Assembly: GCA_018817595.1 (NCBI GenBank) | Contig: JAHITU010000001.1 | Location: forward strand, 32,109 to 96,108 | Source: Patescibacteria group bacterium | GTDB lineage: Bacteria > Patescibacteriota > Minisyncoccia > Phycocordibacterales > UBA12079 | Length of the DNA: 64,000 bases | Reading direction: 5' to 3' | In this document: in pieces, positions 1 to 64,000 of the stretch | Numbering within the stretch: the first letter of the stretch is position 1 | Layout of the letters: each line of letters starts with the position of its first letter | Notes under the pieces: generated by a model | Seen by the model: only the letters and a program-made list of their open reading frames with translations | Told to the model about the DNA's origin: nothing | Databases searched by the model: none | Made by a program: the position numbers and the translations under genes

Positions 1-89
1 GCTTGCCCCCAAAAACCAACATCTAAAATATTATCATTTTCAGAAACTAAATCTTTTATTAATTCTTTTTTAGATTTATAAATATTCAT
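1..89 (-). CDS. Partial CDS (N-terminus only, runs off the left edge); putative SAM-dependent methyltransferase
   Basis: Reverse complement of 1-89 reads ATG(87-89) MNIYKSKKELIKDLVSENDNILDVGFWGQ. The DVGFWG stretch resembles MTase motif I. Truncated by the window edge. Confidence 0.3.
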   Translation of the reverse strand, partial: MNIYKSKKELIKDLVSENDNILDVGFWGQ

Positions 90-97
90 ATTTTCTT

Positions 98-760
98 CTA
101 TTTTTTAAACCAGTGATAAATTTCTCTTAAAATATTAATAACTAAAAATCCTATAAAAACAAAAGGTTTCCAAAACCAAAAAACACATTTACTGAACAAA
201 ATTTTGATAAAATTTACTTCTTCATTTTTCCCTCGCCATAAATAGGGACCAATAAAAAGTGAGTCTGGATAATTTTTTAAAACACAGTGATAATATTTCC
301 TCTGAGCATCATGAAGAAAAACCACTCCATTTGGTTCTAATAATTCCTTGGATTCTAATAAACATCTTCTTCTTTTTCTACCATCAACTAATATAAAATC
401 AAATTTTTTATTTAATGTTTTTGGGTAATTTACATATTCAGTCATTTCTATATTCTTTTGTCTTAAATTATTATTTCCAACATCAAAAAGAACTACCTTT
501 GTATTATTAAGACCTTTTGCGAAATTTATAACCTTTTCATACCATTTTCTATTGTATTCAATACTTAACCAACTATAATCTATATTATTATCTATAAGAA
601 ATTTTGAAAAATAAACGGTACTGCCCCCACTCCCCCATTCTAAAATATTTATTTTTTTATTTTGATTACCTAATAAAAGTAATTGTTTTTCAATTACTTT
701 TATTTCACCTTTTTTCATAAATGGTTTTATTTCTTCCTTCATATTATTTTTTATACCCAA
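98..760 (-). CDS. Putative class I SAM-dependent methyltransferase
   Basis: 220 aa. LEWGSGGSTVYF is a glycine-rich motif-I-like stretch and FILVDGRKRR...VVFLHD resembles an O-MTase layout. Family not identified. Confidence 0.45.
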   Translation of the reverse strand: MGIKNNMKEEIKPFMKKGEIKVIEKQLLLLGNQNKKINILEWGSGGSTVYFSKFLIDNNIDYSWLSIEYNRKWYEKVINFAKGLNNTKVVLFDVGNNNLRQKNIEMTEYVNYPKTLNKKFDFILVDGRKRRRCLLESKELLEPNGVVFLHDAQRKYYHCVLKNYPDSLFIGPYLWRGKNEEVNFIKILFSKCVFWFWKPFVFIGFLVINILREIYHWFKK

Positions 761-1638
761 GCGAATATTTTTTGCTTAGTTTTTTTAATATTATATTCTG
801 GAACATAATCCAAAATTAATTTTTCTATAACTTCAGGATCGTCGGGAAGATGATATATACAGATAGACAAATTAGGTTTAAATCTTTTAATTGTTTTTTC
901 AGCCCCTTTAATCAAATTTCTTTCCATCCCTTCAATATCAGCTTTAATAAAATCAATTTTTTCCAAATCATTGTCTTCAACAAAATTATCTAAAGTAATT
1001 TGCTTAACTTTCTCAATCTTATTTTTTCCTTCCCTTAAAACATTAGAACTACAACCTAAAATATCTTCATTAATGGCAAAGTTTAATTCACTTTCTTTAT
1101 CTCCTAATGCATTTTCTATAACTTTAATATTCAAAAGATTATTGTAACTTATATTTTTGTTAAGAATCTCAGATGTTTTTTTTACTGGTTCAAAAGCAAA
1201 AACTTTACCATTGGTTCCTATCTTTTCTCCTGCTAAAATAGCAAAAAATCCTAAATTAGAACCAGCATCAATAACAATATCCCCTATTTTTAACTTTACA
1301 CCACCCTCTTCATAAGGTCCTTCTAATCGAAAAGCACTATTATTAATAAAGTTATTATAAATATATTTGTTATTTGAAAGAAAAATTCCCATAAAATCAG
1401 CAATAGGAACATGCTTTCCACAATAAAATCTTAAATCTTTATATTCAATAAAATCTTCATTTTTCTTATGTTTTATAATACCTTTATTAATAAGCAAATT
1501 TATTCTAAAATTCTTTTTTCTAGCAAATGGAAATATTGTATAAGCAACCACTTTCCAATCTTTATTAAGAGATTCAAACATTAAAAATTTAGTTCTCCAA
1601 TATATTTTTTTAAAAGTATCTTTTATTTTTTTTATCAT
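751..1638 (-). CDS. FkbM-family methyltransferase
   Basis: 295 aa. DAGSNLGFFAILAGEK...KVFAFEP matches the FkbM MTase signature (DxGANxG...FEP). Overlaps its neighbours by a few nt, typical of an operon. Confidence 0.65.
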   Translation of the reverse strand: MIKKIKDTFKKIYWRTKFLMFESLNKDWKVVAYTIFPFARKKNFRINLLINKGIIKHKKNEDFIEYKDLRFYCGKHVPIADFMGIFLSNNKYIYNNFINNSAFRLEGPYEEGGVKLKIGDIVIDAGSNLGFFAILAGEKIGTNGKVFAFEPVKKTSEILNKNISYNNLLNIKVIENALGDKESELNFAINEDILGCSSNVLREGKNKIEKVKQITLDNFVEDNDLEKIDFIKADIEGMERNLIKGAEKTIKRFKPNLSICIYHLPDDPEVIEKLILDYVPEYNIKKTKQKIFAWV

Positions 1639-2786
1639 ATTAATTTTTTGTATTCTTCTAAAATATTTTTTATTTCAAATTCCTTTGATCTTAGTTTAAT
1701 ATTTTTAGAATATTTTTCCCTTAATTCTGGTTTTTTATACAATTCTAAAATCATTTTAGCAATATTTTCAATATCTTGTTTAGCGACAAGAATACCATTT
1801 TTCGCATACTCTATATTACCTTTTTCTAATTGATTATCCAAATTAGAATTGGGGTCCAATAATTCTCTTGACCCAGAACCACAATCCGTAGCTATTATAG
1901 GTAACCCTAAAATTCCGGCTTCAATTAAAACATTAGAAAAACCTTCCCACAAAGAAGTTGAAATAAATATATCTGAATTAGCCATATAAAAATATGGATT
2001 TTGAACAAAACCTTCTAAGTAAACATCTTTCAAATTCGAATCTTGAATTTGTCTTTCTAAATTTTCTCTTTTTCCTCCTTCTCCTAAAATAATCAATTGA
2101 GCATCAATTTCTTTTTTTACTAAAGCAAAAGCTTTAATTAGGGTTGTAAAATCTTTCTGTGAACCTAATCTTCCAATTGCTAAAATTTTAAATTTATCAG
2201 GATATTCCCAAACTCCATTTTGAGATTTTTCTTTTATATCTTCAATAAATTTTGGATTATAAATTACTTTTATTTTATCTTTTGGTATTTTTGAAACAAT
2301 AATTAAGTCTCTTTTTACATTTTCTGAATTTGCGATAATTTTATCTGCTTTTGGATATAGTAACTTAATCAAAAAAGGAATTAATTTGTCTCTTTTGTTT
2401 TTATAATTTTTAAATAAGTCAGAAAAAGTCATTCCCACTCGGACAAAAACTTTAGTTTTTGTTCTTGAAATCATTTTGGCTAAAATTAAAATTAAATTAG
2501 CATGTTCTGAAGTCCCTAGAATAAATAAAGGTTTATTTTTTTTAAGATAGTTAATTATTGGGAAAATAGAAAAAAATATTCTAGAAACATTTAAATCAAT
2601 AATACTAATTCTAGAATCTATCGTTTCAAGCAAAGACCCTTTGCAAGTAAACAACAATAAATCTACTTGGAAACCATCCTCTGTAAAACCTCTAGCTAAA
2701 TCCAAAACCACTTTTTCTCCTCCCCCTCCGTATAGTCCAATTAAGAAAAAAGCTACTCTATTTTTATTTATCTCTTTTTGTTTCAT
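1635..2786 (-). CDS. Glycosyltransferase family 4 (GT-B, group 1)
   Basis: 383 aa. C-terminal ISTSLWEGFSNVLIEAGILGLPIIATDCGSGSRELL is the EX7E-type GT4 motif. Confidence 0.8.
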   Translation of the reverse strand: MKQKEINKNRVAFFLIGLYGGGGEKVVLDLARGFTEDGFQVDLLLFTCKGSLLETIDSRISIIDLNVSRIFFSIFPIINYLKKNKPLFILGTSEHANLILILAKMISRTKTKVFVRVGMTFSDLFKNYKNKRDKLIPFLIKLLYPKADKIIANSENVKRDLIIVSKIPKDKIKVIYNPKFIEDIKEKSQNGVWEYPDKFKILAIGRLGSQKDFTTLIKAFALVKKEIDAQLIILGEGGKRENLERQIQDSNLKDVYLEGFVQNPYFYMANSDIFISTSLWEGFSNVLIEAGILGLPIIATDCGSGSRELLDPNSNLDNQLEKGNIEYAKNGILVAKQDIENIAKMILELYKKPELREKYSKNIKLRSKEFEIKNILEEYKKLI

Positions 2787-3835
2787 TTTAGTAAATCTTT
2801 TAAAGATTCTTCAATTATACTTAAAGGAACTTTCTCTAAACATCTCAAAACCTTTCCTCTACATTTTTCTAAATGCTCTCTCCCCTCATGTATATTATGT
2901 TTACAACCTTTAACGGAATAAAGTGTTTTTGCATTTGAATTATAATAAGAAATCCAATTAGGTGTTGTTGCTGGATGAGTAATAACTAAAGATTTTTTTC
3001 CTAAAAAAGAAGCTATATGAGTTGTCCCTGTGTCCACTCCTATAAAAAAGATTGATTCGTCTATTATTGTGGATAATTCCGAAATCTTTTTATTTATCAT
3101 AGTCAAAACATCTTTATTAAAAACTGAAAGAACGTTTTTCAAAATATTTTCATCAAAAGAACCTCCTGTTAAAACAATTTTCAAAGTAGGATACAACTCT
3201 TTTATTTTCTTAATAATATCTATAATTTCTTTTTCTACTAAACTTCTCCCTAAAGAGGATCCTTGTGTATGAAAAACAATGTATTTATTTTTCTCCAAAT
3301 TGTTTTTTTCTAAAATACCTTTGTCTTTTGAATAATTAAAAGAGGGTTTTTCTTTTTTTATTTTAAATCCTAAGTTTTTTATAAACATTTTCAGAAATTC
3401 TGGATAAATGATTTTGGTATCATACTCAAATAGTTCTGAATAAATAAATTTATTTATTCTCCTCCTATCGTTAAAACCGATTAATTTAGAACCTCTAAAT
3501 AATGATATTTTTCTAGCTATTATTTTTATATATAAAGAAAGCTTACCTGGAGTTGGAGCAGTAATTACTAAATTTTTTGAAAAAGAAAACTTAATTAGAG
3601 TTACAATTCTCAATAATCCTATAAAGCTTTTACGATTAGCTAAAATAATATTTATATATGGATATTTTTCTAAAAATTGTATAAGTAATTTTTCATTTTT
3701 AGGAACAACAACAAACAATTTCAAAACAGGATCGTTTAAATGAATATTCTCTAGAAGAAAAATAGTCATCAAAAAATCACCAATAGAACCATTTTGAAAA
3801 AATATTAGATTTTTATATTTGTTTTTCATTATCAA
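2783..3835 (-). CDS. Glycosyltransferase family 9 (heptosyltransferase-like)
   Basis: 350 aa. GVDTGTTHIASFLGKKSLVI resembles the GT9 DSGPMHLAAA region, in a GT-B layout. Confidence 0.6.
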   Translation of the reverse strand: MIMKNKYKNLIFFQNGSIGDFLMTIFLLENIHLNDPVLKLFVVVPKNEKLLIQFLEKYPYINIILANRKSFIGLLRIVTLIKFSFSKNLVITAPTPGKLSLYIKIIARKISLFRGSKLIGFNDRRRINKFIYSELFEYDTKIIYPEFLKMFIKNLGFKIKKEKPSFNYSKDKGILEKNNLEKNKYIVFHTQGSSLGRSLVEKEIIDIIKKIKELYPTLKIVLTGGSFDENILKNVLSVFNKDVLTMINKKISELSTIIDESIFFIGVDTGTTHIASFLGKKSLVITHPATTPNWISYYNSNAKTLYSVKGCKHNIHEGREHLEKCRGKVLRCLEKVPLSIIEESLKDLLK

Positions 3836-4397
3836 TCTTTTGTTTACCGACCATGGCTACACAAACTATTTCTGAATTTTGAACTCTAAATAATTTTGGT
3901 AATATTCTTATAAAAATATTGTTATCTAACTCAACAAATTGATTATGGAATCTACAAGCAAAAGACAATTTTTCTAAAGTAAATTGAAGGCTTTCCCTAT
4001 CCCATAAAAAATAATGTTTCCCATGTTCTGGCAAATAAACCTTCGCCTCATTTTCATAGCCATACCGATTAGGAACAACAATTAAAATCTTTCCATAATC
4101 ATTTAACATTTGTTTAATCTTCTCTAAAAGACCAATCGGATCCTTGATATGTTCTAAAACGTGTTTTAAAATAACTAAATCAAATTTTTCCTTAGTCTGA
4201 AAATTTTCTATATCTCCTTCAAAAAACTCGACATTTTTATTAATGTTTTTTGGTCTAAGTCTATCAATTGCAACGATTTTATCTAATTTTACCGAATTAG
4301 AAGATAACATGTTTATTATATTTCCATTACCACAACCGATTTCCATAACACGGTTTCCATCTTTTATATATTTTAAAATAATATTTTCAACTTTCAT
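3813..4397 (-). CDS. Class I SAM-dependent methyltransferase
   Basis: 194 aa. VMEIGCGNGNIINML is motif I, followed by a D/E acidic loop. Confidence 0.7.
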   Translation of the reverse strand: MKVENIILKYIKDGNRVMEIGCGNGNIINMLSSNSVKLDKIVAIDRLRPKNINKNVEFFEGDIENFQTKEKFDLVILKHVLEHIKDPIGLLEKIKQMLNDYGKILIVVPNRYGYENEAKVYLPEHGKHYFLWDRESLQFTLEKLSFACRFHNQFVELDNNIFIRILPKLFRVQNSEIVCVAMVGKQKIDNEKQI

Positions 4398-4401
4398 TTT
4401 T

Positions 4402-5451
4402 TTATTTAATTAAGTTTAATAATTGTTTTTTCATATTTGTCATCATTCTTTTAGAATTTAATTTGTTTTCTATAATCTGCCTTCCTTCGTAAGATAAATT
4501 TTCATACAAATCTTTATTATTAATGAGACTATTAATTTTTTCTCTCAAATCCTTAGGATTTTCAGTTTGATAAATTATTAATTTATCTTTTAAATTGTAA
4601 TCAATAATCCATTCTTTTAAATTAGTAACAACAGGCTTTCCACTAGCTAACGCTTCCAAAAGAACAGTTTGTCCAGAACAATCCGAACCGATTTTTTTAC
4701 TAGCCTTTGAAGGAACAACAATAATTTGTGCATTACTATAATAACTTCTTAACCTAATTTTATCCACACTATCTATTATTACTAGGTTCTTAGGAAAGTT
4801 TTTAATGTTTTTTAAATTTCTTTGCGGAGAAATTATAATAACTTTTTTATTTATCAAAGAAATAGCTTCAACCAAGGTTTTGAAGTCTCTACCAGCATCA
4901 AGTCCGACCGATAAAATATAACCTTGATGCAAATTATTTTTTTGATAAAAATCATTATCTACACCAAATTTAACCACTTTCATTTTACTGATTTTTAAAT
5001 TATTAGAAATCAAAAATCTCTCTTGAAAATTTGACAAATTAATAATAAAATCAGCGGATTTTATTATTTTCTTCCAAATAAAAAGTTTAACTTTATTACT
5101 TTTTGATAAAAGAGTGACTAAATTAATATTAAAAATTACCCATTTATTTTTACTTTTAAAAAAGAACCTTAAAAATAAAAGATCTAAATATTGATGTAAA
5201 ATAACGATATCATATTTTTCTAGATTTTTAATTAATTTTATCTTCTTATAGATTTTTAAAAAAAAGTTTCCCTGATAATATTCTCTTATATTTAAAAAAC
5301 AAAAATCAATCTCTGGATCATTCATCAAAAAGTTAAAACCATACAAAGAATTGCTTGGAGCCTCTCCTTTTTTCCATAAATCTAAGTATCTATTTTTGCC
5401 AGAAGCTAAATAAACAATTTTTATTGTTTTATTTTTCATTAATAATATCAA
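4402..5451 (-). CDS. Glycosyltransferase (GT4-like)
   Basis: 349 aa. The C-terminal GSDCSGQTVLLEALASGKPVV stretch is typical of GT-B group-1. Confidence 0.55.
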   Translation of the reverse strand: MILLMKNKTIKIVYLASGKNRYLDLWKKGEAPSNSLYGFNFLMNDPEIDFCFLNIREYYQGNFFLKIYKKIKLIKNLEKYDIVILHQYLDLLFLRFFFKSKNKWVIFNINLVTLLSKSNKVKLFIWKKIIKSADFIINLSNFQERFLISNNLKISKMKVVKFGVDNDFYQKNNLHQGYILSVGLDAGRDFKTLVEAISLINKKVIIISPQRNLKNIKNFPKNLVIIDSVDKIRLRSYYSNAQIIVVPSKASKKIGSDCSGQTVLLEALASGKPVVTNLKEWIIDYNLKDKLIIYQTENPKDLREKINSLINNKDLYENLSYEGRQIIENKLNSKRMMTNMKKQLLNLIK

Positions 5452-6472
5452 TCAGCTTTTCCCCTAAAATTTTAGGAGTACAGTTCTGAGTTAATTTATT
5501 ATACCCATTTTGAGATAAATTACCTCTCAAAATTGAATTTCCTTTTAATTCCAATATTGCCTTTGATAATTCTTCGGGATTTGCTCTAGGAATTAAATAT
5601 AAATCATTTTCATTAAACAATTCTTTTATAGCAGGAGTATCCGCAGTAATAACTGGTTTTCTACAAGCTATACATTCATAAACCTTATTCGGAATTACTT
5701 TTTGAGTCTTACCAGTATTCCCAAAAATACCTAAACAGATATCTGATTGGTTAATAAAATCACAAAGTTTTTCATAAGGAACATTTTCTTTAAAATTTAT
5801 ATTTTTTAAATCATAATTTCCATATTGTTTTTTAACACTAGAACCTATTATATTAAATTGAATATCTTTTTGCTTTTCCAAGATTTTTGCTGATTCTAAA
5901 ATATATTCAATCCCTTGTAGTGGAATATTTGTCCCATGAAAATGAACTACGAATTTATTACTTTCTTTTTTTTCTCTTGGATTAAAAATAGAAATATCTG
6001 TCCCGACAAAAAGTCTATAAAATTTTTCTCTTTTAATATTAAATTTTCTAACAAAATATTTTATGTTTTCGTTTGTATCTAATAAAATTTTGTTTGCAAA
6101 TTTACATGACAACCAATCTAGAAAACAATAATATTTAGCTTTCAAAGTTCCTTTTTTAGTGGTTTTTCTATCAAATACTTCAGATTCATAAATAGGAGCA
6201 AATAAATCAAAAACAATCTTTTTTCTAGTTAAAAAACGAGCAAGGATCATAGTTTGAAAACCTGGAAAAGCTACAAACAAAACATCATAGTGTTTTCTAA
6301 TTTCCCAATGTTTTTTGATTAAATCTAAGTATTTAAATAAACCATTTTTATCAGAACGACATTCTAATATTTTTACGCCATTTTGTTTTAAACCATTAAT
6401 TAAAACACAATTTCTTGCATATTCATGATTATAAATCCCAAAAAAACAAATTGTTAATTTTTTTTCTTCCAT
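5429..6472 (-). CDS. Glycosyltransferase family 4
   Basis: 347 aa with a GT-B C-terminal domain (ECIACRKPVITADTPAIKELF). Confidence 0.65.
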   Translation of the reverse strand: MEEKKLTICFFGIYNHEYARNCVLINGLKQNGVKILECRSDKNGLFKYLDLIKKHWEIRKHYDVLFVAFPGFQTMILARFLTRKKIVFDLFAPIYESEVFDRKTTKKGTLKAKYYCFLDWLSCKFANKILLDTNENIKYFVRKFNIKREKFYRLFVGTDISIFNPREKKESNKFVVHFHGTNIPLQGIEYILESAKILEKQKDIQFNIIGSSVKKQYGNYDLKNINFKENVPYEKLCDFINQSDICLGIFGNTGKTQKVIPNKVYECIACRKPVITADTPAIKELFNENDLYLIPRANPEELSKAILELKGNSILRGNLSQNGYNKLTQNCTPKILGEKLIDIINEK

Positions 6473-7557
6473 TATATTTTTTGATAAAGTCTTATTATTT
6501 TTTTTATCAAATTTTCTAAATTATGGTCATTCACAACAATATTTCTTAATCTTTTTCCTATTTTTATTTTATCTTCCTCAGATAATCTTATAATATTTTC
6601 TATTTTATTACTTAAATCATTAACACTCTTTGGTTTAAAAAATAATTTTTCTGAATATTCAGCAAAAACATTTTTAGAAGAATCATTTGATGATAAAACT
6701 AGTAAACCACACGACATTGCTTCTAAAATTGCCTTATCCAATGACCCTGTTTGACTTGTATTTACAAATAAATCGGCTCTATGCAAATAATCGACTATTT
6801 CTTTGTTTGGAACAGAACCTATAAAACTAATATTATTTTCTAAACCATAATCTTTGACTTTTTGTTTTAAATTTTCTAAATATTTTTTTTGGTCTGGTTT
6901 TCCTACGCCACCAATGATATCCAATTTAATTTTTAAACCTTTTTCTCTTAAAAATTTAATCGAGTTAATTAAGGTATCGTAATCCTTAATCGGTGAAATT
7001 CTTCCAATGGTAATTATACTAAAAATATCTTTTTTTAGGTTATCTTCTTTTTTATTAAATCTATTTACATCTATTCCATGACCAGTAATATTCAATTTTT
7101 TAGTTTCTAGACGAAATGATTCAGAAGTGGCTGAAAATATAATATGGGTTAATTTTTCTGCTAATCTCAGCTTTAAATCTACGGATTTATGCATATACCA
7201 TAAACCAATTTTTTTACCCCATAATCGCCACAAAAATCCTCCTAGAACGACGTATTCGGGATTCATGTGAACAAACACATTGTCGTAATTGTTTCTTTCT
7301 TGCCAGATGTATTTATAGAAGTTTGCTATGTATTCTTGTTTACTGGACTGCTTCGCTATGGCTCGCAGAGACGAAGTGTTTTTATCTTTACCCAAAGATA
7401 AAACCTTAACATTACGAGGTAAATCATGTTCACCCACACCTAAGGCAATCACTGTGATTTTCTCACAATGTTTAGCGAATTCAGCAATCCACCCATGGAA
7501 AAATCCGAGGATATCATCATTTTTATCTACTTTTTGTGTGAGTATTAATAATTTCAT
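6472..7557 (-). CDS. Glycosyltransferase family 4
   Basis: 361 aa. TSQTGSLDKAILEAMSCGLLVLSSN is the GT4 motif. It contains an in-frame copy of an intergenic repeat at 7343-7403 (see findings). Confidence 0.75.
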   Translation of the reverse strand: MKLLILTQKVDKNDDILGFFHGWIAEFAKHCEKITVIALGVGEHDLPRNVKVLSLGKDKNTSSLRAIAKQSSKQEYIANFYKYIWQERNNYDNVFVHMNPEYVVLGGFLWRLWGKKIGLWYMHKSVDLKLRLAEKLTHIIFSATSESFRLETKKLNITGHGIDVNRFNKKEDNLKKDIFSIITIGRISPIKDYDTLINSIKFLREKGLKIKLDIIGGVGKPDQKKYLENLKQKVKDYGLENNISFIGSVPNKEIVDYLHRADLFVNTSQTGSLDKAILEAMSCGLLVLSSNDSSKNVFAEYSEKLFFKPKSVNDLSNKIENIIRLSEEDKIKIGKRLRNIVVNDHNLENLIKKIIRLYQKI

Positions 7558-7663
7558 ATTAATTAAATTAATTTAAACTTGCTTTTTTTTTATCTCTTGT
7601 TATTATTAAAGTATAGATGGCCCTTAGGGCTCGCCTGCCTCAGGCAGGAGAAAGAAAAAACCG

Positions 7664-8053
7664 TTAAAGAGAGTTCGCTTTCTTGACGGCTTTTTTAATT
7701 TCTTCAAATATATTTCTACCAACAAATCCTACCTTATTTACTAAACGAAGACTATCTATATTTTTTAATTGAGACAAAATAGCAATAGCTTCTTTTCCAT
7801 CAACACTACCAATTGGACAATAATATCTACCTAATTTTATTTTACTAGTTAAAGGTATTGCTAAAAAAGAATATTTATTATATTTTTTCAAAATTAAGAC
7901 TGGGCGTGTAAAATCTTCGCTTTTACCATCCGTTTCATACCCAATATTAATACCAAGTTTGACCCACCATATTTCACCATCACGAAAATACAATCTATCT
8001 TTTTGTTCATTTATTTCTTTTTTCTTTTCATTCCAAATATCAAAATTTTTCAT
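7664..8053 (-). CDS. PemK/MazF-family endoribonuclease toxin-like protein
   Basis: 129 aa. RDGEIWWVKLG...TRPVLILKK...LAIPLTS follows the MazF/PemK fold signature (RPxLIL, IPLT). No antitoxin ORF is adjacent. Confidence 0.55.
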   Translation of the reverse strand: MKNFDIWNEKKKEINEQKDRLYFRDGEIWWVKLGINIGYETDGKSEDFTRPVLILKKYNKYSFLAIPLTSKIKLGRYYCPIGSVDGKEAIAILSQLKNIDSLRLVNKVGFVGRNIFEEIKKAVKKANSL

Positions 8054-8110
8054 ACGTACAAAATATTACACTAATTTATTCTTTTTATATAATTTAAGAC
8101 TTACTAGACT

Positions 8111-9271
8111 TTAAACTTTGTAGACTTTTGACTCTTTTATTGTTTTTAACCAAGCATCTTTCATCATATTTAGCGACTCATTTTTTGTTTGAGGGACTTT
8201 TCTTAAAAAGTCATTATAAGCCTTTTCTTTCAATTCTTCTAACAATTCTGGATGTTGTTGTGCGTTTATTAAACTTTGAGTTAAACACTTCCCATCTCCG
8301 ACATCACACAACAGAGCATTATTTCCACTCAAAATTTCCCCTACAATCCCTACATTAGTGGTCAAAATAGGACAATGAGAAAGAATGGCTTCAACTAAAG
8401 AAAGTCCATAACCCTCATAATTGGATGTAGATAAAAACAAATCAGCTGTTTTATAATAGGAAATAGGATCGTCAGTCCAACTGTTAAAAATAATATTTTG
8501 CTCTAATCCTTTTCTTCGAGCTAATTTTCTTAATGAATTCCTTTTTGAACCAGACCCCACTATTACTAAACCAGTTTTAGGAAAGACTCTAACGACTTCC
8601 TTCATAGCCGAAATAGCCAAAGCAATATTTTTCTCTTCTTCCAAACGACTCATCATTAAAATAATAAATTTAAATTGGGGATATTTTTCTTTTAAGAAAA
8701 AGCTGGGGGTGATAACCTGAACCAAAGCAGTGCTAGAAAAAATAGGAATAACTGTTATAAATTTATTTTGTATTTCAAGGGGTAAAGAATTTTTTATCCT
8801 TTTAGAAACTACTCTAATATGATCGGCTTTGTTTAACAGAAACCTAGCTATCATTGTTCTAATACGATTCGCAAAAGAATGTTTTATAAAATATTTATTA
8901 AATAAATCTGTATGAATTTGCAACTCTAATTTAGTTTTTAATTTTTGAGAGATTAACCATGCAATAACTCCTGTTTCATATGCATCTTGTGCTGTGACTA
9001 AATCAATTTTAGTTTCATTTTCCTTAATTAGAGAATTTATTTTTAAAGCTACTTTTATAGCATCTCTAATATAAAAAAAACTATTTCTGGAATTAGTTGG
9101 ATATAGATAAACATTTTCACCTATTTTTGTCTTTCTAAAAGGTTCATTTTCTTTATTTAAAATAATCACATCTAATCTATCAATTAAAGTACCATAATCA
9201 AAAAGCCTTTGTCTTACATCAGAATTTTCTTCAAATACTTTTCTGTCTATAGATATGGATAATATTCTCAT
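8111..9271 (-). CDS. Glycosyltransferase family 4
   Basis: 386 aa. STSNYEGYGLSLVEAILSHCPILTTNVGIVGEIL. Confidence 0.75.
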   Translation of the reverse strand: MRILSISIDRKVFEENSDVRQRLFDYGTLIDRLDVIILNKENEPFRKTKIGENVYLYPTNSRNSFFYIRDAIKVALKINSLIKENETKIDLVTAQDAYETGVIAWLISQKLKTKLELQIHTDLFNKYFIKHSFANRIRTMIARFLLNKADHIRVVSKRIKNSLPLEIQNKFITVIPIFSSTALVQVITPSFFLKEKYPQFKFIILMMSRLEEEKNIALAISAMKEVVRVFPKTGLVIVGSGSKRNSLRKLARRKGLEQNIIFNSWTDDPISYYKTADLFLSTSNYEGYGLSLVEAILSHCPILTTNVGIVGEILSGNNALLCDVGDGKCLTQSLINAQQHPELLEELKEKAYNDFLRKVPQTKNESLNMMKDAWLKTIKESKVYKV

Positions 9272-9289
9272 GAATCTAGTATATCAAAG

Positions 9290-10387
9290 TTATTGCTCTT
9301 TTAAAATTTTCTCTAAATTAGAAATAGTGTTTTCTATTGAAAACTTTTGGGATTTATTAAAAGCATTAATTACTATTTTATTTCTAAATTCATCATTTCT
9401 GATAATTTTATTCACAGCACTTATTATTTGTTTTTTGTTGTTTGGTTCAATCAAAATACCATCCATATCATTCTGAATTAATTCTGGCAAAGAACCAACA
9501 TTTGTAGCGATAACTGGTAATTTTAAATTCATTGCCTCTATAGTATCAAAAGAAAAAGATTCCCAATTGGTATTAAATACAAAAATATCAGAATTCTTTT
9601 TTAAATCTAGTAATTCATCTCTAGAAACTGGCCCTGTCAAAATAACATTCTCATCTAATCCAAGTCTTTCTATAATTTTTTCTAATTCTTCTTTTTGAGG
9701 ACCTCCTCCTACAATTTTTAATTTTAGATTCGGAATTTCTTTCAAAATATCTGGCATTGTTTCTATCAAAACATCAAAACCTTTCCAAGGCACTAACCGT
9801 CCCACAGACAATAAAACCTTACTTTCGACTTTATGAACTTTATGGACTTTTGACTCGTTTAGTTCAATCCCGTTATAGATTGGAATTATTTTATTTGAAT
9901 CAATTCCCCAATTAATAATTACTCTTTTAAAATAATGACTAGGCACTATTACTTTTTCAGCAGACCAAGCGACTGCTTTTTGAATCATCTTTAGAAATCC
10001 AACAGAAAAACCATATCCTTTTTCTTTTACTGAAAATACATCGAGATTATCCTTCACACCAAATCTTTGTACTCCCTGCTCCCATGCATAATCCCCCGCA
10101 ATTCTAATTAAAAATCTTTTTTTCAAGATTTTATTAGCCAACATAGTCGGCATGCCAACACTCACAGGATCCTGTGCATAAATAATATCTACTTTTCTAG
10201 CTCTTTTTAAAATTTTAAGGAAATAGACAAAGTGGCGAATTATCTTAGGCAAATTTCGTACTTCTCCAAATGATAAAATCTCTACCTCAATCCCTCTTTC
10301 GGGTAATTTGTCATATAATAATTTTGAATATGTAGCTGGTCCCCCAATATCAGGTGGATATATTCCTGTAGTAATTAATATTTTCAT
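9290..10387 (-). CDS. Glycosyltransferase family 4
   Basis: 365 aa. N-terminal MKILITTGIYPPDIGG and C-terminal NTNWESFSFDTIEAMNLKLPVIATNVGSLPELI. Confidence 0.8.
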   Translation of the reverse strand: MKILITTGIYPPDIGGPATYSKLLYDKLPERGIEVEILSFGEVRNLPKIIRHFVYFLKILKRARKVDIIYAQDPVSVGMPTMLANKILKKRFLIRIAGDYAWEQGVQRFGVKDNLDVFSVKEKGYGFSVGFLKMIQKAVAWSAEKVIVPSHYFKRVIINWGIDSNKIIPIYNGIELNESKVHKVHKVESKVLLSVGRLVPWKGFDVLIETMPDILKEIPNLKLKIVGGGPQKEELEKIIERLGLDENVILTGPVSRDELLDLKKNSDIFVFNTNWESFSFDTIEAMNLKLPVIATNVGSLPELIQNDMDGILIEPNNKKQIISAVNKIIRNDEFRNKIVINAFNKSQKFSIENTISNLEKILKEQ

Positions 10388-10568
10388 CCCGTTAGAGATA
10401 GTTTGTCAAAGACAAACGTTCTCGAGTTAAGTTAATAATTTTTTGTTCCCGTTTTATCTATATTAATAATAAGTATTTATTCTCTCCAAATCTCCAACGG
10501 GATTCATATCTCTATTATACCAAAAAACCCTTAAATTATAACCAATCCTATGCTAAACTAATCCCATA

Positions 10569-11117
10569 ATGAAAATACTTTTACTTACCCCTTTATATCC
10601 CCCAGAAATATCAGAGCCAGCTCCTTATATTAAAAAATTGGCAGAGCTTTTGAATGAAAAAAATATAAATACAACAATCATAACTTATTCACTTATTCCT
10701 GAAAAGATAACTGGGGTAAAAATAATCTCCATAAATAAACATCTCCCCTTATTATTAAGACTTAGTTTATTTACTATAAAATTATTTTTTGAATCCTTTA
10801 AAACAGATATTATTTATTCCCAAAATGGAGCCTCTGTAGAACTTCCGCTATTAATAATCTCTAAATTTACAAGAAAACCATACATCATCAGAAAAGGAGA
10901 TGCTTTAGCTTACGAAAAAGCTTCCCAAAATAGATATATCAAGAACATCCAAAGACTTACTTTTGGAAATGCTTACAAAATAATAAAAGAAACCCCTTTA
11001 AAGAAACCAGAACTAACACCCTTTAAAGAAGTTTCTTTGGAAGACCATAGTCGTTACAAAAATTCCTGGGAAAATCATTCTGGAATGTTAATAGAAACTT
11101 TTAAAAATGCCAAGTAA
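10569..11117 (+). CDS. GT4 N-terminal-domain-only protein (half glycosyltransferase or truncated remnant)
   Basis: 182 aa. MKILLLTPLYPPEISEPAPYIKKLAELL parallels the N-terminus of the divergent GT4 at 9290-10387. No C-terminal catalytic half is present. Confidence 0.45.
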   Translation: MKILLLTPLYPPEISEPAPYIKKLAELLNEKNINTTIITYSLIPEKITGVKIISINKHLPLLLRLSLFTIKLFFESFKTDIIYSQNGASVELPLLIISKFTRKPYIIRKGDALAYEKASQNRYIKNIQRLTFGNAYKIIKETPLKKPELTPFKEVSLEDHSRYKNSWENHSGMLIETFKNAK

Positions 11118-12195
11118 TGAAAATATAAAAAAGGAAATTCAAAATATCAGCCCCATTTTAAAAGAATTGGGTTATTCCCTAAACCAAACACAGCCTCACA
11201 TTATTGGAGAGAAATTGAATATGCAAGCTGTGACTACAGCCAGTGGCAAAAAATTAATTCTAGAGGGAATAAATCTAAAAAACAACGAGAAAGTAATTAT
11301 AAAAATAACTAAAGATCCTAGAGGAATTAAAGAAATTCAACATGAACATCGTTGCCGTAAAGCCTTAGAAAATATTATTTTCTCATATAATCAATTCTAC
11401 TCCCCTATAGAAATTCTTTTAACAAAAAAAGGAGATTATTTAATTTCAATTCAATCTTTCATCAAAAAAGAAAAAAACTTTATTGATTTATCATTAGAAA
11501 AACAATTTGACCTATCCCTACAAGGATTCAAAACACAAGAAGGAGCCCATGCAACTACTTACAGACATCTTAAGTCAATTGCAAAAACTTTTGGAAGAGT
11601 TAATTCTAATTGGTATATAAAATCATATAAAAGATTTCAAGAAAATATTTTAAGAAAGTTACCTCAAAATAAGGAACTTCAAACTTTGTTAGAAAAAGGT
11701 CTAAAAGAATTAGATGAAAATAAAATAATTATTGAACAGTATTGTAATTTCTTAACTCATACAGATTTTGTTCCTCATAATTTTAGAGTAGTTGATGACA
11801 AAATATATCTACTTGACCACTCAGCTATAAGATTTGGAAATAAATATGAAGGGTGGGCTCGTTTTCTTAATTTTATGACTTTGTATAATCGCCCATTAGA
11901 AGAAGCTTTAATTTTTTTTATTAAAAACAACAGAACATCAGAAGAATTTGTTTCCCTAAAAATGATGCGGATTTTCCGTCTTGGAGAAATTATTTGGTAT
12001 TATACTAATTTATTATCTAAAACATCGAGAGACTTAAATACGTTAACGAAGTCTAGAATAAAATTCTGGACAAATGTGTTGGAAGCTATTCTTCAAGATA
12101 AATTAATTTCAGAAAAAGATGTAAATGAGTATAAAAAACTTCGTGACTCTCTGAGAAGTCACGAAGAAAAAGAAAGACAAAAAGATTTACATTAA
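11107..12195 (+). CDS. Protein-kinase-like (aminoglycoside/choline-kinase-type) phosphotransferase
   Basis: 362 aa. HTDFVPHNFRV...IYLLDHSAIRFGNKYEG resembles the APH-family catalytic loop and DFG-like region (HGDxxxxN...D). Confidence 0.45.
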   Translation: MPSNENIKKEIQNISPILKELGYSLNQTQPHIIGEKLNMQAVTTASGKKLILEGINLKNNEKVIIKITKDPRGIKEIQHEHRCRKALENIIFSYNQFYSPIEILLTKKGDYLISIQSFIKKEKNFIDLSLEKQFDLSLQGFKTQEGAHATTYRHLKSIAKTFGRVNSNWYIKSYKRFQENILRKLPQNKELQTLLEKGLKELDENKIIIEQYCNFLTHTDFVPHNFRVVDDKIYLLDHSAIRFGNKYEGWARFLNFMTLYNRPLEEALIFFIKNNRTSEEFVSLKMMRIFRLGEIIWYYTNLLSKTSRDLNTLTKSRIKFWTNVLEAILQDKLISEKDVNEYKKLRDSLRSHEEKERQKDLH

Positions 12196-12731
12196 TCTAA
12201 TTTCTTAAATTCTTTTATTAAATCTTCATATTCATTCACAAGAGGATGTTCCCATGAATCTTTTAAAGCCTGTAAAACCAATTCTTCAAACCAAATTTTC
12301 TTTTCTTTTCCACGACCAAATTTTTTCCATAAATCTTCACCTTCCTTTTTATAGGTCTCTAACATATTTCCCATATTGTGAATTTTGTCAGCCACAGAAA
12401 CAGCTTTGGTTTCAACTGAAGCTTCTTTTAAATCTTTTGCATATTGTTCCTTACGTATTTCCCATTCTAAGTCCATATCTTCTGATATAGCATCTATAAT
12501 ACTCACAACATCTTCTCCTAAATCTTTTACTAATTCTGATCTAGAAGTATCAGAATCTTCCAAAACATCGTGCACTAATCCTGCAGCAATAACTTTATCA
12601 CCAAAACCATGCTGAGCTAATTTATTAGCCACCATAAAAGGATGAATAATATAAGGAAAACCATCATTTTTTCTTTTTTGGTCTTTATGTTTAATTATTG
12701 CTATACGTCCTGCTTTTTCTATGATATTCAT
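12192..12731 (-). CDS. HD-domain phosphohydrolase (RelA/SpoT-type HD, possible (p)ppGpp hydrolase)
   Basis: 179 aa. YIIHPFMVANKLAQHG...AAGLVHDVLEDSDTS is the HD motif in a SpoT-like hydrolase context. Confidence 0.65.
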   Translation of the reverse strand: MNIIEKAGRIAIIKHKDQKRKNDGFPYIIHPFMVANKLAQHGFGDKVIAAGLVHDVLEDSDTSRSELVKDLGEDVVSIIDAISEDMDLEWEIRKEQYAKDLKEASVETKAVSVADKIHNMGNMLETYKKEGEDLWKKFGRGKEKKIWFEELVLQALKDSWEHPLVNEYEDLIKEFKKLD

Positions 12732-12737
12732 TTAATT

Positions 12738-14042
12738 TTATTTAATTACTCTATTAAATACTTTTTCTTGCATATCTTTTGCTACCATATCCCAATTAAA
12801 TTTTCGCAAAACCATTTCTCTTGCATTATTTGTTATTCGTGCAACTTTTTCAGGGTTAGCTAAAATATCTTTTACTGCTTGTGCTATTTGTTCTGGGCTA
12901 TCTACATCTACCACCCACCCTGTTTCTGTTTTGTCAGGATTATGTTTTTTATCAAATAGAAATTCTTTTATCCCTCCAGCTTGAGTAGCAATTACTGGTA
13001 ATTTTGAAGCCATAGCTGATAAGAAAGCATTCCCTAGCCCTTCTGAACGACTTGGACAAACAAAAATATCGGCAGCTTTTCGGTAATTTGTAACCACTGA
13101 ACGATCCACTTTTCCTACAAAAACAACTCTGTGTTCTAAATCTAACTCCTTGGTTAAGGTTTTTAACATATCAACTTCATCACCTCCGCCAACAATAATA
13201 AATTTTATATTTTCAGGTAATAATTTCAAAGCCTGAATAGTAATATTAGTTGCTTTTTGATAAACCAAACGAGCCGTATTTACTAAGAAAATATCGCCTT
13301 CTTTTTTACCTAATTCTTTTCTAAGATTTTCAATTTCTTGTTCATCAAAAACAGCTGCCACATCTCGTGGGTTAGCTCCGTTATGAATCAATTCTATTGG
13401 TCCCTCAAAATTTCTTTTTCTTGCCCATTCAGAAAGAAAGGTAGAAATTGATTGAATTATATCAGCACTTGTGAAGGCTCTTTTAAATAAAGGCCATAAT
13501 GGTTTCATTGTTTTTTCTATATACTCGGGAGAGTCTCCTTCTTGTAAAGTCAGGATATATGATACTTTTGGGTTAAAGATTTTAAAAATAGCAGCAGGTA
13601 CTCCAGCAGAATGAGCCATCATTGACCAAATCCCATCATATTTATATTTTCGATGTAACCACAAAGCTTTCCAAGCTGCTAAAAATTGATACAGGGGTTT
13701 GTTTATATCTAATGGTAATCTTCCCAAATCTTCAAAAGTTGGATTCTTTTTTGTTATTCCAATTCTATGTACTAAAACATTTCCAATCTTTTCTACCTTT
13801 TCAATTTTTGAATCATATCGATTAGTTACCATATGAAATTCATAGTCATCTGGTTTAATTCTATCTGTAATTTCTTTGATAGCTGCCTCTGCACCACTAG
13901 TAAATTGCGGATAATAGGAAAGTGAAAATATTAATATTTTTTTCATTTTGATAAAATTAGTTTTTAATATATTTAAGTTTATCAGAATTTTGATAAAAAA
14001 AAAGAAGTGTAGCATCTCCAATGCTACACTCTTATAATTCAA
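12738..14042 (-). CDS. Glycosyltransferase family 4 with an N-terminal membrane segment
   Basis: 434 aa. CPSRSEGLGNAFLSAMASKLPVIATQAGGIKEFL. Confidence 0.8.
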   Translation of the reverse strand: MNYKSVALEMLHFFFFIKILINLNILKTNFIKMKKILIFSLSYYPQFTSGAEAAIKEITDRIKPDDYEFHMVTNRYDSKIEKVEKIGNVLVHRIGITKKNPTFEDLGRLPLDINKPLYQFLAAWKALWLHRKYKYDGIWSMMAHSAGVPAAIFKIFNPKVSYILTLQEGDSPEYIEKTMKPLWPLFKRAFTSADIIQSISTFLSEWARKRNFEGPIELIHNGANPRDVAAVFDEQEIENLRKELGKKEGDIFLVNTARLVYQKATNITIQALKLLPENIKFIIVGGGDEVDMLKTLTKELDLEHRVVFVGKVDRSVVTNYRKAADIFVCPSRSEGLGNAFLSAMASKLPVIATQAGGIKEFLFDKKHNPDKTETGWVVDVDSPEQIAQAVKDILANPEKVARITNNAREMVLRKFNWDMVAKDMQEKVFNRVIK

Positions 14043-14052
14043 AACAAAAAAA

Positions 14053-14664
14053 TTAATTTTTAGGAACAGGCTTGAAAAATTGTTTCATTTTTGATACCCA
14101 AACCCAATCAAAACCTGTAGTAATGTTACATTCCTCTTCATAAATGCTTGTCTCTACCAAAGAAATTCCTTGCGTAAGAGATGTTGTAAATTTATGGAAA
14201 GAATAAACATTGTTTATTCCAGGATAATTTTTACTTTCTCCTTCTCTTTCCCAGGATTCTTCTTGAATGGGAAAAAGAGGAGCTCCAGTCCAGATATTTT
14301 GGGGCAACTCTTCTAACATGGCTCGACAAGCGGCTAAAGGGATCGTCTCATACGTTGGAACAGTTTCTCCTAATGAAAAATACAAAAACCGAATTGATTT
14401 TGTATCATTGTTACCGTGTTTGATCTGGTATTTTTCCCGAAGGATAAATTGACCACAGCAGGTATAGACAGCCAAACAGACAACATTCACAAATCGAGTT
14501 AAAACACCATTTTTAAAACCAAGAAAGAACTCACCTTTGTTAATACATTCAGACATCCTTTTTACAGAATTAGATGCACCTTTACCATACTTTTCAACAG
14601 GAACACTTTCTGAACGCAACAAATCTAACAAACAATTTTCAGTAATACTAATAATCTTTTCCAA
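14053..14664 (-). CDS. Hypothetical protein; weak Nudix-box-like segment
   Basis: 203 aa. GETVPTYETIPLAACRAMLEEL approximates GX5EX7REUXEE. Weak evidence only. Confidence 0.3.
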   Translation of the reverse strand: MEKIISITENCLLDLLRSESVPVEKYGKGASNSVKRMSECINKGEFFLGFKNGVLTRFVNVVCLAVYTCCGQFILREKYQIKHGNNDTKSIRFLYFSLGETVPTYETIPLAACRAMLEELPQNIWTGAPLFPIQEESWEREGESKNYPGINNVYSFHKFTTSLTQGISLVETSIYEEECNITTGFDWVWVSKMKQFFKPVPKN

Positions 14665-14748
14665 AATTCACCTCTTTTTTATTTATAGTTGATTTTAAAG
14701 TACATAATACTTTACACATTAAATCATAAAAAATATATAAGTAAAGAC

Positions 14749-15621
14749 CTATTTATTTTCTTCTTTAATAGATTTTATATAATTTCCTAGAGTTCTAGTT
14801 TGTTTCCAACCTAAAGCTTTTATTTTTTTTGAATCAACCACAGACATCAGACGACTAGTTTTTGTCTGGGGTAACATCTCAATTTCTCCATTAAACATAT
14901 TAGCTACATCTAATAAAGAATAAATCTCATCAGCACTAATTCCAAACCCGTCTCCTTCTCCTTTTTCTCCTACTAATAATATCCCTGCTATAGTGTCATC
15001 AATATGAGTAAAAGAACGAGTTTGATTTCCTGGTTCTCTTACCTGTAAAGGTTCTCTTGCTAGATATTTCTGTTTAAAAGATTCAATTACTGTTCCATAT
15101 TCTCCGACCCCTCTTTCTCCCTCTCCATAAACATTATAAAAATAAGTAACCGCATAAGGTAAGTCATACCAACGACCATAATTAACCACTAATTCAGAAT
15201 TAACAGCTTTAGCCCAAGTATAAGGGGCTAAATCTCTTCCTGTAACTCCATCTTCTCTTGGCCCAACTGATTTAGTAGAAGAGCCAGCATAAACTAATTT
15301 ACATTTATTTTTCCGCCAAAATTCTAACACAGCTAATGTTCCTTTAATATTCAAATCCCAAACTATCTCAGGTTCATTTAAAGAAGCGGCTACCCGTGAA
15401 TATTCTCCTAAATGATAAATAATATCAGGTTTAACTGTAATTAATTTTTCTATATCCTTTGTATGTCCTTCAATATATTCAGCTCCTTCAATATGATTGT
15501 CTTTTGATCCAGTAAAATAATTATCAAGTGAAATCACTCGGTTATTTTTATCTTTGACTAATTCCTCTATTAAATGGGAGCCAATGAACCCAGCTCCTCC
15601 TGTTACTAAGATTGTTTTCAT
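14749..15621 (-). CDS. NAD-dependent epimerase/dehydratase (SDR, UDP-sugar epimerase or decarboxylase family)
   Basis: 290 aa. MKTILVTGGAGFIGSHL is the Rossmann motif and YAVTYFYNVYG the catalytic Y-x3-K region. Confidence 0.8.
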   Translation of the reverse strand: MKTILVTGGAGFIGSHLIEELVKDKNNRVISLDNYFTGSKDNHIEGAEYIEGHTKDIEKLITVKPDIIYHLGEYSRVAASLNEPEIVWDLNIKGTLAVLEFWRKNKCKLVYAGSSTKSVGPREDGVTGRDLAPYTWAKAVNSELVVNYGRWYDLPYAVTYFYNVYGEGERGVGEYGTVIESFKQKYLAREPLQVREPGNQTRSFTHIDDTIAGILLVGEKGEGDGFGISADEIYSLLDVANMFNGEIEMLPQTKTSRLMSVVDSKKIKALGWKQTRTLGNYIKSIKEENK

Positions 15622-15655
15622 GTGTTTATTGTATCAAAATACTAAGGTAATTCAA

Positions 15656-17125
15656 TTAAAAAGGTTTTTCGTTGTCCATATCTAATTTTGTGGCATAACC
15701 TACCCCTCCAACTGCTACCAAAGTAATTCCAAACAAAATAAAACTCCATTTATTTAAAGGAAATTTTGATTTTTTATCTCCTTCTTCTTTTTGTGGTCCT
15801 ATCATGTCTAAAGATTCATTTATTTTCGCTATTTGATTATTAGAACTTTCATCTAAGACAACTTCTCTAGGTTTTTCGACAGAATAAACAATTGGTTCTG
15901 GAACAATAATATTTTTTTCAAGATTATAACTTATTGTTTTTTGTTCAATGATTATTTTTTCAACATAATTAAAGGCTATCATTCCATTTGGATAAAGTAG
16001 CTGTATCTCTGAATTATCATTTGGTAATAATTTTGTAATATCAAAAGGTAATTTAATAAAAGAATTAGATAATAAAATAGTGTTTTTAGGCAAAGTAAAA
16101 TAACTATTATCAGCCTTTATTCTCCACCATGAAATATCTAAATCATTATCTGAAGAATTATGTAATTCAATAAAATTATCTTGTGATGAAATATTCACTT
16201 TTGAAATTTCTATTTCAGCAGGAACAACTTCTATTTTCATTTTATCACAAGTTGAATGTTCCCCTGAAATTACTTCCAACATTACTAAATATTCCCCTGG
16301 ATAAACATAATTATGCAAAACTTTTTGTCCTTCTTTCTTAGAACCATCACCAAAGGTCCATAGATAATAAGCATTTTTCAACGGTTCATCTTTTAAACCT
16401 AAAGCTTTACCATTTAGTTCAAAATCCGCTCCAGCAATGGGTAAATATTCTAATTCATCTATTTCTGCTTTTATATTTATCTTTACGATATCACGAGCAG
16501 AATTTGAAGGTGATGATGAACTGGTTGTTGAAGTAGTATCAACAACATTTTCATCATTAGTTGTAGAAGTAGAATTTTCTTCTATATAATTAACTTTTCC
16601 CAAGGTGGGACTAGAAGCTACCCAATTACCATTTATTTTTTGCAAAGATTTACCGTCTCCATTAGCTCCCCATTCTGATAAATAATTTACAGAATCAATA
16701 TCTAATAAATCTGAATTCCTAATTACTAAAATTTCACCTGTGTTTTTTAAAGAAAATGAAGTATCTAAAACCAAACCTGCAAAATTTGGTTGATCTTCAA
16801 AAAACTTTTCTGGATTATCAGATAAAATCGCATAACCCCCTCCATTAATAATAGTATTTCCACCCTCCAAAATAGATTTTATTTTATGATTAACTTCAGC
16901 TTCGTATAATCTATATTCACTCAAATTAACATCCTCTGTTCCTGAATTATAAACTTCAATCCATTCTCTCCCAGTGTCTCCTCCAATTTCTAAATCATAC
17001 ATTATTTCTGTAATTTCAATCTGAGCCAAAGAAACAATAGGAATAAAAAAGAAAAAGGAAAAAGCAGCTACCAAACATAGCTGTTTTTTATTTAAAATTA
17101 AATTATTCTTCAGGATGTTTAACAT
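15656..17125 (-). CDS. Lamin-tail-domain (LTD) surface protein with N- and C-terminal transmembrane segments
   Basis: 489 aa. ITEIMYDLEIGGDTGREWIEVYNSG and FIELHNSSDNDLDISWWRIK are two LTD-like repeats, with a signal/TM N-terminus and a C-terminal TM. Confidence 0.6.
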   Translation of the reverse strand: MLNILKNNLILNKKQLCLVAAFSFFFFIPIVSLAQIEITEIMYDLEIGGDTGREWIEVYNSGTEDVNLSEYRLYEAEVNHKIKSILEGGNTIINGGGYAILSDNPEKFFEDQPNFAGLVLDTSFSLKNTGEILVIRNSDLLDIDSVNYLSEWGANGDGKSLQKINGNWVASSPTLGKVNYIEENSTSTTNDENVVDTTSTTSSSSPSNSARDIVKINIKAEIDELEYLPIAGADFELNGKALGLKDEPLKNAYYLWTFGDGSKKEGQKVLHNYVYPGEYLVMLEVISGEHSTCDKMKIEVVPAEIEISKVNISSQDNFIELHNSSDNDLDISWWRIKADNSYFTLPKNTILLSNSFIKLPFDITKLLPNDNSEIQLLYPNGMIAFNYVEKIIIEQKTISYNLEKNIIVPEPIVYSVEKPREVVLDESSNNQIAKINESLDMIGPQKEEGDKKSKFPLNKWSFILFGITLVAVGGVGYATKLDMDNEKPF

Positions 17126-19010
17126 ATAGCATTTTTTCTAAATTTTCTCTTGAAACACCATTTTCAGGCTTTCTTTCAGGTTCTTTAGGGTAAAATATTC
17201 GAGAAGAATCTTCCTGTGATGTTTTTATTTCTGAATCTTTGGCTTTAATTTCTTCACGAATAATATTCTGGTTATTATTTTCAGACTCCTCTGTCTCTAC
17301 TTTTATTTTTCTTTGAGAAATTTCTTCTTTCCCGCCTCCTTGACGGGTCGCCGATGAGGCGGTTTCTCTTTCTTTCACTTCTTTTTCTAGACTTTTCATT
17401 GCTTCAGACAATGCCTGTTTTAATTGGTTTTTATTTTCAACCGCCACTCGAGGGGCCTTAACAAATTTTGACTTAACAAACTCTTTTTTATCATTTTTAT
17501 TCAGATCACCTAAACTAATTCTGTTACTTTTTGTTTGAGGATATATTTTTTTAGCAAAAGATTCTTCAGACGTAGAAATAATTGGCAAAACTTCATCTTT
17601 GTCATTAATCTTTCTTGTTGGAATTCTTGCTGTGCTAGGTTTTGCTTTAGCAACAGGTTTAACCTTGGTAGAATCTAGCCATTCTTCAATATTTCTTTCC
17701 ACCTCTTCTTTAGCTGCAGCAAAACTCTTTCTAGAATTTTCTAGGATTTCATTTTTATAAGAAAATTCTGGTTTAGTTATAGGTGGTAAGGTTCTTGCAG
17801 AAAAAGGCGTAGAACCGATTCCGTCAATCATCAAACGAAGATAAATTTGAGCAAAACCTAAATTAACAATATCTTCTGCTAAAAAGTTTGGAGCAAATTC
17901 TTTTTCTAATTGTTCCGCATCAGTTGCCCCCACCCTAAAAGCAATCATAGTTCCTACGTTACCAAATACTGCAGCATGCACTGTCTCTGGCATTTGTTCT
18001 ATATATTGATGAGCGATAGTTAAGTTCAATTTATATTTTCTAGCTTGAGATAAAATATCAGCGAAAGAATCATTAGCTAGGTTTTGAAATTCGTCGATAT
18101 ATAAATAAAAATTAGGGAGTTTTGCTAATTCATCACTAGAAACATCAGCACGACTCATCGCTGCTAAATAAATCTTTGTAGTTAACATTGAACCTAATAA
18201 GTTTGCGTTAGCTTCTCCAACCTGCCCAATAGAAAGATTCACTAAAAGAATCTTTTTGCTATCCAAGACATCTCTGAAATCAAAAGAAGACTTTGATTGT
18301 CCAACAATATTTCGTATTAAAGGATTAGAAGTAAATTGACCTACCTTGTTTAGAATGGCAGCATAAGCATCTTTTCTATATCTCTCGTCCCAACCAGCAA
18401 ACTCTTCAGTCCAAAAAGATTTTACTGATGAATCAGTAATATTATCCACTACTTTTTTTCGATATTTTGCATCGGTAAAGATTTTGGTCATTCCCAACAT
18501 AGTAGATCCAGGGTATTCCAAAAGGGCTAACAAAGTATTGTTGGTGATGTGTTCCATTCGGTCAGAAAAAGTATCTTCTCCCCAAATCTTTTTGAAAGCC
18601 GAAAGTAGCCCTTGAGCTACCAAGTGTCTTTTATCAGGACCAACATCTTCCATAACATTAAAAGAAATCGGGTGCTCGGTATCAAAAGGGGCAAAATAAA
18701 TCACATCCTCGATTCTCTCTTCGGGAACATAATCAAGAAATTTCTTAACTGATTGTCCGTGGGGGTCAATAAAACAAATTCCATTTCCACTTTTAATATC
18801 TTGTACTGCCATGTTTTCCAACATAGTAGATTTTCCCATACCGGTTTTACCAATCACATAGACGTGACGAGTTCTATCAGAGGCTTTAATACCAAAAGGA
18901 GTTCTTTTATTTCTACGATCTACCTCAGCAAAATATGTAATAGGATTATCATTATTCATTGTTGTAATTATATAAGAAAAAAGAAAAAGTTGAAAGTGAT
19001 TGACAAACAT
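17103..19010 (-). CDS. TraD/VirD4/TraG-like AAA ATPase (coupling-protein-like, soluble)
   Basis: 635 aa. Walker A VIGKTGMGKST, Walker B LYIDEFQNL, an IAHQYIEQ Q-motif, and a K/E-rich low-complexity tail. Overlaps the LTD gene by 23 nt. Confidence 0.6.
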   Translation of the reverse strand: MFVNHFQLFLFSYIITTMNNDNPITYFAEVDRRNKRTPFGIKASDRTRHVYVIGKTGMGKSTMLENMAVQDIKSGNGICFIDPHGQSVKKFLDYVPEERIEDVIYFAPFDTEHPISFNVMEDVGPDKRHLVAQGLLSAFKKIWGEDTFSDRMEHITNNTLLALLEYPGSTMLGMTKIFTDAKYRKKVVDNITDSSVKSFWTEEFAGWDERYRKDAYAAILNKVGQFTSNPLIRNIVGQSKSSFDFRDVLDSKKILLVNLSIGQVGEANANLLGSMLTTKIYLAAMSRADVSSDELAKLPNFYLYIDEFQNLANDSFADILSQARKYKLNLTIAHQYIEQMPETVHAAVFGNVGTMIAFRVGATDAEQLEKEFAPNFLAEDIVNLGFAQIYLRLMIDGIGSTPFSARTLPPITKPEFSYKNEILENSRKSFAAAKEEVERNIEEWLDSTKVKPVAKAKPSTARIPTRKINDKDEVLPIISTSEESFAKKIYPQTKSNRISLGDLNKNDKKEFVKSKFVKAPRVAVENKNQLKQALSEAMKSLEKEVKERETASSATRQGGGKEEISQRKIKVETEESENNNQNIIREEIKAKDSEIKTSQEDSSRIFYPKEPERKPENGVSRENLEKMLYVKHPEE

Positions 19011-19076
19011 ATTATGTTAATGTATGATAAAAAAAGAAATTCATTAATAAACACAAAACAAATTAGGAGGTTTAAA

Positions 19077-19484
19077 ATGGAAATTGAATTAAAACAATGG
19101 GTCAAAGGAAAAAGAACCCCATCAGATAACCCAGCAAATATACTAGCAACGGAAGACGAGACACATTTTTGTTTTGACTTCCCCCTTTCTGTTTGGTCAA
19201 ATGGTTCTACAATTTGTGTTGTCCCAAAAGATGGCACAAAAGCTGAATGGCTTGACGGCTTCAAAACAGAAATTGAAATAGTCGGTCGTTCTTCCAAAAC
19301 AGAAAGATTGGGAATGGGTTGCAACCCAAAAAACTGGAGACATTATCTCAACCCTCTGTTTATTGTGAACCAAGAGATTCTTGATTTACTTTTGAAGTTC
19401 GGAGAGGAAAACAATTTGACCAATTTAATCGAATTGGTCAAAAAAGGAAATCCTCATCCTGATTTCCCGATCAAAAGATTTTGA
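19077..19484 (+). CDS. Hypothetical protein (start moved to the ATG after the AGGAGG RBS)
   Basis: AGGAGG at 19065-19070, ATG at 19077, 135 aa (MEIELKQWVKGKRTP...). The listed ORF start at 18753 runs antisense through the ATPase gene. A hairpin terminator sits at 19495-19525. Confidence 0.5.
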   Translation: MEIELKQWVKGKRTPSDNPANILATEDETHFCFDFPLSVWSNGSTICVVPKDGTKAEWLDGFKTEIEIVGRSSKTERLGMGCNPKNWRHYLNPLFIVNQEILDLLLKFGEENNLTNLIELVKKGNPHPDFPIKRF

Positions 19485-19526
19485 AGAATTAAAACCCCTG
19501 AACACAAAATACCAGTGTTCAGGGGT

Positions 19527-19790
19527 TGATTTATTTCTGGACTGCTTCGCAAGCTCGCAGAGACGAATTTTGCTTTGCAAAATTCGTTAACGAAAAGCTT
19601 TGCTTTTCGTACGAACGAGACTTTGTCTCGTCCGTCTTTGCGAGGAGGTCACGACAGTCTACCCGTCCTTGCTTGCTACTGCGCACCCCTGCGCGCCGGC
19701 AGGCGTGGCCAGGCAGGGATGAGGTGGGAAGCAATCCAGAGATTTTTACAAAAATACTCCAGTTAACTGGAATAGTTTTTCTTAATTCTT
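19527..19790. repeat. Composite GC-enriched repeat element (family E core, three hairpins, partial family A)
   Basis: ctggactgcttcgcaagctcgcagagacgaa (19537-19567) is followed by three perfect hairpins: cgaattttgc/gcaaaattcg, acgaaaagc/gcttttcgt and acgagac/gtctcgt. Then cccctgcgcgccggcaggcgtggccaggcaggg. Confidence 0.6.
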
Positions 19791-19922
19791 AAATCCAAAA
19801 AAAAAAATAAACTCAAAATCGGATACAGTTCAAGGAATCGAAGGAAAAAATTTTGAGTCGTACTTCAGGTACGGTGAAAAATATTTTTCTGCGGCTGACG
19901 AAGAAATGTGCCGATTTTGGGT

Positions 19923-21125
19923 TTATTCTGTATAGAGTGCTCCTTTAGTATACCGATTCGAAGCCGACCACAACAACCAAGAATCCAATCCTGAATCATA
20001 AGTAGCTTGTATTTGTGCTCTTACTTTAGCAGCATCATAATCTGCCCCTAAATCGAAATCCTGCAACCAAGGTCTTAATTTATCAGGACTGGAACTAGCT
20101 GCTATAGCCTTTTTCACAGCGAAATCCATAGAGTATTTAATCACTTCATATGGATAAGCTGCTGGATTTTTCAAACCAATAAATCCTGTTGGATAATGAG
20201 AAGGATAAACCATAGGACAAACATAATCAAAAAACGGCAAAGCATATTCCAAAATTTGACCGATGTTTAAATCATCACTATTAGTAGTTACCATTCCAAA
20301 TAAATCAACAGACAAAATGGCATCTATATCATTCATTTTATTATCTAGGTAAACAAAAAATTCTTGCAAAACTTTAGCCTTCCCTTTTTCAGGATCAAGA
20401 GTCACTCTCTCTTCACTCACTGGGTAATAAATTTCTTTCATGTTTCCATCTGATGGAAAACGAATGTAATCATAATTAATTTCATCAAAACCTAATTCAT
20501 AGACTTCTTTAGATAAAGCAATAACATAATCCCAAACTTCAACTGAACCAGCATCCAACCAAGAAATACCTTTATGATCTTTCCAAATCGCTCCTCCTTC
20601 TGATTTCTTCACAGCCAACTCTGGTCTTTCTCTAACCAATTGAGGGTCTTGGAACACAGGTACTCGTCCAATGATATAAATACCTTTGGAATGCCAATCC
20701 TCAAGGAGTTCTTTGATGTCATGAATTTTACACTCTCCCTTACTAGAATCAGCAATGGCATTTTGAAATAAAGGATTTTCCAAATCAAAAGCAATTTTTC
20801 CTGTTTCGTCCTTAACATTCAAAATAATAGAATTAATTTCAGTATCTTCAACCAATTGTTCAAGAGTTTTTCTAAAACTTGGAGTAGAGGCTGCACATGC
20901 AGTCATATAAATAACTTTTGTTTTTTCTGGAGTCTCAATATGAACAGAGCGATAAATATTATCAGCTGGGACTTCTGAAGAAACTTCACTGTTAAATGTG
21001 ACATAAAAACCTAAAATGTCAGTAGTCAAAAATAAAAACAAAGCGATGCCTAAAACACCACCCAAGGTTATAAAACCAAAAATCTTTATTTTATTCTTTA
21101 TTAAGTATTTCTTCATTTTCAACAA
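19923..21125 (-). CDS. Putative glycoside-hydrolase-like protein (GHL/DUF4015-type TIM barrel) with an N-terminal TM
   Basis: 400 aa. N-terminal TM helix, then IILNVKDETGKIAFD...GIYIIGRVPVFQD...YIRFPSDG, which resembles GHL family proteins. Confidence 0.45.
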   Translation of the reverse strand: MLKMKKYLIKNKIKIFGFITLGGVLGIALFLFLTTDILGFYVTFNSEVSSEVPADNIYRSVHIETPEKTKVIYMTACAASTPSFRKTLEQLVEDTEINSIILNVKDETGKIAFDLENPLFQNAIADSSKGECKIHDIKELLEDWHSKGIYIIGRVPVFQDPQLVRERPELAVKKSEGGAIWKDHKGISWLDAGSVEVWDYVIALSKEVYELGFDEINYDYIRFPSDGNMKEIYYPVSEERVTLDPEKGKAKVLQEFFVYLDNKMNDIDAILSVDLFGMVTTNSDDLNIGQILEYALPFFDYVCPMVYPSHYPTGFIGLKNPAAYPYEVIKYSMDFAVKKAIAASSSPDKLRPWLQDFDLGADYDAAKVRAQIQATYDSGLDSWLLWSASNRYTKGALYTE

Positions 21126-21300
21126 AAACCTTATCTAACTCTTCTTCACGACTATTTTTTTGGCTCTTTTTTTTGTAGGTAATTGAGGAAAAAATTATAT
21201 ACAATCCTGTCAAAATCAATAAAGTAGTTTTCCAAGCTAAAGGAATCCCCAACAATGGAATAAATACAACTATTAAACCTAATATCAAAAATTTCTTCAT
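21091..21300 (-). CDS. Small membrane protein (69 aa)
   Basis: MKKFLILGLIVVFIPLLGIPLAWKTTLLILTGLYIIF has two TM helices. An upstream pilus-type palindrome is at 21385-21403. Confidence 0.35.
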   Translation of the reverse strand: MKKFLILGLIVVFIPLLGIPLAWKTTLLILTGLYIIFSSITYKKKSQKNSREEELDKVFVENEEILNKE

Positions 21301-21425
21301 ATTGTTTATATTATACTTTATTTATTTTGAATAACCAAATATTAGTTTAGCTTATAGCTTATAGAGGTTAGCTTTTAGGAGAAAAATTTACTTCGTAAAT
21401 TTTTCTGACTTTCGACTTTACAGAC

Positions 21426-21464
21426 CTGCCTGTCCCTGCGCGCCGGCAGGCGTGGGCAGGCAGG
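21426..21464. repeat. Family-A GC-rich palindromic intergenic repeat (about 40 bp)
   Basis: cctgcctgtccctgcgcgccggcaggcgtgggcaggcagg, directly 3' of the rsmI stop. Other copies: 19685-19717 (partial), 31646-31685, 37523-37562 (plus mini-palindrome 37479-37497), 56525-56584 (opposite strand, with an internal duplication), 57588-57627. Confidence 0.8.
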
Positions 21465-21480
21465 CTTTATAGACTTTCGA

Positions 21481-22167
21481 CTAATTTATCATCACCACAA
21501 ATTCACCTTTTACCTTATCTGAATTGTCTTCAAAATATTTTATTACTTCTTCTATTGTTCCTGAAACAATTTGTTCAAACATTTTAGTTATTTCTCTACC
21601 AATAACAATTTTTTTATTTTGCTCAAATTCTTCTGATAATTCTTTTATTGTTTCTAGGGTTTTTAATATTCTGTGTGGAGATTCATAAAAAACAGCTGTT
21701 CTCTTTAATTCCAAAATTTCATTAATGGCAGTTTGTTTACCTTTTTTACGAGGCAAAAATCCAAAAAAAGTAAAAGAGTCCGCAGGTAAACCACTAACTG
21801 ACAAAGCAGAAATTAAGGCCGAAGGACCAGGAATTGGTGTGACCATAACACTCTCGCCAAATTTTTCTTTCACTTGAGCCACCAACATAAAACCAGGATC
21901 TGAAATAGTAGGCGTTCCAGCGTCAGAGACTAAGGCTAAATCTTTACCTTCTTCCAGTAATTCTAAAATTTTATCAGTCTTAATCTTTCCACTAAATGAA
22001 TGATAAGAAATAGTAGGAGTTTCTATTTCGTATTTATCTAAAAGTTTTCGAGTTACTCGAGTATCTTCGCATAATACAAAATCCACCTCTTTTAAAATTC
22101 TCAAGGCTCGTAAAGTAATATCTTCCAAGTTCCCAATAGGTGTTCCTATTATGTATAAATGTTGCAT
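21481..22167 (-). CDS. rsmI: 16S rRNA (cytidine1402-2'-O)-methyltransferase RsmI
   Basis: 228 aa. MQHLYIIGTPIGNLEDITLRALRILKEVDFVLCEDTR is a tetrapyrrole-methylase-fold RsmI N-terminus. Confidence 0.85.
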   Translation of the reverse strand: MQHLYIIGTPIGNLEDITLRALRILKEVDFVLCEDTRVTRKLLDKYEIETPTISYHSFSGKIKTDKILELLEEGKDLALVSDAGTPTISDPGFMLVAQVKEKFGESVMVTPIPGPSALISALSVSGLPADSFTFFGFLPRKKGKQTAINEILELKRTAVFYESPHRILKTLETIKELSEEFEQNKKIVIGREITKMFEQIVSGTIEEVIKYFEDNSDKVKGEFVVMIN

Positions 22168-22376
22168 ATTGTTTAAAATTATTTCGTACGTACGTCCGTA
22201 TTTACGTTTGATTTAAATCATATCACAGTTTAATCAATAATCTATTAAAAAGTGCCATATGTGTTTAGACATTACAACAATCTATTGACTTATTTATTAA
22301 ATAAGTGTTTAATATACACAGATAATTTTGTAAATATTGTATTTACATTAACCAAGTACTTTTAAAAGGAGAAAAA

Positions 22377-23558
22377 ATGAATACAAAAATACAGCATCTT
22401 TTTGGCGGATTGTTTGGAGCAGTGATAGGAATAATTATTGCCGGTTTCTTTGAAAACCAAGGACTTCTTTTACTAGCTTTTCCGGGAGCAATCCTCGGTT
22501 ATCATGTCAGAAGTCTCAAATCAATTTTCAAGGACAATTTTGAATTTATTTTAAATTTATGGAAAACCGTCTCGATAAAGACAACGAAATTTATGAACAA
22601 ACCTTTTACACTTTCTAAAATTATATATGTACACAGTCAGGAATCAATTGGTTTCTTTATTTCACTCATTTCAACATGTTTTCTTTTTATAACCAGTGTA
22701 ATTATATGGTTCTTCAGCCGTCCAAAATGCTTTTTAAACTGGCTCAGAGAACATCCGATAAACAGAGCTAACTTTTTGAGCGGGACTGTATGTTTCTTGT
22801 ATGTTTTTGGGGCAATTGGATTGATATATCTTCTTTCTCAGTATTGCCTCTCTGATACCTATGAATGTAGTCGGTCTATCGGGCCAAGAATGAATCAGAC
22901 AGAAATCTTAATCGTTGATACTGGGGTAATTCACTATCTTCTTTTTACAATAATTTGCGGGGTAGTTTTAATTGCATTCCCATTGATGAGTTTTATTGAT
23001 AAAAAAGAAACAATGCTCAGAAACCGTGGATGGTCAACTTACAAAAGATATAAAAGAGATGGGGTACTAGCATGGATTTATTCCGATATTAAAGACTTAT
23101 TCATCATACAAATCTCATACCTTTATGTCGTTATTATAGGAATCTCCTATTTTACTATTATAGGTGGTGGAATAATTTTGTTTCTATTTATTCCCGCCGG
23201 CGTAGCATTTGCAGTAGGGTATGGAATATACCAAACGGCAGTGAAAAAAGGAGGTTGGACCTGTGCTACCATCACAACAATTGTCACGCTTATATCAGGA
23301 ATTGTTTTCTGGGATACGATTATTTCCAATTTTACACTGAGGTGGCTTATTGCCCTGTTCACAGGTGCCTTGGCAGGTACTCTGAGTTTGCTTTTTAGTG
23401 AACTTACTACAAAATTGAGTACAATTAAAATTGTACAAGAAATGATCAAAAAGGATTGTGATATGTTTGGCGGAATTTGGTTAATAACAAAAAAACCTGC
23501 CTGTTTCTTTCCAGAAGGACTAAACTTCATCTTGAAACCTGTTGAATTATATTTGTAA
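22377..23558 (+). CDS. Polytopic membrane protein, function unknown
   Basis: 393 aa with 8 or more hydrophobic helices. RBS AAAAGGAG precedes the ATG. Confidence 0.55.
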   Translation: MNTKIQHLFGGLFGAVIGIIIAGFFENQGLLLLAFPGAILGYHVRSLKSIFKDNFEFILNLWKTVSIKTTKFMNKPFTLSKIIYVHSQESIGFFISLISTCFLFITSVIIWFFSRPKCFLNWLREHPINRANFLSGTVCFLYVFGAIGLIYLLSQYCLSDTYECSRSIGPRMNQTEILIVDTGVIHYLLFTIICGVVLIAFPLMSFIDKKETMLRNRGWSTYKRYKRDGVLAWIYSDIKDLFIIQISYLYVVIIGISYFTIIGGGIILFLFIPAGVAFAVGYGIYQTAVKKGGWTCATITTIVTLISGIVFWDTIISNFTLRWLIALFTGALAGTLSLLFSELTTKLSTIKIVQEMIKKDCDMFGGIWLITKKPACFFPEGLNFILKPVELYL

Positions 23559-23640
23559 TTTATTTTGTTCTTTATTTAACCAGAAAGGTTTGTCAATTTA
23601 TTGGCAAGCCTTTTCTTATTGTTTTTATATTTGTTTAAGC

Positions 23641-24212
23641 ACCTGTCAGAGTCGAACCTACCTACCCCTATGTACCAAAAGGCGTGGACAGGTAAGCTGA
23701 CGACCTATGGTTTACGATACCATTGCTCCCGCCTCATCGGCGAGTCGCCGATGAGGCGACTACCATTAAACTTCAAACTGAGCCCTCTGTCGGACTTGAA
23801 CCGACCACCTACGATTTACCCTGTTAGAGCTGAGGGCGAGAATTGAACTCGCGACCTACGGTTTACGATACCGTTGCTCTACCAACTGAGCTACCTCAGC
23901 TCTAACAGGGTAAACGATACTATTATCCCGCCTCATCGGCGGGTCGCCGATGAGGCGACTACCAGATGAGCTAAGAGGGCAAACTCGTCTTAATCCCCAC
24001 CGGCTGGAGTTATATTGAGCCCGAGGACGGGATTGAACCGACGACCTACACATTACCATTGTTGAAACCTCCTAAGGTCGGTTTCAACTCCACCAACTGA
24101 GCTATTTCAATTACCTTTTGAGCCAACAAACGGAATCGAACCGATGACCTCTCCAGTGGACCATTAAAACTTGCGAATCTCGTCTTAATCCCCACCGACT
24201 GGAGCTCGAATG
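23641..24212 (-). other. Array of tRNA-Thr-derived fragments and pseudo-tRNA pieces with interspersed GC-rich palindromes
   Basis: Three copies of a Thr(CGU) anticodon arm (GGTATCGTAAACC or variant). T-arm/acceptor 3' halves at about 23770-23826 and 24017-24050. A 35-nt duplicate of the tRNA-Thr(GGU) 3' end at 24121-24155. Palindromes at 23731-23757 and 23930-23956. Confidence 0.5.
23828..23900 (-). tRNA. tRNA-Thr (anticodon CGU)
   Basis: Reverse complement folds manually as acceptor GCTGAGG/CCTCAGC, D arm GCTC-AGTTGGTA-GAGC, anticodon arm ACGGT-AUCGUAA-ACCGT, T arm GCGAG-TTCAATT-CTCGC, discriminator U. Confidence 0.7.
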
Positions 24213-24285
24213 AGCCAACAAACGGAATCGAACCGATGACCTCTCCCTTACCATGGGAGTGCTCTACCGACTGAGCTATGTTGGC
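24213..24285 (-). tRNA. tRNA-Thr (anticodon GGU)
   Basis: Acceptor GCCAACA/TGTTGGC, D arm GCTC-AGTCGGTA-GAGC, anticodon arm CTCCC-AUGGUAA-GGGAG, T loop TTCGATT. One U·U mismatch in the T stem. Confidence 0.65.
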
Positions 24286-24364
24286 TAGTTGTTATATGAT
24301 ATTTTATTTTTATATTTTTTGCAAAACAAAAAGCAAAGCTAAACGCTTTGCTTTTGTTATTATG

Positions 24365-24438
24365 CGCGATCGAAGGGATTTGAACCCTCGACCTCTCGCG
24401 TGACAGGCGAGCGCTCTAACCAGCTGAGCTACGACCGC
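24365..24438 (-). tRNA. tRNA-Asp (anticodon GUC)
   Basis: Acceptor GCGGTCG/CGATCGC, anticodon arm CTCGC-CUGUCAC-GCGAG, T arm GAGGG-TTCAAAT-CCCTT. 74 nt. Followed by the hairpin aagcaaagc-taaac-gctttgctt (24327-24356). Confidence 0.7.
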
Positions 24439-24488
24439 AATTATACTCCAATACTTTAACAAATTTTTGTGTATTTCTCAACACTTTG

Positions 24489-24562
24489 TGTCGACGAATG
24501 GATTCGAACCATTGATCTGGCGCGTATGAGACGCCCGCTTTAACCAACTAAGCTACGTCGAC
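24489..24562 (-). tRNA. tRNA-Met/Ile2-type (anticodon CAU, elongator-like)
   Basis: Acceptor GTCGACG/CGTCGAC, anticodon arm GGCGT-CUCAUAC-GCGCC, T arm AATGG-TTCGAAT-CCATT. 74 nt. G1-C72 is paired, so it is not initiator-like. Confidence 0.7.
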
Positions 24563-25233
24563 ATTTTTAATGCCTTTAATAGACCTAAAACTTTATATTT
24601 CAAATAAGTGCTTTTTCTAATTTTTAAAGACAAAACCCCAAAATAATTATCATAATTTTCATAAACCTTCTTTTGTTTTATTTTTAAAAAAACAGGGTTT
24701 CCAAACTGTTCAATAGGTAATTCTAACAGATTAGACCAAAATTTCAATACTTTTTTAATTCTAGGTCTATGAATTTCGTTTATAAAAATCCTAGGCATAA
24801 ATTCCTCTTCTTTTATTTTAAATATTACTTCAAACCATCTTTTCATAAAAACAATAGAATCTGGGTCAGAATTAACAAACGCTAATGCACTTTTATCAGA
24901 TTTAACACCTTCTCCCCAATATAAACCTAAACCTACCATCAACAGATCTTTTTTTGATATATTATTTATAGCTTTAAGTCCTTCTTTTTCATAAAAACTA
25001 ATTTTATCTAATTTCTTTTGATGATTCATTTTAGCTCCAATCATTCTTCCTTTATTTCCTGCTTTTATAGCATTTTTCTTCAAAAGACTTTTTTGCTTAT
25101 CTGTAAGTTTTATGTCTATGCACCAAGAACTAACAGAGCCTCTAGATACGCCTAATACTTTTTCAATTGATCTAATACTCCATCCTTTCTTTCTTAATTG
25201 TTGAGCTTTTATTTTTTCTTTAAACTTAGCCAT
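24553..25233 (-). CDS. HTH + single-motif LAGLIDADG-like protein (putative homing-endonuclease-like)
   Basis: 226 aa. N-terminal HTH KKGWSIRSIEKVLGVSRGSVSSW. LLMVGLGLYWGEGVKSDKS resembles a LAGLIDADG motif. The last 10 nt overlap the 5' end of the tRNA-Met. Confidence 0.45.
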   Translation of the reverse strand: MAKFKEKIKAQQLRKKGWSIRSIEKVLGVSRGSVSSWCIDIKLTDKQKSLLKKNAIKAGNKGRMIGAKMNHQKKLDKISFYEKEGLKAINNISKKDLLMVGLGLYWGEGVKSDKSALAFVNSDPDSIVFMKRWFEVIFKIKEEEFMPRIFINEIHRPRIKKVLKFWSNLLELPIEQFGNPVFLKIKQKKVYENYDNYFGVLSLKIRKSTYLKYKVLGLLKALKMST

Positions 25234-25268
25234 TATGTTATATATTGTAGCATATGGTTGGTTTATTA

Positions 25269-25324
25269 CAACAAGTAAAACAAAAACCTCAGAATTAATT
25301 CTGAGGTTTTTGTTTTACTTGTTG
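25269..25324. terminator. Perfect 27-bp inverted repeat (2-nt loop) directly 3' of the initiator-like tRNA
   Basis: caacaagtaaaacaaaaacctcagaat / attctgaggtttttgttttacttgttg. The right arm overlaps the tRNA 3' end by 3 nt. Confidence 0.6.
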
Positions 25325-25392
25325 CGGGAGTCTGAATCGAACAGACACCTAGAGGTTATGAGCCTCCTGTGCAACCTTTACACCATCCCGCG
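25322..25392 (-). tRNA. tRNA-fMet-like (anticodon CAU, C1·A72 mismatch)
   Basis: 5' CGCGGGA paired with 3' TCCCGCA leaves C1·A72 unpaired, as in bacterial initiator tRNA. Anticodon arm GGAGG-CUCAUAA-CCTCT, T arm GTCTG-TTCGATT-CAGAC. 71 nt. Confidence 0.6.
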
Positions 25393-25395
25393 ATA

Positions 25396-25583
25396 TATTT
25401 AATATTTAATTTTCAACTATTATAATAACCTCTAAAGGTTATAAGTCATATTGCTTCATGTGCAGTTCGTCTACACCATCCCGCGATATATTTAATATTT
25501 AATTTTCAACTATTTTAATAACCTCTAAAGGTTATAAGTCATATTGCTTCATGTGCAGTTCGTCTACACCATCCCGCGATAAT
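25396..25583. repeat. Tandem direct repeat (about 93 bp x 2) of degenerate tRNA 5'-half-like units
   Basis: The unit ends in caccatcccgcgat, identical to the 5' acceptor/D region of the tRNA at 25322-25392. The unit also carries aacctctaaaggtt, echoing the anticodon stem. Confidence 0.7.
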
Positions 25584-25831
25584 TTAGCTTATAGCTTTTA
25601 GGAAATTAGGGTGTTAGGAGAAAAAATCGCTTTGCGATTTTTTTCTTTTCTACCTTTTCCTTTTTTCAATAATATAAAATATAACCCAAAAAACCCAAAA
25701 AAACAAGAAAAAAATAATTTCTAGACGGCTTCATTACTTCACTACGTTTCGTTTCTCGCAGAGACGAATTTTTATGAGGCAAAATTCACATAAATAATAC
25801 TTAATATATACTATATAATATGTAATATAGA

Positions 25832-26419
25832 CTAAATAAATTGAAATTCTTCAAAAACAATTTTATATAAACCAACTGCTCTCTTAGCTGTTCTTTGTGT
25901 TAATAATGAGTCTGTTCCTCCGTGAGCTATTTGATTTCTTATTTTGTGCGCCTCCCAAGCACTATTTATTGTAATGAAATCACTTCTTTCTACTTGTTTT
26001 AATCTTTCTCCCAAAGACTCTCCTGAGTAACCGGACTTTTTCATTATTTCATCTAGAATTACATCAGCATCTAAAACAGCCATTCTCCATTCAGCTGGTG
26101 AATCCGAGTTCACATAACTTACTATTTTTTCCCATCTCTCGTTTTTAATTTCTCCTCCTTCAAAATCTACAGTAGAAGAAACTACGGTATCAAATATTTC
26201 AGAATTTTTTGCGGAAACCTCTTTCATTTTGTGGCGAACATAAAGAATCCCAGCCAACAACAAAGCAGAAAGGATCAAAGAGTAAAACATTATAGAAGAC
26301 CAATTATCATAGTACAACTTAAATAACCTAACCGGGTTAAGATAATAAAATATATTTGAAATTAAAAGATAAATCCAATAATAAATTTGTCCAAGATTTA
26401 AGAAATCAATATTTTCCAT
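25832..26419 (-). CDS. Membrane-anchored protein with a C-terminal HEPN-like (Rx4H) motif
   Basis: 195 aa. Two N-terminal TM helices. The C-terminal AWEAHKIRNQIAHGG carries an R-x4-H motif. Confidence 0.4.
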   Translation of the reverse strand: MENIDFLNLGQIYYWIYLLISNIFYYLNPVRLFKLYYDNWSSIMFYSLILSALLLAGILYVRHKMKEVSAKNSEIFDTVVSSTVDFEGGEIKNERWEKIVSYVNSDSPAEWRMAVLDADVILDEIMKKSGYSGESLGERLKQVERSDFITINSAWEAHKIRNQIAHGGTDSLLTQRTAKRAVGLYKIVFEEFQFI

Positions 26420-26596
26420 AATTTCAAGTGAGGATTTATAAAAACGATTATGTAATAATATGTTTTTATATAATCCGAGCGAAGGAATTATATGCTCGCT
26501 TCATATAATTTCAAGTGAGGATTTATAAAAACGATTATGTAATAATATGTTTTTATATAATCCGAGCGAAGGAATTATATGCTCGCTTCATATACC
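26419..26596. repeat. Tandem direct repeat (about 89 bp x 2) in the promoter region upstream of 25832-26419
   Basis: The unit atttcaagtgaggatttataaaaacgattatgtaataatatgtttttatataatccgagcgaaggaattatatgctcgcttcata occurs twice back-to-back. Confidence 0.8.
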
Positions 26597-26649
26597 ATAA
26601 GTATAACTTATAGCGAGTGTAATGTTGAGAGCAAAATGTTGAAAAAATA

Positions 26650-28086
26650 TTAAGAGGTCGGACCTCCTAGAAAATCCGAGCTTACTTTAAACAAAAGATT
26701 TTCATACATATGCGGAGCCAAAATCTGTAAACCAACAGGTAATTCTTTCCCTTCTCTTTCCACAAAACCCATAGGAACTGATATGGCTGGATTCCCAACA
26801 ACATTAGAAGATACTGTAAAAATGTCTTCTAGATACATTTGAATAGGATCGTTTCCCTTGGCCCCTATCTTGAAAGCTGGGGTAGGAGTGGTCGGGGTCA
26901 AAATTACATCCACTTCTAAAAAAGCTTTTCTGAAATCTTCCCTGATTATTTCTCGTACAGCCTGAGCTTTATTATAATAAGCGTCTTTATAACCAGCTGA
27001 TAAAATATATGTTCCTAACATAATCCTTCTTCGTGCTTCTTTTCCAAAACCTTCTCCTCTTGTTTTCATATAATCGTCTAGTAAATCTTCTCCTTCTTTT
27101 TTAAATCCAAAACGCACTCCATCATAACGCGATAGGTTAGCAGAAATTTCTGCTGGAGCAAAAATATAATAAGAAGCTAAAGAATATTTAATATTTGGTA
27201 ATTCGATTTCCTTAATCTTATATCCTTTTTCCTCTAGTTTTTTTAATGAATTTTCAAAATTTTCCATTACATCCTTATCAATACCCTCTTTTAAAAAATG
27301 TCTTGGAATCCCAATAGTCATTTTTTTATTCAAATCGATCCCTTTTTCTGCTTTTTCAATAACTTCATCTTTCAAAGTAGTACTATCCATTTTATCATTC
27401 CCTTTTATACAATCATAAACTATTTTTACATCTTCAACACTTTTCCCGAAAGGTCCAATTTGATCAAGGGAAGAACCCATGGCTACAGCTCCAGATCTAG
27501 AAACTCTTCCGTATGTGGTTTTCAAACCTAAAACATTATTAAAAGAGGCAGGCTGACGAATGGAGCCACCTGTGTCTGAACCTAAAGCCACCAAAGCCAT
27601 ATCACTTGCTACAGCTACAGCGGAACCACCAGAGGAACCTCCAGCCACTCTCCCCATATCAAAAGTATTTTTAGTTACCCCATAGGCAGAATTTTCAGTT
27701 GAAGACCCATGTGCAAACTCATCTAAATTAGTTCCTCCTATAAAAACAGCTCCAGCTTTTTTTAACCTATCAATTACAGTTGCATCATAGGTAGCTTTAT
27801 AGTTTTCTAATATTTTTGAACCAGCTGTAGTTCTTTTTCCTTTGATTAAAATATTATTTTTTATAGCCATTGGAATTCCAGTTAATAACTCAGCTGTCCC
27901 ATCTTTAAATCTTTTGTCGGCTTTTTCTGCTTGCTCTAAAACATCTTCAAAAAATACAATAAAAGCATTGTATTCTGGGTTAATATTATCTAGGTAAGCT
28001 TGGGCTAATTCCTGAGCAGTAAAATCACCCTCCAACATATGTTGATGTGCCTTCTGTATAGTTAATGTTTTTAAATCTATTTTCAT
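26650..28086 (-). CDS. gatA: Glu-tRNA(Gln)/Asp-tRNA(Asn) amidotransferase subunit A
   Basis: 478 aa. Amidase signature GGSSGGSAVAVASDMALVALGSDTGGSIRQPASF. Confidence 0.9.
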   Translation of the reverse strand: MKIDLKTLTIQKAHQHMLEGDFTAQELAQAYLDNINPEYNAFIVFFEDVLEQAEKADKRFKDGTAELLTGIPMAIKNNILIKGKRTTAGSKILENYKATYDATVIDRLKKAGAVFIGGTNLDEFAHGSSTENSAYGVTKNTFDMGRVAGGSSGGSAVAVASDMALVALGSDTGGSIRQPASFNNVLGLKTTYGRVSRSGAVAMGSSLDQIGPFGKSVEDVKIVYDCIKGNDKMDSTTLKDEVIEKAEKGIDLNKKMTIGIPRHFLKEGIDKDVMENFENSLKKLEEKGYKIKEIELPNIKYSLASYYIFAPAEISANLSRYDGVRFGFKKEGEDLLDDYMKTRGEGFGKEARRRIMLGTYILSAGYKDAYYNKAQAVREIIREDFRKAFLEVDVILTPTTPTPAFKIGAKGNDPIQMYLEDIFTVSSNVVGNPAISVPMGFVEREGKELPVGLQILAPHMYENLLFKVSSDFLGGPTS

Positions 28087-28263
28087 ATTTTATATTATCT
28101 ACAAGTTTTATGTTTAAAAATTAAAAATTTTGATTTATAAGCGACGTAGTGCGAGAGAAATATAAAAGTTTTACTTTATATTTCCGAGCCGAGGAGCTTA
28201 TATAAGACGAAGTGCTTTTATTTAAAAATTACAAAATTAAAAATTAAAAATTTCAAAAAGATC

Positions 28264-28542
28264 CTACAGGATTTTTTTGACTTTTACATACCCTTCTTGT
28301 GTTTCAGGAGCTTCACCTAATAAATCATTAGTAAATTCTCCTCTTTCGTACGGATTCTCGTCTTCTCTCATAATATTCCTATGTTCTCCGGCTCTATCTT
28401 TCAAACCACCAGTTTTTACGGATTGGATTTGATCAATAAAACCCAAGATAGAATCCATCTCTCCTAATAATTCTTCTTTTTCTGTTTCGGATATTTCTAT
28501 CCGACACAGATTAGCTAAATTTTCTATATCTTTAATTTCCAT
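28264..28542 (-). CDS. gatC: Amidotransferase subunit C
   Basis: 92 aa. Positioned upstream of gatA with GatC-like composition (ETEKEELLGEMDSILGFIDQI). Confidence 0.75.
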   Translation of the reverse strand: MEIKDIENLANLCRIEISETEKEELLGEMDSILGFIDQIQSVKTGGLKDRAGEHRNIMREDENPYERGEFTNDLLGEAPETQEGYVKVKKIL

Positions 28543-28680
28543 GAATATGATTATAGTCTAAAAAAGTTTTTTTTGAAACATGTAAGACAAATTATTTAGA
28601 AGTTCAACCTAAGCATTAGTAAAATAAAACAAGTTATTAAAGATTACAGGTATCTTAATTAAGAGGTCGGGCTTCACTAA

Positions 28681-30690
<2,010 letters not shown>

Positions 30691-30896
30691 TTATAACACA
30701 AAGCAAATCAGCTTTTAAATAAAAACCATTTATTGTTTTTTAGATTGAAGGAATTACTTCGTCAAGAAAATTTAAATTTAAAATTCGGCTATAGAATAGC
30801 CAAATTTTAAATTTAAATTTTCTTTCCTTGCAAAGACAAATCACTTTAGTGATTCGTTCCACTTTAACTTTACAGACTTTATAGACTTTCGACTCG

Positions 30897-31427
30897 TTAA
30901 TACGTTACCTGCCAAGCCCGTTCTACTCTCTTTTTATTATTAGGATCACAAGTGTTTTGTCCAAAGGATTTAATCAAAGTATCATCATCGTTTAATTTAT
31001 AGATATCAACTTGAACACAAGCTCCAGAAGGGTATGACAAACTAAAATTATTCCTACTACAATTTGCTCCACAATCTTGATTAAAGGAAACAGCAACATC
31101 TTGACCACTGCAATTGATATTTGATAAAGGTGCTGCTGTGTTTGAAAAATTGTCTTCATGAATATCCCAATATAAAGCACATTCCATTCCCCCATCAGCT
31201 GCATAAAAAGCAAATAATGATTCTCTAGCTCCAGAAGATAAAATAACTTCTCTCATCGCAATACCAAAAATAGACAAACCAATTACTAAAAAAACATTAG
31301 CTAGTAGCAAAGCAATCATTGAAACAAATGCTTTATCAGCTCTTAGCTTATAGATATTAGCTTTTAGGAAAAGTTTACTACGTAAATTTTTTATGTTTAT
31401 TATTTTGTTATTTTTAAGGTTTTTCAT
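30897..31427 (-). CDS. Pilus-locus secreted Cys-rich protein with a long basic leader (atypical pseudopilin-like)
   Basis: 176 aa. Leader MKNLKNNKIINIKNLRSKLFLKANIYKLRADKAF, then a hydrophobic helix. Its 5' coding region contains repeats also found intergenically (31348-31392). Confidence 0.4.
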   Translation of the reverse strand: MKNLKNNKIINIKNLRSKLFLKANIYKLRADKAFVSMIALLLANVFLVIGLSIFGIAMREVILSSGARESLFAFYAADGGMECALYWDIHEDNFSNTAAPLSNINCSGQDVAVSFNQDCGANCSRNNFSLSYPSGACVQVDIYKLNDDDTLIKSFGQNTCDPNNKKRVERAWQVTY

Positions 31428-31645
31428 TTTATTAGTTTTTTGGTTTCTGTCTTATTATATGGATTGAAGAGATTGCTTCCCTAGTACTTTGAATTAAATT
31501 GCTTACTTTTTATTTTACAAAGCATTTTAGGTTTTTTATTAACTTTATTTATATGGTTGTAACAAAGTACTAGGTCGCAAAGACGAAAATCTACGATTTT
31601 CATTACAGATTTTGCGGAGCAAAATCCGTAACTTTTGACTTTGGA

Positions 31646-31685
31646 CCCGCCTGCCCCTGCGCGCCGGCAGGCGTGGTCAGGCAGG
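31646..31685. repeat. Family-A GC-rich palindromic repeat copy
   Basis: ccgcctgcccctgcgcgccggcaggcgtggtcaggcagg, then ctttacagactttcgactcg, directly 3' of the pilin stop at 31707. Confidence 0.8.
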
Positions 31686-31706
31686 CTTTACAGACTTTCG
31701 ACTCGT

Positions 31707-32237
31707 TTACTGCCAATTCAATAAACGTTCTTTGACTACAAATTGACGAGTATTAGGACCCTCTTGCCAAGACATGGTTACTACTACTTCTAATTCCTTA
31801 TCTGGGATAATTTCATTTATTTCTATTTCCCTTTTAATCAAAGAAACATTTCCAGAGGTATAACCATAAAGATAACTAACTGGATCATATTTTAAATTTT
31901 CACAACCGCTTAAAGAACAAGAAGAAACTGTTTGAGCAGGAGAATCAATCTTACATTTAGTACCAAAATTAGTACAATCAGTCAAACCAATCAACCAACC
32001 TCTATCATTTAGAATATTTGTGTCTCTAACGTTTCTTATGTACTCAATAGCCTCTTGAGCTAAATACATAGCAACTATCTGCCCCTTAGCTATTTTAGAT
32101 ATGGAAAGTCCTTTTGTAACCAAAACTAATGGTCCAGACATAGCAATCAGCAAAACAGTAATAGCAATAAAAGTTTCTATCAAAGTAAAACCTCTTTTAA
32201 GTTTATTATTATTTTTTAATTTTTCAAAATATTTCAT
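31707..32237 (-). CDS. Type IV pilin/pseudopilin (prepilin N-terminal methylation motif)
   Basis: KRGFTLIETFIAITVLLIAMSG. Confidence 0.8.
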   Translation of the reverse strand: MKYFEKLKNNNKLKRGFTLIETFIAITVLLIAMSGPLVLVTKGLSISKIAKGQIVAMYLAQEAIEYIRNVRDTNILNDRGWLIGLTDCTNFGTKCKIDSPAQTVSSCSLSGCENLKYDPVSYLYGYTSGNVSLIKREIEINEIIPDKELEVVVTMSWQEGPNTRQFVVKERLLNWQ

Positions 32238-32247
32238 TTTGTTTTTA

Positions 32248-32266
32248 AAAATTTACGAAGTAAATT
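32248..32266. promoter_or_regulatory. Pilus-promoter palindrome AAATTTAC-GAAG-TAAATTT (candidate operator)
   Basis: Lies 10 nt upstream of the pilin start at 32237. Variants: 21385-21403 (before the small membrane gene), 37454-37472 (about 45 nt before the pilC start), 31374-31392 (inside the 5' coding region of 30897-31427). Confidence 0.5.
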
Positions 32267-32303
32267 TTAACTACCTTCTACATTCCACCTTCCACTTCCC
32301 AAG

Positions 32304-32876
32304 TTAATAGTCTATCATTCTTTGTGAAACAGTTGTCTGCAGATTAAAAAAAGTCCTACCTTTTTCTCTTTCACCAACATATCCCTTGGCAGTAATCAAA
32401 ACCTTTGGTTGAACACCATCCGCTTTAGCAGACCCAACAACCACAAAATAAAGATCTTCTAGAATTAATTCTTCAGAAGTTAGAGGTAAAAATGATACTC
32501 CTGTATCAACTGATTTAAATAATCTTCCATTTTGAAATTTAAAAACTACTTGGTCATTAGATGAATTAATATCACCATTATAAGGTTCAAGTGCAATTAA
32601 ATTTTCTCCTCCTAAACAATCTCTTGTTGTAGATAAATCACCAAGTCCACCACAATGATAATCATAACCAGTTCTTATTTCACGGGACATCATCTCCATT
32701 GCTAAATTTAAATTATTTACAGCTGTTTGAATAGCTTGGGCTTGTTTATTGGCGTTTAAAACATTTAACAAGGCCCCCATTCCAACTACCATAACCATAC
32801 TAAAGAGGCCTACGGCTGTAATCATTTCAACCAAAGTAAAACCCATCTGTAGTCTCTTTTTGTGATTTTGTTTCAT
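32304..32876 (-). CDS. Type IV pilin/pseudopilin
   Basis: LQMGFTLVEMITAVGLFSMVMVVG. Confidence 0.8.
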   Translation of the reverse strand: MKQNHKKRLQMGFTLVEMITAVGLFSMVMVVGMGALLNVLNANKQAQAIQTAVNNLNLAMEMMSREIRTGYDYHCGGLGDLSTTRDCLGGENLIALEPYNGDINSSNDQVVFKFQNGRLFKSVDTGVSFLPLTSEELILEDLYFVVVGSAKADGVQPKVLITAKGYVGEREKGRTFFNLQTTVSQRMIDY

Positions 32877-32889
32877 TTATTTTAATTAA

Positions 32890-33519
32890 TTACATACTCA
32901 ATACAGCTATTTGACCAACTCTATTAACAAAAATCTTTTTTTCTATTCCTTTTGGAGAAATAATTCTAATCTCTGCAGTATCGTATTCTGTCGATGCTAA
33001 ATTAGCTTTAATAATTGCATTAGGGTTAGGTCTTAAAAAGGAAATACTTAGATTATCTATTGAGCAATCCACACCAACACATAGACTGTTAACCTTGTTT
33101 CCTTCAGTTAGTCTTAATCTATCAATTATTTGGTCTGAACCAGAATCATAAAGAGAATTAGGGTTATTTAATGGGTAAATGTCAGCAAAAATTAGAAATT
33201 CATTAGAACTTACATCAAAATAAACACCATAACCCTCAGTAAAGCTAGCATTGGTTTGTTTTACTTGTAACCCATAGGATTGAGCTTGCCTAATAGTTAA
33301 AGAAATTTCGTAGGCTAGATTCTCTATAATAACATGGTTGTTAAATTGAGAATGGTTGAAAAAAACCACCCCAGAAACCAAAACTAAAATACCAATAGTC
33401 ACCATTAATTCAATGAGAGAAAAACCTTGGTTAGCTTTTAGCTTATAGCTTTTAACTTTTAGAGAAAATTTTCTTTGTAATTTTTCTTGAATTATTTTTT
33501 TTTCATTTTTTATATTCAT
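32890..33519 (-). CDS. Type IV pilin/pseudopilin with an extended (about 33 aa) leader
   Basis: The leader ...KFSLKVKSYKLKANQ precedes GFSLIELMVTIGILVLV. The leader is encoded by the ttagcttatagctt repeat. Confidence 0.75.
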   Translation of the reverse strand: MNIKNEKKIIQEKLQRKFSLKVKSYKLKANQGFSLIELMVTIGILVLVSGVVFFNHSQFNNHVIIENLAYEISLTIRQAQSYGLQVKQTNASFTEGYGVYFDVSSNEFLIFADIYPLNNPNSLYDSGSDQIIDRLRLTEGNKVNSLCVGVDCSIDNLSISFLRPNPNAIIKANLASTEYDTAEIRIISPKGIEKKIFVNRVGQIAVLSM

Positions 33520-33645
33520 TATCTTAATTTAAAATCATCTTGAACAAAATTTATGACTAAAACGTCTTTAAAATTTGTCCGATCAAAACAGATTTTTGAT
33601 TTATGAAGTAAATTTTTACACATCCAACTCTCTACTTTCCACTTT

Positions 33646-34479
33646 CTATTTTAAAATTAAGCTTAAACCCCAAACATCCCAACCAAAGAAAAAAACAAGG
33701 AGAGTACCTATTATTAAAAACGGAGCAAAAGGTAATTCACTCTTAATTGTAAAGTTTTTAGATAAAAAAGACAATCTTTTTATGTTATTAATTTTAGTTA
33801 AAAAAACTAAAAATAAACCAATTATGGCACCCATCCAAATCCCTAAAATAATAGCAGAGGAACCCTTAACAAGGCCTAAGAACCAACCAATCCCTATAAC
33901 TAATTTGGCATCACCGAGCCCCAACCATTCTCCTTTTGAAATAATCCAGAGAAACACAAAAGGGAAAGCGAGAATAAATCCAGCCCAAAAAAAAGAAAGT
34001 AAGCCAAAACCTTGAAAATTTATAGTAAATAATCTAATTAAAGCAATAAAAGCTAATAAAAAGACCCATAAGTCAGGGATTAATTTATGATACAAATCAT
34101 AAACAAAAATAATAATTAACAAAGAAAAAATTAACCACAATGAAAATAAATCAAAAATACTTAAAAAATCTAGAGTTAATTGAGAATATTTTTCCAAAAA
34201 ATATATTTTGTAACCGAATAAAAACAGTAAAGCCGTGCTAAGCTCAACTAAGGGATATTGCCAAGAAATATTTTTTTTACACTTTAAACATTTTCCTCCT
34301 TGTATCAAAAAACTTATTATAGGGATTAATTCATACCAATTTAATTTTTTGTGACAATTAACACATTCAGATCTTCCCGTTAAAGATTTTTCAGAATACC
34401 TTAAAATGACAACATTTAAAAAAGAGCCTATAATGGTCCCAAAAATAAATATCCCAATTTGCGCAATTAAATTTTCCAT
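33646..34479 (-). CDS. pilD: Prepilin peptidase (A24 family)
   Basis: 277 aa. CxxC pairs (CVNCHKK...CLKCKK), polytopic membrane topology, catalytic GLGDAKL. Confidence 0.8.
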   Translation of the reverse strand: MENLIAQIGIFIFGTIIGSFLNVVILRYSEKSLTGRSECVNCHKKLNWYELIPIISFLIQGGKCLKCKKNISWQYPLVELSTALLFLFGYKIYFLEKYSQLTLDFLSIFDLFSLWLIFSLLIIIFVYDLYHKLIPDLWVFLLAFIALIRLFTINFQGFGLLSFFWAGFILAFPFVFLWIISKGEWLGLGDAKLVIGIGWFLGLVKGSSAIILGIWMGAIIGLFLVFLTKINNIKRLSFLSKNFTIKSELPFAPFLIIGTLLVFFFGWDVWGLSLILK

Positions 34480-34656
34480 ATCTAATTATCTAATTATATC
34501 ATATTTTAAATGTTATCTTTCATTTCTAGTGGATTAATAAAAAAAATAATCATTTTAATGAATTTTTTTAATTTAAAATTTACCATTTACAATTTATAAT
34601 TCCTAAGGATCAAAATAAAAATCACCGACTTTAGTCGGTGATTTTTATTTTGTTTT

Positions 34657-35091
34657 TTAGGGTGTTACATCATAACACATATCTACTGCTCCTCCCCCTG
34701 CACAATCAACACTATTTCCATCAAATCCACCTGTTGCGTCATCATCGTCATCAAGTAATTTATTTGACTGTTGTAAAACAGCTCCTAGGTGGTAATCTTG
34801 CCCACTACTTAATTGTGAATATATATAATTTGAACCATCAGGATCTTTTGAAATCTTTAAGAAAGTATCCAATTCCCCTCCGTAGACCCCAGCAGGATAT
34901 GTAGAATTAACATCATAATAAAGTTCCAAAGCTAATTGAATTTGTTTTATGTCTGAAATCCTTCTTCCATCCTTAGCTCTTTCACGAGTACCACTCATAG
35001 AAGTCAAAACAACTGATGACAAAATACCAATAATAGCAATTGCCACCAGAAGTTCAGTTAAAGTAAATCCTCTTTTCAAATTAATTTTCAT
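34657..35091 (-). CDS. Type IV pilin (start trimmed to an internal ATG)
   Basis: MKINLKRGFTLTELLVAIAIIGILSSVVL. The listed start at 35154 would overlap the next pilin by 50 nt. The ATG at 35089-35091 gives a canonical short leader. Confidence 0.7.
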   Translation of the reverse strand: MKINLKRGFTLTELLVAIAIIGILSSVVLTSMSGTRERAKDGRRISDIKQIQLALELYYDVNSTYPAGVYGGELDTFLKISKDPDGSNYIYSQLSSGQDYHLGAVLQQSNKLLDDDDDATGGFDGNSVDCAGGGAVDMCYDVTP

Positions 35092-35104
35092 AATTTCTAA
35101 TTTA

Positions 35105-35539
35105 TTAAGGAGTAGTTGTACACCCGGTTTCAGTACAGGTAATAGTCCAAGCATCTCCTTCAGCAGTTGTAGCTGAATATGCTTCTAATCCTGAAGTTGA
35201 AACTGTAGCGTTGTATGACCAATTGCTAGGCAACACAGGAAAAACAACTGAAGTTCCTCCGCAAAGTTGTGTGGTTCCAGCAGTAGGTGTTCCGTTGAAA
35301 AAAGTGTCTTCATCATTAATACACATAACTAGATGTGGATGTAATGCAGCTAATTGACTTTGGGTTCTTCCTAAACGAGCCTTAGCTCTAGCCCCACCAA
35401 GAGAAACTAAAACAGTCGCAGACAAAATTCCAATAATAGCGATAACAACTAAAAGTTCAATTAAAGAAAAACCATAAGAGACCTTATTATTAAGGTGTTT
35501 CTTGGTCATCCTGTTTTTTTTATTTTTTTGTAAAAACAT
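35105..35539 (-). CDS. Type IV pilin
   Basis: YGFSLIELLVVIAIIGILSATVLVSLGGAR. An alternative start at 35509 (MTKKHLNNKVSYGF...) is possible. Confidence 0.7.
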   Translation of the reverse strand: MFLQKNKKNRMTKKHLNNKVSYGFSLIELLVVIAIIGILSATVLVSLGGARAKARLGRTQSQLAALHPHLVMCINDEDTFFNGTPTAGTTQLCGGTSVVFPVLPSNWSYNATVSTSGLEAYSATTAEGDAWTITCTETGCTTTP

Positions 35540-35569
35540 AGATAAATAAGTTAATTATATTAACCTTAA

Positions 35570-36046
35570 TTAATTACATCCAGCAGTTAATTTTCCAACT
35601 GGTCCAACAGCAGAGTTAGGTCCAGCATTTAATGTTCCTGAACCATATTCTAGATAGAAACAAATTTGAAAATCTTCTGTTCCTGCTCCAGCTGAACCGT
35701 CAGCTTTACTTACAGAATAATTACAAGCAGCTGTTGATGCACCTGTACAAGCAGTTATACTTTCTGAAGGATCACCATAATCTGGGAAGTTAGAAATATC
35801 TCCAGGTCCTGTACAAATAGATGTCAAAGCATCTGCAGCTGTACAACCTGTTAATGACACATTTCCACTATCAGCTTCAATTACTAAAAGCTTAACCATG
35901 TCCTTTACGTCCTCTAGTCGTCGAGCATCTCTAGCTTTTTCACGAGCTGTTCCTAAGGAACTCAATACTACAGCGGCCAAAATTCCCATGATAGCTACCA
36001 CGATAAGCAACTCAATCAAGGAAAAACCTTTTTGTTTAATATTCAT
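35570..36046 (-). CDS. Type IV pilin (likely the major pilin)
   Basis: MNIKQKGFSLIELLIVVAIMGILAAVVLSSLG with a Cys-containing C-terminal domain. Confidence 0.8.
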   Translation of the reverse strand: MNIKQKGFSLIELLIVVAIMGILAAVVLSSLGTAREKARDARRLEDVKDMVKLLVIEADSGNVSLTGCTAADALTSICTGPGDISNFPDYGDPSESITACTGASTAACNYSVSKADGSAGAGTEDFQICFYLEYGSGTLNAGPNSAVGPVGKLTAGCN

Positions 36047-36203
36047 ATTTTTAAAAAATAAATAATTAATAATTAATAATAACTAAATTACAAGACTACA
36101 TAATTTATTAGTTTGTTCTATCATTATAACTCCAAACACATGACAAAAGAAAACAAAGCTGTGGATAAACAAAGATTATAAAAGGTCTGTATAATAATAC
36201 TTT

Positions 36204-37409
36204 TTAAATTGCAGAAGAAATATTGTAAATAGGCATTAATACAGCTGCCATCAGCCCCCCTACTCCAAGACCAAGAAAAACAATCATTGCGGGTTCAATC
36301 ATTCCAACTAATGTATCAACAGCTCCATTTACTTCTCTTTCATAGAATCGAGAAAGAGTATCTAAAATACTACTTAATTCTCCAGTCTCTTCACCAATTT
36401 TTATCATTTGAACCATAATATTGGGAATTTCATCATAACCAGTCAAGGAATCAGCAACAGAAACTCCTGACTTAATAGCTTCCACAGATTCGTTCAAAAT
36501 ATTTTGGTAAACTATAGAATCTACAATAGTTGAGGTTGTTTCCATAGTTTTTACAATTGAAACACCACTTGATAACATTGTTTTCATATTTCCTAATATC
36601 CTAGATAAGTACATTTTTCTATAAAGATTCCCCACATAAGGGACTCTTAATCTAAAATTATCAATTGATAATTTTCCTGCTTTAGTTCGAGAGAACTTAA
36701 TGAACATAAAAACTACAATTATCAAAAGAACAATTAAATAAATACCGTAACTTAACAAAAAATCACTCATACCAATAACTACTCTTGTTAGAACAGGAAG
36801 TTCTTGACCAGCATCGGTTAAAATAAGACTTATTTTAGGAATAACCATAGTAAACATCAAAACCATAACAACAATAAACACAATAACCACAAAAGCAGGA
36901 TAAACTAAGGCATTCTTAACCTTAGATAATAAATTATAACCTCTGTCCAAATGATCAGCTAAAAAAGAAAAAGTTTCATTTAATTTACCTGATTCTTCTC
37001 CAGATTTTATCATGTTTATATAAAAATTAGAAAAAACTTTTGGGTGTTTAGCCAAAGCAATTGAAATTTGACTTCCTCCCTGGATATCATCAGCTACTTC
37101 CTTTAACACTTTTCTTAGAGCAGGGCTTTCTGATTCATCCCCCAGTAATCGGAAAACTCTTAAAGCAGAAACGTGCGACCCAAACAATGTAGATAATTGT
37201 TTAGACAAAATAACAATATCCTTATTAGAAACTTTTTGTAGAAACGTAAATTCTATATTAAAAAGACCTTTACCTTCGGCAGGGTTGATAAATGTGATTA
37301 TGTAACCACGATCTTGTAATGCAGAAATAGCCACTTCTTCAGTTACAGCTTCGATTCTACCTTCTTTTTCTTCACCCTTTTTATCTACTATTTTATATTT
37401 GAATAACAT
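36204..37409 (-). CDS. pilC: Type IV pilus platform protein (GspF/PilC family)
   Basis: 401 aa with two T2SSF repeats and three TM segments. Confidence 0.85.
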   Translation of the reverse strand: MLFKYKIVDKKGEEKEGRIEAVTEEVAISALQDRGYIITFINPAEGKGLFNIEFTFLQKVSNKDIVILSKQLSTLFGSHVSALRVFRLLGDESESPALRKVLKEVADDIQGGSQISIALAKHPKVFSNFYINMIKSGEESGKLNETFSFLADHLDRGYNLLSKVKNALVYPAFVVIVFIVVMVLMFTMVIPKISLILTDAGQELPVLTRVVIGMSDFLLSYGIYLIVLLIIVVFMFIKFSRTKAGKLSIDNFRLRVPYVGNLYRKMYLSRILGNMKTMLSSGVSIVKTMETTSTIVDSIVYQNILNESVEAIKSGVSVADSLTGYDEIPNIMVQMIKIGEETGELSSILDTLSRFYEREVNGAVDTLVGMIEPAMIVFLGLGVGGLMAAVLMPIYNISSAI

Positions 37410-37478
37410 AATATGATTAGTTAAAAGTTTATAAAGTCGAAAGTCTTTTTTTAAAATTTCCGAAGCAAATTTTTACTC

Positions 37479-37562
37479 CTACCTGCCGGCAGGTAGGTTA
37501 TAGACTTTATGAACCTTACAGACCTACCTGCCCCTGCGCGCCGGCAGGCGTGGGCAGGCAGG
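37479..37562. repeat. Family-A repeat copy plus the adjacent mini-palindrome cctacctgccggcaggtagg
   Basis: Located 3' of the pilT stop (37579) and 5' of pilC. It is flanked by the pilus-promoter palindrome at 37454-37472. Confidence 0.8.
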
Positions 37563-37578
37563 CTTTTGACTGTTTCTT

Positions 37579-38640
37579 TTATTTAAAATTTCTATTTAAC
37601 TCCTTTGAACGATATGAATATTTTCTTGCATCTTCTAAAGTTATTTCTCCGAACCTAACTAAATCTTCTAGAGATTTATTCAAGCTCACCATTCCTTCGT
37701 TAGAAGATGTTTCGATAACATTGTGGATTTCAAAAGTTCTCCCTTCTCGAATTAGATTTGCAGTAGCGTTATTATTTATCAATAATTCATACGCAGGAAT
37801 CATACCCCCAGAAATTCTAGGAACCAATCTTTGAGAAAAAATACCTAGAAGAGAAGCTGCTAATTGAATTTTGATCTGGCTTTGTTGTTGGGGTGGAAAT
37901 ACATCAATAATTCTATCAATAGTCTGAGCTGCATTATTAGTATGCAAGGTAGAAAATACTAAATGGCCTGTTTCAGCAGCAGTAACAGAGGTAGAAATTG
38001 TTTCTAATCCTCTCATTTCTCCAATCATCAAAACATCAGCATCTTGTCTAAAAATAGACTTCAAAGCAGTTGGGAAATCCTTCGTGTCAATTTTTATTTC
38101 TCTTTGATCTATCATTGATTTACCTTCTTGGAAAACATATTCAATTGGATCCTCTATTGTAACGATATGTTCAGCCCTAGATTGGTTTATCATTTCTATC
38201 ATAGAAGCAAGAGTTGTTGATTTACCATGTCCCATAGGACCAACTACTAAGAAAAAACCTTGTTGTTTTTGAATAAAATCACCTAAAACTGGAGGTAAAT
38301 TAAGTTCTTCTAGTGTTTTTACTTTCTTTGGGATTAATCTAAGACTTATTCCAATCGATTTCTGAGTAAAAAAACAGGAACCTCTAAAACGAGCATCCCC
38401 CGCTTCAAAAGAAAAATCAATTTCTTTTTCTCTTAAAAACTCTTCTTTATACTCTGGTGTAAGGAGCTGAGTTACAACACCTAAAAGGTCCTCGTGGGTA
38501 ACCACAGGCATAGATTCTAAATAGTGTAAAATACCATGTACTCGTATTACAGGGTGTTTACCTTTAGATAAATGAATATCAGAACCATTTTCTTTTACAA
38601 CAGCATCTATTAAATCTTTTATTAATTTATTATAATCCAT
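37579..38640 (-). CDS. pilT: Type IV pilus retraction ATPase
   Basis: 353 aa. Walker A GPMGHGKST, a His box, and a PilT-like C-terminus. Confidence 0.85.
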   Translation of the reverse strand: MDYNKLIKDLIDAVVKENGSDIHLSKGKHPVIRVHGILHYLESMPVVTHEDLLGVVTQLLTPEYKEEFLREKEIDFSFEAGDARFRGSCFFTQKSIGISLRLIPKKVKTLEELNLPPVLGDFIQKQQGFFLVVGPMGHGKSTTLASMIEMINQSRAEHIVTIEDPIEYVFQEGKSMIDQREIKIDTKDFPTALKSIFRQDADVLMIGEMRGLETISTSVTAAETGHLVFSTLHTNNAAQTIDRIIDVFPPQQQSQIKIQLAASLLGIFSQRLVPRISGGMIPAYELLINNNATANLIREGRTFEIHNVIETSSNEGMVSLNKSLEDLVRFGEITLEDARKYSYRSKELNRNFK

Positions 38641-38807
38641 AAAATTAGTTAAAAGTCCTTAAAGTCAAAAGTCTATAAAGTCAAAATCCACTTCGCGAAT
38701 TTACTATTATATAATTTCAACATAAACTTATTATACTATAAATAAATTTATAAAAATTAAATTGTTGGGGAAAAATCACAAAGTGATTTTTACCACTTTC
38801 GACTCGT

Positions 38808-40553
38808 TTATAGTTTATTCGCTTCTTCAAATGGGATTATTTTTTTAAATGCCTTCATAAAAGCATCTTGCCTCATTGTAATCATTCCTTTGGATCTAAC
38901 AACTTCTTCAATAGAAATAGAATCTGGACTTTTCAAGATCACCTCCTCAATTTCATGGTCCATTTCAATAACCTCGTAAACTCCAGTTCTTCCCTTTAAT
39001 CCTTGTGGGTTATTTTCTGTAGGAGTTGCCTCATAAACATTTTCAGGAAAAACTATATCTTTTTTAAATTCTTCTGGTAAATCTTCAAATGTTTTTTCAA
39101 CAATCATTTTTATAGATCCTTCTATCGGAATAGGTTTACCAGAACCTTCTGATAATTTCCTAACCAGTCTTTGAGCAATTGCGACTATCAATGTTGGAGC
39201 AATTAAATAAGGGTCGACCCCCATTTCTACAAGTCTAGGTATAACACCAACAGCATCATTGGTGTGAATAGTAGATAATACTAAGTGACCAGTTAAAGCA
39301 GCCTGAATAGCCAACCCAGCAGTTTCTTTATCTCTAATCTCTCCCACCATGATTACATCAGGATCTTGTCGCAAGGTAGTTCTTAAACCACTAGCAAAAG
39401 TATAACCAATTTCAGGTCTTACTTGAGATTGACTTACTCCATCAACATTTTTTTCTACCGGATCTTCAAGACTTAAAACATTTTTTCCCAGAGTATCTAC
39501 CTCATTTAATATTGAATATAAGGTAGTTGTCTTACCTGATCCAGTTGGTCCTGAAATTAAAACCAACCCGTGAGATTTTTCTATTCCTCTTTTTATAATT
39601 CCTAGGTTTTTTTCACTTAAACCAATTGTATCCAGTTTAGCTACCCCTCTTGATGATTCCAAAAGACGCATAACCACCTTCTCACCGTAATATGTAGGAA
39701 AAGTTGAAACTCGAAAATCCACCTTATTATTATCAACCATTGCAGAAAAACGACCATCTTGGGGTTTTCTTTTTTCATCCAATCTCATCTGAGCAAGAAT
39801 TTTTATTCTTGCTACTACAGCTCCGTGAATTTTTGCAGGTAAAATTAGATGTGTGTCTAAAACACCATCGATACGAAAACGAACTCTTACCTTCTCACCT
39901 ATATGTTCTATGTGAACATCAGATGCTTCTTCTTCGTGTGCAAATCTTAAAATAGTAGCTACTATTTTTGTCACAGGTGCATCTTCGGTGATAGTAGCTT
40001 CTGCCTGTTGATTCTTTAATTTATCTACTTTACTAACAGCACTACTTATTTTAGCTTCTTCTTCTGTTAATTCTGATTCCAATTCACTTAATGCTTCAGA
40101 AACCTCTCCTCTCAATCCACCATAACCTTCAATAGCTAATTCAAAATCATCCTGGGAAATAACAAACAACTTAAAAGGTAAACCTATTTTAGAAGAAATA
40201 AATTGAATTGCATCACGTGCTTCTATATTGGAAGGGTCTATCATTCCAATTTCTAAAAAATTATCCTCCACTCCCAAAGGAACAAATTTATAATGTAGAG
40301 CTGATTTTTCAGGAACGTATTTCAGAGCTTGATTTGAAAAATCACTAACATTTAAATCTTTATAAGGTAAACTAAAAAACTCCTCCTTTGCTTTGAGAAT
40401 TTCTTTCTTATCAATACCTCTGTTTATTAAAAGTTTATCTAATGTTCCATCTTCTTCATTAACTAAACTTTTTTTTATTTCATCAGATATTTCAGGAGTT
40501 ATTATATTTTTTTTAAATAAAATATCTAAATACGTCATTTTTTTTAATAACAC
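38808..40553 (-). CDS. pilB: Type IV pilus assembly ATPase (GspE/PilB family)
   Basis: 581 aa. N-terminal GSPII domains and Walker A GPTGSGKTT. Confidence 0.85.
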   Translation of the reverse strand: MLLKKMTYLDILFKKNIITPEISDEIKKSLVNEEDGTLDKLLINRGIDKKEILKAKEEFFSLPYKDLNVSDFSNQALKYVPEKSALHYKFVPLGVEDNFLEIGMIDPSNIEARDAIQFISSKIGLPFKLFVISQDDFELAIEGYGGLRGEVSEALSELESELTEEEAKISSAVSKVDKLKNQQAEATITEDAPVTKIVATILRFAHEEEASDVHIEHIGEKVRVRFRIDGVLDTHLILPAKIHGAVVARIKILAQMRLDEKRKPQDGRFSAMVDNNKVDFRVSTFPTYYGEKVVMRLLESSRGVAKLDTIGLSEKNLGIIKRGIEKSHGLVLISGPTGSGKTTTLYSILNEVDTLGKNVLSLEDPVEKNVDGVSQSQVRPEIGYTFASGLRTTLRQDPDVIMVGEIRDKETAGLAIQAALTGHLVLSTIHTNDAVGVIPRLVEMGVDPYLIAPTLIVAIAQRLVRKLSEGSGKPIPIEGSIKMIVEKTFEDLPEEFKKDIVFPENVYEATPTENNPQGLKGRTGVYEVIEMDHEIEEVILKSPDSISIEEVVRSKGMITMRQDAFMKAFKKIIPFEEANKL

Positions 40554-40604
40554 AATTCTTTAAAGAAAAGATAAATTCTATAAGAGGATTCTGGTAACCT
40601 AAAA

Positions 40605-40925
40605 CTATTCATTTAGGGTTACAGCTTCTTCTTCAAAAACAAAATCTTCAAAAGGATTTTCTCTTCCTTTTTCCTTCTCACCTAGTTCTATACTAAAATC
40701 TACCAAACTTGAAAAAACAATTTCATCAAAGAGAGAGTCGTCTAATTTCAAGGATTTTAAAGCCAAGAGTATTTCTAGTGTTTCTTTTCCAACTTCGTTA
40801 ATGTCACTAGTATTAATAGAAACTAATTGAGAAACAGCAGAAGCTTTTCCTAAACCAAAAAACGCCAGTAACAAAATACAGAACAGGATTAAAAGATTTG
40901 TTTTTTTGAATATTTTACTTAACAT
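40605..40925 (-). CDS. Small secreted protein in the pilMNO operon (PilP-like position)
   Basis: 106 aa with a signal peptide. Position-based call only. Confidence 0.35.
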   Translation of the reverse strand: MLSKIFKKTNLLILFCILLLAFFGLGKASAVSQLVSINTSDINEVGKETLEILLALKSLKLDDSLFDEIVFSSLVDFSIELGEKEKGRENPFEDFVFEEEAVTLNE

Positions 40926-40938
40926 TTTTTAAATTAAA

Positions 40939-41475
40939 TTATTTTAACCAATAAGTTGTGAAATTAAATTTAAACTGATATAAACCAACTTTTTCAGCTT
41001 CAAAAGACAAATTGTTTATATCCATGATTCTTAAACTACTACTTAAATCACCCAAAAAACTAAGGAAGTCATCATAGGATGATTCAATTGTAATATCTAA
41101 ATTTATATTATTGTACTCTTCGACATCTTTCCCTAACAACGCATTCTCTTCAACAGGAGCGCTTACATCTACCCTTCTTATAGTTGCTCCATATTTTGAG
41201 GCTAAGGAATCAATTTCCATTACTAATCTTACATTATCCACATTATCTGGAATAATTTTTTCTAATTTACTAACATTTTCAGGATCAAAGGAATTATATT
41301 GTGACAATAAACTATCCCTTACATTTCTTAATTCTTTCGATTTATCAAGAGCTTCATCATATTGTGTTTTTTTGATTTTCAAAGCTTGAATATTATTAAA
41401 ATTAGGATTAATAAAAAAGAAGAATAATCCTCCAGATACTAATATTAAGAAAAAAGGTAATGCAAATTTAAACAT
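40939..41475 (-). CDS. PilO-like bitopic membrane protein
   Basis: 178 aa. N-terminal TM then a coiled coil. Operon context. Confidence 0.5.
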   Translation of the reverse strand: MFKFALPFFLILVSGGLFFFFINPNFNNIQALKIKKTQYDEALDKSKELRNVRDSLLSQYNSFDPENVSKLEKIIPDNVDNVRLVMEIDSLASKYGATIRRVDVSAPVEENALLGKDVEEYNNINLDITIESSYDDFLSFLGDLSSSLRIMDINNLSFEAEKVGLYQFKFNFTTYWLK

Positions 41476-41479
41476 ATTA

Positions 41480-42052
41480 TTATTCTACTTCTACTAAATT
41501 ATCTTTAAAAGATATTAATCTAGGGTCTAATTTCATCACAACTGAAAAAATAATATCTCCTTCACTATTTACTCCTAAATCTGAAAAAATAGGCTCTTTT
41601 ATATCTTTATGTCTACCAAAAATATCTGACTGAATTGCTACAGCTGCATAGCTACTTGCTTTTCCATCTAATGTTAGCAAGTAACCTTCCTTGCTTTTTT
41701 CAAAACTTAAATTGGAATACATAACCTCTTTTAGTGTATTTTCTTCAAGAAAACTAAATAAATGAACTAAGGATATATGTTTATTTAATATATCTTTTGC
41801 AGCTTCCATTCTTTTGTCAAACTGGGATAATTCTTGAATTAATGTCAAATCTAAATTTCCTTTTTCTTTTTCTAAAATTATATTCTTATTTTCAATTTCA
41901 CCTTCTAAAAAGCTTTTGTAAAAGAAAACACCAATAGAGGAAACAATACTTAATACAAAAATAAAAGATGCTATGGTCAAAAATAAACCGACATAGTTTT
42001 TATTAGAAGTTGCTTTGGCATAATTTTTTTTGGGGATAAAAGAAGTTTCCAT
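41480..42052 (-). CDS. PilN-like bitopic membrane protein
   Basis: 190 aa. TM helix then a coiled coil. Confidence 0.5.
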   Translation of the reverse strand: METSFIPKKNYAKATSNKNYVGLFLTIASFIFVLSIVSSIGVFFYKSFLEGEIENKNIILEKEKGNLDLTLIQELSQFDKRMEAAKDILNKHISLVHLFSFLEENTLKEVMYSNLSFEKSKEGYLLTLDGKASSYAAVAIQSDIFGRHKDIKEPIFSDLGVNSEGDIIFSVVMKLDPRLISFKDNLVEVE

Positions 42053-42126
42053 ATTCTATATTATACATTAAAAAGCAATCTCTATCATAAAAACCTGTGG
42101 ATATAAATTAAAAATTGATTCAAACC

Positions 42127-43311
42127 CTAGGAATTACCGTCTTCTAAACCTCGGAGAGCAAGTCCAACTGCCACAGCGAATTCAGGACCGATTTCCTTTA
42201 GAACCTCATCTAAAAAAGCTGGTGTTCTAACTTTTGAAAAAGGATCTGCTATTTGCGAATTTATTTCTAGATTTTTAGAAGTAAAAGCTGGTAAGCCTTT
42301 AATAACAGAACCTCCTCCTGTAAATATTAATTCTTTTATATTTTTATTGTATATAGACTGATATCTTTTCAAAACTTTATTAGCTTCAATAAAAATATAT
42401 TTTAAATTGGTTGCCATAACATCAGCAATTTCTTTGTCTGAACTTGCTGGATTTTCTAAATCAATTGCTCTTTTTTTCTCCTCAGCTTCTTTAATAGAAA
42501 TTCCTAAAGCTCGAGATATAGCAAGAGATATATCTTGTGAACCTTTATTTATTATATGAGAATCCTTTACAACTCCATATTCAACTATATAAAGTTTACT
42601 AACACTTGCCCCAATATCTAACATAGCTACTGTACTTATATTGTGGTCAATTACAGAACGAATAGTGCTGAAGATTTCTATTTCTAAAAAATTTAAACTA
42701 AGCTCTGCCTGTTTGATTATATTTTGATATCTTTCAATGGCATTTTTATGGATAGCAACTACAAAAATTTTTACTTTTTCTCCTTGCTTGAATTTTTCAT
42801 CTTTTTTATCATAATTATTATAATTAATAGCTGGTCTATTATCTTTTTCAATATCATCTGGTTCGTCATCAATAAGAGGGTCATCAGGAATAATTCGCCA
42901 ATCCAAAATTACTTCAGAAATAGGCACTGGAATATATCTTCTAGCTTCAATAGGAATGATTTTCTTTAATTGATCTTCTGTCATCTTTGGAATTTCCATA
43001 TCAAAAACCAAAGCAGATCGAATTGGTATACACACTCCACATTCTGAAACATTCACGCGGGATTCTTCTAATAAATTAATCAAAGATGCGCTAATCTGTT
43101 TATCGCTTAAGTTGGTAGACCTTCCAACTTCTGTCCCACCTGCTGGACCTAAAGATAATTCTCCATAAGTTTCTAAAATAGCTACTCCCTTTTCTTTTTT
43201 AAGTTGAACTACTTTAATAGCGGAAGAACCAATATCAACGCCCAAAAAACTTTGTGATTTTTTTTGAAGAAAATTTAAATTTTTTAACTTTTCAGTAATA
43301 TTTTCAAACAT
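42127..43311 (-). CDS. pilM: Type IV pilus assembly protein PilM (actin-like ATPase)
   Basis: 394 aa. FLGVDIGSSAIKVVQL and a second actin-fold motif. Contains a D/E-rich insertion. Confidence 0.8.
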   Translation of the reverse strand: MFENITEKLKNLNFLQKKSQSFLGVDIGSSAIKVVQLKKEKGVAILETYGELSLGPAGGTEVGRSTNLSDKQISASLINLLEESRVNVSECGVCIPIRSALVFDMEIPKMTEDQLKKIIPIEARRYIPVPISEVILDWRIIPDDPLIDDEPDDIEKDNRPAINYNNYDKKDEKFKQGEKVKIFVVAIHKNAIERYQNIIKQAELSLNFLEIEIFSTIRSVIDHNISTVAMLDIGASVSKLYIVEYGVVKDSHIINKGSQDISLAISRALGISIKEAEEKKRAIDLENPASSDKEIADVMATNLKYIFIEANKVLKRYQSIYNKNIKELIFTGGGSVIKGLPAFTSKNLEINSQIADPFSKVRTPAFLDEVLKEIGPEFAVAVGLALRGLEDGNS

Positions 43312-43337
43312 TGTAAGAATATTATATCATATAGAGA

Positions 43338-44012
43338 ATGAAAGTCTGCAATAAATTTAACAAAATCTGTGGAATAATCTTGAATATCATTATTCCCCTA
43401 AATAATACCCAAAAAAATTTGAAGAATATATCTCCTGAAGAATTTTTATCTCTAACATCTCAAAGGAAGGTTCAATTTCCTCCTATTAAAAATTCAGTGG
43501 CTATATTCAGTTACAAAAGCAAACTGGTAAAACAAGCGATTTGGTCCCTAAAATTTAAAAATAACTCTGAAATTTCAAAACTTTTTGGAGAAATACTTTA
43601 TGATTATTTAATAGAGGAGTTAGCTGATTTAAAATTGTCTCATAATTTTGATAAGCCTATTTTAATTCCCATCCCTATAACAAGAAAAAAGAAATTAGAA
43701 AGGGGTTATAACCAAACGGAATTAATCGCCCAAGAAATTAACAAATTAGATAACAATAATTCTTTTGAATACCGAAAGAATATTCTTAAAAAAATAAAAA
43801 ACACTTTACCTCAATCCCGCACTAGTAACAAAAAAGAACGAGAAGAAAATTTAAAAGGGTGTTTTAAAGTAATAATGCCCAAACTAATCAAAAACAGAAA
43901 TATTATTCTACTAGATGATGTTATTACTACAGGGGCTACTTTGACAGAAGCTAAAAAAACTCTTCAACAATATAAACCTAGAAATATTATTTGTGTTAGT
44001 TTGGCACACTAG
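43338..44012 (+). CDS. comF: ComF-family phosphoribosyltransferase-domain protein
   Basis: 224 aa. PRTase motif IILLDDVITTGATLTEA. Confidence 0.7.
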   Translation: MKVCNKFNKICGIILNIIIPLNNTQKNLKNISPEEFLSLTSQRKVQFPPIKNSVAIFSYKSKLVKQAIWSLKFKNNSEISKLFGEILYDYLIEELADLKLSHNFDKPILIPIPITRKKKLERGYNQTELIAQEINKLDNNNSFEYRKNILKKIKNTLPQSRTSNKKEREENLKGCFKVIMPKLIKNRNIILLDDVITTGATLTEAKKTLQQYKPRNIICVSLAH

Positions 44013-44130
44013 AAAAATAAATTTAATTAAATTTATTTTTTAGATTTAAGATTTAGGAATTAAGATTTAAGATTTAAGTCACCTCATCGGCGACCCGCCA
44101 AGGAGGCGGGATTTAAGATAACGGATTTTA

Positions 44131-44682
44131 TTATTTCAATAAATTAATTTTTTCACCCATTTCAATCTGAAGCCTGTCTATACTATCGTGTTTAAATATT
44201 TTAGCCTGCACCTCTTCAGAAAACATTTCCTTTACGTCTTCACTATATAACGCTCCGTCTCGTGGAATTTTAAAACTAAATTTTTCTGGGTCGTAAAAAG
44301 AAAGTTCATTAGGATAATCTAACAATAAAGGAAGAGAAGCTCCACTTAATTTTTCAACTTCTCCATTTTCTAACATAATATATTCACTACAATAAACCCA
44401 AAGAGATAATGGGAATAATTCGTTTTCTAAATCCAGATTTTCAAAGACACAAATATTTGAACTTCCCTCTCTTGTTTGCCAAGCAACCTCTGGTAGAGTA
44501 ATTAAATATTTTTCTATTGTTTCTATTAACATAGGATTTAATCCTTTATTAATGTTTTCAATTTCTGTAATTTCTTGAGGTGTTTCAATAAATTCCGATT
44601 CATCAAACATTAAGAAATCAAAAAATTGAATTCCGAAGATGATTATTATTAGGGCTATTATTGTGTAGATTGTTTTTTTCAT
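44131..44682 (-). CDS. Hypothetical secreted or membrane-anchored protein
   Basis: 183 aa with an N-terminal TM helix. Confidence 0.4.
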   Translation of the reverse strand: MKKTIYTIIALIIIIFGIQFFDFLMFDESEFIETPQEITEIENINKGLNPMLIETIEKYLITLPEVAWQTREGSSNICVFENLDLENELFPLSLWVYCSEYIMLENGEVEKLSGASLPLLLDYPNELSFYDPEKFSFKIPRDGALYSEDVKEMFSEEVQAKIFKHDSIDRLQIEMGEKINLLK

Positions 44683-45207
44683 ATTAGTTCATAATATCAT
44701 AATTAATGGGTTTTTATAAGATATTGAAAGGGAGGGATTCGGTCACTCTCATGGATATTTATTTCACCAGCACTTTTGTAAAAAGTGCTGGGTATATTCG
44801 TTCGGTTCGAATTCCTCCCTCTCATTCATAGGTTGCTAATTTCAAATACCTTAATCGGTATTTGAAATTAGCAATGCGGAGAGGGAGGGATTCGGTCACG
44901 AATCACTAAGTAAAATTTTTCGCAAGCTCAAATTTTACTAAGTGTTCTCGACCCCGACTCGCCAGTATGAAAATTCACTGAAGTGAATTTTCTCTGGCTC
45001 CGTCCTTCGAATCCCTCCTCACTGACAAAACAATAATAAAAGACAACAACTTAGGTTGCTGTCTTTTATTATTGTTGCGGGCAACCTCGGTCTGGAACCG
45101 TAGGTTACCAAGCCCTGCAAGGCGGTTTTAAGCTTTTTAGAGCTACTAACCGAAGGATCCTCGTGCGCCTTTATTTTTTATATCTAATCAATTCTTCTAA
45201 TAATAAA

Positions 45208-45801
45208 TTAACCATAAACCTGTTTACATTGATCTGCAGTTAATGTAAATTTAGAAAGTTTCGGCATTACTTCTTGAGCTTTTATAGCATCATCAAAAAA
45301 ATCATTAACTTCTTTTAGAGTTATTTTAATTTCATCAATACTTATAGATGGGTTTCCTATATGATGAATTATTAAATTTCTTTTATTTAAAAACTTATGA
45401 CAACTACTTACAAAATCCTTTAAATATTGGTTTATTTCTTCGAGTTCATCTTCGTCGAGATCACCTTTTAATTTTCTTAAAGGAATCATTTTTTTAATAT
45501 TTTTAAGTATTTTTCGGGTATCTATTTTTTCTTCATAAAAGAACTGATCCTCTTTAGGTTTTTTGAATTCCTGTTTAGTTTCAAGAGCTTCTTTAACCCA
45601 TATTTGCTCTAATACTCTAAATACCTGAATGCAAGAAAATTCAAGTAATCCAGCTCTAATTGTAAGTCCACCTATTTGTTTTGCTAGATTTTCTGATTCT
45701 ATTGCAGTTTTTGCAATTTGAGTTAATTTATTTAATTTAGATATTTGATTCATTTTAATTAAATTATTTATTAATTTTAAAAAGTGACAAAAGTGACACA
45801 T
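45208..45801 (-). CDS. Hypothetical protein with a possible HEPN (Rx4HH) motif
   Basis: 197 aa. KRNLIIHH near the C-terminus. Last gene of the six-gene minus-strand operon. Confidence 0.35.
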   Translation of the reverse strand: MCHFCHFLKLINNLIKMNQISKLNKLTQIAKTAIESENLAKQIGGLTIRAGLLEFSCIQVFRVLEQIWVKEALETKQEFKKPKEDQFFYEEKIDTRKILKNIKKMIPLRKLKGDLDEDELEEINQYLKDFVSSCHKFLNKRNLIIHHIGNPSISIDEIKITLKEVNDFFDDAIKAQEVMPKLSKFTLTADQCKQVYG

Positions 45802-45834
45802 AATTGATATATAAAGTTACACTCCTCTGTAACT

Positions 45835-46764
45835 CTACGCTTCCCGTTTCTCAAACTCTTCTTCAAACTTCTTAAGTATTTCAGGTTGTAAGCAGTATTC
45901 TCTTATTTTTTTCTCCTGTTTACTACTTATCGTGTTTTTATATTTAGCATAATTTAGTAACTGTATATCTGGAAACGAGAATCTGGCATTAATCTTTTTG
46001 CCCCTGTGTATTACATGGAAATGTTTATCGTGGTCATCACTGTATACTCTCAATTCAAAACCCTGAAAGTCGGAAACTAATCCTTTGAGTAGTGGACCTC
46101 TCCATTCTAGAGCATCTTTGTATCGATCTTCCAACTCTTTTTCCTTCTTATCATTCTCGCTATAAAGATAATCTTCAAATGAGTCTTCTGATTTCTCGAG
46201 TATATCTAAAATTCCTACAGCAATACCAATATTTTTGCCGTGAATATGTTGCTCCGTGTCTAAAGATTTTTGTTTACGACTTTCATATATTTTTGATAAT
46301 TCCGCGTAATAATTTTTAAGATCATCTTCATATTGTGTGATTACTTTGCCAATCTTACCATGACGTTCTAGTATTTCCTGATCAGCACCTTTTTCCGGTT
46401 CCAGCTCTTTGACGATTATCGGTATAAAAATTGATTGTTCTTTTTCACTTTGACCACTCAGTTTAATGGTCATTCGTCCTTGTGACTCTTTTATAAAACC
46501 AACGTTAAATTGATTAAATTGAAATACTTCCTTAAAAGTGATATATCCAAATAATCTTGATAAAAGAGTGACTTTACCAACCGATATGTTTGAACCAAGT
46601 ATTGTTTGAGCTTTGATATCTATCAGTTCCAGACTGATGTCTCTAGAAAAACCGTACGGGGTTTTTAGCCAAGACAACGGGACATTCCCCGAGATGAGGA
46701 ATCTAGCGCCAACGTTTTGAAATGGTTTTGGATCCGATATGTAGATTTTATTTTCTCTTCGCAT
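45835..46764 (-). CDS. Protein with a C-terminal DUF4160-like domain
   Basis: 309 aa. VYSDDHDKHFHVIHRGKKINARFSF matches the DUF4160 signature (YSNDHxPPHxHV...F). The N-terminal 230 aa are unassigned. Confidence 0.45.
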   Translation of the reverse strand: MRRENKIYISDPKPFQNVGARFLISGNVPLSWLKTPYGFSRDISLELIDIKAQTILGSNISVGKVTLLSRLFGYITFKEVFQFNQFNVGFIKESQGRMTIKLSGQSEKEQSIFIPIIVKELEPEKGADQEILERHGKIGKVITQYEDDLKNYYAELSKIYESRKQKSLDTEQHIHGKNIGIAVGILDILEKSEDSFEDYLYSENDKKEKELEDRYKDALEWRGPLLKGLVSDFQGFELRVYSDDHDKHFHVIHRGKKINARFSFPDIQLLNYAKYKNTISSKQEKKIREYCLQPEILKKFEEEFEKREA

Positions 46765-46978
46765 TTTTAATTAACTTTACTAAATCTTCTTCTTTTTCAT
46801 AAACCCTAAATTTTCCAGACAAGACACCAAGTCTGTAATCTATACCTTCACTCATTAATCGCCAGTTTGTATCTTCTAATCTTTTCTTTATTAATTTCTT
46901 CAAATTATTTTTACTATCATATTCGTTTTCTGTTTTAGAGTCTTCGAGAGTAAAAGATAAAGAAACAATTCTATCCAT
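46748..46978 (-). CDS. Small hypothetical protein (76 aa) overlapping the DUF4160 gene
   Basis: 17-nt overlap with the downstream gene. No motif recognised. Confidence 0.35.
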   Translation of the reverse strand: MDRIVSLSFTLEDSKTENEYDSKNNLKKLIKKRLEDTNWRLMSEGIDYRLGVLSGKFRVYEKEEDLVKLIKNAKRK

Positions 46979-47050
46979 ATCAGGTTTATCAAAGATAAGA
47001 TTAGAATAATGAGTGTCTTTTAAAATTTCAACAACATGTTCTTTAAAACA

Positions 47051-48439
47051 CTACTCGTATTGAGAATGAATATTTTTTACATAATCTTCTGTTACTTGCA
47101 AAATTTCATCGAATGTTAGTATTTCAATATTTTGCAAAGAATTTCTTAGTTTAGTGAAGTCTCTTTTTAAACATTTACTTTTCACTTTATCTAGCTTACT
47201 TGTTGTTAATTTTTTATTGGAGGAAATAATAATAATTCCTCTTGGGTGATAAAGATTTTCTTCTTCTGTTATATTGGTAATTTTTTTCTCATCGGAGCTA
47301 TTTTGGAATCTTTTTTGAACTATAGCGTCCATGTAATTCATAGTTTGTATAATTGCCTTACTAAGTTCTGAAGAAAAACCAAAATTTTTATGAGAAGGAT
47401 CCCAGACAAGAGTGGTTTTTAAATGAGTTTTAATCTCAATAATATCAAGACCGTTATAATGATTTACACCAACAAAATCAGGATATTTTTTATCACCTTC
47501 AACATCTTTGAATTCAATTTTAGGATATATTTTTTTGTAAGAAAATACGAGATATAATAAATATTTCTCAAAAAATTTCTGCCACAAACTTTCAAGTTGG
47601 TTTATTTCTTCAACATTATCAACAATTTTTAATATTACATTTTTAGCCTTTTCCGTCTTCATGTCTGTCGTTCCCAGGCTAAGAATTTCTTTTCCGATTA
47701 TTATAATATCCTTCAGTTTTTCTTTTATAAAGTATTCGTCAAGAGATCTTAAAAAATCAGATGAAAAAACCTCGTCTTTAATTAATTTTTCTGTAAAATA
47801 TTCTAAATTATTTGTATCTTCTATATCTAGATAATTTATATAGTCTTTCTTTTCATTTTTATTTTTTAAATTAAAACGCTCCACCATAAAAGAAAAATCT
47901 CCTTTAGCAATAGTCGTTGTTTCTCTAGGCATCTTGTTTGTATATTTTAATTTTAATTTATTTATTAAGAATGTTTCTAGTCTATTTTTACTAGACTTTC
48001 CTTTTTTAAAAACCTCGTAAGAATCAGAGGCCATATCAATAAAAATCGACTCGGGGATTTGTATAGTTTTTTCTTTTGTTTTCCTTAATATTTTTTTGCC
48101 ACCGTAGATTATTTTTATCTTTTCAAAAGAGTTATTGATATCTAATATATTTTTTATATATTCAAACCAACTTATATCATATCCATTAATATAACGAACA
48201 TTTAAGACATCCCAAATATTAGTTTTATATGAAATTACCAAAGTTTGTCTATTATTCTTTTTTTCATAAATATTTTTTGACTTTTTATAGTAATAAAAAT
48301 CAATATAAACACTTTTATCATCAAAGATAACAATGTTACCAGCAGGGCAAGATATTTTTTCATCTTCAAAAACCATCTCTGGCCACTCTAGATTTTTAAA
48401 GAATTCAATAATTTTTTCTCTAGATTCTCTTGGGGTCAT
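47051..48439 (-). CDS. Putative PD-(D/E)xK nuclease (Shedu/DUF4263-like C-terminal domain)
   Basis: 462 aa. C-terminal KYPDFVGVNHYNGLDIIEIKTHLK shows a PD...(D/E)xK arrangement, then ...QTMNY. The N-terminal 330 aa have no recognisable motif. Confidence 0.45.
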   Translation of the reverse strand: MTPRESREKIIEFFKNLEWPEMVFEDEKISCPAGNIVIFDDKSVYIDFYYYKKSKNIYEKKNNRQTLVISYKTNIWDVLNVRYINGYDISWFEYIKNILDINNSFEKIKIIYGGKKILRKTKEKTIQIPESIFIDMASDSYEVFKKGKSSKNRLETFLINKLKLKYTNKMPRETTTIAKGDFSFMVERFNLKNKNEKKDYINYLDIEDTNNLEYFTEKLIKDEVFSSDFLRSLDEYFIKEKLKDIIIIGKEILSLGTTDMKTEKAKNVILKIVDNVEEINQLESLWQKFFEKYLLYLVFSYKKIYPKIEFKDVEGDKKYPDFVGVNHYNGLDIIEIKTHLKTTLVWDPSHKNFGFSSELSKAIIQTMNYMDAIVQKRFQNSSDEKKITNITEEENLYHPRGIIIISSNKKLTTSKLDKVKSKCLKRDFTKLRNSLQNIEILTFDEILQVTEDYVKNIHSQYE

Positions 48440-48649
48440 TTATTTTTTCTTACGATTATAAGGTGATTGATTTGTAGGTTTTAAGCTAACACCAAGATTC
48501 GATGCTTTGCTACTAACTCCTCCTACTGGTCGACCGAGTTTAAGTCCAATAACACGCGTTGGTGTATTTTTCCTCGCAAGTTCTTTTAATTGTTTTTCTT
48601 CAATAGGTGTCCATTTTTTACCTGCATTTTTTATATATTTTTTTACCAT
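48440..48649 (-). CDS. Small basic putative DNA-binding protein (69 aa)
   Basis: WTPIEEKQLKELARKNTPTRVIGLKLGR. Abuts its neighbours with 1-6 nt gaps in an operon. Confidence 0.4.
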   Translation of the reverse strand: MVKKYIKNAGKKWTPIEEKQLKELARKNTPTRVIGLKLGRPVGGVSSKASNLGVSLKPTNQSPYNRKKK

Positions 48650-48654
48650 GTTTT

Positions 48655-49305
48655 TTATAAGTTAGGATTTTTAATAATATCGACAACTTTACCACTAATA
48701 ATTAAATCACTTTCATCAACAAAAATAGGGTGATGTCCTTTTTCTGTTGATTCTGATACAAGAATAATTTGTTTATTTTCTTGATCTAGTTTATATTTTT
48801 TAATATTTGCAAGACCGTCTATTACTGAAACTACAACATCATTTGGTCTGGGTCTTGAATAATTACTATCTACAACAACATAATCACCATCTTCTATATT
48901 TTTACCGTTAACGTTTGTGTTATTCATTGAATTTCCACTAGCTATAATTACATATAATTCTTTTTTACGATGAGGTAACCTTTTTGAAGATATTTTAAGA
49001 TATCCTTCAATTCTTTCATTTGCGAAAATGGTTGCTGGACCACAATTTGCTGAACCAACTATAGGTAATGAAAAAATATTTGTTTTATTACCTATACCTA
49101 CAACACCTCTTTTTACGACGTTAATTATATTCTCACTAAGATTAACCCTAAGTAAACCTTTTTTATCAAGTTGTAATAAATGATGTTTAGCAATTTGAGG
49201 TTTATTTGATGCTCCTATAAGGTTAGCTATCTGCCTAAGACTCATTTTCCCTAAATTGGGATTATCTTGGGCAAGATTATAAAGTTTTTGTTGATATTCA
49301 TTCAT
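48655..49305 (-). CDS. LexA/CI-type S24 peptidase repressor
   Basis: 216 aa. Winged-helix N-terminus (MSLRQIANLIGASNKPQIAKHHLLQLDKKGLL). Catalytic Ser in ASGNSM and Lys in ANIKKY. Confidence 0.75.
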   Translation of the reverse strand: MNEYQQKLYNLAQDNPNLGKMSLRQIANLIGASNKPQIAKHHLLQLDKKGLLRVNLSENIINVVKRGVVGIGNKTNIFSLPIVGSANCGPATIFANERIEGYLKISSKRLPHRKKELYVIIASGNSMNNTNVNGKNIEDGDYVVVDSNYSRPRPNDVVVSVIDGLANIKKYKLDQENKQIILVSESTEKGHHPIFVDESDLIISGKVVDIIKNPNL

Positions 49306-49349
49306 ATGTGCCTATTATAACAAATTTAGTTAAATAATGCAAGTTTTTA

Positions 49350-49366
49350 TGTAAAGTATTTTTACA
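49350..49366. promoter_or_regulatory. Candidate operator palindrome TGTAAA-N5-TTTACA next to a TTGACA-N17-TAATAT promoter
   Basis: tgtaaagtatttttaca at 49350-49366. The -35 TTGACA is at 49370-49375 and the -10 TAATAT at 49393-49398, driving the + strand gene at 49443. Lies in the divergent lexA-like region. Confidence 0.4.
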
Positions 49367-49442
49367 CTCTTGACACATAAACTTCTTAAGAGTAATATTA
49401 AGCATAGTCGAATATTATTAATATTAATTAACATAAAATATT

Positions 49443-49673
49443 ATGTCAAAATACATTCTTAATCAAAATAAACAGGATTCTAAAAGTGGTGAAAATTATG
49501 AATTACACAACGAAGAAACTTGTCATCACTTACCTGATCCAGAGAATAGGCTTTTTGTAGGATATTTCGATAATTGTCACGATGCTAAAGCACGTGCAAA
49601 AGAAAGATACCCATTAATGAGTTCTGATATTGATGGTTGTTATCATTGTTGCAATTCTTGTCACAATGAATAA
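49443..49673 (+). CDS. Small Cys/His-rich protein (putative zinc-binding)
   Basis: 76 aa with 7 Cys and 5 His (CHHLPDPEN...CHDAKARAKERYPLMSSDIDGCYHCCNSCHNE). A sigma70-like promoter lies upstream. Confidence 0.45.
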   Translation: MSKYILNQNKQDSKSGENYELHNEETCHHLPDPENRLFVGYFDNCHDAKARAKERYPLMSSDIDGCYHCCNSCHNE

Positions 49674-49823
49674 TTAAAATTAAATATTGTAGTTATGTGA
49701 AGAAGTATTAAGCAGATTTTAAAAGTCTGCATGAAAATGTGTTTGAAAAAGTAACAACGCATTTTTATGCAGGCTTTTTGCTTTGTGTGAAATGCAATTA
49801 ATAGCATTAAACATAAAAATATA

Positions 49824-51116
49824 ATGAATAAGAAAAATTTATTGCCACTTGAATGGCATACAGAGAAATTATTAGTTAAAGATTTGAAATCTTGGAAAGA
49901 AAATCCGAGAACAATTACAAAAGAAAGTCTTGCAAAGTTAAAGGATAGAATTATACAACGAGGGATGCATGATGTAGTAAAAATAGATACAGATAATACA
50001 ATCTTATCAGGAAATCAAAGAAGAAAAGTGCTTATTGATATGGATATAAAAGAAGTAACCGCTCTTATCCCTAATCGACCTCTTACAAAAGAAGAAAGAG
50101 ATAAAGTCGCACTTGAAAGTAACCATAACGATGGTGAGTGGAATTTTGATGAATTAAAATCATTTGACTTAGACACTCTTATCGATGTAGGTTTTGATAA
50201 AACAAGGTTGGAAGATATATGGGACGAACATTTAGAAGTAACTAATGATGATTTTGATGAAGTCGCTGAATTAGAAAAAATAAAGGAAACAGATATTAAA
50301 TCAGGTGACATGTTTAAATTAGGAAAACACACTTTAATTTGTGGAAATGCTCTTGATCCAAATGTTGTTAACCGTCTTATGGGAGATGTTAGAGCTGATT
50401 TTATTGATGATGATTTACCTTTTAACATAGGTTTATCTTATGATAAAGGAGTGGGTAATAAATCGAGTTATGGTGGTACAACAGATGATAACAAAACAGA
50501 TGAAGAATATAGAATTTTTGTAAAAACAATTATACAAAATGCATTATCTGTTTCAAAACCAAATTGTCATTATATCTTTTGGTGCGACGAAAGATATGTC
50601 TGGTTATTTCAGACTCTATATAAAGAACTAGGAATTGATTCTAAAAGATTGCTTATTTGGTTGAAGAATAATAGTTCCCCGACACCCACTGTAGCATTCA
50701 ATAAAGTAACAGAATTTGCCGTATACGGTACTCGTGGAAAAGTTTATCTTTCTAAAAGTGTTAACAACTTACATGAAATTACTAACAAAGAATTTACAAC
50801 AGGTAATAGTTTATCTGAGGAAATTCTAGATCAGTTGAATATTTGGATAGTTAAGAGACTACCAAGTAACCAATATTCTCACCCTACGCAGAAGAATCCT
50901 GAATTACATGAAAAAGCGCTTCGTAGATGTACAAGATCAGGTGATGTTGTTTTGGATTTAACAGCAGGTTCAGGAAGTTTACTTTCGGCATGTGAACAAT
51001 TAAATCGTGTAGCGTATTTGTGTGAATTAGAACCAATATTTTGTCAGGTCATTATTAATCGTTTCCATGCTCAAACTGGAATTAAAGCAGTAAAAATAGA
51101 ACATGAAAAAAGATAG
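49824..51116 (+). CDS. ParB-like nuclease domain fused to an N6/N4 DNA methyltransferase
   Basis: 430 aa. N-terminal ParB box (SGNQRRKVL). Beta-class MTase order with motif IV-like DDDLPFN before motif I LDLTAGSGS. Confidence 0.7.
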   Translation: MNKKNLLPLEWHTEKLLVKDLKSWKENPRTITKESLAKLKDRIIQRGMHDVVKIDTDNTILSGNQRRKVLIDMDIKEVTALIPNRPLTKEERDKVALESNHNDGEWNFDELKSFDLDTLIDVGFDKTRLEDIWDEHLEVTNDDFDEVAELEKIKETDIKSGDMFKLGKHTLICGNALDPNVVNRLMGDVRADFIDDDLPFNIGLSYDKGVGNKSSYGGTTDDNKTDEEYRIFVKTIIQNALSVSKPNCHYIFWCDERYVWLFQTLYKELGIDSKRLLIWLKNNSSPTPTVAFNKVTEFAVYGTRGKVYLSKSVNNLHEITNKEFTTGNSLSEEILDQLNIWIVKRLPSNQYSHPTQKNPELHEKALRRCTRSGDVVLDLTAGSGSLLSACEQLNRVAYLCELEPIFCQVIINRFHAQTGIKAVKIEHEKR

Positions 51117-51519
51117 AGTCCAATCAAAACTTATCAAAGAACTAGAAAAAGTACCGATTGTGAGTGTTGCTTGTCGACGAAGTGGTGTATCACGTAATAG
51201 TTTTTATCGATGGTGTAATGAAGACCCTTATTTCGCATCACTAATAAATGACGCGTTGATAGAAGGAGAAGATTTTATAAATGACTTAAGTGAAAGTCAA
51301 TTAATAACCCTTATCAAAGAAAAAAAGTTTTCTGCGATTCGTTTTTGGCTAACACATCGTCATTCTAAATTCAAAAAGCAAGAGAGAGAAATATCTAAAA
51401 AAGACGATTTCGATTCCGAAATGGTTATTAAGACATTAGGATTAACCGATGAAGATTTCAAAGATGAGAATCTTAAAGAAACTACAAATAAAATTACTGA
51501 TCACCTATTAAATCTATAA
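51103..51519 (+). CDS. HTH DNA-binding protein (terminase-small-subunit-like)
   Basis: 138 aa. VSVACRRSGVSRNSFYRWCNEDPYF HTH. Overlaps the MTase gene by 14 nt. Confidence 0.45.
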   Translation: MKKDRVQSKLIKELEKVPIVSVACRRSGVSRNSFYRWCNEDPYFASLINDALIEGEDFINDLSESQLITLIKEKKFSAIRFWLTHRHSKFKKQEREISKKDDFDSEMVIKTLGLTDEDFKDENLKETTNKITDHLLNL

Positions 51520-51522
51520 AGA

Positions 51523-52047
51523 TTATTCAATCCATTCCATAACCTCTAGATAATCATATCCAGTTGCAAAATCAATATTTTGATTAAGGTTTTTAGCTGT
51601 TCCGTTAACTGCTTTAACTAAAGATTCTAACTTAGATTTATCTGTTATGTTTAGAGCTTCATATGAAGGAATAAGAAATATAGCTTTTCCTAAATTTGTA
51701 TCCATTATTCCAATATACCCATCTCCTTTTCTATTTTTGGTTGCATAAAATGGATATTCATAAATTTTTGGATCGTTATCAACTATCCTTGCAATAGTGT
51801 ATTGAACAAACACAGCAGATAAATTTTTATCTTTATCTATTATTGTATTTTCAAGTCTATTTAAACTAGTTGTATAAGGGTTAGGTTTAACAATTTGTTT
51901 TGTATTAATAACTTCCTCTGCTTTATTGTTGTCTGTTTTTTCAACAATATTTATTGTTTTACTAATTTCTTTTGTTGAATCATTAGATCCTAATAAATAG
52001 AGAAATGTAACAAAAACAAAAATCCCTAATAATATTTTTCTTCTCAT
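51523..52047 (-). CDS. Hypothetical secreted protein
   Basis: 174 aa with an N-terminal signal/TM segment (MRRKILLGIFVFVTFLYLLG). Confidence 0.4.
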   Translation of the reverse strand: MRRKILLGIFVFVTFLYLLGSNDSTKEISKTINIVEKTDNNKAEEVINTKQIVKPNPYTTSLNRLENTIIDKDKNLSAVFVQYTIARIVDNDPKIYEYPFYATKNRKGDGYIGIMDTNLGKAIFLIPSYEALNITDKSKLESLVKAVNGTAKNLNQNIDFATGYDYLEVMEWIE

Positions 52048-52050
52048 TTT

Positions 52051-52215
52051 TCGCGTAGGTTTTAATTAATAATGATCTAGTATAGTAAAAACAAAAATGG
52101 CTACACAAGACCGACGGCAACCCTCTTTCGAAGATTACCCTGCCTCCCTTTCGGGTGCAGACCTACGCGAATAAGTGCCGGCTTATGTAGCCGTTTTTAT
52201 TCGCGTAGGTTTTTT
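52051..52215. repeat. GC-enriched inverted/direct-repeat cluster upstream of the serine recombinase
   Basis: Direct repeat ttcgcgtaggtttt at 52051 and 52201. Inverted repeats cctacgcgaa/ttcgcgtagg and ggctacacaag/cttatgtagcc. Confidence 0.5.
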
Positions 52216-52317
52216 ATTTGTACCATGCTAAATGTAAATTTAGTTTAGGTATTGTCAATTGATATAATACAGTATCCTTAATGTATTATCTACTCATTAT
52301 ATCGCAGTTCATTTGTT

Positions 52318-53715
52318 TTGCTAAGGAAAGTTACCAACACGTTGTCGACATCAAAATGCTTAGCAAAAGACTCTTTCTCTGTCATTAATATAGGTATGGA
52401 AACGAATACATTTTCACAACAAACTCAATCGGCAATTATTCCAGATATTAAAATGAGATATTGTTTATACGCAAGAAAAAGTACGGAATCAGATGAACGG
52501 CAAGCTTTATCCATAGAATCACAAGTTAAAGAAATGTTACAGATAGCCGAAAGAGAAGGTCTTGAAATTGTTGATATTAGAAGAGAATCTAAATCAGCTA
52601 AAGATTCAAATAATAGACCTGTTTTTAAAGAATTACTTCTTGATATATCAAAAGAACGATTCAATGCTATCCTCACATGGGCACCTGATAGATTATCTAG
52701 AAATGCAGGTGATCTTGGTTCGGTTGTAGATTTAATGGATGCTAAAAAACTTTTAGGTATTCGTACTTACGGACAGACATTTTCAAATTCTCCAAATGAA
52801 AAATTTCTTTTAATGATTCTTTGTTCTCAAGCAAAATTAGAAAATGACAATAGAGGTATAAATGTAAAAAGAGGATTAAGAACCAGATGTGAAATGGGAT
52901 TATGGCCAACTTGTCCACCCACAGGATATTTCAAAGAAAAAAGAATGGATAGGAAATGTGAGTGTATCATAGATGAAAAAAGAGCTCCTGTTATAAAACA
53001 AATTTTTGAAAAAGTAGCTTACGAAAAATGGTCTGGTAGAAAACTTTATCATTGGCTTAGATTTGATTTAAACTTCAGAACAGAATTAGGAAAGAAACAT
53101 TTAAGTTTAGGAAATATTTATCGATTATTAGAAAACACATTCTATTATGGAACTTTTGAATATCCTAGAGGTAGTGGTAATTGGTATCAAGGGAAACATA
53201 AACCAATTATTACAAAAGAATTGTTTAATTTAGTTCAAGAACAAGTAAAAAATTCTCAATTGGTTAGAAAAGAAAATATAGAATTTGCATTTACTAAAAT
53301 TATGAAATGTGGATTATGTGGTTCTGGAATTTCGGCAAGTGAGAAATTTAAAAAGTTAAAAAATGGAGATTTTAACCGTCATATATATTATGGTTGTACT
53401 AAAGCAAAAGATAAAAATTGTAAATGTGGTTATATCAATGAAACTGATTTGATTAAACAACTACAAAAACTTGTAGATAAATTAGATTTTAAAAAAACTC
53501 TTATAGAAGATAAAATTAAATTAGAAATTAAGAGATTTAAAAAATTTCAAAATATGATTGTTGGTAAAAGTAATGAAATCAAAGTAAGTGATGTAGATAT
53601 AAAAAATTATATAAAATTTATTTTGAAAGAGGGGGAAAATCAAGAAAAAAGAGAATTAATGAAATGTTTTAAATCAAGAATAAAGATAGTTAAGAAAAGT
53701 ATAAATATTAATTAA
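52318..53715 (+). CDS. Large serine recombinase (resolvase/integrase family)
   Basis: The catalytic N-domain YARKSTESDERQALSIESQ contains the nucleophile Ser. A recombinase domain and a Cys-rich zinc ribbon (CGLCGS...C...C) follow. The true start is probably internal (M27 or M46, near 52396 or 52453). Confidence 0.8.
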   Translation: MLRKVTNTLSTSKCLAKDSFSVINIGMETNTFSQQTQSAIIPDIKMRYCLYARKSTESDERQALSIESQVKEMLQIAEREGLEIVDIRRESKSAKDSNNRPVFKELLLDISKERFNAILTWAPDRLSRNAGDLGSVVDLMDAKKLLGIRTYGQTFSNSPNEKFLLMILCSQAKLENDNRGINVKRGLRTRCEMGLWPTCPPTGYFKEKRMDRKCECIIDEKRAPVIKQIFEKVAYEKWSGRKLYHWLRFDLNFRTELGKKHLSLGNIYRLLENTFYYGTFEYPRGSGNWYQGKHKPIITKELFNLVQEQVKNSQLVRKENIEFAFTKIMKCGLCGSGISASEKFKKLKNGDFNRHIYYGCTKAKDKNCKCGYINETDLIKQLQKLVDKLDFKKTLIEDKIKLEIKRFKKFQNMIVGKSNEIKVSDVDIKNYIKFILKEGENQEKRELMKCFKSRIKIVKKSININ

Positions 53716-55151
53716 ACATTTAATATAGATTGTAAACGCTCTTCTAGAATTGAATCAAAATTTTTATCTGATTCTTTTCGTAATTCAATCATATCTATTA
53801 AATCTTTATCAGATAGTGGAAATATAATTACTCCATGGCGAAGATAGTGTTGTTGAGAACGTTTAATATCATTATTAGAAATATCCTTTCTTTGTATTAA
53901 AAATATAAATTCTCTACGATCTTTTAGTGTATAACCTAAGGCTTGATTAAATTCCTTATTTCCTACTTTTGTTTTATCAAAATTTTTTGCTTCGATGATT
54001 AATGAGGCAACAATAATTTTAGTTTTCTCTATAACTTTAAAAAAATTTGTTTTTGATGCGTTCAAAAAGTTTACATCATATCTATAAGTATCACCAAATG
54101 AACGAGTTTCTATTTTACCTCTTAATAAATTATCCCCATAAAGAGCTTGGAAAATTTTCATTAACATCTGACTATATTCAGCAGACATTTCACTTCCTGG
54201 AATAATATTTTCTATTTCTTTTATATATTTATCCCAATTTATTTTAGGTTTTCTCGGTCTACGTTTGTTCTCAAATTTATGTGGATTATCTACGTATTTA
54301 TTAATTAATTTTGGTCTTTCTTCTGAAAGTTTTCTTGCTGCAGAAATAACTCCTTTAACTTTAAATTGACGAAGTAATTTTTCTTCTATATCTTTTATTA
54401 ATACTTTAGGTTCTTTTCCTATACTACCAAAAGAATTTATACGCGATATTTCTTCATGTTGAAGTATATATTTAAGAAAACCTTTATAAAATTCATCTGT
54501 AGATAAAATTGGCATTTTTCTAACTATATGCCTAGGTACTAAAAGCCTATACTCTCCATTATTAAAATAAGGTAGATTAACTTTTAGTCTAGGTTTCCAT
54601 TCTTTTGAATTAAAATCAAAACCTCTTGGTAAAGGAACAGTTATTGTTTTTAAATCATAAGTTTCAACTTGTTCTTTTGTGTATTTAATTAAGTTATCAA
54701 GAGCAAATCCTGCAGTCATATCAGATATAAGATCTGGGCCAAAACCTTCTATTTGAATAACTAATTCAGCCAAGGCTTTCAACCCAACTTTTTTTATATC
54801 AGGATTATCAAAAATAGTTTCCTTAAGAAGTAATGCTCTTTTTCCTGCTGTTCCTGAACCTTCTGTTCCTTTTACACAGTGACCAAATCCTAACTCCTGA
54901 GCTTCTGGAAAATGTAAAAATTCTAGTAGTTTAGCAGTATTAATCTTTTTATTTTTATATTTTTCAAGTAAATCATTAAAATACCAAAACATCATAGCCT
55001 GAACTTCATTCCAGATTTTATCATCTGTTTCGTACATTAAATAAACATCTAAATATACCGGGATATCTTTATCCTTATCAGGAAAAATAAAATCAACTTC
55101 ATATTGTTTATACTCAGATTGAATGTCATCAAGTGTTTTTAGTTTTTTCAT
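53712..55151 (-). CDS. Hypothetical protein with a possible C-terminal PD-(D/E)xK-like motif
   Basis: 479 aa. ...YDVNF...IIVASLIIEAKNF (D...ExK). Convergent with the recombinase gene. Confidence 0.35.
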   Translation of the reverse strand: MKKLKTLDDIQSEYKQYEVDFIFPDKDKDIPVYLDVYLMYETDDKIWNEVQAMMFWYFNDLLEKYKNKKINTAKLLEFLHFPEAQELGFGHCVKGTEGSGTAGKRALLLKETIFDNPDIKKVGLKALAELVIQIEGFGPDLISDMTAGFALDNLIKYTKEQVETYDLKTITVPLPRGFDFNSKEWKPRLKVNLPYFNNGEYRLLVPRHIVRKMPILSTDEFYKGFLKYILQHEEISRINSFGSIGKEPKVLIKDIEEKLLRQFKVKGVISAARKLSEERPKLINKYVDNPHKFENKRRPRKPKINWDKYIKEIENIIPGSEMSAEYSQMLMKIFQALYGDNLLRGKIETRSFGDTYRYDVNFLNASKTNFFKVIEKTKIIVASLIIEAKNFDKTKVGNKEFNQALGYTLKDRREFIFLIQRKDISNNDIKRSQQHYLRHGVIIFPLSDKDLIDMIELRKESDKNFDSILEERLQSILNV

Positions 55152-55324
55152 TTGATTTTTTATACAATTATATTAATTAATAATACAAAATATAATCATA
55201 TAACACCATAGATAATTTAAAATATATAAATTTAAATGAATAATAATAAATAAAAAACACCTAATTAGGTGTTTTTTATTTATTAAAGCTATTTCGTGCT
55301 AGCACGATGTTGCGGAGAGGGAGG

Positions 55325-55411
55325 GATTCGAACCCTCGGAGGTTTTAACACCTCGGCACGTTAGCAGTGTGCTGGTTTAAGCCACTCACCCACCTCTCCG
55401 TGTTTTTATTT
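55325..55411 (-). tRNA. tRNA-Ser (anticodon GCU), long variable arm
   Basis: Acceptor GGAGAGG/CCTCTCC, D stem GGT/ACC, anticodon loop CUGCUAA, variable arm GAGGT...ACCTC, T arm GAGGG-TTCGAAT-CCCTC. The 3' end is the element's direct-repeat core. Confidence 0.7.
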
Positions 55412-55544
55412 AATTGTAATCGGTCGGGATTCGGTCTCAAATCAAGACATCTTCGTATTTGTATTACCCCTATAAGTTAACATATTTTAAACTTTTTTTC
55501 TATATAAAAAACCAAGGCGAAGTGTTTCCATCACTTCGCCTATT

Positions 55545-55727
55545 TATTTATAGAGAATCAATTCCAGAGCCAAGAACTCTGAATTTAATTCCGTCTATTC
55601 CTGTTGATTGATGGGCTCTTTCAAAAGCCCTCCCTAAAGCTTCTCGGAGTCCATCTCCTGATTCTTTTTTTGTTTCTTCTTCTTGAGGAGGTTCTCCTTT
55701 TCTTTTTCTTTTATTTTCTTTAGTCAA
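55545..55727 (-). CDS. Small basic protein (60 aa, TTG start), not in the ORF table
   Basis: RBS AAAGGAGG 5 nt upstream of TTG(55727). Product MTKENKRKRKGEPPQEEETKKESGDGLREALGRAFERAHQSTGIDGIKFRVLGSGMILYK. A hairpin plus T-run terminator at 55505-55542 follows directly. Confidence 0.4.
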
Positions 55728-55861
55728 AATAGCCTCCTTTTTTTAACAAGTTAATATCTACCTAAAAAATACCATATTTATTTTTAAAAATCTATATCAA
55801 ATATTCACAATATATAAGATAATTAAAATTAATTAAGATATAATTAAAAAAACAAAAAATT

Positions 55862-56443
55862 ATGAAGAGTAAAAACAAAATTTTAATTATTTTAGGACAT
55901 CCTCTTAAAGATTCTTTTTGTGGGGCTTTGGCTCAGTCATATATAAAAGGAGCAAATGAAAGCTCTAAGGAAATAAAAACTATTTACCTAGGGGATTTAG
56001 ACTTTGACCCTGTTTTAAGAAATGGATACAAAAAAATTCAAGAACTAGAACCTGATTTAATTAATGCTCAAGAAAAAATAAAGTGGGCAGAACATATTGT
56101 TTTAATTTATCCGACTTGGTGGGCCACCTATCCAGCCTTGGTTAAAGGATTTTTTGATAGAATACTATTACCTTCCTTTGGATTTAGGTTTGAAAAAGAG
56201 AGTAACTGGCTACCTAAAAAATTATTAAAAGGACGCACCCTGCAATTAATAATCACCATGGATGGACCGCCTTTGTTATATAGGTTTTTCTTAGGTAATT
56301 TACATAAAAAAATTATTAAACAGACATTAGGTTTTTGTGGGATTAAATTAACCAAAACAAATTATTTTGGTTCTATGAAAAAGTCTAGCTCTTATCAAAG
56401 AAAAAAATGGTTAGATACTGTTTATAGTTTTGGAAAAAAATAA
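55862..56443 (+). CDS. Flavodoxin-like NAD(P)H-dependent oxidoreductase
   Basis: 193 aa. MKSKNKILIILGHPLKDSFCGALAQSY with a KefF/MdaB-like fold signature. Confidence 0.65.
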   Translation: MKSKNKILIILGHPLKDSFCGALAQSYIKGANESSKEIKTIYLGDLDFDPVLRNGYKKIQELEPDLINAQEKIKWAEHIVLIYPTWWATYPALVKGFFDRILLPSFGFRFEKESNWLPKKLLKGRTLQLIITMDGPPLLYRFFLGNLHKKIIKQTLGFCGIKLTKTNYFGSMKKSSSYQRKKWLDTVYSFGKK

Positions 56444-56524
56444 CCTAAACAAAAATACAACTCAAATGAGTTGTATTTTTGTTTAGAATTATAAATTTTA
56501 GATTTTAAATTTTAAATTTCTGGA

Positions 56525-56584
56525 CCTGCCTGCCCACGCCTGCCCACGCCTGCCGGCGCGCTGGGACGCGCAGGGGCAGGCAGG
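56525..56584. repeat. Family-A repeat copy (orientation matches + strand transcription; internal duplication)
   Basis: cctgcctgcccacgcctgcccacgcctgccggcgcgctgggacgcgcaggggcaggcagg, 80 nt after the stop of 55862-56443. Confidence 0.75.
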
Positions 56585-56741
56585 CTGCTTTGTCGAGTAA
56601 ATTTTATTTATATAGTTGTAACAAAGTGCTGGGGAAACAATCTAGTTTTTTATATATATTAAAAGGGCTTAAAATATATCTATTAAATAGCCCTCCGCCA
56701 GCTGGCGGACGGTTGGGCTATTTAATTTATGCAAAACAAAA

Positions 56742-56775
56742 ATCCCCCCATGCATCTGCGGGGGGATTTTTTTTA
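56742..56775. terminator. Bidirectional rho-independent terminator
   Basis: atcccccc-atgcatctgc-ggggggat with a T-run on the + strand and an A-run upstream, so it is U-rich on both strands. Confidence 0.6.
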
Positions 56776-56903
56776 AAATCAATCAATTTTAAAAAAATGG
56801 AATTAATTTGTACCGCGCCAATTCCTTTGGCGCTAAATATCGAATCGCATCACTTTCCTCCTGTTGAGTTGCCACTATCCTTGATAGTGGCAGACCAGAC
56901 CGT

Positions 56904-57026
56904 CTATTTAAGGCAATTGTTGTCCTGTGCGCCGACGACTACCTCGTCATTCATTGTGGCTGCGGACTGACCGGAAAAGGCAACTTCTTCATAAGAAGCG
57001 CTGTTGGGAAAAATTTTGGGATTCAT
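56904..57026 (-). CDS. Possible 40-aa ORF inside a GC-rich structured segment (may be non-coding)
   Basis: GGAGAG RBS 7 nt before ATG(57026). Product MNPKIFPNSASYEEVAFSGQSAATMNDEVVVGAQDNNCLK. Codons are GC-rich, unlike the genome. A perfect palindrome agccacaattgtggct (57061-57076) and a TTGCGT...TAAATT promoter lie upstream. Confidence 0.25.
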   Translation of the reverse strand: MNPKIFPNSASYEEVAFSGQSAATMNDEVVVGAQDNNCLK

Positions 57027-57238
57027 AGGATATCTCTCCTTTGAAAAAATTAAGAACTTAAGCCACAATTGTGGCTAACTACTTTATAATTTAACAAATT
57101 TCATAAAAAACGCAAGTCTTTTTGTGGGGAAAAATAAAAAATTTAAACTACTTGGCAGTTCAATTGCCAAGTAGTTTTATTTAAAATTTAAAACCACTAA
57201 AGGGAAAAACTTCTTTCCTTTTAGTGGTTTTTTGCGAA

Positions 57239-57466
57239 TTAATCGCAGGAGCTGGGTTTGGGTGGAGATGTCAGAATTCCTATATCTTTCTTTCCATTGA
57301 AGGGAGGTTCAGATATATCAACATCAGCTCCTCCGCAGGCACCTTCACCACACCGGCAATTTCCTGTATTGCCAGTTACTCGACAGCAGTTTTTTCCTCT
57401 ACCGTTTGGACAAGGATCATTTGGTTCTTTTTTTTCTTTCTTATTTTGGTATTGATGCGCAACCAT
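57239..57466 (-). CDS. Small Cys-rich protein (75 aa; metallothionein- or zinc-ribbon-like)
   Basis: RBS GAGGGG then ATG(57466). A TTGCAT-N16-TATACT promoter at about 57495-57530 and a downstream hairpin terminator at 57186-57235. Seven Cys (CPNGRGKNCCRVTGNTGNCRCGEGACGG). Confidence 0.4.
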   Translation of the reverse strand: MVAHQYQNKKEKKEPNDPCPNGRGKNCCRVTGNTGNCRCGEGACGGADVDISEPPFNGKKDIGILTSPPKPSSCD

Positions 57467-57587
57467 AAGCCCCCCTCTATAAATTAGTTAACAGCTATTA
57501 TTAGTATAAGAATATAATCAAAAAATGCAAGAAAGAAAAAGACGGTCGCTTTTGCGACCGTCTTTTCCCTAATTAGCTAATTCCTAA

Positions 57588-57627
57588 CCTGCCTGCCCCT
57601 GCGCGCCGGCAGGCGTGGGCAGGCAGG
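57588..57627. repeat. Family-A repeat copy
   Basis: cctgcctgcccctgcgcgccggcaggcgtgggcaggcagg, directly 3' of the stop of 57640-58116. Confidence 0.8.
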
Positions 57628-57639
57628 TTTCCTAAAAAG

Positions 57640-58116
57640 CTATCTTGTGTATTTAAGAGTATTTCCCCTATCTAAATAAATCATCTCTAGATTGTTTTCA
57701 TCTAATTTTACAATTTGATAGAAAAATTGTTCACCTCCTGATACATAAAGCATATATTTTCCGTTTTCACTTTCAAGAGTTTCTCTTGTAATAGGATATT
57801 CGTCATAAAGCATAATTGGTCCTTCACTCATAGCTGCTCCGTCATAAAAATCAATTTTATATTTATCGCTGAATTCAATAACTGATTTTTCATCATCTAA
57901 TGATTTCCAAGGTCCTCTCATTTTTTCATAATTATTTAAACCAATTAAATCCCTTTCTTGGCTCTCCTGATTCCCTTGATTCTCTTGATTTTTCACAATG
58001 GAATCATTGTTAACGTCACTTTCCTCTAAATTTTCAATTGGTTTATCTAGAAAACTTAAACCAAACCATGCCAACAAAACAATTCCTATTAATATCCAAA
58101 TTTTTTCTGATTTCAT
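57640..58116 (-). CDS. Hypothetical secreted protein
   Basis: 158 aa. Signal/TM MKSEKIWILIGIVLLAWFGLSF. Confidence 0.45.
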   Translation of the reverse strand: MKSEKIWILIGIVLLAWFGLSFLDKPIENLEESDVNNDSIVKNQENQGNQESQERDLIGLNNYEKMRGPWKSLDDEKSVIEFSDKYKIDFYDGAAMSEGPIMLYDEYPITRETLESENGKYMLYVSGGEQFFYQIVKLDENNLEMIYLDRGNTLKYTR

Positions 58117-58314
58117 AATAATTAATATTATTAAACTAATAAAAATATTTTTTAAAAAATAACGATTTATGATTTAACTTTTAATTAATATCAAACGGGT
58201 TCAACTTTATAGACCTTACTTTATAGACTTTTCACTTATTTTAATTATAACATAAAAAAAGGCATTGAAAGATTAAAAACTCTTTCAATGCCTTATCGTC
58301 ACGATGGTCCTCTC

Positions 58315-58476
58315 TCACTTTTTTACTCTCCTTACTTTTCCTATTTTAGGAATATTTAAATGACCTCCTCGTCTTAATCTTTTCGCAATAAGACGAAGAA
58401 CAGTAGGTTCTCCTTTTAAAGTAATAAATTTGTTAGAACCACAAGTTTTCCTAACTTCTAATTTAATTTCTTTCAC
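58315..58476 (-). CDS. Small basic protein (53 aa, GTG start), possibly AbrB/MazE-fold-like
   Basis: AGGAGG 6 nt upstream of GTG(58476). Product MKEIKLEVRKTCGSNKFITLKGEPTVLRLIAKRLRRGGHLNIPKIGKVRRVKK. The listed 61-aa ORF starts at a TTG upstream of the RBS. Confidence 0.4.
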   Translation of the reverse strand: MKEIKLEVRKTCGSNKFITLKGEPTVLRLIAKRLRRGGHLNIPKIGKVRRVKK

Positions 58477-58659
58477 TTTTAACCTCCTTAAACAAAACAA
58501 TTAAAATAACAACCTTGTACCAACTTAACACATAGAGATTTAAATTCAAGGGATAAAAGCTTTTTAAATCTTTATATGAAAATTGGGTCAGGGTTTAAAA
58601 AATAAAACCCTGACCATGTTACTGAGGTCTTATAAAGGCCACCAACCAAATAAAGAACT

Positions 58660-58713
58660 TTAGAGGATCACTGTAAAAAATACTGCCCCGATTATATCAC
58701 TAGCCGATATCAT
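58660..58713 (-). CDS. Candidate 17-aa hydrophobic leader peptide or small membrane peptide
   Basis: AGGAGG-acatt-ATG(58713). Product MISASDIIGAVFFTVIL. Followed by the hairpin ggtcagggttt...aaaccctgacc (58591-58622) and then the small basic gene. Confidence 0.25.
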   Translation of the reverse strand: MISASDIIGAVFFTVIL

Positions 58714-58876
58714 AATGTCCTCCTTATAAAAAACTATGATATTAAAATCAAATCAATTTAATGCTATGATAAACATATCATATTTATCCCGTTAGAGAAA
58801 GAAAAAAGAAAGATAAAAACGGGAAAAAATTATCAATTAAATTAAGGTAATTTATTAAGAGTAATTAGGGGCTAGT

Positions 58877-58914
58877 CCCGTTAGAAACACTTTTAATAAA
58901 GTATTTCTAACGGG
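58877..58914 (+). promoter_or_regulatory. 11-bp-stem hairpin ending 1 nt before the recG ATG, carrying the motif TCTAACGGG-ATG
   Basis: cccgttagaaa-[16 nt]-tttctaacggg then ATG at 58915. The GT4 gene at 9290-10387 also has TCTCTAACGGG directly before its ATG, on its own strand. Confidence 0.4.
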
Positions 58915-61092
58915 ATGAATTTAAATTCAACAATAGAAAAAGAATTTCGTATCAACGAAACTCAAAAAAAAGCTTTGAAGAGATTGGGTCTTAAAACTAT
59001 TGAAGACCTGCTTTTTTATTTCCCTAATCGATACGAAAGCACCGAAGATCTGAGAGAAATCAAAGGCTTAAAAAAGGGAGAGAAAATAATTCTCTACGCC
59101 CAAGTCAAAAAAATCAAAGCCACTAAAGCCTATTACAAAAAAATTCCTATGACCGAAGCTGTCCTTGAAGATGCTTCCGGAGTAATTACTGCCATTTGGT
59201 TTCGCCAAGCCTATATCTCTAAAATGCTTCCTGAAGGCTCTTTTGCTAAGTTTACCGGTACTATTTCTGAACGAAATGGTAAATTATATTTAGCCAATCC
59301 AGAATATCATGAGGTCAGCACTTTGCCGATTATTTCTGATGAATCATTATTCTCGGAGAAAGACAAAGATTCTTTTGTTCTCCCGATTTACCCTGAAACC
59401 CGAGGTTTAAGTTCAAAATGGATTTACCATACAATTTTAAAAATATTTTCCGAAGGAGTAATGGACGAAATTCAAGATCCTATTTCTGAAAAAATTTTAA
59501 AAAAATACAATCTTCCAACCTTAAAAACGGCTTTGATTTGGATTCATACCCCTCAAAAAAAATCTGATGCCGAAGCTTCTAGAAAAAGATTCGCCTTTGA
59601 AGAAATTTTCTTTATTTCTCTTCTTCGAGCTAAACAAAAAACAGCTTATCAGAAAAATCCTTCTTTTAAAATTTCTAAAACAAGAAAAGAGCTGAAAGAT
59701 TTTATAGACCGCTTCCCCTTTAAACCGACAGATTCTCAAACAACATCAATCAAAACTATTTTAGATGATTTTAAAAAAGATTATGCTATGAATCGTTTAC
59801 TTGAAGGTGATGTGGGATCTGGAAAAACTGCGGTGGCTGCAGCGACTATTTATGCTATCACTACTACTGCTCCCAAAGACCGACCTTCGGCTCGATTGCA
59901 AACCGCCTATATGGTCCCGACGGAAATTTTAGCTAAACAACATTTTGAATCCTTTATTAAATTTTTTGAATATTTAAATATCAATATCGGACTGATTACT
60001 TCTTCAGGTTGTTTTAAATTTCCTTCCAAAGTGAACCCTACTGACTGGACTAAAATTTCTCGCTCTCAACTTCTGAAGTGGGTATCCAATGGTGAAATAC
60101 CCATCTTGATCGGGACACATTCTTTAATTCAAAAAACAGTTGAATTTAAAAATTTGGCTTTTATTGTTATCGATGAACAACATAAATTCGGAATATTACA
60201 AAGACAAAAATTAACTAGGAAAAATAGCACCGAGTCAGGCACAAAAGAACTTACTCCGCATTTATTATCTATGACAGCCACTCCTATTCCTCGAACATTG
60301 GCTTTGAGTATTTACGGAGACCTTGATTTAACCCTTTTGGATCAAATGCCTCATGGAAGAAAACCAATTATTACAGAAATAGTTACTCCGAATAAAAGAA
60401 ATCAAGCCTATGAACAAATAAAATTAGAACTTAAAAAAGGCAGACAAATGTATGTTATTTGTCCTCGCATTGAAGAAGCCGATCCTAATAAAGCCGGAGC
60501 CTTGAGAGTAAAATCAGTTGTCGAAGAAGCTAAAAGACTCAAAGCAGAAATATTTCCTGAATATGAAATAGGAGTCCTACATAGCAAAATGAAACCTGCG
60601 GAAAAAGAAGAAATTATGAATGCTTTCACAGAAGCCAAAATTGATATTTTAGTGGCTACTTCTGTGGTGGAAGTAGGAGTAAATGTTCCCAATGCTACTG
60701 TGATTATTTTAGAAGGAGCAGAGAGATTCGGGCTAGCTCAACTTCATCAATTAAGGGGACGAGTAATTCGTTCTAACCATCAAGCTTATTGTTTTGTTTT
60801 TAGTGACACCAAATCAGATAATACTATAAAAAGACTGAGTGCTTTAAAGACTGCCAAAAACGGATTTGAATTAGCTGAATTTGATTTAGAATTAAGAGGT
60901 TCTGGAGAGTTAATTGGAAATAAACAATGGGGAGTTTCTGATTTAGGAATGGAAGCTATTAAAAATCTTAAATTAGTAGAAGCTGCCCGCACAGAAGCCC
61001 AAAAATTAATAGAGGATAATCCTGATTTACAAGATTACCCCCTAACTGCTCAAAAAATCGCTAAAATTGAAAAACTTATTCATTTTGAATAG
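58915..61092 (+). CDS. recG: ATP-dependent DNA helicase RecG
   Basis: 725 aa. Wedge/OB N-domain, helicase motifs GDVGSGKT and VIDEQHKFG, and a RecG C-terminal region. Confidence 0.9.
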   Translation: MNLNSTIEKEFRINETQKKALKRLGLKTIEDLLFYFPNRYESTEDLREIKGLKKGEKIILYAQVKKIKATKAYYKKIPMTEAVLEDASGVITAIWFRQAYISKMLPEGSFAKFTGTISERNGKLYLANPEYHEVSTLPIISDESLFSEKDKDSFVLPIYPETRGLSSKWIYHTILKIFSEGVMDEIQDPISEKILKKYNLPTLKTALIWIHTPQKKSDAEASRKRFAFEEIFFISLLRAKQKTAYQKNPSFKISKTRKELKDFIDRFPFKPTDSQTTSIKTILDDFKKDYAMNRLLEGDVGSGKTAVAAATIYAITTTAPKDRPSARLQTAYMVPTEILAKQHFESFIKFFEYLNINIGLITSSGCFKFPSKVNPTDWTKISRSQLLKWVSNGEIPILIGTHSLIQKTVEFKNLAFIVIDEQHKFGILQRQKLTRKNSTESGTKELTPHLLSMTATPIPRTLALSIYGDLDLTLLDQMPHGRKPIITEIVTPNKRNQAYEQIKLELKKGRQMYVICPRIEEADPNKAGALRVKSVVEEAKRLKAEIFPEYEIGVLHSKMKPAEKEEIMNAFTEAKIDILVATSVVEVGVNVPNATVIILEGAERFGLAQLHQLRGRVIRSNHQAYCFVFSDTKSDNTIKRLSALKTAKNGFELAEFDLELRGSGELIGNKQWGVSDLGMEAIKNLKLVEAARTEAQKLIEDNPDLQDYPLTAQKIAKIEKLIHFE

Positions 61093-61146
61093 GAAGCACA
61101 AAATACTTAAAACCAAAGCTAAACGCTTTGGTTTTAAGTATTTTTG

Positions 61147-61219
61147 TGCGTGTGCCAGGACTCGAACCTGGGACCACAGAGGTATAAGCTCTGCGCTCTA
61201 CCAACTGAGCTACACACGC
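61147..61219 (-). tRNA. tRNA-Ile (anticodon UAU)
   Basis: Acceptor GCGTGTG/CACACGC, D arm GCTC-AGTTGGTA-GAGC, anticodon arm CAGAG-CUUAUAC-CTCTG, T arm CCCAG-GTTCGAGT-CCTGG. Followed by the hairpin aaccaaagc-taaac-gctttggtt. Confidence 0.65.
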
Positions 61220-61263
61220 ATTAGTATTTATAAATATTATCTCAAATCTCTATTTAAATCAAT

Positions 61264-61941
61264 CTATTCAACATAACTCAAACCCAATGCGAACTCTAAT
61301 ACTTTCTTACGGATATCCTTATTAAACAAGAATCCACTATGACCTGACCACAAATCTTCATGTTGAGAATCCTCTACATTAGAGTCTGGAAATAAAACCA
61401 TCCAATCAACATAACCTCCAAAAGAATATGTAGGCACATTCACTTCTTCTGGAACCTCCAAAAATGTTTTAGATTCTGCCACTCCAAGTGCATTAACTTT
61501 ATGAGGAGAAGCCATAGTAATTAACTTAACCACATTTCCGTTTTCAGCTTTTTCTATAATAGACTTAACTAATAAACCACCATAACTATGAGCAATAACT
61601 AATGTACTCTTACCATCATTCAAAATCTCTACCCCTTTATTAACTATTTTTTCAGTTTTATCATCTTGCCAATAAAAATAAACAAAATCATCAATAAAAA
61701 TAATTTCTTTTTCTGGAAAATTAAAGGTTAAATCCCTTTTCCAACGAACTAAATCTGAAGCATTAGTGTTTATTCCAGGAACAAAAAGAATTCTATCAAA
61801 ATTTATAGCTTCTGTATCAATATTTAGGGTATTTATTCCAGAACCAGTAGCTAAACCAACAGAATAAATCACAAACAAAGACACAACCACAATAATTGTT
61901 TTTTTGAAGATTTGAATTGTTATTTTTTTAAAAAATTTCAC
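61264..61941 (-). CDS. Secreted alpha/beta-hydrolase (lipase/esterase-like)
   Basis: 225 aa. N-terminal TM then GxSxG nucleophile elbow LVIAHSYGGLL. Confidence 0.65.
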   Translation of the reverse strand: MKFFKKITIQIFKKTIIVVVSLFVIYSVGLATGSGINTLNIDTEAINFDRILFVPGINTNASDLVRWKRDLTFNFPEKEIIFIDDFVYFYWQDDKTEKIVNKGVEILNDGKSTLVIAHSYGGLLVKSIIEKAENGNVVKLITMASPHKVNALGVAESKTFLEVPEEVNVPTYSFGGYVDWMVLFPDSNVEDSQHEDLWSGHSGFLFNKDIRKKVLEFALGLSYVE

Positions 61942-61954
61942 TTTATTAACATTT

Positions 61955-63922
61955 CTATTTACTCAAACCCATAGATGGTTTAATAAAATCCTTTGGTTCA
62001 ATCCCGTTCAAAATTAAAAGCTTTTCATATTCATTTCTCTCTAAAGTTTCCACTTCCATTAACTTTTCTGAAATCATTTTCAAAGCTCCTTTATGTTCTT
62101 CCAAAATTTTTTGAACTTTAAGCATTTCTCCTTTTATAATTTCTTCTACCTCATTGTCAATTTCTTTTGCAGTCTCTTCTGAGTAATTATTACTTTCCGT
62201 TCCATAATTTGGCAACAACAATTTAGAACTTTTTTCATAAGCAATCGGTCCTAGTTTTTCAGACATTCCATATTTTGTCACCATATTTCTAGCTAAAGCA
62301 GAAGCAACCTGTAAATCATTTGAAGCTCCTGTAGTAACATCCCCAAAAATCATTTTTTCGGTTAGATAACCTCCTAGAGAAACACCAATATCATCTAAGA
62401 AATACTTTTTAGAATATAAACTCTTTTCTTCGTCAGGTAATTTAATGGTATAACCAGCGGCTCTTCCACGAGAAACCACTGATATTTTGTGAACAGGGTC
62501 AGCATAAGGTAATAAAGTCGCTGTCAAAGCATGCCCTATTTCATGATAAGCAATTATTTTCTTTTCTTCATCTGTCATAATATGACTTCTTCTTTCTGGT
62601 CCCAACATTACTTTTTCAATTGAACGCACTAAATCAAATTGAGATATTTTTTTGCGGCTTTCCCGAGCTGCCAAAATCGCTCCTTCGTTCATTAATGATT
62701 GCAAATCAGCACCAGAAAATCCTGGGGTTCTCTCTGCGATTGTTTCAAGATTAACATCCTCTGCAAAAGGTTTCTTTTTTGAATGAATTTTTAAAATAGC
62801 TTCTCTATCTTTTCTGTCAGGAGCATCTATCATTACTCTTCGGTCAAACCTTCCTGGGCGTAACAAAGCAGGATCCAAAACATCTGGTCTATTTGTAGCA
62901 GCCAAAACAATTACTTTTCCATTCGGGTCAAATCCGTCCATCTCTACTAGGATTTGATTTAAGGTTTGTTCTCTTTCGTCATTTCCCCCTCCTGTTCCTA
63001 CCCCTCTAGCTCTTCCGACAGCATCAATTTCATCAATAAAAATAATTGAGGGGGCCATTTTTTTAGCCACACCAAATAGATCCCGCACTCTTGAAGCACC
63101 TACCCCTACAAACATTTCTACGAATTCAGAACCAGAAATAGAAAAGAATGGGACATTAGCTTCTCCTGCCACAGCCCTAGCTAACAAAGTTTTCCCAGTT
63201 CCAGGAGCTCCCATTAGCAAAACTCCTTTAGGAATTTCTGCTCCAATATCCAAGAACTTTTTAGGACTTTTTAGAAAATCTACTATTTCAGATAATTCTT
63301 CTTTAGCTTCTTTTACTCCGGCTACATCCTTGAAAGTCACTTTTTGTTTTGTGTCTTTTGGGTCTGTTAGACGAGCTTTAGAACTTCCAAAAGAAAAAGC
63401 TTGCATACTAGAACCTTTGACTTGTCTTGAGATATACCAAAAGAAAATGAAGATAAATAAAACTGGGATTAAGAAAGGGGCTAACATCAACAACATAAAT
63501 TGAAGTCCTGATTCTTTTTTAACTACTATATTAATTGTATTTAATTGTTCAGGTGTGATTCCATAATTGATTAGAGATTCAGAAAGTGAAGACTCTGTTT
63601 CTTTTTTAGCTTCTTTAATAGTTTCATCTATATATAGAACAGAAAGCTTTTCTCCTTCTATTTCAATAGATTGCACCTCCCCCGCTGTAATTCCACTGAC
63701 TAATTCAGAAATAGAAATTTCTTCAATCTCCTTATTTCCCTCTTGAATCATTGAGTAGGCTATCAAAATCAACAAGAAAATTATAATTGTATTAAAAATA
63801 TTTTTTAAAAACCCAAATTTAGTAGGTTTTTTACTTAAATTCAAACCTAAGAATGATTTGTTCTTAAGTTTGATTGGGCTACTTTTTTTATTATTATTTT
63901 TTGTGTTATGTTTTTTTGCCAT
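61955..63922 (-). CDS. ftsH: ATP-dependent zinc metalloprotease FtsH
   Basis: 655 aa. Two TM segments, AAA Walker [12 protein letters not shown], and HEIGH zinc motif. Confidence 0.9.
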
Positions 63923-64000
63923 ATTTTTTACAATTTTTAGTTTTTATTTTTCCAATCTATTATACATCAAAGTCCCCCTTTTAAAAATCTTGTTAAGATT

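Follow-up and report, generated by a model that had tools for sequence, protein, structure and literature searches.

A small, dispersed and mostly extragenic repeat appears to have been inserted in frame into the coding region of a GT4 glycosyltransferase gene of a Patescibacteria group bacterium, and comparison of the gene with its orthologues supports this conclusion. The gene lies in a 64-kb stretch of DNA that was analyzed as a whole (the window). The repeat adds ten residues to the enzyme, which as modeled is without visible breakage. Three features define the locus.

6472-7557, minus strand: intact, repeat-bearing GT4 (GT-B fold) glycosyltransferase gene of 361 aa, assigned from the ORF, Pfam, AlphaFold2, and Foldseek
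7343-7375, plus strand: REP-like unit, a singlet in frame, with tail-side arm 7343-7356, loop TATGG at 7357-7361, and head-side arm 7362-7375
7380-7403, no strand assigned: perfect hairpin, stem 10 bp and loop 4 nt, TTTTATCTTT-accc-AAAGATAAAA, in which 7380-7389 pairs with 7394-7403

The gene product is an otherwise normal GT4 enzyme

The product of ORF 6472-7557 is 100% identical to a GT4 family protein of a Patescibacteria group bacterium (P0001) and matches Pfam Glycos_transf_1 at 1.2e-27. A search of 5.8 billion proteins retrieved 4674 homologues. The AlphaFold2 model built on the alignment has a mean pLDDT of 90.8 and a pTM of 0.87, and Foldseek groups it with the GT-B GT4 enzymes MshA, BshA, HepE, and PimA (E values down to 1e-18). 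In the alignment of homologues, motif residues D274, K275, and E279 of the C-terminal domain are conserved and intact, while S54, L55, G56, and K57 do not vary among 33 homologues. The sole segment of the model with a pLDDT below 50 comprises residues 61 to 70, flanked by a strand (residues 50 to 54) and a helix (residues 69 to 86). The insert is thus predicted to occupy a disordered surface loop within an otherwise normal GT4 enzyme.

A complete repeat unit is read in frame

The plus strand at 7343-7375 reads CTGGACTGCTTCGC-tatgg-CTCGCAGAGACGAA. Both 14-mers recur exactly in an intergenic unit at 19537-19567 (28/28 nt), and the loop alone differs (5 versus 3 nt). This confirms the proposal of an earlier, sequence-only reading of the window that an intergenic repeat core lies inside the GT4 coding sequence with the frame preserved. 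When up to two mismatches are allowed, the window contains three matches to the first 14-mer (0.04 expected) and five to the second (0.10 expected); for neither arm did any of 100 shuffles reach the observed number.

The reverse complement of the unit begins with TTCGTC and ends with TCCAG, and the GT4 coding strand across it reads AC[T TCG TCT CTG CGA GCC ATA GCG AAG CAG TCC AG]T, with the unit in brackets. It provides the third base of T61, the whole of S62 to S71 (SSLRAIAKQS), and two bases of S72, so that the frame remains open in the context ...GKDKN-T-SSLRAIAKQS-S-KQEY.... At the insert, DKNT + SSLRAIAKQS + SKQEYIAN aligns against EEGV + SRLKYILN. This amounts to a net 30 nt (7345-7374), or ten residues, and the other 3 nt of the 33-nt match fall on flanking codons. 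The sequence-only reading had described a low-complexity loop of roughly 20 aa: the insert does lie in a loop, but the gain is about 10 to 11 residues. Five of the six reading frames of the genic copy contain no stop codon, the used frame among them. Neither a target-site duplication nor an inverted partner was detected at this 33-nt singlet. Rfam gave nothing at the gathering threshold at the genic copy or at 19537-19567, and only chance-level matches across 19380-19820.

An 11-bp hairpin had also been described as joined to the repeat. Its perfect stem is 10 bp long, and 7380-7403 codes for the family-conserved (V52)LSLGKDK(N60). Because it encodes the invariant SLGK region, the hairpin is ancestral coding sequence outside the repeat, and we rejected it as a repeat component given that S54 to K57 do not vary across the 33 homologues. 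About 30 distinct hairpins with a stem of at least 10 bp occur in the window, where 1 to 2 would be expected; since most of them are intergenic, a single AT-rich genic hairpin is not compelling on its own.

Orthologues point to insertion into a basal linker

The nearest non-identical homologue from the protein search shares 73% identity and the 90% cluster has one member, and the insertion is read from more distant orthologues. The same search of the databases, with its 90% cluster of one, yielded no empty-site allele of exactly this GT4 gene. Across 33 aligned homologues, the invariant SLGK is immediately followed by a hypervariable, gapped stretch between conserved flanks. We parsed 98 linkers from the best 120 homologues. 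A conserved 12-residue linker (E.G.SRLKY..N), which lacks the segment, was present in approximately 37 of the 98, and one linker was shorter. Approximately 60 of the 98 carried 1 to 39 extra residues whose sequences are mutually unrelated. The 12-residue linker is the ancestral (basal) state. The orthologue alignment that had been suggested as a check thus identifies the loop as an insertion. The accompanying suggestion that a repeat was inserted into a coding region is likewise borne out, as homologues with the basal linker lack the segment and the unit is dispersed across about ten phyla.

Several orthologues were compared at the DNA level. One with the basal linker (P0010, locus L081) has an empty site from which the unit is absent. 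A second (P0002, locus L078) carries a CCTACCTCGCCGGCAGGCAGG palindrome at the same site; within its own 21-kb locus, no further copies of this insert were found beyond AT-rich words. A third (P0008, locus L085) has AGCCTGCCTGCCGGCAGGCAGGTCCATAAAGTTGAAAGT at this site and again in its interdomain linker, and the same module forms the intergenic modules at 21398-21486 and 31620-31708 of the window. From these site comparisons it follows that separate lineages have each had this GT4 loop colonized by a different intergenic module, in independent events. The extra peptides in the approximately 60 homologues are translated copies of other intergenic repeat modules.

Intergenic units and a composite in the window

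In total, the 64-kb window contains two short-loop units and three long-loop or diverged units. The intergenic units and their associated hairpins are as follows.

19537-19567, plus strand: short-looped (AAG) sister unit between genes, CTGGACTGCTTCGC-aag-CTCGCAGAGACGAA, the left member of a head-to-head pair
19563-19587, 19590-19610, and 19612-19634, no strand assigned: three tandem small hairpins, flanked by the pair's two CGTC heads
19631-19739, minus strand: inverted partner unit, with head arm 19631-19644 (CTCGCAAAGACGGA) and tail arm 19726-19739 (CTGGATTGCTTCCC)
25721-25768, plus strand: unit in which a 20-nt loop separates the diverged tail arm from the exact head arm (25755-25768)
31467-31587, plus strand: unit with a long loop, tail arm GAGATTGCTTCCC and head arm GTCGCAAAGACGAA

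The loops of the window units measure 3, 5, 20, ∼80, and ∼90 nt (3 to ∼95 nt overall) and can house other modules. Thus, the ∼80-nt loop of unit 19631-19739 contains a GC-rich module, and the ∼90-nt loop of unit 31467-31587 is closed by a 10-bp stem (tagtactttg/caaagtacta). These two long-loop units, on the minus and plus strands, respectively, are additional to the copies that had been noted before. The partial copy previously placed at 25758-25790 does exist, but its position required revision: the exact right arm lies at 25755-25768, with the match running on to 25770, and the diverged left arm, CTAGACGGCTTCAT (10/14 matching), lies upstream at 25721-25734.

The head-to-head pair of 19537-19567 and 19631-19739 forms one nested fold, every arm pairing with the matching arm of the other unit, and the DNA fold of 19530-19745 reaches -57.9 kcal/mol (z -7.5). 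The composite (19537-19739) has inverted 14-nt ends that are complementary at 12 of 14 positions; a flanking duplication was not evident. The genes around the intergenic units, judged from Pfam matches of ten window ORFs, are housekeeping genes.

The unit has an imperfect but covarying stem

On the strand of the gene, the unit reads (T)CGTC - T - CTGC - GAG - C..loop..G - CGAA - GCAG - T - CCAG. TTCGTCTCTGCGAG, the reverse complement of 7362-7375, carries the unpaired CGTC tag. The stem consists of an outer stem of 4 to 5 bp, a conserved GAG/GAA mismatch, and an apical stem of 2 to 3 bp. The outer stem is CTGC/GCAG (4 bp) in the window units and ATTGC/GCAAT (5 bp) in the commonest variant elsewhere. 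A relaxed pattern gathered 164 units from 716 kb; a set of 80 exact units was analyzed as well. Among the 164, one outer-stem pair is C-G in 102 and T-A in 50, with 95% paired (shuffles, 76%); at the next pair, T-A occurs in 140, C-G in 9, and T-G in 7. Across phyla, the purine-rich internal GAG/GAA mismatch is retained. In the 164 units, 2 to 28 nt (modes, 5 and 11 nt) separate the conserved cores of the two arms, a distance that takes in the apical stem. Tails of CTC (n = 59) and CCA (n = 45) are found in the same set, and the window units end in TCCAG. The head of the exact units is CGTC in 42 (G after GAGAC) or TGTC in 21 (A), together 63 of 80, and at least 19 of the 80 have an inverted partner within 130 nt. 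Folding did not support a lone unit as a stable hairpin, either as DNA (z 0.16 and -1.9) or as RNA (z -0.27 and 0.17).

The unit is widespread and mainly extragenic

A search of one genome per species (596 Gb) with the 22-base core pattern GACTGCTTCGC-N2-6-CTCGCAGAGAC located 76 loci in about ten phyla, against a chance expectation, by our own arithmetic, of ∼0.3 matches. Deferribacterales and Seleniivibrio carry many copies each. Other unit-bearing taxa include a Legionella MAG, Oceanospirillaceae, alpha- and "delta"-proteobacteria, Christiangramia and other Bacteroidota, Chloroflexota, Atribacterota (Caldatribacterium), Lentisphaeria, Dependentiae (Babeliales), and Hydrogenedentota. Within the CPR, the unit occurs in Saccharibacteria, Paceibacterota, and Moraniibacteriota. 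One Patescibacteria genome (JAZDMO01) contributes 5 exact hits. The flanks of the 76 loci are unrelated among themselves and to GT4. Of 80 exact units, the window copy is the only one clearly internal to a long ORF, the rest being located at or beyond ORF ends. Taken together, these distributions indicate that the genic unit is of extragenic origin.

We searched all ORFs of at least 70 aa in the 716 kb with phmmer, using six RAYT/TIRYT queries (REP- or TIR-associated tyrosine transposases) from the PMC3733652 supplement, and found no RAYT/IS200-like ORF at an E value of ≤1e-3; the search had power only within 8-kb flanks and a single 64-kb window. When the flanking ORFs were clustered all against all, no cross-phylum gene family emerged beside the units other than generic ones (e.g., ABC transporters).

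The unit is a relative of the CGTC-tagged REPs

The closest described counterpart is the superfamily of CGTC-tagged REPs, which includes Neisseria dRS3 and R. conorii RPE-4 and RPE-6 (Di Nocera, De Gregorio & Rocco 2013, BMC Genomics 14:522; PMC3733652). As characterized there, these repeats have a CGTC, TGTC, or CCTC tag and an unpaired CCA tail, occur predominantly as head-to-head dimers in several phyla, and possess a perfect stem of 8 to 9 bp with complementary A-T at stem positions 1 and 2 and a loop of 4 to 5 nt (PMC3733652). Single units may lie in frame in genes, contributing ∼8 to 10 residues, and no dedicated transposase is described for them (PMC3733652). The present unit resembles these repeats in its unpaired CGTC/TGTC head, CCA-type tail (CCAG), head-to-head pairs, multiple and mainly extragenic copies, occurrence in several phyla with little sequence change, in-frame genic single unit, and lack of a visible dedicated transposase. 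Moreover, its commonest variant opens the stem with ATT and closes it with AAT.

In contrast, its stem is imperfect (T.T, CTGC/GCAG, the GAG/GAA mismatch, and GC/GC) and falls short of 8 to 9 perfect base pairs, while its loop spans 3 to ∼95 nt rather than 4 to 5 nt. The supplement lists the peptides VIPAKAGI, DSRLRGND, VIPGLDPGIH, VIPWLDHGI, and VILDGRNIEF for CGTC-1 to CGTC-4 (PMC3733652). The translations of the present unit (SSLRAIAKQS and DCFAMARRD) match none of these listed peptides, through which the families were compared. The phyla in which the unit occurs (Patescibacteria, Deferribacterota, Dependentiae, Chloroflexota, Atribacterota, and others) are likewise outside the five treated in PMC3733652. 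Because the stem and loop differ from those of the superfamily and the peptides differ from those of CGTC-1 to CGTC-4, we file the unit as a relative of the CGTC-tagged REPs that probably lies outside the described families.

The idea of "selfish DNA in protein-coding genes" reportedly goes back to Ogata et al. and their work on RPE-1 and its relatives. RPE-1 is ∼100 to 150 bp long and specific to Rickettsia. In the account given in PMC3733652, Rickettsia palindromic elements are palindromic repeats found in frame in genes that stay intact, and the family is also intergenic. The GT4 copy is similar in that the ORF is intact after in-frame insertion, the place is a surface or otherwise tolerant one, and the host has a small genome and a dependent lifestyle. 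It differs in being 33 nt long and pan-bacterial, in its CPR host, and in that several unrelated modules share one loop across orthologues. The peptides given for R. conorii RPE-4 and RPE-6 in PMC3733652 (VIPWLDHGI and SFLRKQES...DSRFRGND) are of another sequence type. In-frame insertion of selfish repeats is already known from Rickettsia elements and intragenic REPs; the present case illustrates such an event cleanly without being of a new kind.

The unit also shares features with REP/BIME/REPIN elements, such as short extragenic palindromes, a tetranucleotide at the foot of the stem, inverted pairs that give a larger hairpin, and mosaics with other motifs. Unlike REP/REPIN-RAYT systems, its tag is CGTC and not GTAG, and no RAYT-like (Y1 HUH) ORF was present in the 716 kb; unlike classical REPs, which are largely species or genus specific, its sequence is common to several phyla. 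Bacterial MITEs, for example those of Coxiella burnetii as described in PMC5896051, are also non-autonomous small repeats that can lie in coding regions and alter proteins. MITEs have terminal inverted repeats of 15 to 30 bp, usual target-site duplications, and lengths of 70 to 300 bp, whereas the genic copy is a 33-nt singlet. TIGR arrays were considered as well and show no evident relation to the present element. A literature search linking CPR or Patescibacteria with REP, MITE, or palindromic intergenic repeats retrieved nothing, which is absence of evidence only, and searches with the repeat sequence strings returned primer matches only.

Other modules are read in frame in the window

Three genes of the window contain in-frame modules, namely the GT4 gene at 6472-7557 and two others with other modules.

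17330-17368: GC-rich 39-nt palindrome, read in frame in the gene for a TrwB/TraG-like coupling protein, within the C-terminal tail
9821-9853: aaagtcNataaagtcgaaagt motif in a second GT4 gene (9290-10387), where it encodes ESKVHKVHKVESK within the interdomain linker

Siblings of the palindrome are found at 44077-44115, 23727-23765, and 23926-23964, and siblings of the aaagtcNataaagtcgaaagt motif at 37424-37444 and 38652-38688. The same aaagtcNataaagtcgaaagt insert is present in the orthologue of GT4 gene 9290-10387 at locus L081.

Probable neutral insertion into a permissive loop and its alternatives

The best explanation, which we hold to be likely, is that a selfish repeat was inserted in frame, and neutrally, into a GT4 loop that is permissive. 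The 33 nt at 7343-7375 represent one full singlet of a small, dispersed, imperfectly palindromic repeat, a copy of which entered the gene in the β3-α2 loop of the N-terminal Rossmann domain. It probably survived there through a net length that is a multiple of three (+30 nt), a stop-free frame, and a loop that tolerates extra residues, and SSLRAIAKQS would most likely be neutral baggage rather than a functional module. Copying may have occurred in trans by an enzyme acting on single-stranded hairpins, by recombination, or by template switching. The data above establish the insertion, its extragenic source, its site in a disordered loop, and the recurrent use of that loop by other modules; the neutrality of the peptide and the mechanism of copying are what we infer from this picture. 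The identity of the arms to copies from other phyla could mean that the insertion is very recent or, alternatively, that the sequence is under constraint.

An unlikely alternative is that insertion is targeted by structure, with the SLGK-encoding hairpin serving as a landing pad for palindromic modules and the site as a mutational hotspot; the route would be a hairpin-recognizing single-strand enzyme or template switching at hairpins. The genic unit indeed lies 4 nt from the perfect 10-bp hairpin, and the two together fold as DNA at z -4.2. A hairpin also directly follows every intergenic head arm in the window, whereas in other phyla the head arm is usually followed by a partner unit or unrelated sequence without a hairpin. 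The SLGK codons are inherently semipalindromic in orthologues (TCC TTA GGA AA), yet the hairpin there is far weaker, and 1 to 2 hairpins of this kind are expected by chance per window. While approximately 60% of orthologues are occupied at this single site, among the five occupied sites read as DNA the inserts lie anywhere from 3 to ∼13 codons past SLGK. Furthermore, low-confidence or low-complexity regions also harbor the second hotspot and the TraG-tail example, as a simple tolerance filter predicts. Because the insert positions vary and the other colonized places are simply disordered, a tolerance filter is more economical than hairpin targeting.

It is more improbable still that the unit, with or without the hairpin, has been exapted and serves the gene as an RNA structure, a protein-binding DNA site, or a useful peptide before α2; as an RNA structure, it might modulate translation or mRNA decay in a glycosyltransferase operon. 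The arms are undecayed (28/28), and conservation of the purine-rich mismatch across phyla suggests recognition by some factor. In PimA-type GT4 enzymes, moreover, an amphipathic helix with an implied part in membrane association follows the equivalent β3-α2 loop, which would favor such a role. Structure in the mRNA sense, however, is not above that of shuffles (z -0.76 for the unit-plus-hairpin region; z -0.27 for the unit, with a second RNA value of 0.17), and no promoter or terminator signal was found at the genic repeat region, both of which argue against an exapted RNA function. The peptide is also predicted to be disordered, and orthologues have wholly different modules, or none, at the same place.

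That the intergenic copies are instead fragments of the GT4 gene, as the sequence-only reading had offered as an alternative, or that the likeness arose by chance or low-complexity convergence, is scarcely credible: the two share 28 nt and nothing further, similarity stops at the unit borders, GT4 orthologues lack the unit, the chance expectation is negligible, and the 76 loci from about ten phyla lie in unrelated, mostly extragenic contexts with unrelated flanks, so that derivation from GT4 is rejected.

Implications for CPR genomes and proteins

In-frame insertion of the repeat into the GT4 gene extends selfish repeats in protein-coding genes, best known from Rickettsia, to a CPR bacterium. 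New here are the CPR host, a repeat sequence type that is spread widely among phyla, and how often a single loop has been hit, with some repeat module present in the same loop in approximately 60% of the orthologues of one GT4 family. The CGTC-tagged repeats thereby gain a sequence type with an imperfect stem and variable loop as well as several new phyla. For annotation, CPR low-complexity loops such as SSLRAIAKQS, PAGRQV, KVYKVES, NFQFSIFN, and NYELRI are better taken for translated repeats than for functional motifs.

A broader reading, which we offer only tentatively, is that the CPR harbor a toolkit of unrelated palindromic modules (the CGTC-type unit, cctgccggcagg, aaagtcNataaagtcgaaagt, and others) that may routinely colonize tolerant loops, and that near-identity across phyla without a linked transposase may reflect mobilization or maintenance by a universal host function rather than by an element-encoded enzyme. 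If this reading is true, such modules would be a major, undescribed source of length variation and of "CPR-specific insertions."

Insertions in GT4 genes

Alignment of the GT4 homologues (A1) revealed a second insertion hotspot of the family in the interdomain linker (columns about 260-300; residues about 168-178 of the window protein, the 361-aa product of the GT4 gene at 6472-7557). Translated-repeat peptides at this hotspot include SLPAGRQVRK, NYELRI, and ADRGWVSDFPATKQVWRGAGRF; in A1, the window protein itself lacks an insert there. Another GT4 gene of the window carries an in-frame motif, aaagtcNataaagtcgaaagt, that is translated as ESKVHKVHKVESK in the interdomain linker.

9821-9853, motif within GT4 gene 9290-10387 (- strand)
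37424-37444, 38652-38688, 21408-21428, and 8108-8128, siblings of this motif

The same insert is found in the orthologous gene of a related locus (L081) and is thus older or conserved.

Inserts also occur at the site following the invariant SLGK motif in two homologues, P0103 (locus L083) and P0031 (locus L084), where they read …TPTRSLRRSEATEKVQVGVTP… and …DRSSRRSETKWSDG…. Both are encoded by GC-rich palindromes, the cores of which (CGTTCCTTGAGGAGGAGCGAAGCGACGG) resemble degenerate units of the CGTC-type (REP-like) family. This family may have hit the post-SLGK loop independently.

Nested modules and hairpins

The loops of REP-like units can contain 80 to 90 nt of other material, as in units 19631-19739 and 31467-31587, one of which holds a GC-rich module and the other an AT-rich segment with a 10-bp closing stem. 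Thus, the modules are nested in one another. The GC-rich module, CCTGCCCCTGCGCGCCGGCAGGCGTGGGCAGGCAGG, is usually flanked by the motifs agactttcgact and ctttatagac, and shorter in-frame versions of it are present in the GT4 orthologues P0008 and P0002. The genome surrounding the module is AT-rich. Three small tandem hairpins of the form ACGAA..GC-TTT-GC..TTCGT, differing in the middle of the stem, lie where the two heads of the REP-like pair face each other and look like paralogs with compensatory changes. Hairpins resembling them adjoin other units.

19672-19719, 21423-21488, 31644-31709, 37521-37586, 56525-56586, and 57586-57651, GC-rich module
19563-19634, three tandem small hairpins
21380-21406 and about 31584-31632, similar hairpins adjoining other units

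A repeat in a coupling-protein gene

The gene for a type IV coupling protein resembling TrwB/TraG contains an in-frame, GC-rich palindromic module of 39 nt, which encodes …ERETASSATRQGGGKEE… in the low-complexity C-terminal tail. This module is the window's second repeat inside a gene; its near-identical siblings are intergenic.

17330-17368, module within ORF 17103-19010 (- strand)
44077-44115, 23727-23765, and 23926-23964, intergenic siblings

Other features of the window

Two near-perfect tandem duplications were found, the first of which adjoins tRNA-Met (25321-25392) and overlaps its end. A match to LOOT RNA (Rfam RF03000) exceeded the gathering score of 46.4, reaching 60 bits.

25379-25564, tandem duplication, 2 x 93 nt, 99% identity
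26418-26591, tandem duplication, 2 x 87 nt, 100% identity
52116-52251 (- strand), LOOT RNA match
7664-8053 (- strand), PemK/MazF-like toxin gene

The toxin gene has GT4 genes on either side. Because the orthologous position in related loci (L078, L081, L084, and L085) is occupied by NYN, GIY-YIG, or PemK genes, the small nuclease/toxin genes of this glycosyltransferase cluster are interchangeable.

Follow-up and report, generated by a model that had tools for sequence, protein, structure and literature searches.

The window analysed here is a stretch of 64,000 nt from a Patescibacteria group bacterium. Its GC content is about 30% overall (24-36%), and the minus strand holds 50 of its 60 genes. 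Dispersed between these genes is a family of GC-rich palindromes, designated family A, which comprises four near-identical 40-mers, one reversed 60-mer, one degenerate copy, and one decayed copy. A 20-nt palindrome that consists of the arms only is present as well, and all copies in the window are intergenic (Table 1). The 40-mer consensus, CCTGCCTGYCCCTGCGCGCCGGCAGGCGTGGGCAGGCAGG, has four matches with at most three mismatches each, compared to 0 expected by chance, and the 10-nt arm has 14 matches, compared to 0.42 expected. The adjacent genes include an rsmI-like gene, which is a TP_methylase gene and encodes the protein NCBI MBU1046207.1, and a gene for a 158-aa protein without an assigned role (57640..58116).

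A preliminary description of this DNA had reported six copies of the repeat and had interpreted it as a REP/BIME-like 3'-UTR element, and both the observation and the interpretation hold in part. Four of the six copies are genuine 40-mers, while the copy placed at 19685 is degenerate and that at 56525 is 60 nt long and reversed. The consensus had been typed with two surplus positions, and in this form it has 0 matches; the copy said to start at 21426 begins one base earlier, at 21425; and the list had overlooked the 20-mer at 37478-37497 and the decayed 40-mer at 23657-23696. The names given to the genes next to the copies were correct.

Table 1. Family-A palindromes and associated sequence features in the window.
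Feature	Position	Strand	Remarks
Family-A 40-mer	21425..21464	+	1 mismatch to consensus; 16 nt past the stop of the rsmI-like gene 21481..22167(-)
Family-A 40-mer	31646..31685	+	2 mismatches; 21 nt past the stop of the pilin-like gene 31707..32237(-)
Family-A 40-mer	37523..37562	+	1 mismatch; 16 nt past the stop of pilT 37579..38640(-)
Family-A 40-mer	57588..57627	+	Identical to consensus; 12 nt past the stop of 57640..58116(-)
Family-A 60-mer, reversed	56525..56584	-	81 nt past the stop of the flavodoxin-like gene 55862..56443(+)
Degenerate family-A copy	19678..19717	+	Inner module and right arm intact, left arm diverged; 205 nt from the stop
220-nt GC-rich composite with nested hairpins and 12-bp terminal inverted repeats CTGGAYTGCTTC	19527..19745	.	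Contains the 19678 copy
Arms-only 20-nt palindrome CCTACCTGCCGGCAGGTAGG	37478..37497	.	Sole variant with a compensatory double change
AT-decayed 40-mer, 67% identical	23657..23696	+	Between T-stem and T-loop of a minus-strand tRNA-Thr(CGT)-like pseudogene
Left flanking array GACTTTCGACTTTACAGA	21407..21424	.	7-9 nt CTTT/GACTTT units
Right flanking array CTTTATAGACTTTCGACTA	21465..21483	.	Final 3 nt are the rsmI stop codon
Left flanking array of the pilin-site copy, AACTTTTGACTTTGGA	31630..31645	.	
Right flanking array of the pilin-site copy, CTTTACAGACTTTCGACTCGTTTA	31686..31709	.	Takes in the stop codon
Array TTATAGACTTTATGAACCTTACAGA	37498..37522	.	Separates the 20-mer (37478) from the 40-mer (37523)
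Native AT-rich hairpin AGAAAAATTTAC-TTCG-GTAAATTTTTCT	21380..21406	-	Downstream of the rsmI-site palindrome in the transcript

The family has a modular anatomy. Joined directly, the outer arms CCTGCCTGCC and GGCAGGCAGG form a perfect 20-nt palindrome (CCTGCCTGCCGGCAGGCAGG). The 40-mer consists of four 10-mers, CCTGCCTGCC CCTGCGCGCC GGCAGGCGTG GGCAGGCAGG, such that the asymmetric 20-nt module CCTGCGCGCC-GGCAGGCGTG sits exactly at the dyad of the 20-mer. In the 60-mers, which were found at 56525 in the window and in the metagenomic contigs L007 and L012, a second module is nested at the dyad of the first; the 56525 copy contains the inner 20-nt module twice, i.e., one additional 10-mer per arm. 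Owing to this nesting at the dyad, both arms always lengthen together, in steps of 10+10 nt. The 20-mer also occurs on its own, at 37478 in the window and at L009 13805, L011 8910, L015 4885, L021 1132, and L024 719. The inner asymmetric module is identical across separate genomes.

The two strands of the 40-mer fold into RNA hairpins of -32.6 and -28.9 kcal/mol, respectively, and the mRNAs of the window bear the weaker strand form, which has an A-C mismatch within the inner stem. Variation between copies consists of single, one-sided changes (C>T or G>A), which break pairs or turn them into wobbles, and a compensatory double change is present only in the 20-mer at 37478. This pattern of variation reflects decay under AT-biased mutation and not structure maintenance.

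Syntenic loci in relatives were retrieved via RsmI homologues and are represented by L021 (89% identical), L015-L017 (86%; NCBI GCA_900089805.1 and two other assemblies), and L018-L020 (82%). At the rsmI site the 40-mer is absent in L021, L015, and L018. From the rsmI stop codon onward, the L021 sequence is TAG TCGAAAG TCCATAAAG TCCATAAAG TCGAAAGTC, so that the flanking array runs without interruption. Next comes the AT hairpin known from the window (21380-21406), which is thus kept where the palindrome is absent. The 40-mer of the window falls exactly between the two 9-nt units TCCATAAAG and TCCATAAAG of this empty site, and the tandem 9-mer of L021 could be a footprint. L015 has another GC-rich hairpin element at the rsmI site and L018 has no such element; GC-rich islands number 0 in 20 kb of L018. 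The spacer downstream of the pilin gene is 280 nt long in the window, compared to 119 nt in L015 and about 80 nt in L018, and the latter two contain neither the palindrome nor the arrays. Similarly, the 220-nt composite at 19527-19745, which directly follows the conserved hairpin-plus-T terminator of the DUF4015 gene (19755-19774), is missing from the orthologous spacers of L015 and L018, while the terminator is kept in both. The possibility that this GC-rich region at 19.6 kb is a known structured RNA was rejected, as Rfam gave no relevant match (whole window at gathering thresholds; 19300-20000 at E<=1) and the relatives lack the entire 220-nt block. Its absence from the relatives identifies the region as an inserted composite.

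Copies were also found inside genes. In L014, the 5' part of tRNA-Leu is present as a duplicated fragment whose D-loop contains a 40-mer (GGTGGAA, the 40-mer, then TTGGTATAC), and the intact tRNA-Leu gene lies 60 nt away (GGTGGAATTGGTATAC). In L021, a 20-mer is located exactly between the T-stem and the T-loop of tRNA-Thr(CGT), a gene which is intact in L015, and the decayed 40-mer of the window (23657-23696) occupies the same T-loop position. The gatC genes of L015 and L016, which are independent assemblies, contain an in-frame 20-mer encoding CLPAGR as part of an insertion of 42 nt that the window and L018 do not have. The preliminary description had argued that the copies do not represent mobile-element scatter, which is at variance with the absence of the element from the rsmI, pilin, and DUF4015 sites of close syntenic relatives and with the copies in tRNA genes and in the gatC reading frame.

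No target duplication was seen at the tRNA sites (L014, L021, and the phage contig L050 described below) or at the rsmI site. At other sites, direct repeats of 7, 8, 9, 13, or 14 bp flank the copies; for example, the copy at 57588 is flanked by TTCCTAA direct repeats with a 1-nt offset. The mixed flanking repeats fit no single known transposition chemistry. Each case of presence versus absence could formally be a precise deletion, and no donor-recipient pair or recent transposition event was observed among the loci compared.

The family is not restricted to the window and its close relatives. A metagenome scan revealed the 40-mer in eight low-GC contigs (L007-L014), in which it is at least 90% identical, while other similarity to the window at the DNA or protein level is almost nil. 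The exact 20-mer is present in 35 stretches of IMG/VR viral contigs with GC contents of 38-68%, whereas three control palindromes, matched to it in type and composition, had 0 matches there. Several of these contigs are genuine phages, as they encode the terminase gpA, a lambda-type portal, and a major head protein, and some contain multiple exact and degenerate 20-mers. Loops are occupied here as well: in L046 the 20-mer lies within loops of hairpins that belong to an unrelated family, L057 has it in the D-loop of a tRNA fragment, and in L050 it forms an added variable arm of an otherwise intact tRNA-Met, for which ARAGORN predicts 92 nt with and 72 nt without the palindrome. Flanking direct repeats of at least 7 nt were found for 7 of 42 copies in phage contigs, compared to 1.5% in mismatched-flank controls; their lengths are 7-14 nt, and many copies lack such repeats. 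The major head gene of three related phages is followed by the 20-mer at a distance of about 110-130 nt.

Other searches delimit this distribution. The 40-mer core had 0 matches in the IMG/VR viral contigs and the half-element had one match in viral contigs. The exact 20-mer had 0 matches in 50,697 GenBank phage records, with DUST masking excluded as the cause, and the exact full-length 20-mer was not found among the 40 plasmid records listed of 76. A search with a 22-nt core against representative genome contigs, a set without the source genome, yielded only 4 chance matches, in genomes of 65-69% GC. A literature search, including a search with the exact sequence, did not retrieve a description of the element.

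The copies in the window are not randomly placed. Of all intergenic bases in the window, only 9.5% are no more than 25 nt downstream of a stop codon, and four of the six copies are in this zone (P of about 1e-3, by our own arithmetic). This bears out the claim of the preliminary description that at least four copies lie near stops, with gaps of 16, 21, 16, and 12 nt for the rsmI-like, pilin, and pilT genes and for 57640..58116, respectively. A flanking word family noted there is likewise real, with 15 matches in the window compared to 4.8 expected. Arrays of AAAGTC units trail a subset of stop codons, chiefly those of pilus and glycosyltransferase genes, and the polarity of the palindrome core relative to these GACTTT/CTTT arrays is constant in all five array-associated copies (21425, 31646, and 37523 in the window, one in L008, and L013 8041).

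The orientation of the copies had been described as consistent with that of the upstream gene. This is true for all five unambiguous copies in the window, but 50 of the 60 genes share a strand, and copies in other genomes do not obey the rule. When orientation is scored as the form that is read in the sense strand of the upstream gene, two copies outside the window have the same orientation (L008, L011) and five have the opposite one (L009, L010, L012 11636, L013 5878, and L014 in its tRNA context). In addition, the L013 8041 copy lies between two divergent gene starts, i.e., in a 5' region, and two further copies could not be given an orientation score. The flanks of the L010 copy resemble those at 56525 in the window (CTGGA...YTGCTTTGTCGAGTA), yet its core is flipped. 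The central claim of the preliminary description, a transcription-consistent orientation that would imply a function at the RNA level, does not hold. The uniformity within the window follows from the polarity of the core relative to the AAAGTC arrays, the fixed orientation of the arrays after stop codons, and the clustering of genes on one strand. Placement near stops is better explained by insertion into the post-stop AAAGTC arrays and by tolerance of copies there. The arrays are a lineage-specific feature and not a universal part of the element, since the phage copies share no subterminal motif beyond a pyrimidine at the first flanking position. The flanking tandem units of 7-9 nt may be excision footprints or targets that were present beforehand.

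The element does not match an intrinsic terminator in full. Like a terminator, the element forms a GC-rich hairpin soon after the stop codon; unlike a terminator, it has no T-run. In the window, 24 hairpin-plus-T sites were detected versus 9.7 ± 3.5 expected, and the scan flagged no copy of the palindrome. The lack of a U-tract, which had been pointed out before, applies to every copy. Instead, the palindromes lie between the stop codon and the native hairpin; for example, a canonical hairpin-plus-T terminator at about 57542-57570, just downstream of the 57588 copy, serves the gene 57640..58116.

These results bear on the possibility that family A is a selected RNA element, i.e., a 3'-UTR hairpin that blocks 3' exonucleases or aids termination and is kept for the benefit of the upstream gene. 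A REP in the malE-malF transcript of Escherichia coli protects against 3' exonucleases or aids termination in this way. A location 12-21 nt past the stop, as found for four of the six copies, would suit such a role, but the missing T-runs and the silent terminator scan speak against it, as do the native terminators just downstream, which are conserved in relatives without the element, and the orthologous 3' UTRs of close relatives, which lack it altogether. The hairpins are strong on either strand, but it is the weaker, mismatched form that is present in the mRNAs, and the variants are not compensatory. The uniform orientation in the window (five of five) is offset by the mixed orientation in other genomes and by the copy in a divergent 5' region. 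The 20-mers after the major head genes of the three related phages, together with the copies after pilin and pilT, give hints of selection for a 3'-end hairpin; the copies within tRNA loops and within a reading frame do not conform to it. Taken together, selection at the RNA level is an unlikely reason for the existence of the family.

Still less probable is a double-stranded DNA binding site, in which the 10-bp modules (CCTGCNNGCC twice and GGCAGGCNNG twice) would be bound by a dimeric or tetrameric protein, e.g., a nucleoid protein, gyrase, or an IHF-type factor as at BIMEs, a regulator, or a partition protein. The 10-nt periodicity is close to one helical turn, and the asymmetric inner module, which is identical between genomes, would be in agreement with specific recognition, as would the fixed core polarity relative to the arrays in five of five copies. 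However, close relatives with the same genes do not have the sites, the copies decay freely, and some of them are located in tRNA genes and in gatC. Furthermore, the phage contigs with the 20-mer span 38-68% GC and are unlikely to have one host factor in common, and there is no candidate for the binding protein. The idea that the copies are not a family by descent, and have arisen as (CCTG)n/(CAGG)n quasi-simple palindromes by slippage or fold-back synthesis or are assembly artefacts, draws on the microsatellite-like arms ((CCTG)2CC and GG(CAGG)2), the shifts of arm length in 10-nt steps, and the break of one assembly inside an element, but it is very improbable and already largely refuted by the identity of the inner module in separate genomes, the 0 matches of the control palindromes versus 35 stretches for the 20-mer, the paired lengthening of the arms, the presence of the same copies in independent ENA, Logan, JGI, and NCBI assemblies, and the continuity of the flanks across insertions.

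A function as DNA-uptake sequence was also discarded, as copies at intervals of about 8-10 kb are far too sparse and close relatives are without the element. The search for a dedicated enzyme gave no candidate for a transposase, a Y1/RAYT protein, an IS, or a nuclease in the precomputed Pfam annotations, which cover about 77 kb of the 102-kb contig (ENA ERZ27247128 k141_238787). The only recombinase there is a large serine recombinase, which is encoded in an island together with an N6_N4 methyltransferase, an S24 peptidase, and an SduA_C-domain protein. The interval of 1 kb that separates the two inverted copies (56525 and 57588) was considered as a location for a RAYT or transposase gene, but it harbours only small ORFs without similarity and ordinary terminators. 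One of these ORFs encodes a Cys-rich 75-aa peptide. Among the fetched loci there was no IS with CCTGCCTGCC ends.

Several known systems resemble family A in part. The REPs and REPINs of gamma-proteobacteria, which form BIME mosaics and are associated with the RAYT, a Y1 HUH transposase, are GC-rich imperfect palindromes of 20-40 nt. They are extragenic and multi-copy, are often found right past stop codons within transcripts, have no target-site duplication, and combine with short extra-palindromic motifs into mosaics. Stabilisation of the upstream mRNA is a possible side effect. Typically, they have a GTAG-like head at the foot of the hairpin, often form close inverted doublets (REPINs), and the cognate RAYT gene is usually flanked by REPs. 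Family A likewise consists of short, imperfect, GC-rich palindromes that are repeated, extragenic, multi-copy, and near stops, that cause no target duplication at the tRNA and rsmI sites, and that are accompanied by AAAGTC arrays reminiscent of the mosaic motifs. To this extent the REP/BIME-like reading is correct: the family is non-random, has a REP-like form, and is present in 3' UTRs. In contrast to REPs, neither the flanks nor the arms contain a conserved GTAG-type head; the flanks merely tend to have a pyrimidine as the first base outward from both palindrome edges (i.e., purine-palindrome-pyrimidine on one strand). The copies are single, unlike REPINs, and the members of the sole inverted pair (56525 and 57588) are separated by 1 kb. 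Further differences are the growth by nested self-insertion at the dyad, the copies in tRNA loops and in one ORF, the host, a Patescibacterium of 30% GC, and a 20-nt core that is common to phages of very different GC content. The annotated genes over about 77 kb of the 102-kb contig include no RAYT gene.

Like MITEs, the element has terminal inverted repeats, formed by the 10-11 bp arms CCTGCCTGCC and GGCAGGCAGG, but unlike MITEs it is not flanked by a target-site duplication of fixed length. The Rickettsia palindromic elements, which are about 100-150 bp long, are comparable with respect to the in-frame insertion into a gene, in this case gatC; they differ from the GC-rich 20-60-mers of family A with their nested modular growth, and there is no sequence similarity. 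The GC clusters of yeast mitochondria provide another parallel. The GC42 cluster is 42 nt long, has a duplicated AG target dinucleotide, and its substitutions are concentrated in the loops (PMC4478555). Like GC42, family A forms GC-rich hairpins, measures about 40 nt, resides in an AT-rich genome, and varies in presence and absence between close relatives (PMC4478555). As is also true for the yeast GC clusters, it is mostly intergenic, merges and shuffles into composite palindromes, and has a transposition mechanism that has not been described (PMC4478555). In contrast to GC42, the tRNA and rsmI sites are without duplication, the changes in family A are one-sided and located in the stems, the carriers are a bacterium and phages instead of an organelle, and the sequences are not similar. 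The element thus fits the general kind of REPs, MITEs, and GC clusters without being a member of any one of these families.

The explanation that agrees best with these observations is that family A is a modular insertion element of very small size that forms hairpins, a selfish repeated DNA akin to REPs, MITEs, and mitochondrial GC clusters, and we hold it to be probably correct. The shared orientation of the five clear copies in the window and the hints of selection for a 3'-end hairpin weigh against it. The element is gained or lost as exact blocks of 20 or 40 bp without target duplication in the rsmI 3' UTR and in the D-, variable, and T-loops of tRNA genes or fragments, and either orientation is tolerated. 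New copies would arise at the DNA level, and insertion would favour single-stranded or loop-like DNA as well as A/T-rich short-repeat arrays. Any enzyme involved would act in trans and would be encoded away from the copies. Since loops are preferred and the tRNA and rsmI sites show no duplication, an HUH/Y1-type enzyme that recognises single-stranded hairpins would be indicated, or else template switching. By analogy, the leading candidate would be an HUH/Y1 enzyme of the RAYT or IS200/IS605 type acting on single-stranded hairpins, with template switching or gene conversion as the alternative; the mobilising machinery is put forward purely as an inference. The variable direct repeats at other sites cleanly fit neither an HUH/Y1 enzyme nor template switching. 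After insertion, the copies decay through C>T and G>A changes, and they would survive where they are least harmful, between the stop codon and the native terminator. Each copy contributes one hairpin (-29 to -33 kcal/mol) to the 3' UTR of an mRNA, and a REP-like stabilisation of the mRNA is possible as a secondary side effect.

A bolder and rather doubtful extension is that the 20-bp palindrome CCTGCCTGCCGGCAGGCAGG is itself a mobile unit, cosmopolitan and structure-seeking, and may be the smallest one known. The unit would be moved by an undescribed trans-acting enzyme or RNA-level process, would enter single-stranded loops without duplication, and would pass between phages of varied GC content and Patescibacteria. 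Its targets would be the D-, variable, and T-loops of tRNAs, the apices of other hairpins, and its own dyad, from which the 40- and 60-mers would result.

Irrespective of this extension, an insertion element of the proposed kind has practical consequences, as the copies interrupt short-read assemblies and can be misread as terminators or regulatory sites. If the Patescibacteria and dozens of uncultivated phages have the 20-nt core in common by descent, this core would mark DNA traffic between phages and hosts, and it would be a candidate mobile unit of unusually minimal size whose target is a loop. Patescibacteria have tiny, streamlined genomes, and reports on their repeated DNA are few. The evidence points to actively turning-over nested palindromes that reshape tRNA loci and 3' UTRs in these genomes, as well as one or more coding genes.

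At the tRNA-Thr locus, all three loops of the resident tRNA-Thr(CGT) of L021, a syntenic relative of the window, hold one hairpin-shaped insertion each, while the tRNA-Thr(CGT) of another such relative, L015, is intact. The insertion in the D-loop belongs to a second family of GC-rich palindromes (TCGCCYCATCGGCGACCCGCCGATGAGGCGGG), that in the anticodon loop is a whole replacement tRNA-Thr(CGT), which has an extended acceptor helix of 10-11 bp, and that in the T-loop is the 20-mer of family A, i.e., its arms-only palindrome. The window itself has two disrupted outer tRNAs of this kind at the tRNA-Thr locus, and neither of them was called when ARAGORN was applied to the window.

Features at the tRNA-Thr locus and elsewhere in the window and in other contigs
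Feature	Location	Strand	Remark
tRNA-Thr nest	window 23635-24110	minus
tRNA-Thr nest	L021 940-1180; L015 9419-9700 (tRNA intact)
Family-B GC-rich palindrome	window 17330-17368, 23727-23765, 23926-23964, 44077-44115		CGCCTCATCGGCGA...TCGCCGATGAGGCG
Composite multi-hairpin elements	window 19527-19745, 31540-31640; L015 7420-7500, 10740-10870; L007; L011
More small GC palindromes	window 56688-56719; L010 about 2300; L046		include CCGCCAGCTGGCGG, GTCCGCCGCGGCGGAC
Tandem array of a 21-nt unit	L059 3926-4124		TGCCTACCGGCAGGCAGGCCA
AAAGTC/GACTTT arrays	window 8095-8135, 9815-9860, 30866-30900, 37424-37450, 38652-38700, 38793-38806, 58205-58240
Tandem duplication, 93 nt	window 25379-25564
Tandem duplication, 87 nt	window 26418-26591		exact
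Relative of the 87-nt sequence	L015 about 10890-10960		AATTTCGAGTGAGGATTTATAAAGACGATTATGTAATAATATG..., rsmI spacer
LOOT RNA (Rfam RF03000)	window 52116-52251	minus	60 bits; adjoins large serine recombinase
Island around LOOT RNA	window about 44000-55200
Small ORF, 75 aa, Cys- and Gly-rich	window 57239-57466	minus	between two inverted family-A copies
tRNA-Ile, anticodon TAT	window 61146-61219
tmRNA gene region	L024 1-1600		past right end of window

Several further GC-rich palindromes were observed. Family B is dispersed in the window, and two of its four copies lie in tRNA D-loops. The composite multi-hairpin GC-rich elements represent a second family, which has the modules CGTCTYTGCGAG and GCAGTCCAG/CTGGAYTGC as well as small hairpins with TTTG-type loops in common. 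In related genomes they are dispersed over different spacers, and the rsmI 3' UTR of L015 carries such an element instead of family A. In the phage contig L046 the further small GC palindromes are nested in hairpin loops, as is the family-A 20-mer, and another phage contig, L059, contains about 10 tandem copies of a unit built of family-A arm sequence.

The 93-nt tandem duplication overlaps a tRNA-Met gene end and has one unit more in the window than in this contig's ENA record; therefore, its copy number varies between assemblies. The GC skew of the island around the LOOT RNA is opposite in sign to that of the remaining window; proteins encoded in the island include an N6_N4 DNA methyltransferase, an S24 peptidase and an SduA_C (Shedu-type) protein. 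The Cys- and Gly-rich ORF is bordered by ordinary terminators, and no family match was found for it.

The AAAGTC/GACTTT arrays consist of units of 7-9 nt and are located immediately 3' of some stop codons (consensus TAA-ACGAGTCGAAAGTC), while arrays of opposite orientation immediately precede the start codons of pilT and pilC. A GT4 glycosyltransferase ORF contains one array in frame, which encodes the peptide KVHKVHKVESKV. The arrays may be targets, footprints or a component of the family-A element. Past the right end of the window, in L024, the tmRNA gene adjoins smpB and is followed by repeated tmRNA 3'-end fragments together with a family-A 20-mer, which look like remnants of integrations at ssrA.

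Follow-up and report, generated by a model that had tools for sequence, protein, structure and literature searches.

A tRNA-Thr(CGU) gene nested in an apparently disabled paralogue in a patescibacterial genome, with a conserved surrounding helix that probably aids RNA folding or processing

How does a whole tRNA gene come to lie between the halves of another, and do the sequences that pair around it act in the RNA? We address this question at a tRNA-Thr locus in a 64,000-nucleotide stretch of DNA (here, the window) from an uncultured CPR (Patescibacteria) host with a small genome. The DNA has low GC and carries a bacterial-type initiator tRNA (C1/A72), rsmI, and gatA, and the closest loci are in Patescibacteria MAGs. 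All features of the locus are on the minus strand. Our preferred reading, to which we give a probability of roughly 0.55, is that the locus is the downstream end of a Thr-tRNA transcription unit and a hotspot of recombination and integration, that a working tRNA is nested there in a disabled paralogue, and that the helix around this tRNA (here, the stalk) is an RNA structure under selection.

The nested tRNA-Thr(CGU) genes

The inner gene is an intact tRNA-Thr(CGU) (23828..23900), as an earlier sequence-only reading of this DNA had proposed. Both ARAGORN and Rfam call it (start 23827/8), and it scores 71.8 bits against Rfam RF00005, for which the threshold is 29. It has the four stems, 7-nt anticodon loop, and T-loop consensus of a canonical bacterial tRNA, its stems covary among relatives, and it is 100% identical to the inner tRNA of the related locus L056. 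No other canonical Thr(CGU) gene is visible in the 64-kb window.

The outer gene (23781..23980) was recognized from its sequence and fold, and its halves match L057. The 5' half (23980-23901) precedes the 3' half (23828-23781) in the normal order, so the suggestion of a permuted tRNA falls. The sequence-only reading also gave the halves an acceptor stem, a D arm, and a T arm. Most of this holds: GCCCTCT (23980-23974) pairs with AGAGGGC (23788-23782), the T arm (23805-23789) is perfect, and the 5' part of the D arm is present, but the D stem has a damaged 3' strand (GAT- in place of GAGC). The stalk and the inner tRNA replace the anticodon loop. The uninterrupted tRNA-Thr(CGU) of L057 is identical to the 5' 22 nt and the 3' 41 nt of the outer gene, and by this comparison the outer gene derives from a real tRNA. 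It lacks a contiguous cloverleaf and is called by neither ARAGORN nor Rfam; as had been expected, gene finders see the inner tRNA alone.

The D loop of the outer gene holds a GC hairpin (hp copy A, an inverted repeat at 23929..23957), inserted after GGTAG and ahead of the D stem's 3' strand. A second copy (hp copy B, 23730..23758), detected as an inverted repeat and as a direct repeat of 39 nt at 97%, lies in the D loop of a further degenerate tRNA described below. The GC palindrome noted earlier is therefore present, and twice, but it is 29 to 31 nt long rather than 33. These are the only copies in 64 kb (0 expected by chance), and among 75 related loci hp occurs at Thr loci only. Both hp and the X motif (see below) are confined to the locus within the window, which rules them out as dispersed repeats. 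A 31-nt stretch with hp copy A is identical in L075 and one base off in L056. Judging from these lesions, the nested insertion and the D-loop hairpin would have disabled the outer gene. RNAfold predicts a nested cloverleaf (-99.7 kcal/mol, z = -9.4). The arrangement is that of an intact tRNA-Thr(CGU) nested in the anticodon region of an apparently disabled paralogue.

The order outer half, stalk, inner tRNA, stalk, outer half is also found in L056, L061, L062/63, and L067, in agreement with the unusual nested arrangement suggested from the sequence. The outer acceptor stems that hold the unit are GCCCTCT, GCCACCT, and GCCAGTA. In L002 and L052, 5' halves occur nested and in series. Each of the relatives seen has a single intact Thr(CGU) gene, of varying type, and damaged other copies. 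The sequence-only reading would have given way to relatives with a simple tandem tRNA pair and no outer halves; L001 and L058 have plain Thr(GGU)-Thr(CGU) tandems, and in both the stalk's right arm survives together with vestiges of the outer 3' half.

Assembly might have mis-joined tRNA repeats of mixed strains, and loci of this kind do break assemblies: the independent assembly L077 breaks within the inner tRNA, and L071 has a Thr(GGU)/Thr(CGU) chimera that is possibly an assembly error. We find an artefact scarcely credible. The nested order is reproduced in the four other lineages, from independent samples and assemblers, L077 matches the window at 100% from inside the inner tRNA onward, and mis-assembly cannot yield the covariation described below.

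The helix around the inner tRNA

The flanks of the inner tRNA, reported earlier as exact reverse complements, are complementary over a longer stretch than was claimed. The inverted repeat has 21 nt per arm (23815-23835 versus 23894-23914, 100% complementary), made up of a 14-bp leader-trailer helix and the 7-bp acceptor stem of the inner tRNA, which are coaxial. The left arm of the stalk is the 5' leader, TTTACCCTGTTAGA (23901..23914), and the right arm is TCTAACAGGGTAAA (23815..23828), the first base of which is the discriminator U73 of the inner tRNA. The right arm contains TAACAGGGTAA, which we take to be reminiscent of the I-SceI site; the motif is not kept in L061 or L067, and we regard the likeness as coincidence.

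We compared leader-trailer extensions across 106 tRNAs (all sequences compared). Only Thr(CGU) genes of this type had an extension of at least 13 bp, and for most of the 106 it was 3 bp or less, which rules out stalks as a general tRNA feature in these genomes. No other tRNA of the window has a comparable leader-trailer extension.

Both arms are conserved, with covariation, in five lineages, which constituted the sample for the covariation analysis. In all five, 13 of the 14 stalk pairs stay paired, and the proximal GTTAGA/TCTAAC does not vary among the relatives that have it. Two pairs are altered on both sides (UA/CG/UG), and three change by way of G·U. None of 500 shuffles matched the observed pairing or covariation of the whole structure, in a control that ignores the relatedness of the sequences; in slid controls, pairing fell to 35 to 40%. 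RNAalifold predicted the stalk independently. The covariation statistics are thin because both arms are present in five lineages only. At four-fold sites of the adjacent rsmI, identity between the window and each relative is 37 to 49%; these neutral sites are saturated, therefore neutral sequence should no longer be alignable.

An alternative account treats everything but the inner tRNA, the stalk included, as functionless debris. The arms would then be complementary through a recent inverted duplication or as a palindrome kept by repair, and the relatives would be alike through recent exchange of the locus. Several observations are in keeping with it. L001 and L058 have no left arm, yet each has an intact inner-type tRNA right after Thr(GGU), and by this comparison the stalk is dispensable. 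The window unit is a mosaic, apparently a recombinant of L056-like and L057-like sequences: its center, from hp to the right arm, is approximately 97% identical to L056, whose outer acceptor stem is a different one (GCCACCT/AGGTGGC). In L056 and L058, hp is altered without compensation, and integrases and homing-endonuclease-like ORFs make exchange plausible. The identity of hp, X1 (see below), and the outer halves, which counts against our own reading, is too high for old neutral debris and calls for either selection or recent exchange between lineages.

The stalk itself argues against debris. It persists in five lineages whose inner tRNAs differ by many compensatory changes, which indicates that these lineages are old, and at two positions the swaps are fully compensatory. 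The G·U pairs in L056, L061, L062/63, and L067 form as RNA; in DNA they would be G·T mismatches, contrary to homogenization of a palindrome. We consider the debris account unlikely. In our reading the stalk is an RNA helix under selection that probably serves as a folding or processing aid.

The stalk could act in two ways. It may lock the inner pre-tRNA in its correct fold amid tRNA look-alikes in the same transcript that are prone to mispairing. It may also supply a double-stranded cleavage site of the RNase III type, after which RNase P and RNase Z would trim the ends; RNase III as the cleaving enzyme is a guess on our part. In bacterial rRNA operons, leader and trailer form processing stalks, and the hairpin intervening sequences of 23S rRNA are cut by RNase III. 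As in those systems, a conserved leader-trailer helix of approximately 20 bp (14 + 7 bp), or about two turns, encloses a mature RNA here, and the inserts are loop hairpins. Unlike an rRNA stalk, this one encloses a single tRNA, its 14-bp helix continues the acceptor stem directly, and its cleavage is putative.

Neighboring tRNA pieces and the origin of the locus

A degenerate copy with a CGU anticodon arm and another palindrome, which the sequence-only reading had placed beyond the nested unit, is indeed there. This third tRNA-Thr(CGU) copy (~23637..23778) was delimited by its sequence and by alignment to the intact GCCACCT-type tRNA of L052. It keeps an intact anticodon arm (ATGGT-ATCGTAA-ACCAT) and carries hp copy B in its D loop and a 40-nt insert between the T stem and the T loop. 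Its 3' acceptor strand is damaged and has no matching 5' strand.

The region at 23981-24212 contains three more pieces, which the earlier reading had not mentioned. X2 (23981..24015) is a partial copy of the 5' segment of X1 (CTCCAGCCGGTGGGGATTAAGACGAG; direct repeat, 79 nt, 77%); it abuts the outer gene directly, and a homologous spacer is found in L056. A dead tRNA-Thr(GGU) (24018..24111), identified by sequence and alignment, has a degenerate 5' acceptor strand, no anticodon stem, and an inserted hairpin (TTGAAACC...GGTTTCAA); its 3' half is almost the same as that of L056's intact Thr(GGU), and neither ARAGORN nor Rfam calls it. X1 (24119..24210), found as a direct repeat and conserved in L062 and L063, is a partial duplicate of tRNA-Thr(GGU). 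Its upstream part has a D-arm-like piece and a ATTAAGAC/GTTTTAAT hairpin, similarity to tRNA-Thr(GGU) resumes at ATGGT of the anticodon loop, and the last 36 nt are identical to the functional Thr(GGU). We found no further hidden tRNA-like pieces in the window. An Rfam search at a permissive threshold (22500-26000, E <= 1) returned only the five tRNAs near the locus; microRNA-like matches were rejected as a terminator hairpin at 25275-25318.

An intact tRNA-Thr(GGU) (24213..24285), called by ARAGORN and Rfam, opens the Thr transcription unit. A consensus scan, the sole basis for this feature, placed a promoter-like site (TTGCAA-17-TATCAT, 24296..24325) ahead of this gene, following a terminator-like hairpin after tRNA-Asp (24355-24329). 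L001, L052, and L058 keep the promoter-like motif block upstream of Thr(GGU), and a promoter-like site was found upstream of Thr(GGU) only. If this site is used, all the Thr pieces would be co-transcribed.

The sequence-only reading had offered serial duplication and integration at tRNA-Thr as one possibility and nesting as the other; both hold and describe the same thing. In L017 and L062, an integrase gene lies directly upstream of a Thr(GGU) 3' half beginning at the anticodon loop. Pfam identifies the L017 ORF as a tyrosine integrase (E = 2.5e-34), and its L062 homologue is 83% identical. In L062, the integrase and the Thr(GGU) 3' half are followed by X1, which directly follows attR (the junction on the integrase side of an inserted element), and then by the nested unit. 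The integrase of L061 is degraded. The operon encodes HTH/LAGLIDADG-like proteins. No integrase was found in the window by tblastn, and the integrases of the relatives concern the Thr(GGU) pieces, not the nested Thr(CGU).

Tyrosine integrases reportedly insert islands and prophages in tRNA genes, with the crossover in the anticodon or T loop, and leave partial tRNA repeats behind. The locus resembles such sites in that a partial 3' copy adjoins the intact gene, X1 being a direct repeat of the 3' part of Thr(GGU) as in an att remnant, and in that relatives carry an integrase beside a Thr(GGU) 3' half. We read X1 as the putative vestige of a former attachment site for an integrating element, mainly on the strength of its position in L062; its alignment to the integrase-side junction gives patchy similarity only. 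The differences are that the window has neither integrase nor element, and that a whole tRNA, flanked symmetrically by pairing sequences, lies in the anticodon loop with no duplication of a 3' half, an outcome that recombination by an integrase does not give. We rejected a simple attL/attR origin of the nested junctions: they share only ATCGT/GT rather than a 6- to 8-bp core, and the symmetric flanks run straight into the acceptor stem, unlike the leftovers of a deletion within an element.

The arm-tRNA-arm unit might instead be a mobile cassette with terminal inverted repeats that inserts in the anticodon loop of a resident tRNA-Thr(CGU). Such a cassette would kill the resident copy but supply its own, and the host therefore could not lose it. 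Its terminal inverted repeats would be 20 to 21 bp and perfect, an ATCGT direct repeat lies on both sides in the window, the unit occurs in outer genes with three different acceptor stems, and the nested and serial 5' halves in L002 and L052 are in its favor. We nevertheless judge a cassette improbable. The flanking direct repeat is absent from L056, L061, L062, and L067, and the sequence of the outer tRNA itself accounts for it in the window. The block transferred in the window also takes in hp and the L056-type outer anticodon-stem strand, which fits homologous recombination between paralogues rather than transposition of the cassette alone. The unit is seen at the Thr locus only, there is no linked transposase, and the G·U covariation points to pairing at the RNA level. 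The combination expected of a transposon or MITE (inverted repeats, target-site duplication, and several sites) is not found here. Viral contigs had no match to the stalk-tRNA junction or to hp, and in phage and plasmid collections the inner tRNA alone gave matches, to ordinary tRNA genes.

Under our preferred reading of a recombination hotspot that has been remodeled time and again, the inner tRNA-Thr(CGU) would sit exactly at the former anticodon loop of the older outer gene. Of the leftovers (X1, the dead Thr(GGU), X2, and the third copy), some may come from integrase-mediated insertion at the Thr(GGU) anticodon loop and others from exchange between Thr tRNA paralogues by recombination or gene conversion. 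Each event would leave only one copy of each kind intact. tRNA gene turnover would then proceed by replacement rather than repair, with a new copy arising in or beside the old and one surviving.

The outer gene compared with known systems

Could the outer gene still be functional? Its hairpin intervening sequences (in the D loop, the stalk with the inner tRNA, and in the T loop) might be removed from the RNA, which would amount to a novel type of tRNA intron in bacteria or to a base-paired fragmented tRNA and give two tRNAs per transcript. Insertions do recur at three shared positions (about 20/21, 36-38, and 53/54), each a hairpin that abuts the junction; the window, L056, and L061-63 keep an intact or almost intact outer acceptor stem, and the outer sequence is conserved far above the neutral expectation. 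The remaining observations make this very doubtful. Neither a bulge-helix-bulge motif nor a ribozyme match was found, and the outer copies have other lesions: besides the D-stem damage in the window, L061 has lost the variable region, and L067 lacks the T-stem 5' strand and has a foreign acceptor. The residual outer anticodon varies (CGU, CGC, or UAC), the product would be redundant with the inner tRNA, and an uninterrupted copy is always present.

Disrupted tRNA genes in Archaea include intron-containing genes (also at non-canonical positions), split and tri-split genes, and transposing introns (PMC10714607). Like them, the outer gene has interruptions in the D, anticodon, and T loops, at positions that recur in paralogues, and, as in the split tRNAs of Nanoarchaeum, a long helix by the anticodon position could hold the halves together. 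The host here is a bacterium, however, the insert is a full tRNA, the interrupted gene is decaying and redundant, and splicing is neither needed nor indicated. An archaeal/eukaryal-type intron was rejected because the predicted fold has no bulge-helix-bulge, a motif of two 3-nt bulges with 4 bp between them; between the outer anticodon-stem remnant and the stalk there are 4 to 5 unpaired nt (ATCG(U)), on the 5' side only. The rRNA genes of CPR bacteria have many insertions (PMC10714607). Our search for literature on nested or interrupted tRNA genes in CPR bacteria returned only these CPR rRNA introns and the archaeal disrupted tRNAs, and on that basis a tRNA nested in a broken copy of itself appears undescribed for bacteria. 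The locus would offer a clear example from bacteria of a tRNA gene lying within another, with the nesting conserved across lineages. The covarying stalk would be a small RNA structure around a bacterial tRNA, with a bearing on tRNA maturation in CPR bacteria, whose RNA-processing machinery is reduced. Gene finders miss all the pieces but the inner tRNA, and tRNA counts and pseudogene content are therefore underestimated in such genomes.

Group I introns occur in the anticodon loops of bacterial tRNAs, the same insertion position as here. We rejected a group I intron, as Rfam found no intron family (22500-26000, E <= 1) and the insert of 99 to 101 nt consists of the tRNA and its arms.

It is conceivable, if a long shot, that the shell is not junk and that outer tRNA, stalk, and hairpin inserts form a maintained composite precursor. 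One possible version is a tRNA scaffold, in which the shell would guide how the only tRNA-Thr(CGU) of the cell folds and is excised and how stable it is. Another possible version is a new class of intervening sequence, with the D-, anticodon-, and T-loop hairpin inserts removed or tolerated in the RNA and a whole tRNA as the "intron." In the engineered tRNA scaffold, an RNA expressed in bacteria is said to replace the anticodon loop of a tRNA. The nested unit likewise has a structured RNA on a stem in place of the anticodon loop, within a shell that keeps its acceptor and T arms; unlike the engineered version, it is natural, it carries a tRNA as cargo, and several lineages have a damaged shell.

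Anatomy of the nested tRNA-Thr(CGU) unit

All features of the locus lie on the minus strand, in a tRNA operon with the order initiator Met, Met, Asp, Thr(GGU), Thr(CGU) (ARAGORN and Rfam). Both tools called an intact tRNA-Thr(GGU) (24285-24213) and confirmed the intact tRNA-Thr(CGU) (23900-23828) of the sequence-only reading. The exact reverse-complementary flanks in that reading are 100% complementary, but the helix is longer than described, its arms at 23894-23914 and 23815-23835 each spanning 21 nt. Seven of the 21 pairs are the acceptor stem; the other 14 join leader to trailer and form a stalk, the first pair linking position -1 with the discriminator base. One half of a second tRNA lies on each side of the stalk: a 5' half, GCCCTCT-TA-GCTC-ATCTGGTAG (23980-23959), and a 3' half, ...AAATCGT-AGGTG-GTCGG-TTCAAGT-CCGAC-AGAGGGC-T (23817-23781), bearing out the proposed outer halves with GCCCTCT...AGAGGGC acceptor ends. 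In the RNAfold prediction (-99.7 kcal/mol, z = -9.4), one cloverleaf is enclosed by a cloverleaf-like shell. The GC palindrome thought to split this shell is present as a hairpin in its D loop (23929-23957) and measures 29 to 31 nt rather than 33 nt.

The degenerate third Thr(CGU) copy (approximately 23778-23637) has the intact anticodon arm and second palindrome attributed to it, the latter sitting in its D loop within a 39-nt repeat (97% identical); it also has a 40-nt insert beside the T loop and lacks a usable acceptor stem. The debris is more extensive than had been described, with three additional pieces between the two intact Thr genes: X1 (24210-24119), which ends in 36 nt matching Thr(GGU) exactly; a dead Thr(GGU) (24111-24018); and X2 (24015-23981), which partly duplicates the 5' part of X1. 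The GC hairpin and X motifs were not found in the rest of the 64 kb (chance expectation 0).

The window has a G+C content of approximately 30%. Its initiator tRNA is of the bacterial type, and its protein-coding genes include those for RsmI, GatA, and a DUF4015 protein; its nearest relatives are uncultured Patescibacteria or Parcubacteria-like (CPR) genomes. A terminator-like hairpin lies 3' of tRNA-Asp, and a consensus scan placed a promoter-like site, TTGCAA-17-TATCAT (24324-24296), ahead of Thr(GGU). This block is kept in relatives. If the site is used, transcription would cross approximately 310 nt of tRNA look-alikes before reaching the inner Thr(CGU). Another terminator-like structure, a perfect 20-bp AT-rich hairpin with a T run after it, lies 3' of the initiator tRNA (25275-25318, minus strand) and gave rise to spurious Rfam microRNA-family matches.

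Nested, intact, and tandem versions in relatives

We compared the region upstream of rsmI from many related genomes (loci with L handles; percentages are RsmI identity to the window). The order outer 5' half, left arm, intact Thr(CGU), right arm, outer 3' half recurs in four more lineages: L056 (89 to 90%) and L061, L062/63, and L067 (all approximately 82%). Of the nested or permuted arrangement suggested earlier, nesting stands, and a permuted tRNA gene is ruled out. In L057 (76%), the outer gene is uninterrupted and is called as tRNA-Thr(CGU); the two outer halves in the window match it exactly over the initial 22 nt and the final 41 nt. The outer gene of L056 has a different, compensated acceptor stem (GCCACCT/AGGTGGC), and Thr(CGU) of this type is intact in L002, L018, and L052. 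Because its ends are identical to L057 and its center, from the hairpin through the right arm, is approximately 97% identical to L056, the window unit is a mosaic of L057-type ends and an L056-type center, a pattern consistent with paralogous Thr(CGU) genes having recombined or undergone gene conversion. Comparison with relatives also turned up plain Thr(GGU)-Thr(CGU) tandems in L001 and L058, yet both retain the right arm together with remains of an outer 3' half. In each genome seen, one Thr(CGU) and no more is intact; its type varies, and the remaining copies are variously damaged. The locus shows a working tRNA nested in an apparently disabled paralogue and has been repeatedly rebuilt by integration and paralogue recombination.

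A 31-nt stretch of the GC hairpin is identical in L075 (76%). The strong conservation of this hairpin, X1, and the outer halves could reflect either recent exchange between lineages or selection; a function of the shell or hairpin inserts at the RNA level seems improbable.

Other classes of interrupted gene were considered. An archaeal-type intron is ruled out by the bacterial host and by the lack of a bulge-helix-bulge in the predicted fold, and a group I intron by the Rfam search. A transposon is disfavored by the single locus, the inconsistent target duplication, and the co-transfer of neighboring outer sequence. Our literature search for nested bacterial tRNAs found none, returning CPR rRNA introns and archaeal disrupted tRNAs instead. 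The arrangement is a variation on tRNA integration hotspots and disrupted tRNA genes.

At L071 (2039-2113), a single chimeric gene joins a Thr(GGU) 5' part to a Thr(CGU) 3' part in the shared D arm, with one tRNA deleted and a mismatched acceptor stem. It is either a population variant or an assembly error, and it suggests recombination between tandem Thr paralogues.

The stalk as an RNA helix

Of all parts of the locus, the conserved, covarying stalk holds the most interest and lends itself best to testing. We aligned the stalk from five lineages, only five sequences in all. Thirteen of the 14 pairs hold throughout the alignment; full compensatory exchanges are seen at two pairs (U-A, C-G, U·G), three vary through G·U only, and the six proximal pairs (GUUAGA/UCUAAC) are invariant. 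RNAalifold recovered the stalk without prior specification, and whole-structure pairing fell from 96% to 35 to 40% when the partners were slid, the shuffle control for covariation taking no account of relatedness among the five sequences. The inner tRNAs of the nested-unit lineages differ by many compensatory changes, indicating that these lineages are old. In the neighboring rsmI, identity at four-fold degenerate sites is only 37 to 49%, which amounts to saturation; a neutral 28-nt flank would thus not have stayed complementary. Maintenance as a DNA palindrome would also explain complementary arms, but G·U is a mismatch in DNA, and the G·U pairs argue against it. As judged from this alignment, the stalk is a selected RNA helix, shown to be conserved as base-paired RNA. 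The plain tandems of L001 and L058 show that it is not essential.

Leader-trailer pairing was not found at the other tRNAs in the window. Among 106 tRNAs from all sequences collected, extensions of at least 13 bp occur only in these Thr(CGU) genes, and almost all of the rest extend by 3 bp at most. In two more distant relatives, tRNA-Ile(GAU) has an 8-bp leader-trailer extension of the acceptor stem (L003, 2437-2511; L019, 2979-3053); in L019, the 3' end of this tRNA (GAGTCCTGGCATGCGCAC) is repeated approximately 110 nt downstream (3160-3190).

The stalk may insulate the inner pre-tRNA against mispairing with co-transcribed look-alike pieces, and its roughly two turns of double strand could be cleaved by an RNase III-type enzyme before RNase P and RNase Z complete the ends. 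Left uncut, a leader-trailer helix continuous with the acceptor stem would hinder both of the latter. The architecture of the nested unit resembles that of rRNA processing stalks, archaeal split-tRNA helices, and engineered tRNA scaffolds.

Integration and turnover at the locus

In L017, a Thr(GGU) 3' half starting at the anticodon loop ATGGTAA is immediately preceded by an open reading frame (ORF) that encodes a tyrosine integrase (Pfam Phage_integrase, E = 2.5e-34). L062 carries an integrase 83% identical to it, followed by a similar Thr(GGU) 3'-half junction, X1, and the nested unit. In L061, probably the same species as L062 because their RsmI proteins are identical, the integrase is reduced to its last codons, and in the window no integrase was found. 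The earlier suggestion of serial duplication and integration at tRNA-Thr is supported, integration being documented by the integrases of L017 and L062. The Thr(GGU) pieces of the window fit the class of integrase att remnants, whereas the nested Thr(CGU) does not. Mainly from its position, we take X1 to be left over from an older integration event at Thr(GGU); its similarity to the current integrase junction is patchy.

Insertions give further signs of turnover. The outer gene D loop of L061 holds a 107-nt insert missing in L062 and L063, with related inserts at the same position of other Thr paralogues in L002, L052, and L067, and L056, L061, and L063 have small CCTGCC...GGCAGG hairpins where the T stem meets the T loop.

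The initiator and elongator Met tRNAs are separated by a 226-amino-acid (aa) ORF (24553-25233, minus strand), the end of which overlaps tRNA-Met by 10 nt; weak Pfam matches mark an N-terminal HTH, and the ORF also has a LAGLIDADG-like GLGLYWGEG motif. Its homologue in L056 (29% identity over 112 aa) is placed elsewhere, right before Thr(GGU), and L018, L052, and L058 have clear LAGLIDADG_3 ORFs between Met and Asp. It seems that free-standing homing-endonuclease-like genes change position within this operon, and they could be a driver of its mosaic makeup. A 393-aa ORF (22377-23558, plus strand), multi-pass membrane-like and unmatched in Pfam, separates the tRNA debris from rsmI and looks like an insertion downstream of the hotspot. 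It is probably also present in L074 and is missing in L001, L002, L052, L056, L057, L058, and L061, in which rsmI comes 0 to 490 nt after the tRNAs.

Elements of approximately 170 to 190 nt lie 3' of tRNA-Asp in L001 (9216-9381) and L052 (3596-3750 and 4235-4428; in L052 also after Thr(CGU)). In each, the T arm and acceptor end of the tRNA recur as an inverted copy, accompanied by GC hairpins that include GCGAAGC-type mini-hairpins. A further segment, ending GTAACTCGTGACC, is fused to a direct repeat of the tRNA 3' end that runs from the T loop. Here a different tRNA has debris of the same type, and the junction falls in the T loop. L057 carries a truncated, altered copy of the 5' part of the initiator tRNA (CGCGGGATGGTGTAGTGGTCGCACG...) just upstream of the intact gene (3599-3660), so tRNA debris is not confined to the Thr genes. 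Elsewhere in the window, ARAGORN called a tRNA-Ile with anticodon UAU (61146-61219, minus strand), which is uncommon in bacteria, where AUA is usually read by a lysidine-modified CAU tRNA.

Follow-up and report, generated by a model that had tools for sequence, protein, structure and literature searches.

The initiator-type tRNA(CAU) gene of the window (the whole stretch of 64,000 nt analysed here) is preceded by two tandem 93-bp units that, judging from their homology to it, appear to be truncated, decayed copies of positions 1 to ~46 of that same tRNA. We consider it probable that the units go back to an old partial tandem duplication of the 5' region of the gene, and that the resulting array turns over by recombination and is at most weakly functional. 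The feature as a whole is a case of locally unstable repeats and does not call for any new mechanism. All four elements that the initial annotation had described at this locus were recovered, while the strand (the tRNA is on the minus strand), the length of the stem and the length of the shared block had to be corrected.

The window consists of AT-rich bacterial DNA whose ORFs include gatA, gatC, ligA and an rsmI-type gene, and its closest public relatives are MAGs of Candidatus Paceibacterota/Patescibacteria. The feature is part of a minus-strand cluster in which ARAGORN finds tRNA genes for CAU, CAU, Asp, Thr and Thr. The tRNA(CAU) of interest (Table 1) is 71 nt long, its anticodon being confirmed by ARAGORN and by the Rfam alignment at 25392-25322. 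In that alignment its ends read CGCGGGA...TCCCGCA-A, with position 1:72 flagged as unpaired (a C1/A72 mismatch); the discriminator is A73, and CCA is not encoded. Nine relatives have this gene too, with the identical mismatch, and the neighbouring CAU tRNA at 24562-24488 has G1-C72. According to the same alignment, the anticodon stem (A29-U41, G30-C40, G31-C39) holds two of the three G-C pairs of initiators, a variant that some bacteria tolerate. The D stem, GUGU/GCAC, has U11:A24, which is the elongator-type orientation and not the A11:U24 of initiators, so that initiator identity is indicated mainly by the 1:72 mismatch; on that ground the gene can be called initiator-like, as had been suggested at the outset. 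Presumably it resembles the tRNA-fMet of E. coli; a blastn search of E. coli genomes with the tRNA returned no match at this length.

Relatives of the locus were gathered by using the upstream 195-aa ORF as an anchor and by pattern scans, and are referred to below by their L numbers. The genome-wide scan with the 5' block of the tRNA returned 31 loci, three of which are taxonomically related (L005 and L025 from the Paceibacterota, L007 from an unclassified bacterium), and a metagenome scan with a 41-nt tRNA pattern returned one locus only. Viral contigs scanned with the unit core gave 20 matches, none of them with the GGAGGTT hairpin arm of the unit behind it or a tRNA-fMet nearby, and these are taken to be due to chance.

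Table 1. Elements of the tRNA(CAU) locus, with positions counted from the first nucleotide of the window
Feature	Position	Strand	Remark
tRNA(CAU), initiator type	25322..25392	-	ARAGORN; Rfam RF00005, 56.8 bits
Perfect 56-nt palindrome, terminator with A-tract and T-tract	25269..25324	-	Inverted-repeat search, terminator scan, fold
Third ATCGCGGGATGGTGTA copy, the true tRNA 5' end plus 2 nt of leader	25379..25394	-	
Proximal 93-bp unit	25395..25487	-	Carries TATTAT/TATAAT
Distal 93-bp unit	25488..25580	-	One base off the proximal unit (TATTAA/TAAAAT); missing in L001
TATAAG, possible -10	25588..25593	-	9 nt upstream of the pseudo-C1 of the distal unit; weak, by eye; absent from the promoter scan
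Short hairpin with A-tract and T-tract, AAAAAATCGC AAA GCGATTTTTT	25620..25644	.	Between the conserved motif and the units
Promoter-like motif TTGTTT-N17-TATATT	25678..25706	-	

Tandem Repeats Finder places the repeat at 25379-25586, with a period of 93, 2.2 copies and 98% matches, and the sole difference between the two units, read on the plus strand, is an A at 25422 and a T at 25515. Each unit starts with AT followed by an exact copy of tRNA nt 1-14, and the block common to the units and the tRNA is thus the 16-mer ATCGCGGGATGGTGTA, two leader nucleotides plus tRNA 1-14, which is matched three times against 0.01 expected. Behind this exact stretch the proximal unit continues into a decayed D arm, GTGTAG-ACGAA-CTGCAC, the D-stem strands GTGT..GCAC(A) being retained in the units, and then into a decayed anticodon arm, CTTATAACCTTTAG, with some 10 extra nucleotides; it also holds the hairpin ATAACCT/AGGTTAT, and each unit ends, after its tRNA-like part, with an AT-rich spacer of ~30 nt. 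The anticodon-arm copy agrees with the CTCATAACCTCTAG of the tRNA at 12/14 positions, a score that 6 of 2000 shuffles equal, which bears out the degenerate copy of the anticodon stem claimed by the initial annotation. From tRNA position 1 to ~46 the unit and the tRNA can be aligned through the D stem and the anticodon arm if insertions of 2 nt and of 10-12 nt are allowed, in keeping with the further claim that the units derive from the tRNA gene's own 5' part, and neither the T arm nor the 3' acceptor strand is found in them. This homology is significant in four lineages (6, 2, 0 and 0 of 2000 shuffles, respectively, reach the score), and the units of these lineages are homologous to one another as well as to the tRNA. 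Units are 99-100% identical within a genome and 60-74% identical between genomes; the 10-nt insertion ACTAATATGA, which does not come from the tRNA, is nonetheless identical in three lineages. Under a simple tandem duplication, the spacer should reproduce the native leader together with its -10 region, a prediction that lacks statistical support, since 1109 and 1694 of 2000 shuffles do equally well. Likewise, an older "unit 0" sought in the 57 nt upstream of the distal unit was no better than shuffles and was rejected.

The initial annotation had proposed copy number as a check, and the number of units does vary among relatives, which show 0, 1, 2 and at least 2. The nearest of them, the ENA contig L001/L002, is 99.98% identical to the window over 12.6 kb and has one unit, in the TATAAT version, instead of two, a 1/2 difference that could be short-read assembly repeat collapse and not real heterogeneity. 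Its neighbouring protein is 100% identical to that of the window, and the identities that follow refer to this comparison. No units were seen in L035 and L043 (89%), two identical ones of 95 bp in L042 (77%), none in L036-L040 (75%), and a single one with the decayed start ATTGTAGG in L005 and L044-L047 (66%), five contigs that agree with each other. L054 (63%) has two units, its contig ending inside the second, and these two differ from each other in the first ~10 nt and agree fully over the following ~50 nt; L055 (63%) ends inside its first unit and L025 starts inside a unit, and L007, L034 and L048 (61-63%, a range that leaves out L034) have none. Because the unit-bearing lineages form two clades that are only ~63-68% identical in the neighbouring protein, the element is old, and its distribution points to repeated loss. 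A deletion can be read in L035/L043, which lack the 3' half of the leader hairpin and all that follows it as far as the tRNA start; its junction lies within the 5-nt ATCGC common to the leader hairpin and the tRNA start, which suggests that the region recombines at short repeats.

On the favoured reading, a partial tandem duplication of the 5' region of the tRNA gene would leave a truncated copy upstream, and unequal crossing-over or replication slippage between the blocks of 11-17 nt common to the units and the true tRNA start would then add or remove whole units without a scar, expansion and contraction resulting in 0, 1, or 2 or more units; the ATCGCGGGATGGTGTA copy at the true tRNA 5' end is the presumed substrate for such unequal recombination. 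A crossover would restore the tRNA sequence at the start of the unit that it creates, which may explain why the block is exact in the window and in L042 and yet the rest of the unit is only 60-74% identical between genomes. Turnover of the array would also explain the near identity of the units within a genome, and a dependence of recombination on the shared block would explain the single copy in the five contigs whose block has decayed, the decayed start in L005 indeed going together with a single stable copy. Some constraint is hinted at, however, by the fact that the units can still be aligned across clades whose terminator stems differ wholly, and by the identity of ACTAATATGA in three lineages together with the pattern of the L054 units.

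As to expression, a promoter-like TTGnnn-N17-TATAWT motif stands upstream of the tRNA, and of any units, in all ten loci examined. In the nine that contain the tRNA, its distance to C1 is 11, 18, 43, 43, 70, 172, 192, 208 and 285 nt, the last being the window; in L054, the motif lies 195 nt from the end of the contig, which stops before the tRNA. With the motif upstream and the tRNA downstream of them, the units sit inside the presumptive 5' leader and would most likely be transcribed as part of it. In L042, the motif and leader run directly into the distal unit with no hairpin between, and this leader joins the distal unit just as the leader of L034 joins the real tRNA. Between the motif and the units of the window there is the short hairpin of Table 1, which L005 shares with different stem bases and which, through its T-run, might stop transcription in the window and in L005, in which case a promoter further downstream would be needed. 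RNase P would remove the long leader at C1. As the units have no T arm and no 3' acceptor strand, they should not be able to become tRNAs, and the cut would be expected at the true C1 only; the units are probably carried passively in the pre-tRNA leader.

A different role would fall to the units if each were a promoter-and-leader module, extra units raising the expression of the single essential initiator tRNA gene, which we regard as rather unlikely. This had been one of the two origins offered by the initial annotation, and the proximal unit does hold suitable hexamers, ATGACT-16-TATTAT (9/12) at 25449..25422 with an overlapping TATAAT; the one base by which the units differ falls exactly in that hexamer and weakens the pair in the distal unit, L001 has the better of the two versions, and a downstream promoter would be useful where a terminator-like hairpin parts the upstream motif from the units, as in the window and L005. 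However, by-eye reading finds no conservation of the -35/-10 pair in the units of L005, L025 and L054, and gives GTTAAA in L005, GTGAAA in L025 and GAGAAT in L042 at the place of the hexamer. L042 has no hairpin that would call for a second promoter, the lineages with no units manage with the upstream promoter alone, and the promoter scan is near background in DNA this rich in AT (20 found vs 12.3 +/- 3.5 expected from shuffles). The only promoter-like motif common to all ten loci is the one upstream of all units. The pseudo-tRNA core might also act as a functional RNA or a cis-regulatory leader, be it a processed small RNA, a decoy for the 3' acceptor strand of the tRNA or a leader ORF that senses the supply of initiator tRNA, and we give this only a small chance. 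The core can be recognised across clades whose neighbouring proteins share ~65% identity, every unit retains two hairpins, and a comparison of L005 with L054 gives 53/57 matching positions in the core against 31/43 in the flanks (p = 0.005), but 5/6 lineage pairs show no higher conservation of the core than of the flanks, and RNAalifold finds compensatory changes at 0/13 pairs of the hairpins, from 4 distinct units only. An insertion relative to the tRNA also puts an ATG 5-6 nt after GAAGGA, which is Shine-Dalgarno-like; the short ORFs nevertheless vary in length and end (5, 8, 14 and >20 codons) and no terminator follows, and a leader peptide was rejected on these grounds. The CAU triplet is gone in two lineages, units have been lost in several close relatives, and Rfam at permissive thresholds returned no family for the units of the window region, L042 and L054. 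By analogy, some tRNA-linked repeats of E. coli yield RNAs that bind Hfq or CsrA (PMC8144298). It is quite improbable, in our estimate, that in one lineage of the Paceibacterota the truncated module is maintained by selection as part of the initiator tRNA leader, as a processed small RNA or a cis device; in the cis variant, the decoy 5' acceptor strand or the ORF with its Shine-Dalgarno sequence and ATG could couple initiator-tRNA output to translation initiation capacity. In both variants, the module would be the counterpart, on the 5' side, of those E. coli repeats whose RNAs bind Hfq or CsrA.

Integration offers another source for repeats of this kind, the units being in that case att-site remnants of an element that integrates into the initiator tRNA gene, with the 16-mer as recombination core. 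An exact direct repeat of 16-17 nt at every unit boundary, divergence that starts right after the core, integrase activity in the relatives' version of this tRNA cluster and a patchy distribution among close relatives would all agree with it. Integrases that target tRNA genes, however, reportedly duplicate the 3' part of the gene, with a block that runs from the anticodon loop or the T loop to the 3' end, and the polarity here is the opposite, the 5' part being duplicated (1-14 exact, ~1-46 decayed); moreover, the sequence after the core is tRNA-derived, as gene duplication predicts. No integrase-bearing element, nor any other, was found between unit and tRNA in ~10 distinct relatives, a search for which L034 served as positive control: there, the tRNA-Thr(GGT) gene and a second, 45-nt version of its 3' half stand 4627 nt apart and flank an integrase (PF00589, E = 3e-32), and in the window, too, it is the 3' end of tRNA-Thr(GGT) that is repeated, over 36 nt at 24154-24119. 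Integration scars, the second origin offered by the initial annotation, are an unlikely source of the units on this evidence, and we would put their chance as very low. Equally slim is the chance that an assembly error produced the second unit of the window, or removed it from L001, and that the copy number is in truth constant. The window and L001 both come from metagenome assemblies, the 93-bp repeat is shorter than reads and longer than most k-mers, and contig breaks fall within units in related species; a spurious duplication, however, would not give units that differ by one base, two-unit arrays occur independently in L042 and L054, and an artefact would bear on copy number only and not on the nature of the units. 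On balance, the partial duplication of the 5' region of the gene, followed by turnover of the array, is the explanation that we favour.

The other conspicuous element of the locus, the palindrome that follows the tRNA, has arms of 28 nt each (25269-25296 and 25297-25324) that are 100% complementary with no spacer between them, one base pair more than the 27 of the perfect hairpin reported initially. It takes in tRNA positions 71-73, the last three nucleotides of the gene, folds into a 26-bp stem with a 4-nt loop (-37 kcal/mol, z = -12.95) and is also picked up by a terminator scan. Directly behind the tRNA, eight related lineages have CAACAAG, then an A-run, a stem and a T-run, the position being constant and the sequence of the stem unrelated in each; these stems are of 16-22 bp, with folds of -19 to -30 kcal/mol. 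The window itself has many inverted repeats of 18-29 nt, some of them right after other tRNAs, such as the one at 61100-61144 that abuts tRNA-Ile and the one at 55244-55285 that comes after tRNA-Ser. Given hairpins at the same place in all the relatives and similar repeats within the window, the palindrome is the Rho-independent (intrinsic) terminator of the tRNA gene and ordinary for the lineage. It shares with other intrinsic terminators a GC-containing stem between an A-run and a T-run directly 3' of the gene, and differs from those of the relatives by the length of its stem and by reaching into the tRNA, so that what is strain-specific in it is only extra length and perfection. The suggestion that the hairpin is a special processing or recombination site finds no support in these relatives, whose A-tract/stem/T-tract hairpins occupy the same place with sequences that are all different.

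Among the systems with which the units can be compared, tandem duplication at an initiator tRNA locus is known from metZ-metW-metV of E. coli, a series of tandem initiator tRNA genes; the copies there are complete and functional, whereas those of the window are truncated after ~46 and decayed. The attL/attR fragments of tyrosine integrases likewise place a partial direct repeat of a tRNA beside the intact gene and are present in a patchy manner, although they hold the 3' part and flank an element, or did so in the past, as in L034 and at 24154-24119 of the window. The closest parallel is found in the tRNA-linked repeats (TLRs) of E. coli, such as rtT and the 178-bp repeats of tyrT. [quoted passage not shown] Both kinds of repeat are short units within a tRNA operon, present in one to several copies per locus, both carry an exact copy of one end of the tRNA beside them (18-19 bp in E. 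coli; here, 14 nucleotides of the tRNA and 2 of the leader), and both look like products of unequal recombination. The TLRs, however, lie downstream and copy the 3' end, while the units of the window lie upstream, copy the 5' end, retain remnants of the D arm and the anticodon arm, and belong to another phylum, the Patescibacteria. The units are in this sense a mirror image of the TLRs and, being unrelated to them in sequence, an analogue and not a member of the group.

If the partial duplication with array turnover is the true history of the units, the locus is a natural example of short exact repeats at the edge of a tRNA gene driving the gain and loss of copies, and it shows leaders that range from a few nucleotides to nearly 280 nt on an essential single-copy gene in the reduced genomes of the Patescibacteria. 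In practical terms, it accounts for assembly breaks at this locus and warns annotators of pseudo-tRNA fragments. Should the units give rise to a stable or regulatory RNA, this would extend tRNA-linked repeats to the 5' side of the gene and to another phylum.

Several further observations were made in the same tRNA cluster. The last 36 nt of tRNA-Thr(GGT) (24211-24246, minus strand) are repeated exactly 92 nt downstream, at 24119-24154, with a spacer of 57 nt (CTCCAGTCGGTGGGGATTAAGACGAG...ACTGGAG), and in view of the 4.6-kb tyrosine-integrase island that follows the same tRNA in L034, with its 45-nt copy of the 3' half, the copy in the window looks like an integration scar. Next to it, the minus strand of 23640-24110 is dense in tRNA-like pieces that ARAGORN does not call; run with intron options, the program gave no extra tRNAs among the fragments at 23640-24210. 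One piece of this patch resembles Thr(GGT) with a hairpin insert and without the 5' acceptor strand, while an outer tRNA-like sequence, GCCCTCT...AGAGGGCTCA, appears to enclose the whole tRNA-Thr(CGT) gene, with an 11-bp extension of the acceptor stem (ACCCTGTTAGA/TCTAACAGGGT), and a GC-rich 33-nt hairpin is present in two copies (23727-23765 and 23926-23964). One relative has another tRNA-linked duplication in the cluster: in L042 the 3' end of tRNA-Asp and its terminator (1290-1345) are repeated ~210 nt downstream (1500-1565), with an inverted partial copy of the tRNA-Asp 3' end between both repeats.

On the minus strand at 24553-25233, a 226-aa ORF separates the second CAU tRNA, of which it overlaps the first 10 nt, from the promoter-like TGcTACAAT belonging to this tRNA. 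It has a weak N-terminal helix-turn-helix match below the Pfam cut-off and, by eye, a LAGLIDADG-like LGLYWGEG, for which Pfam gave no LAGLIDADG match. The relatives have no ORF at this spot and carry LAGLIDADG_3-type ORFs after the second CAU tRNA; the 226-aa ORF is probably a mobile homing-endonuclease gene. At 26418-26594, a stretch of 87 bp is duplicated perfectly in tandem (2.0 copies, 100%) and extends over the promoter and 5'-UTR region and the very start of the 195-aa ORF; it is double in L001 too and single-copy in L005, and with related copies elsewhere, for example at 58820-58920 of the window, it may be a dispersed intergenic module.

In the remainder of the window, otherwise AT-rich like the genome, GC-rich palindromic repeats (CCTGCCTGCCC...GGCAGGCAGG) occur at 56525-56584, 57586-57629, 37513-37566, 21408-21488 and 31631-31709, two of them bracketing ~1 kb with small ORFs, and these could be a family of REP-like or miniature mobile elements. 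The gene at 61146-61219 (minus strand) is a tRNA-Ile with the anticodon UAU, which is uncommon in bacteria, and has a 20-bp perfect hairpin directly after it. Finally, the region 52116-52251 (minus strand) matches the LOOT RNA of Rfam with 60 bits, above the gathering score.
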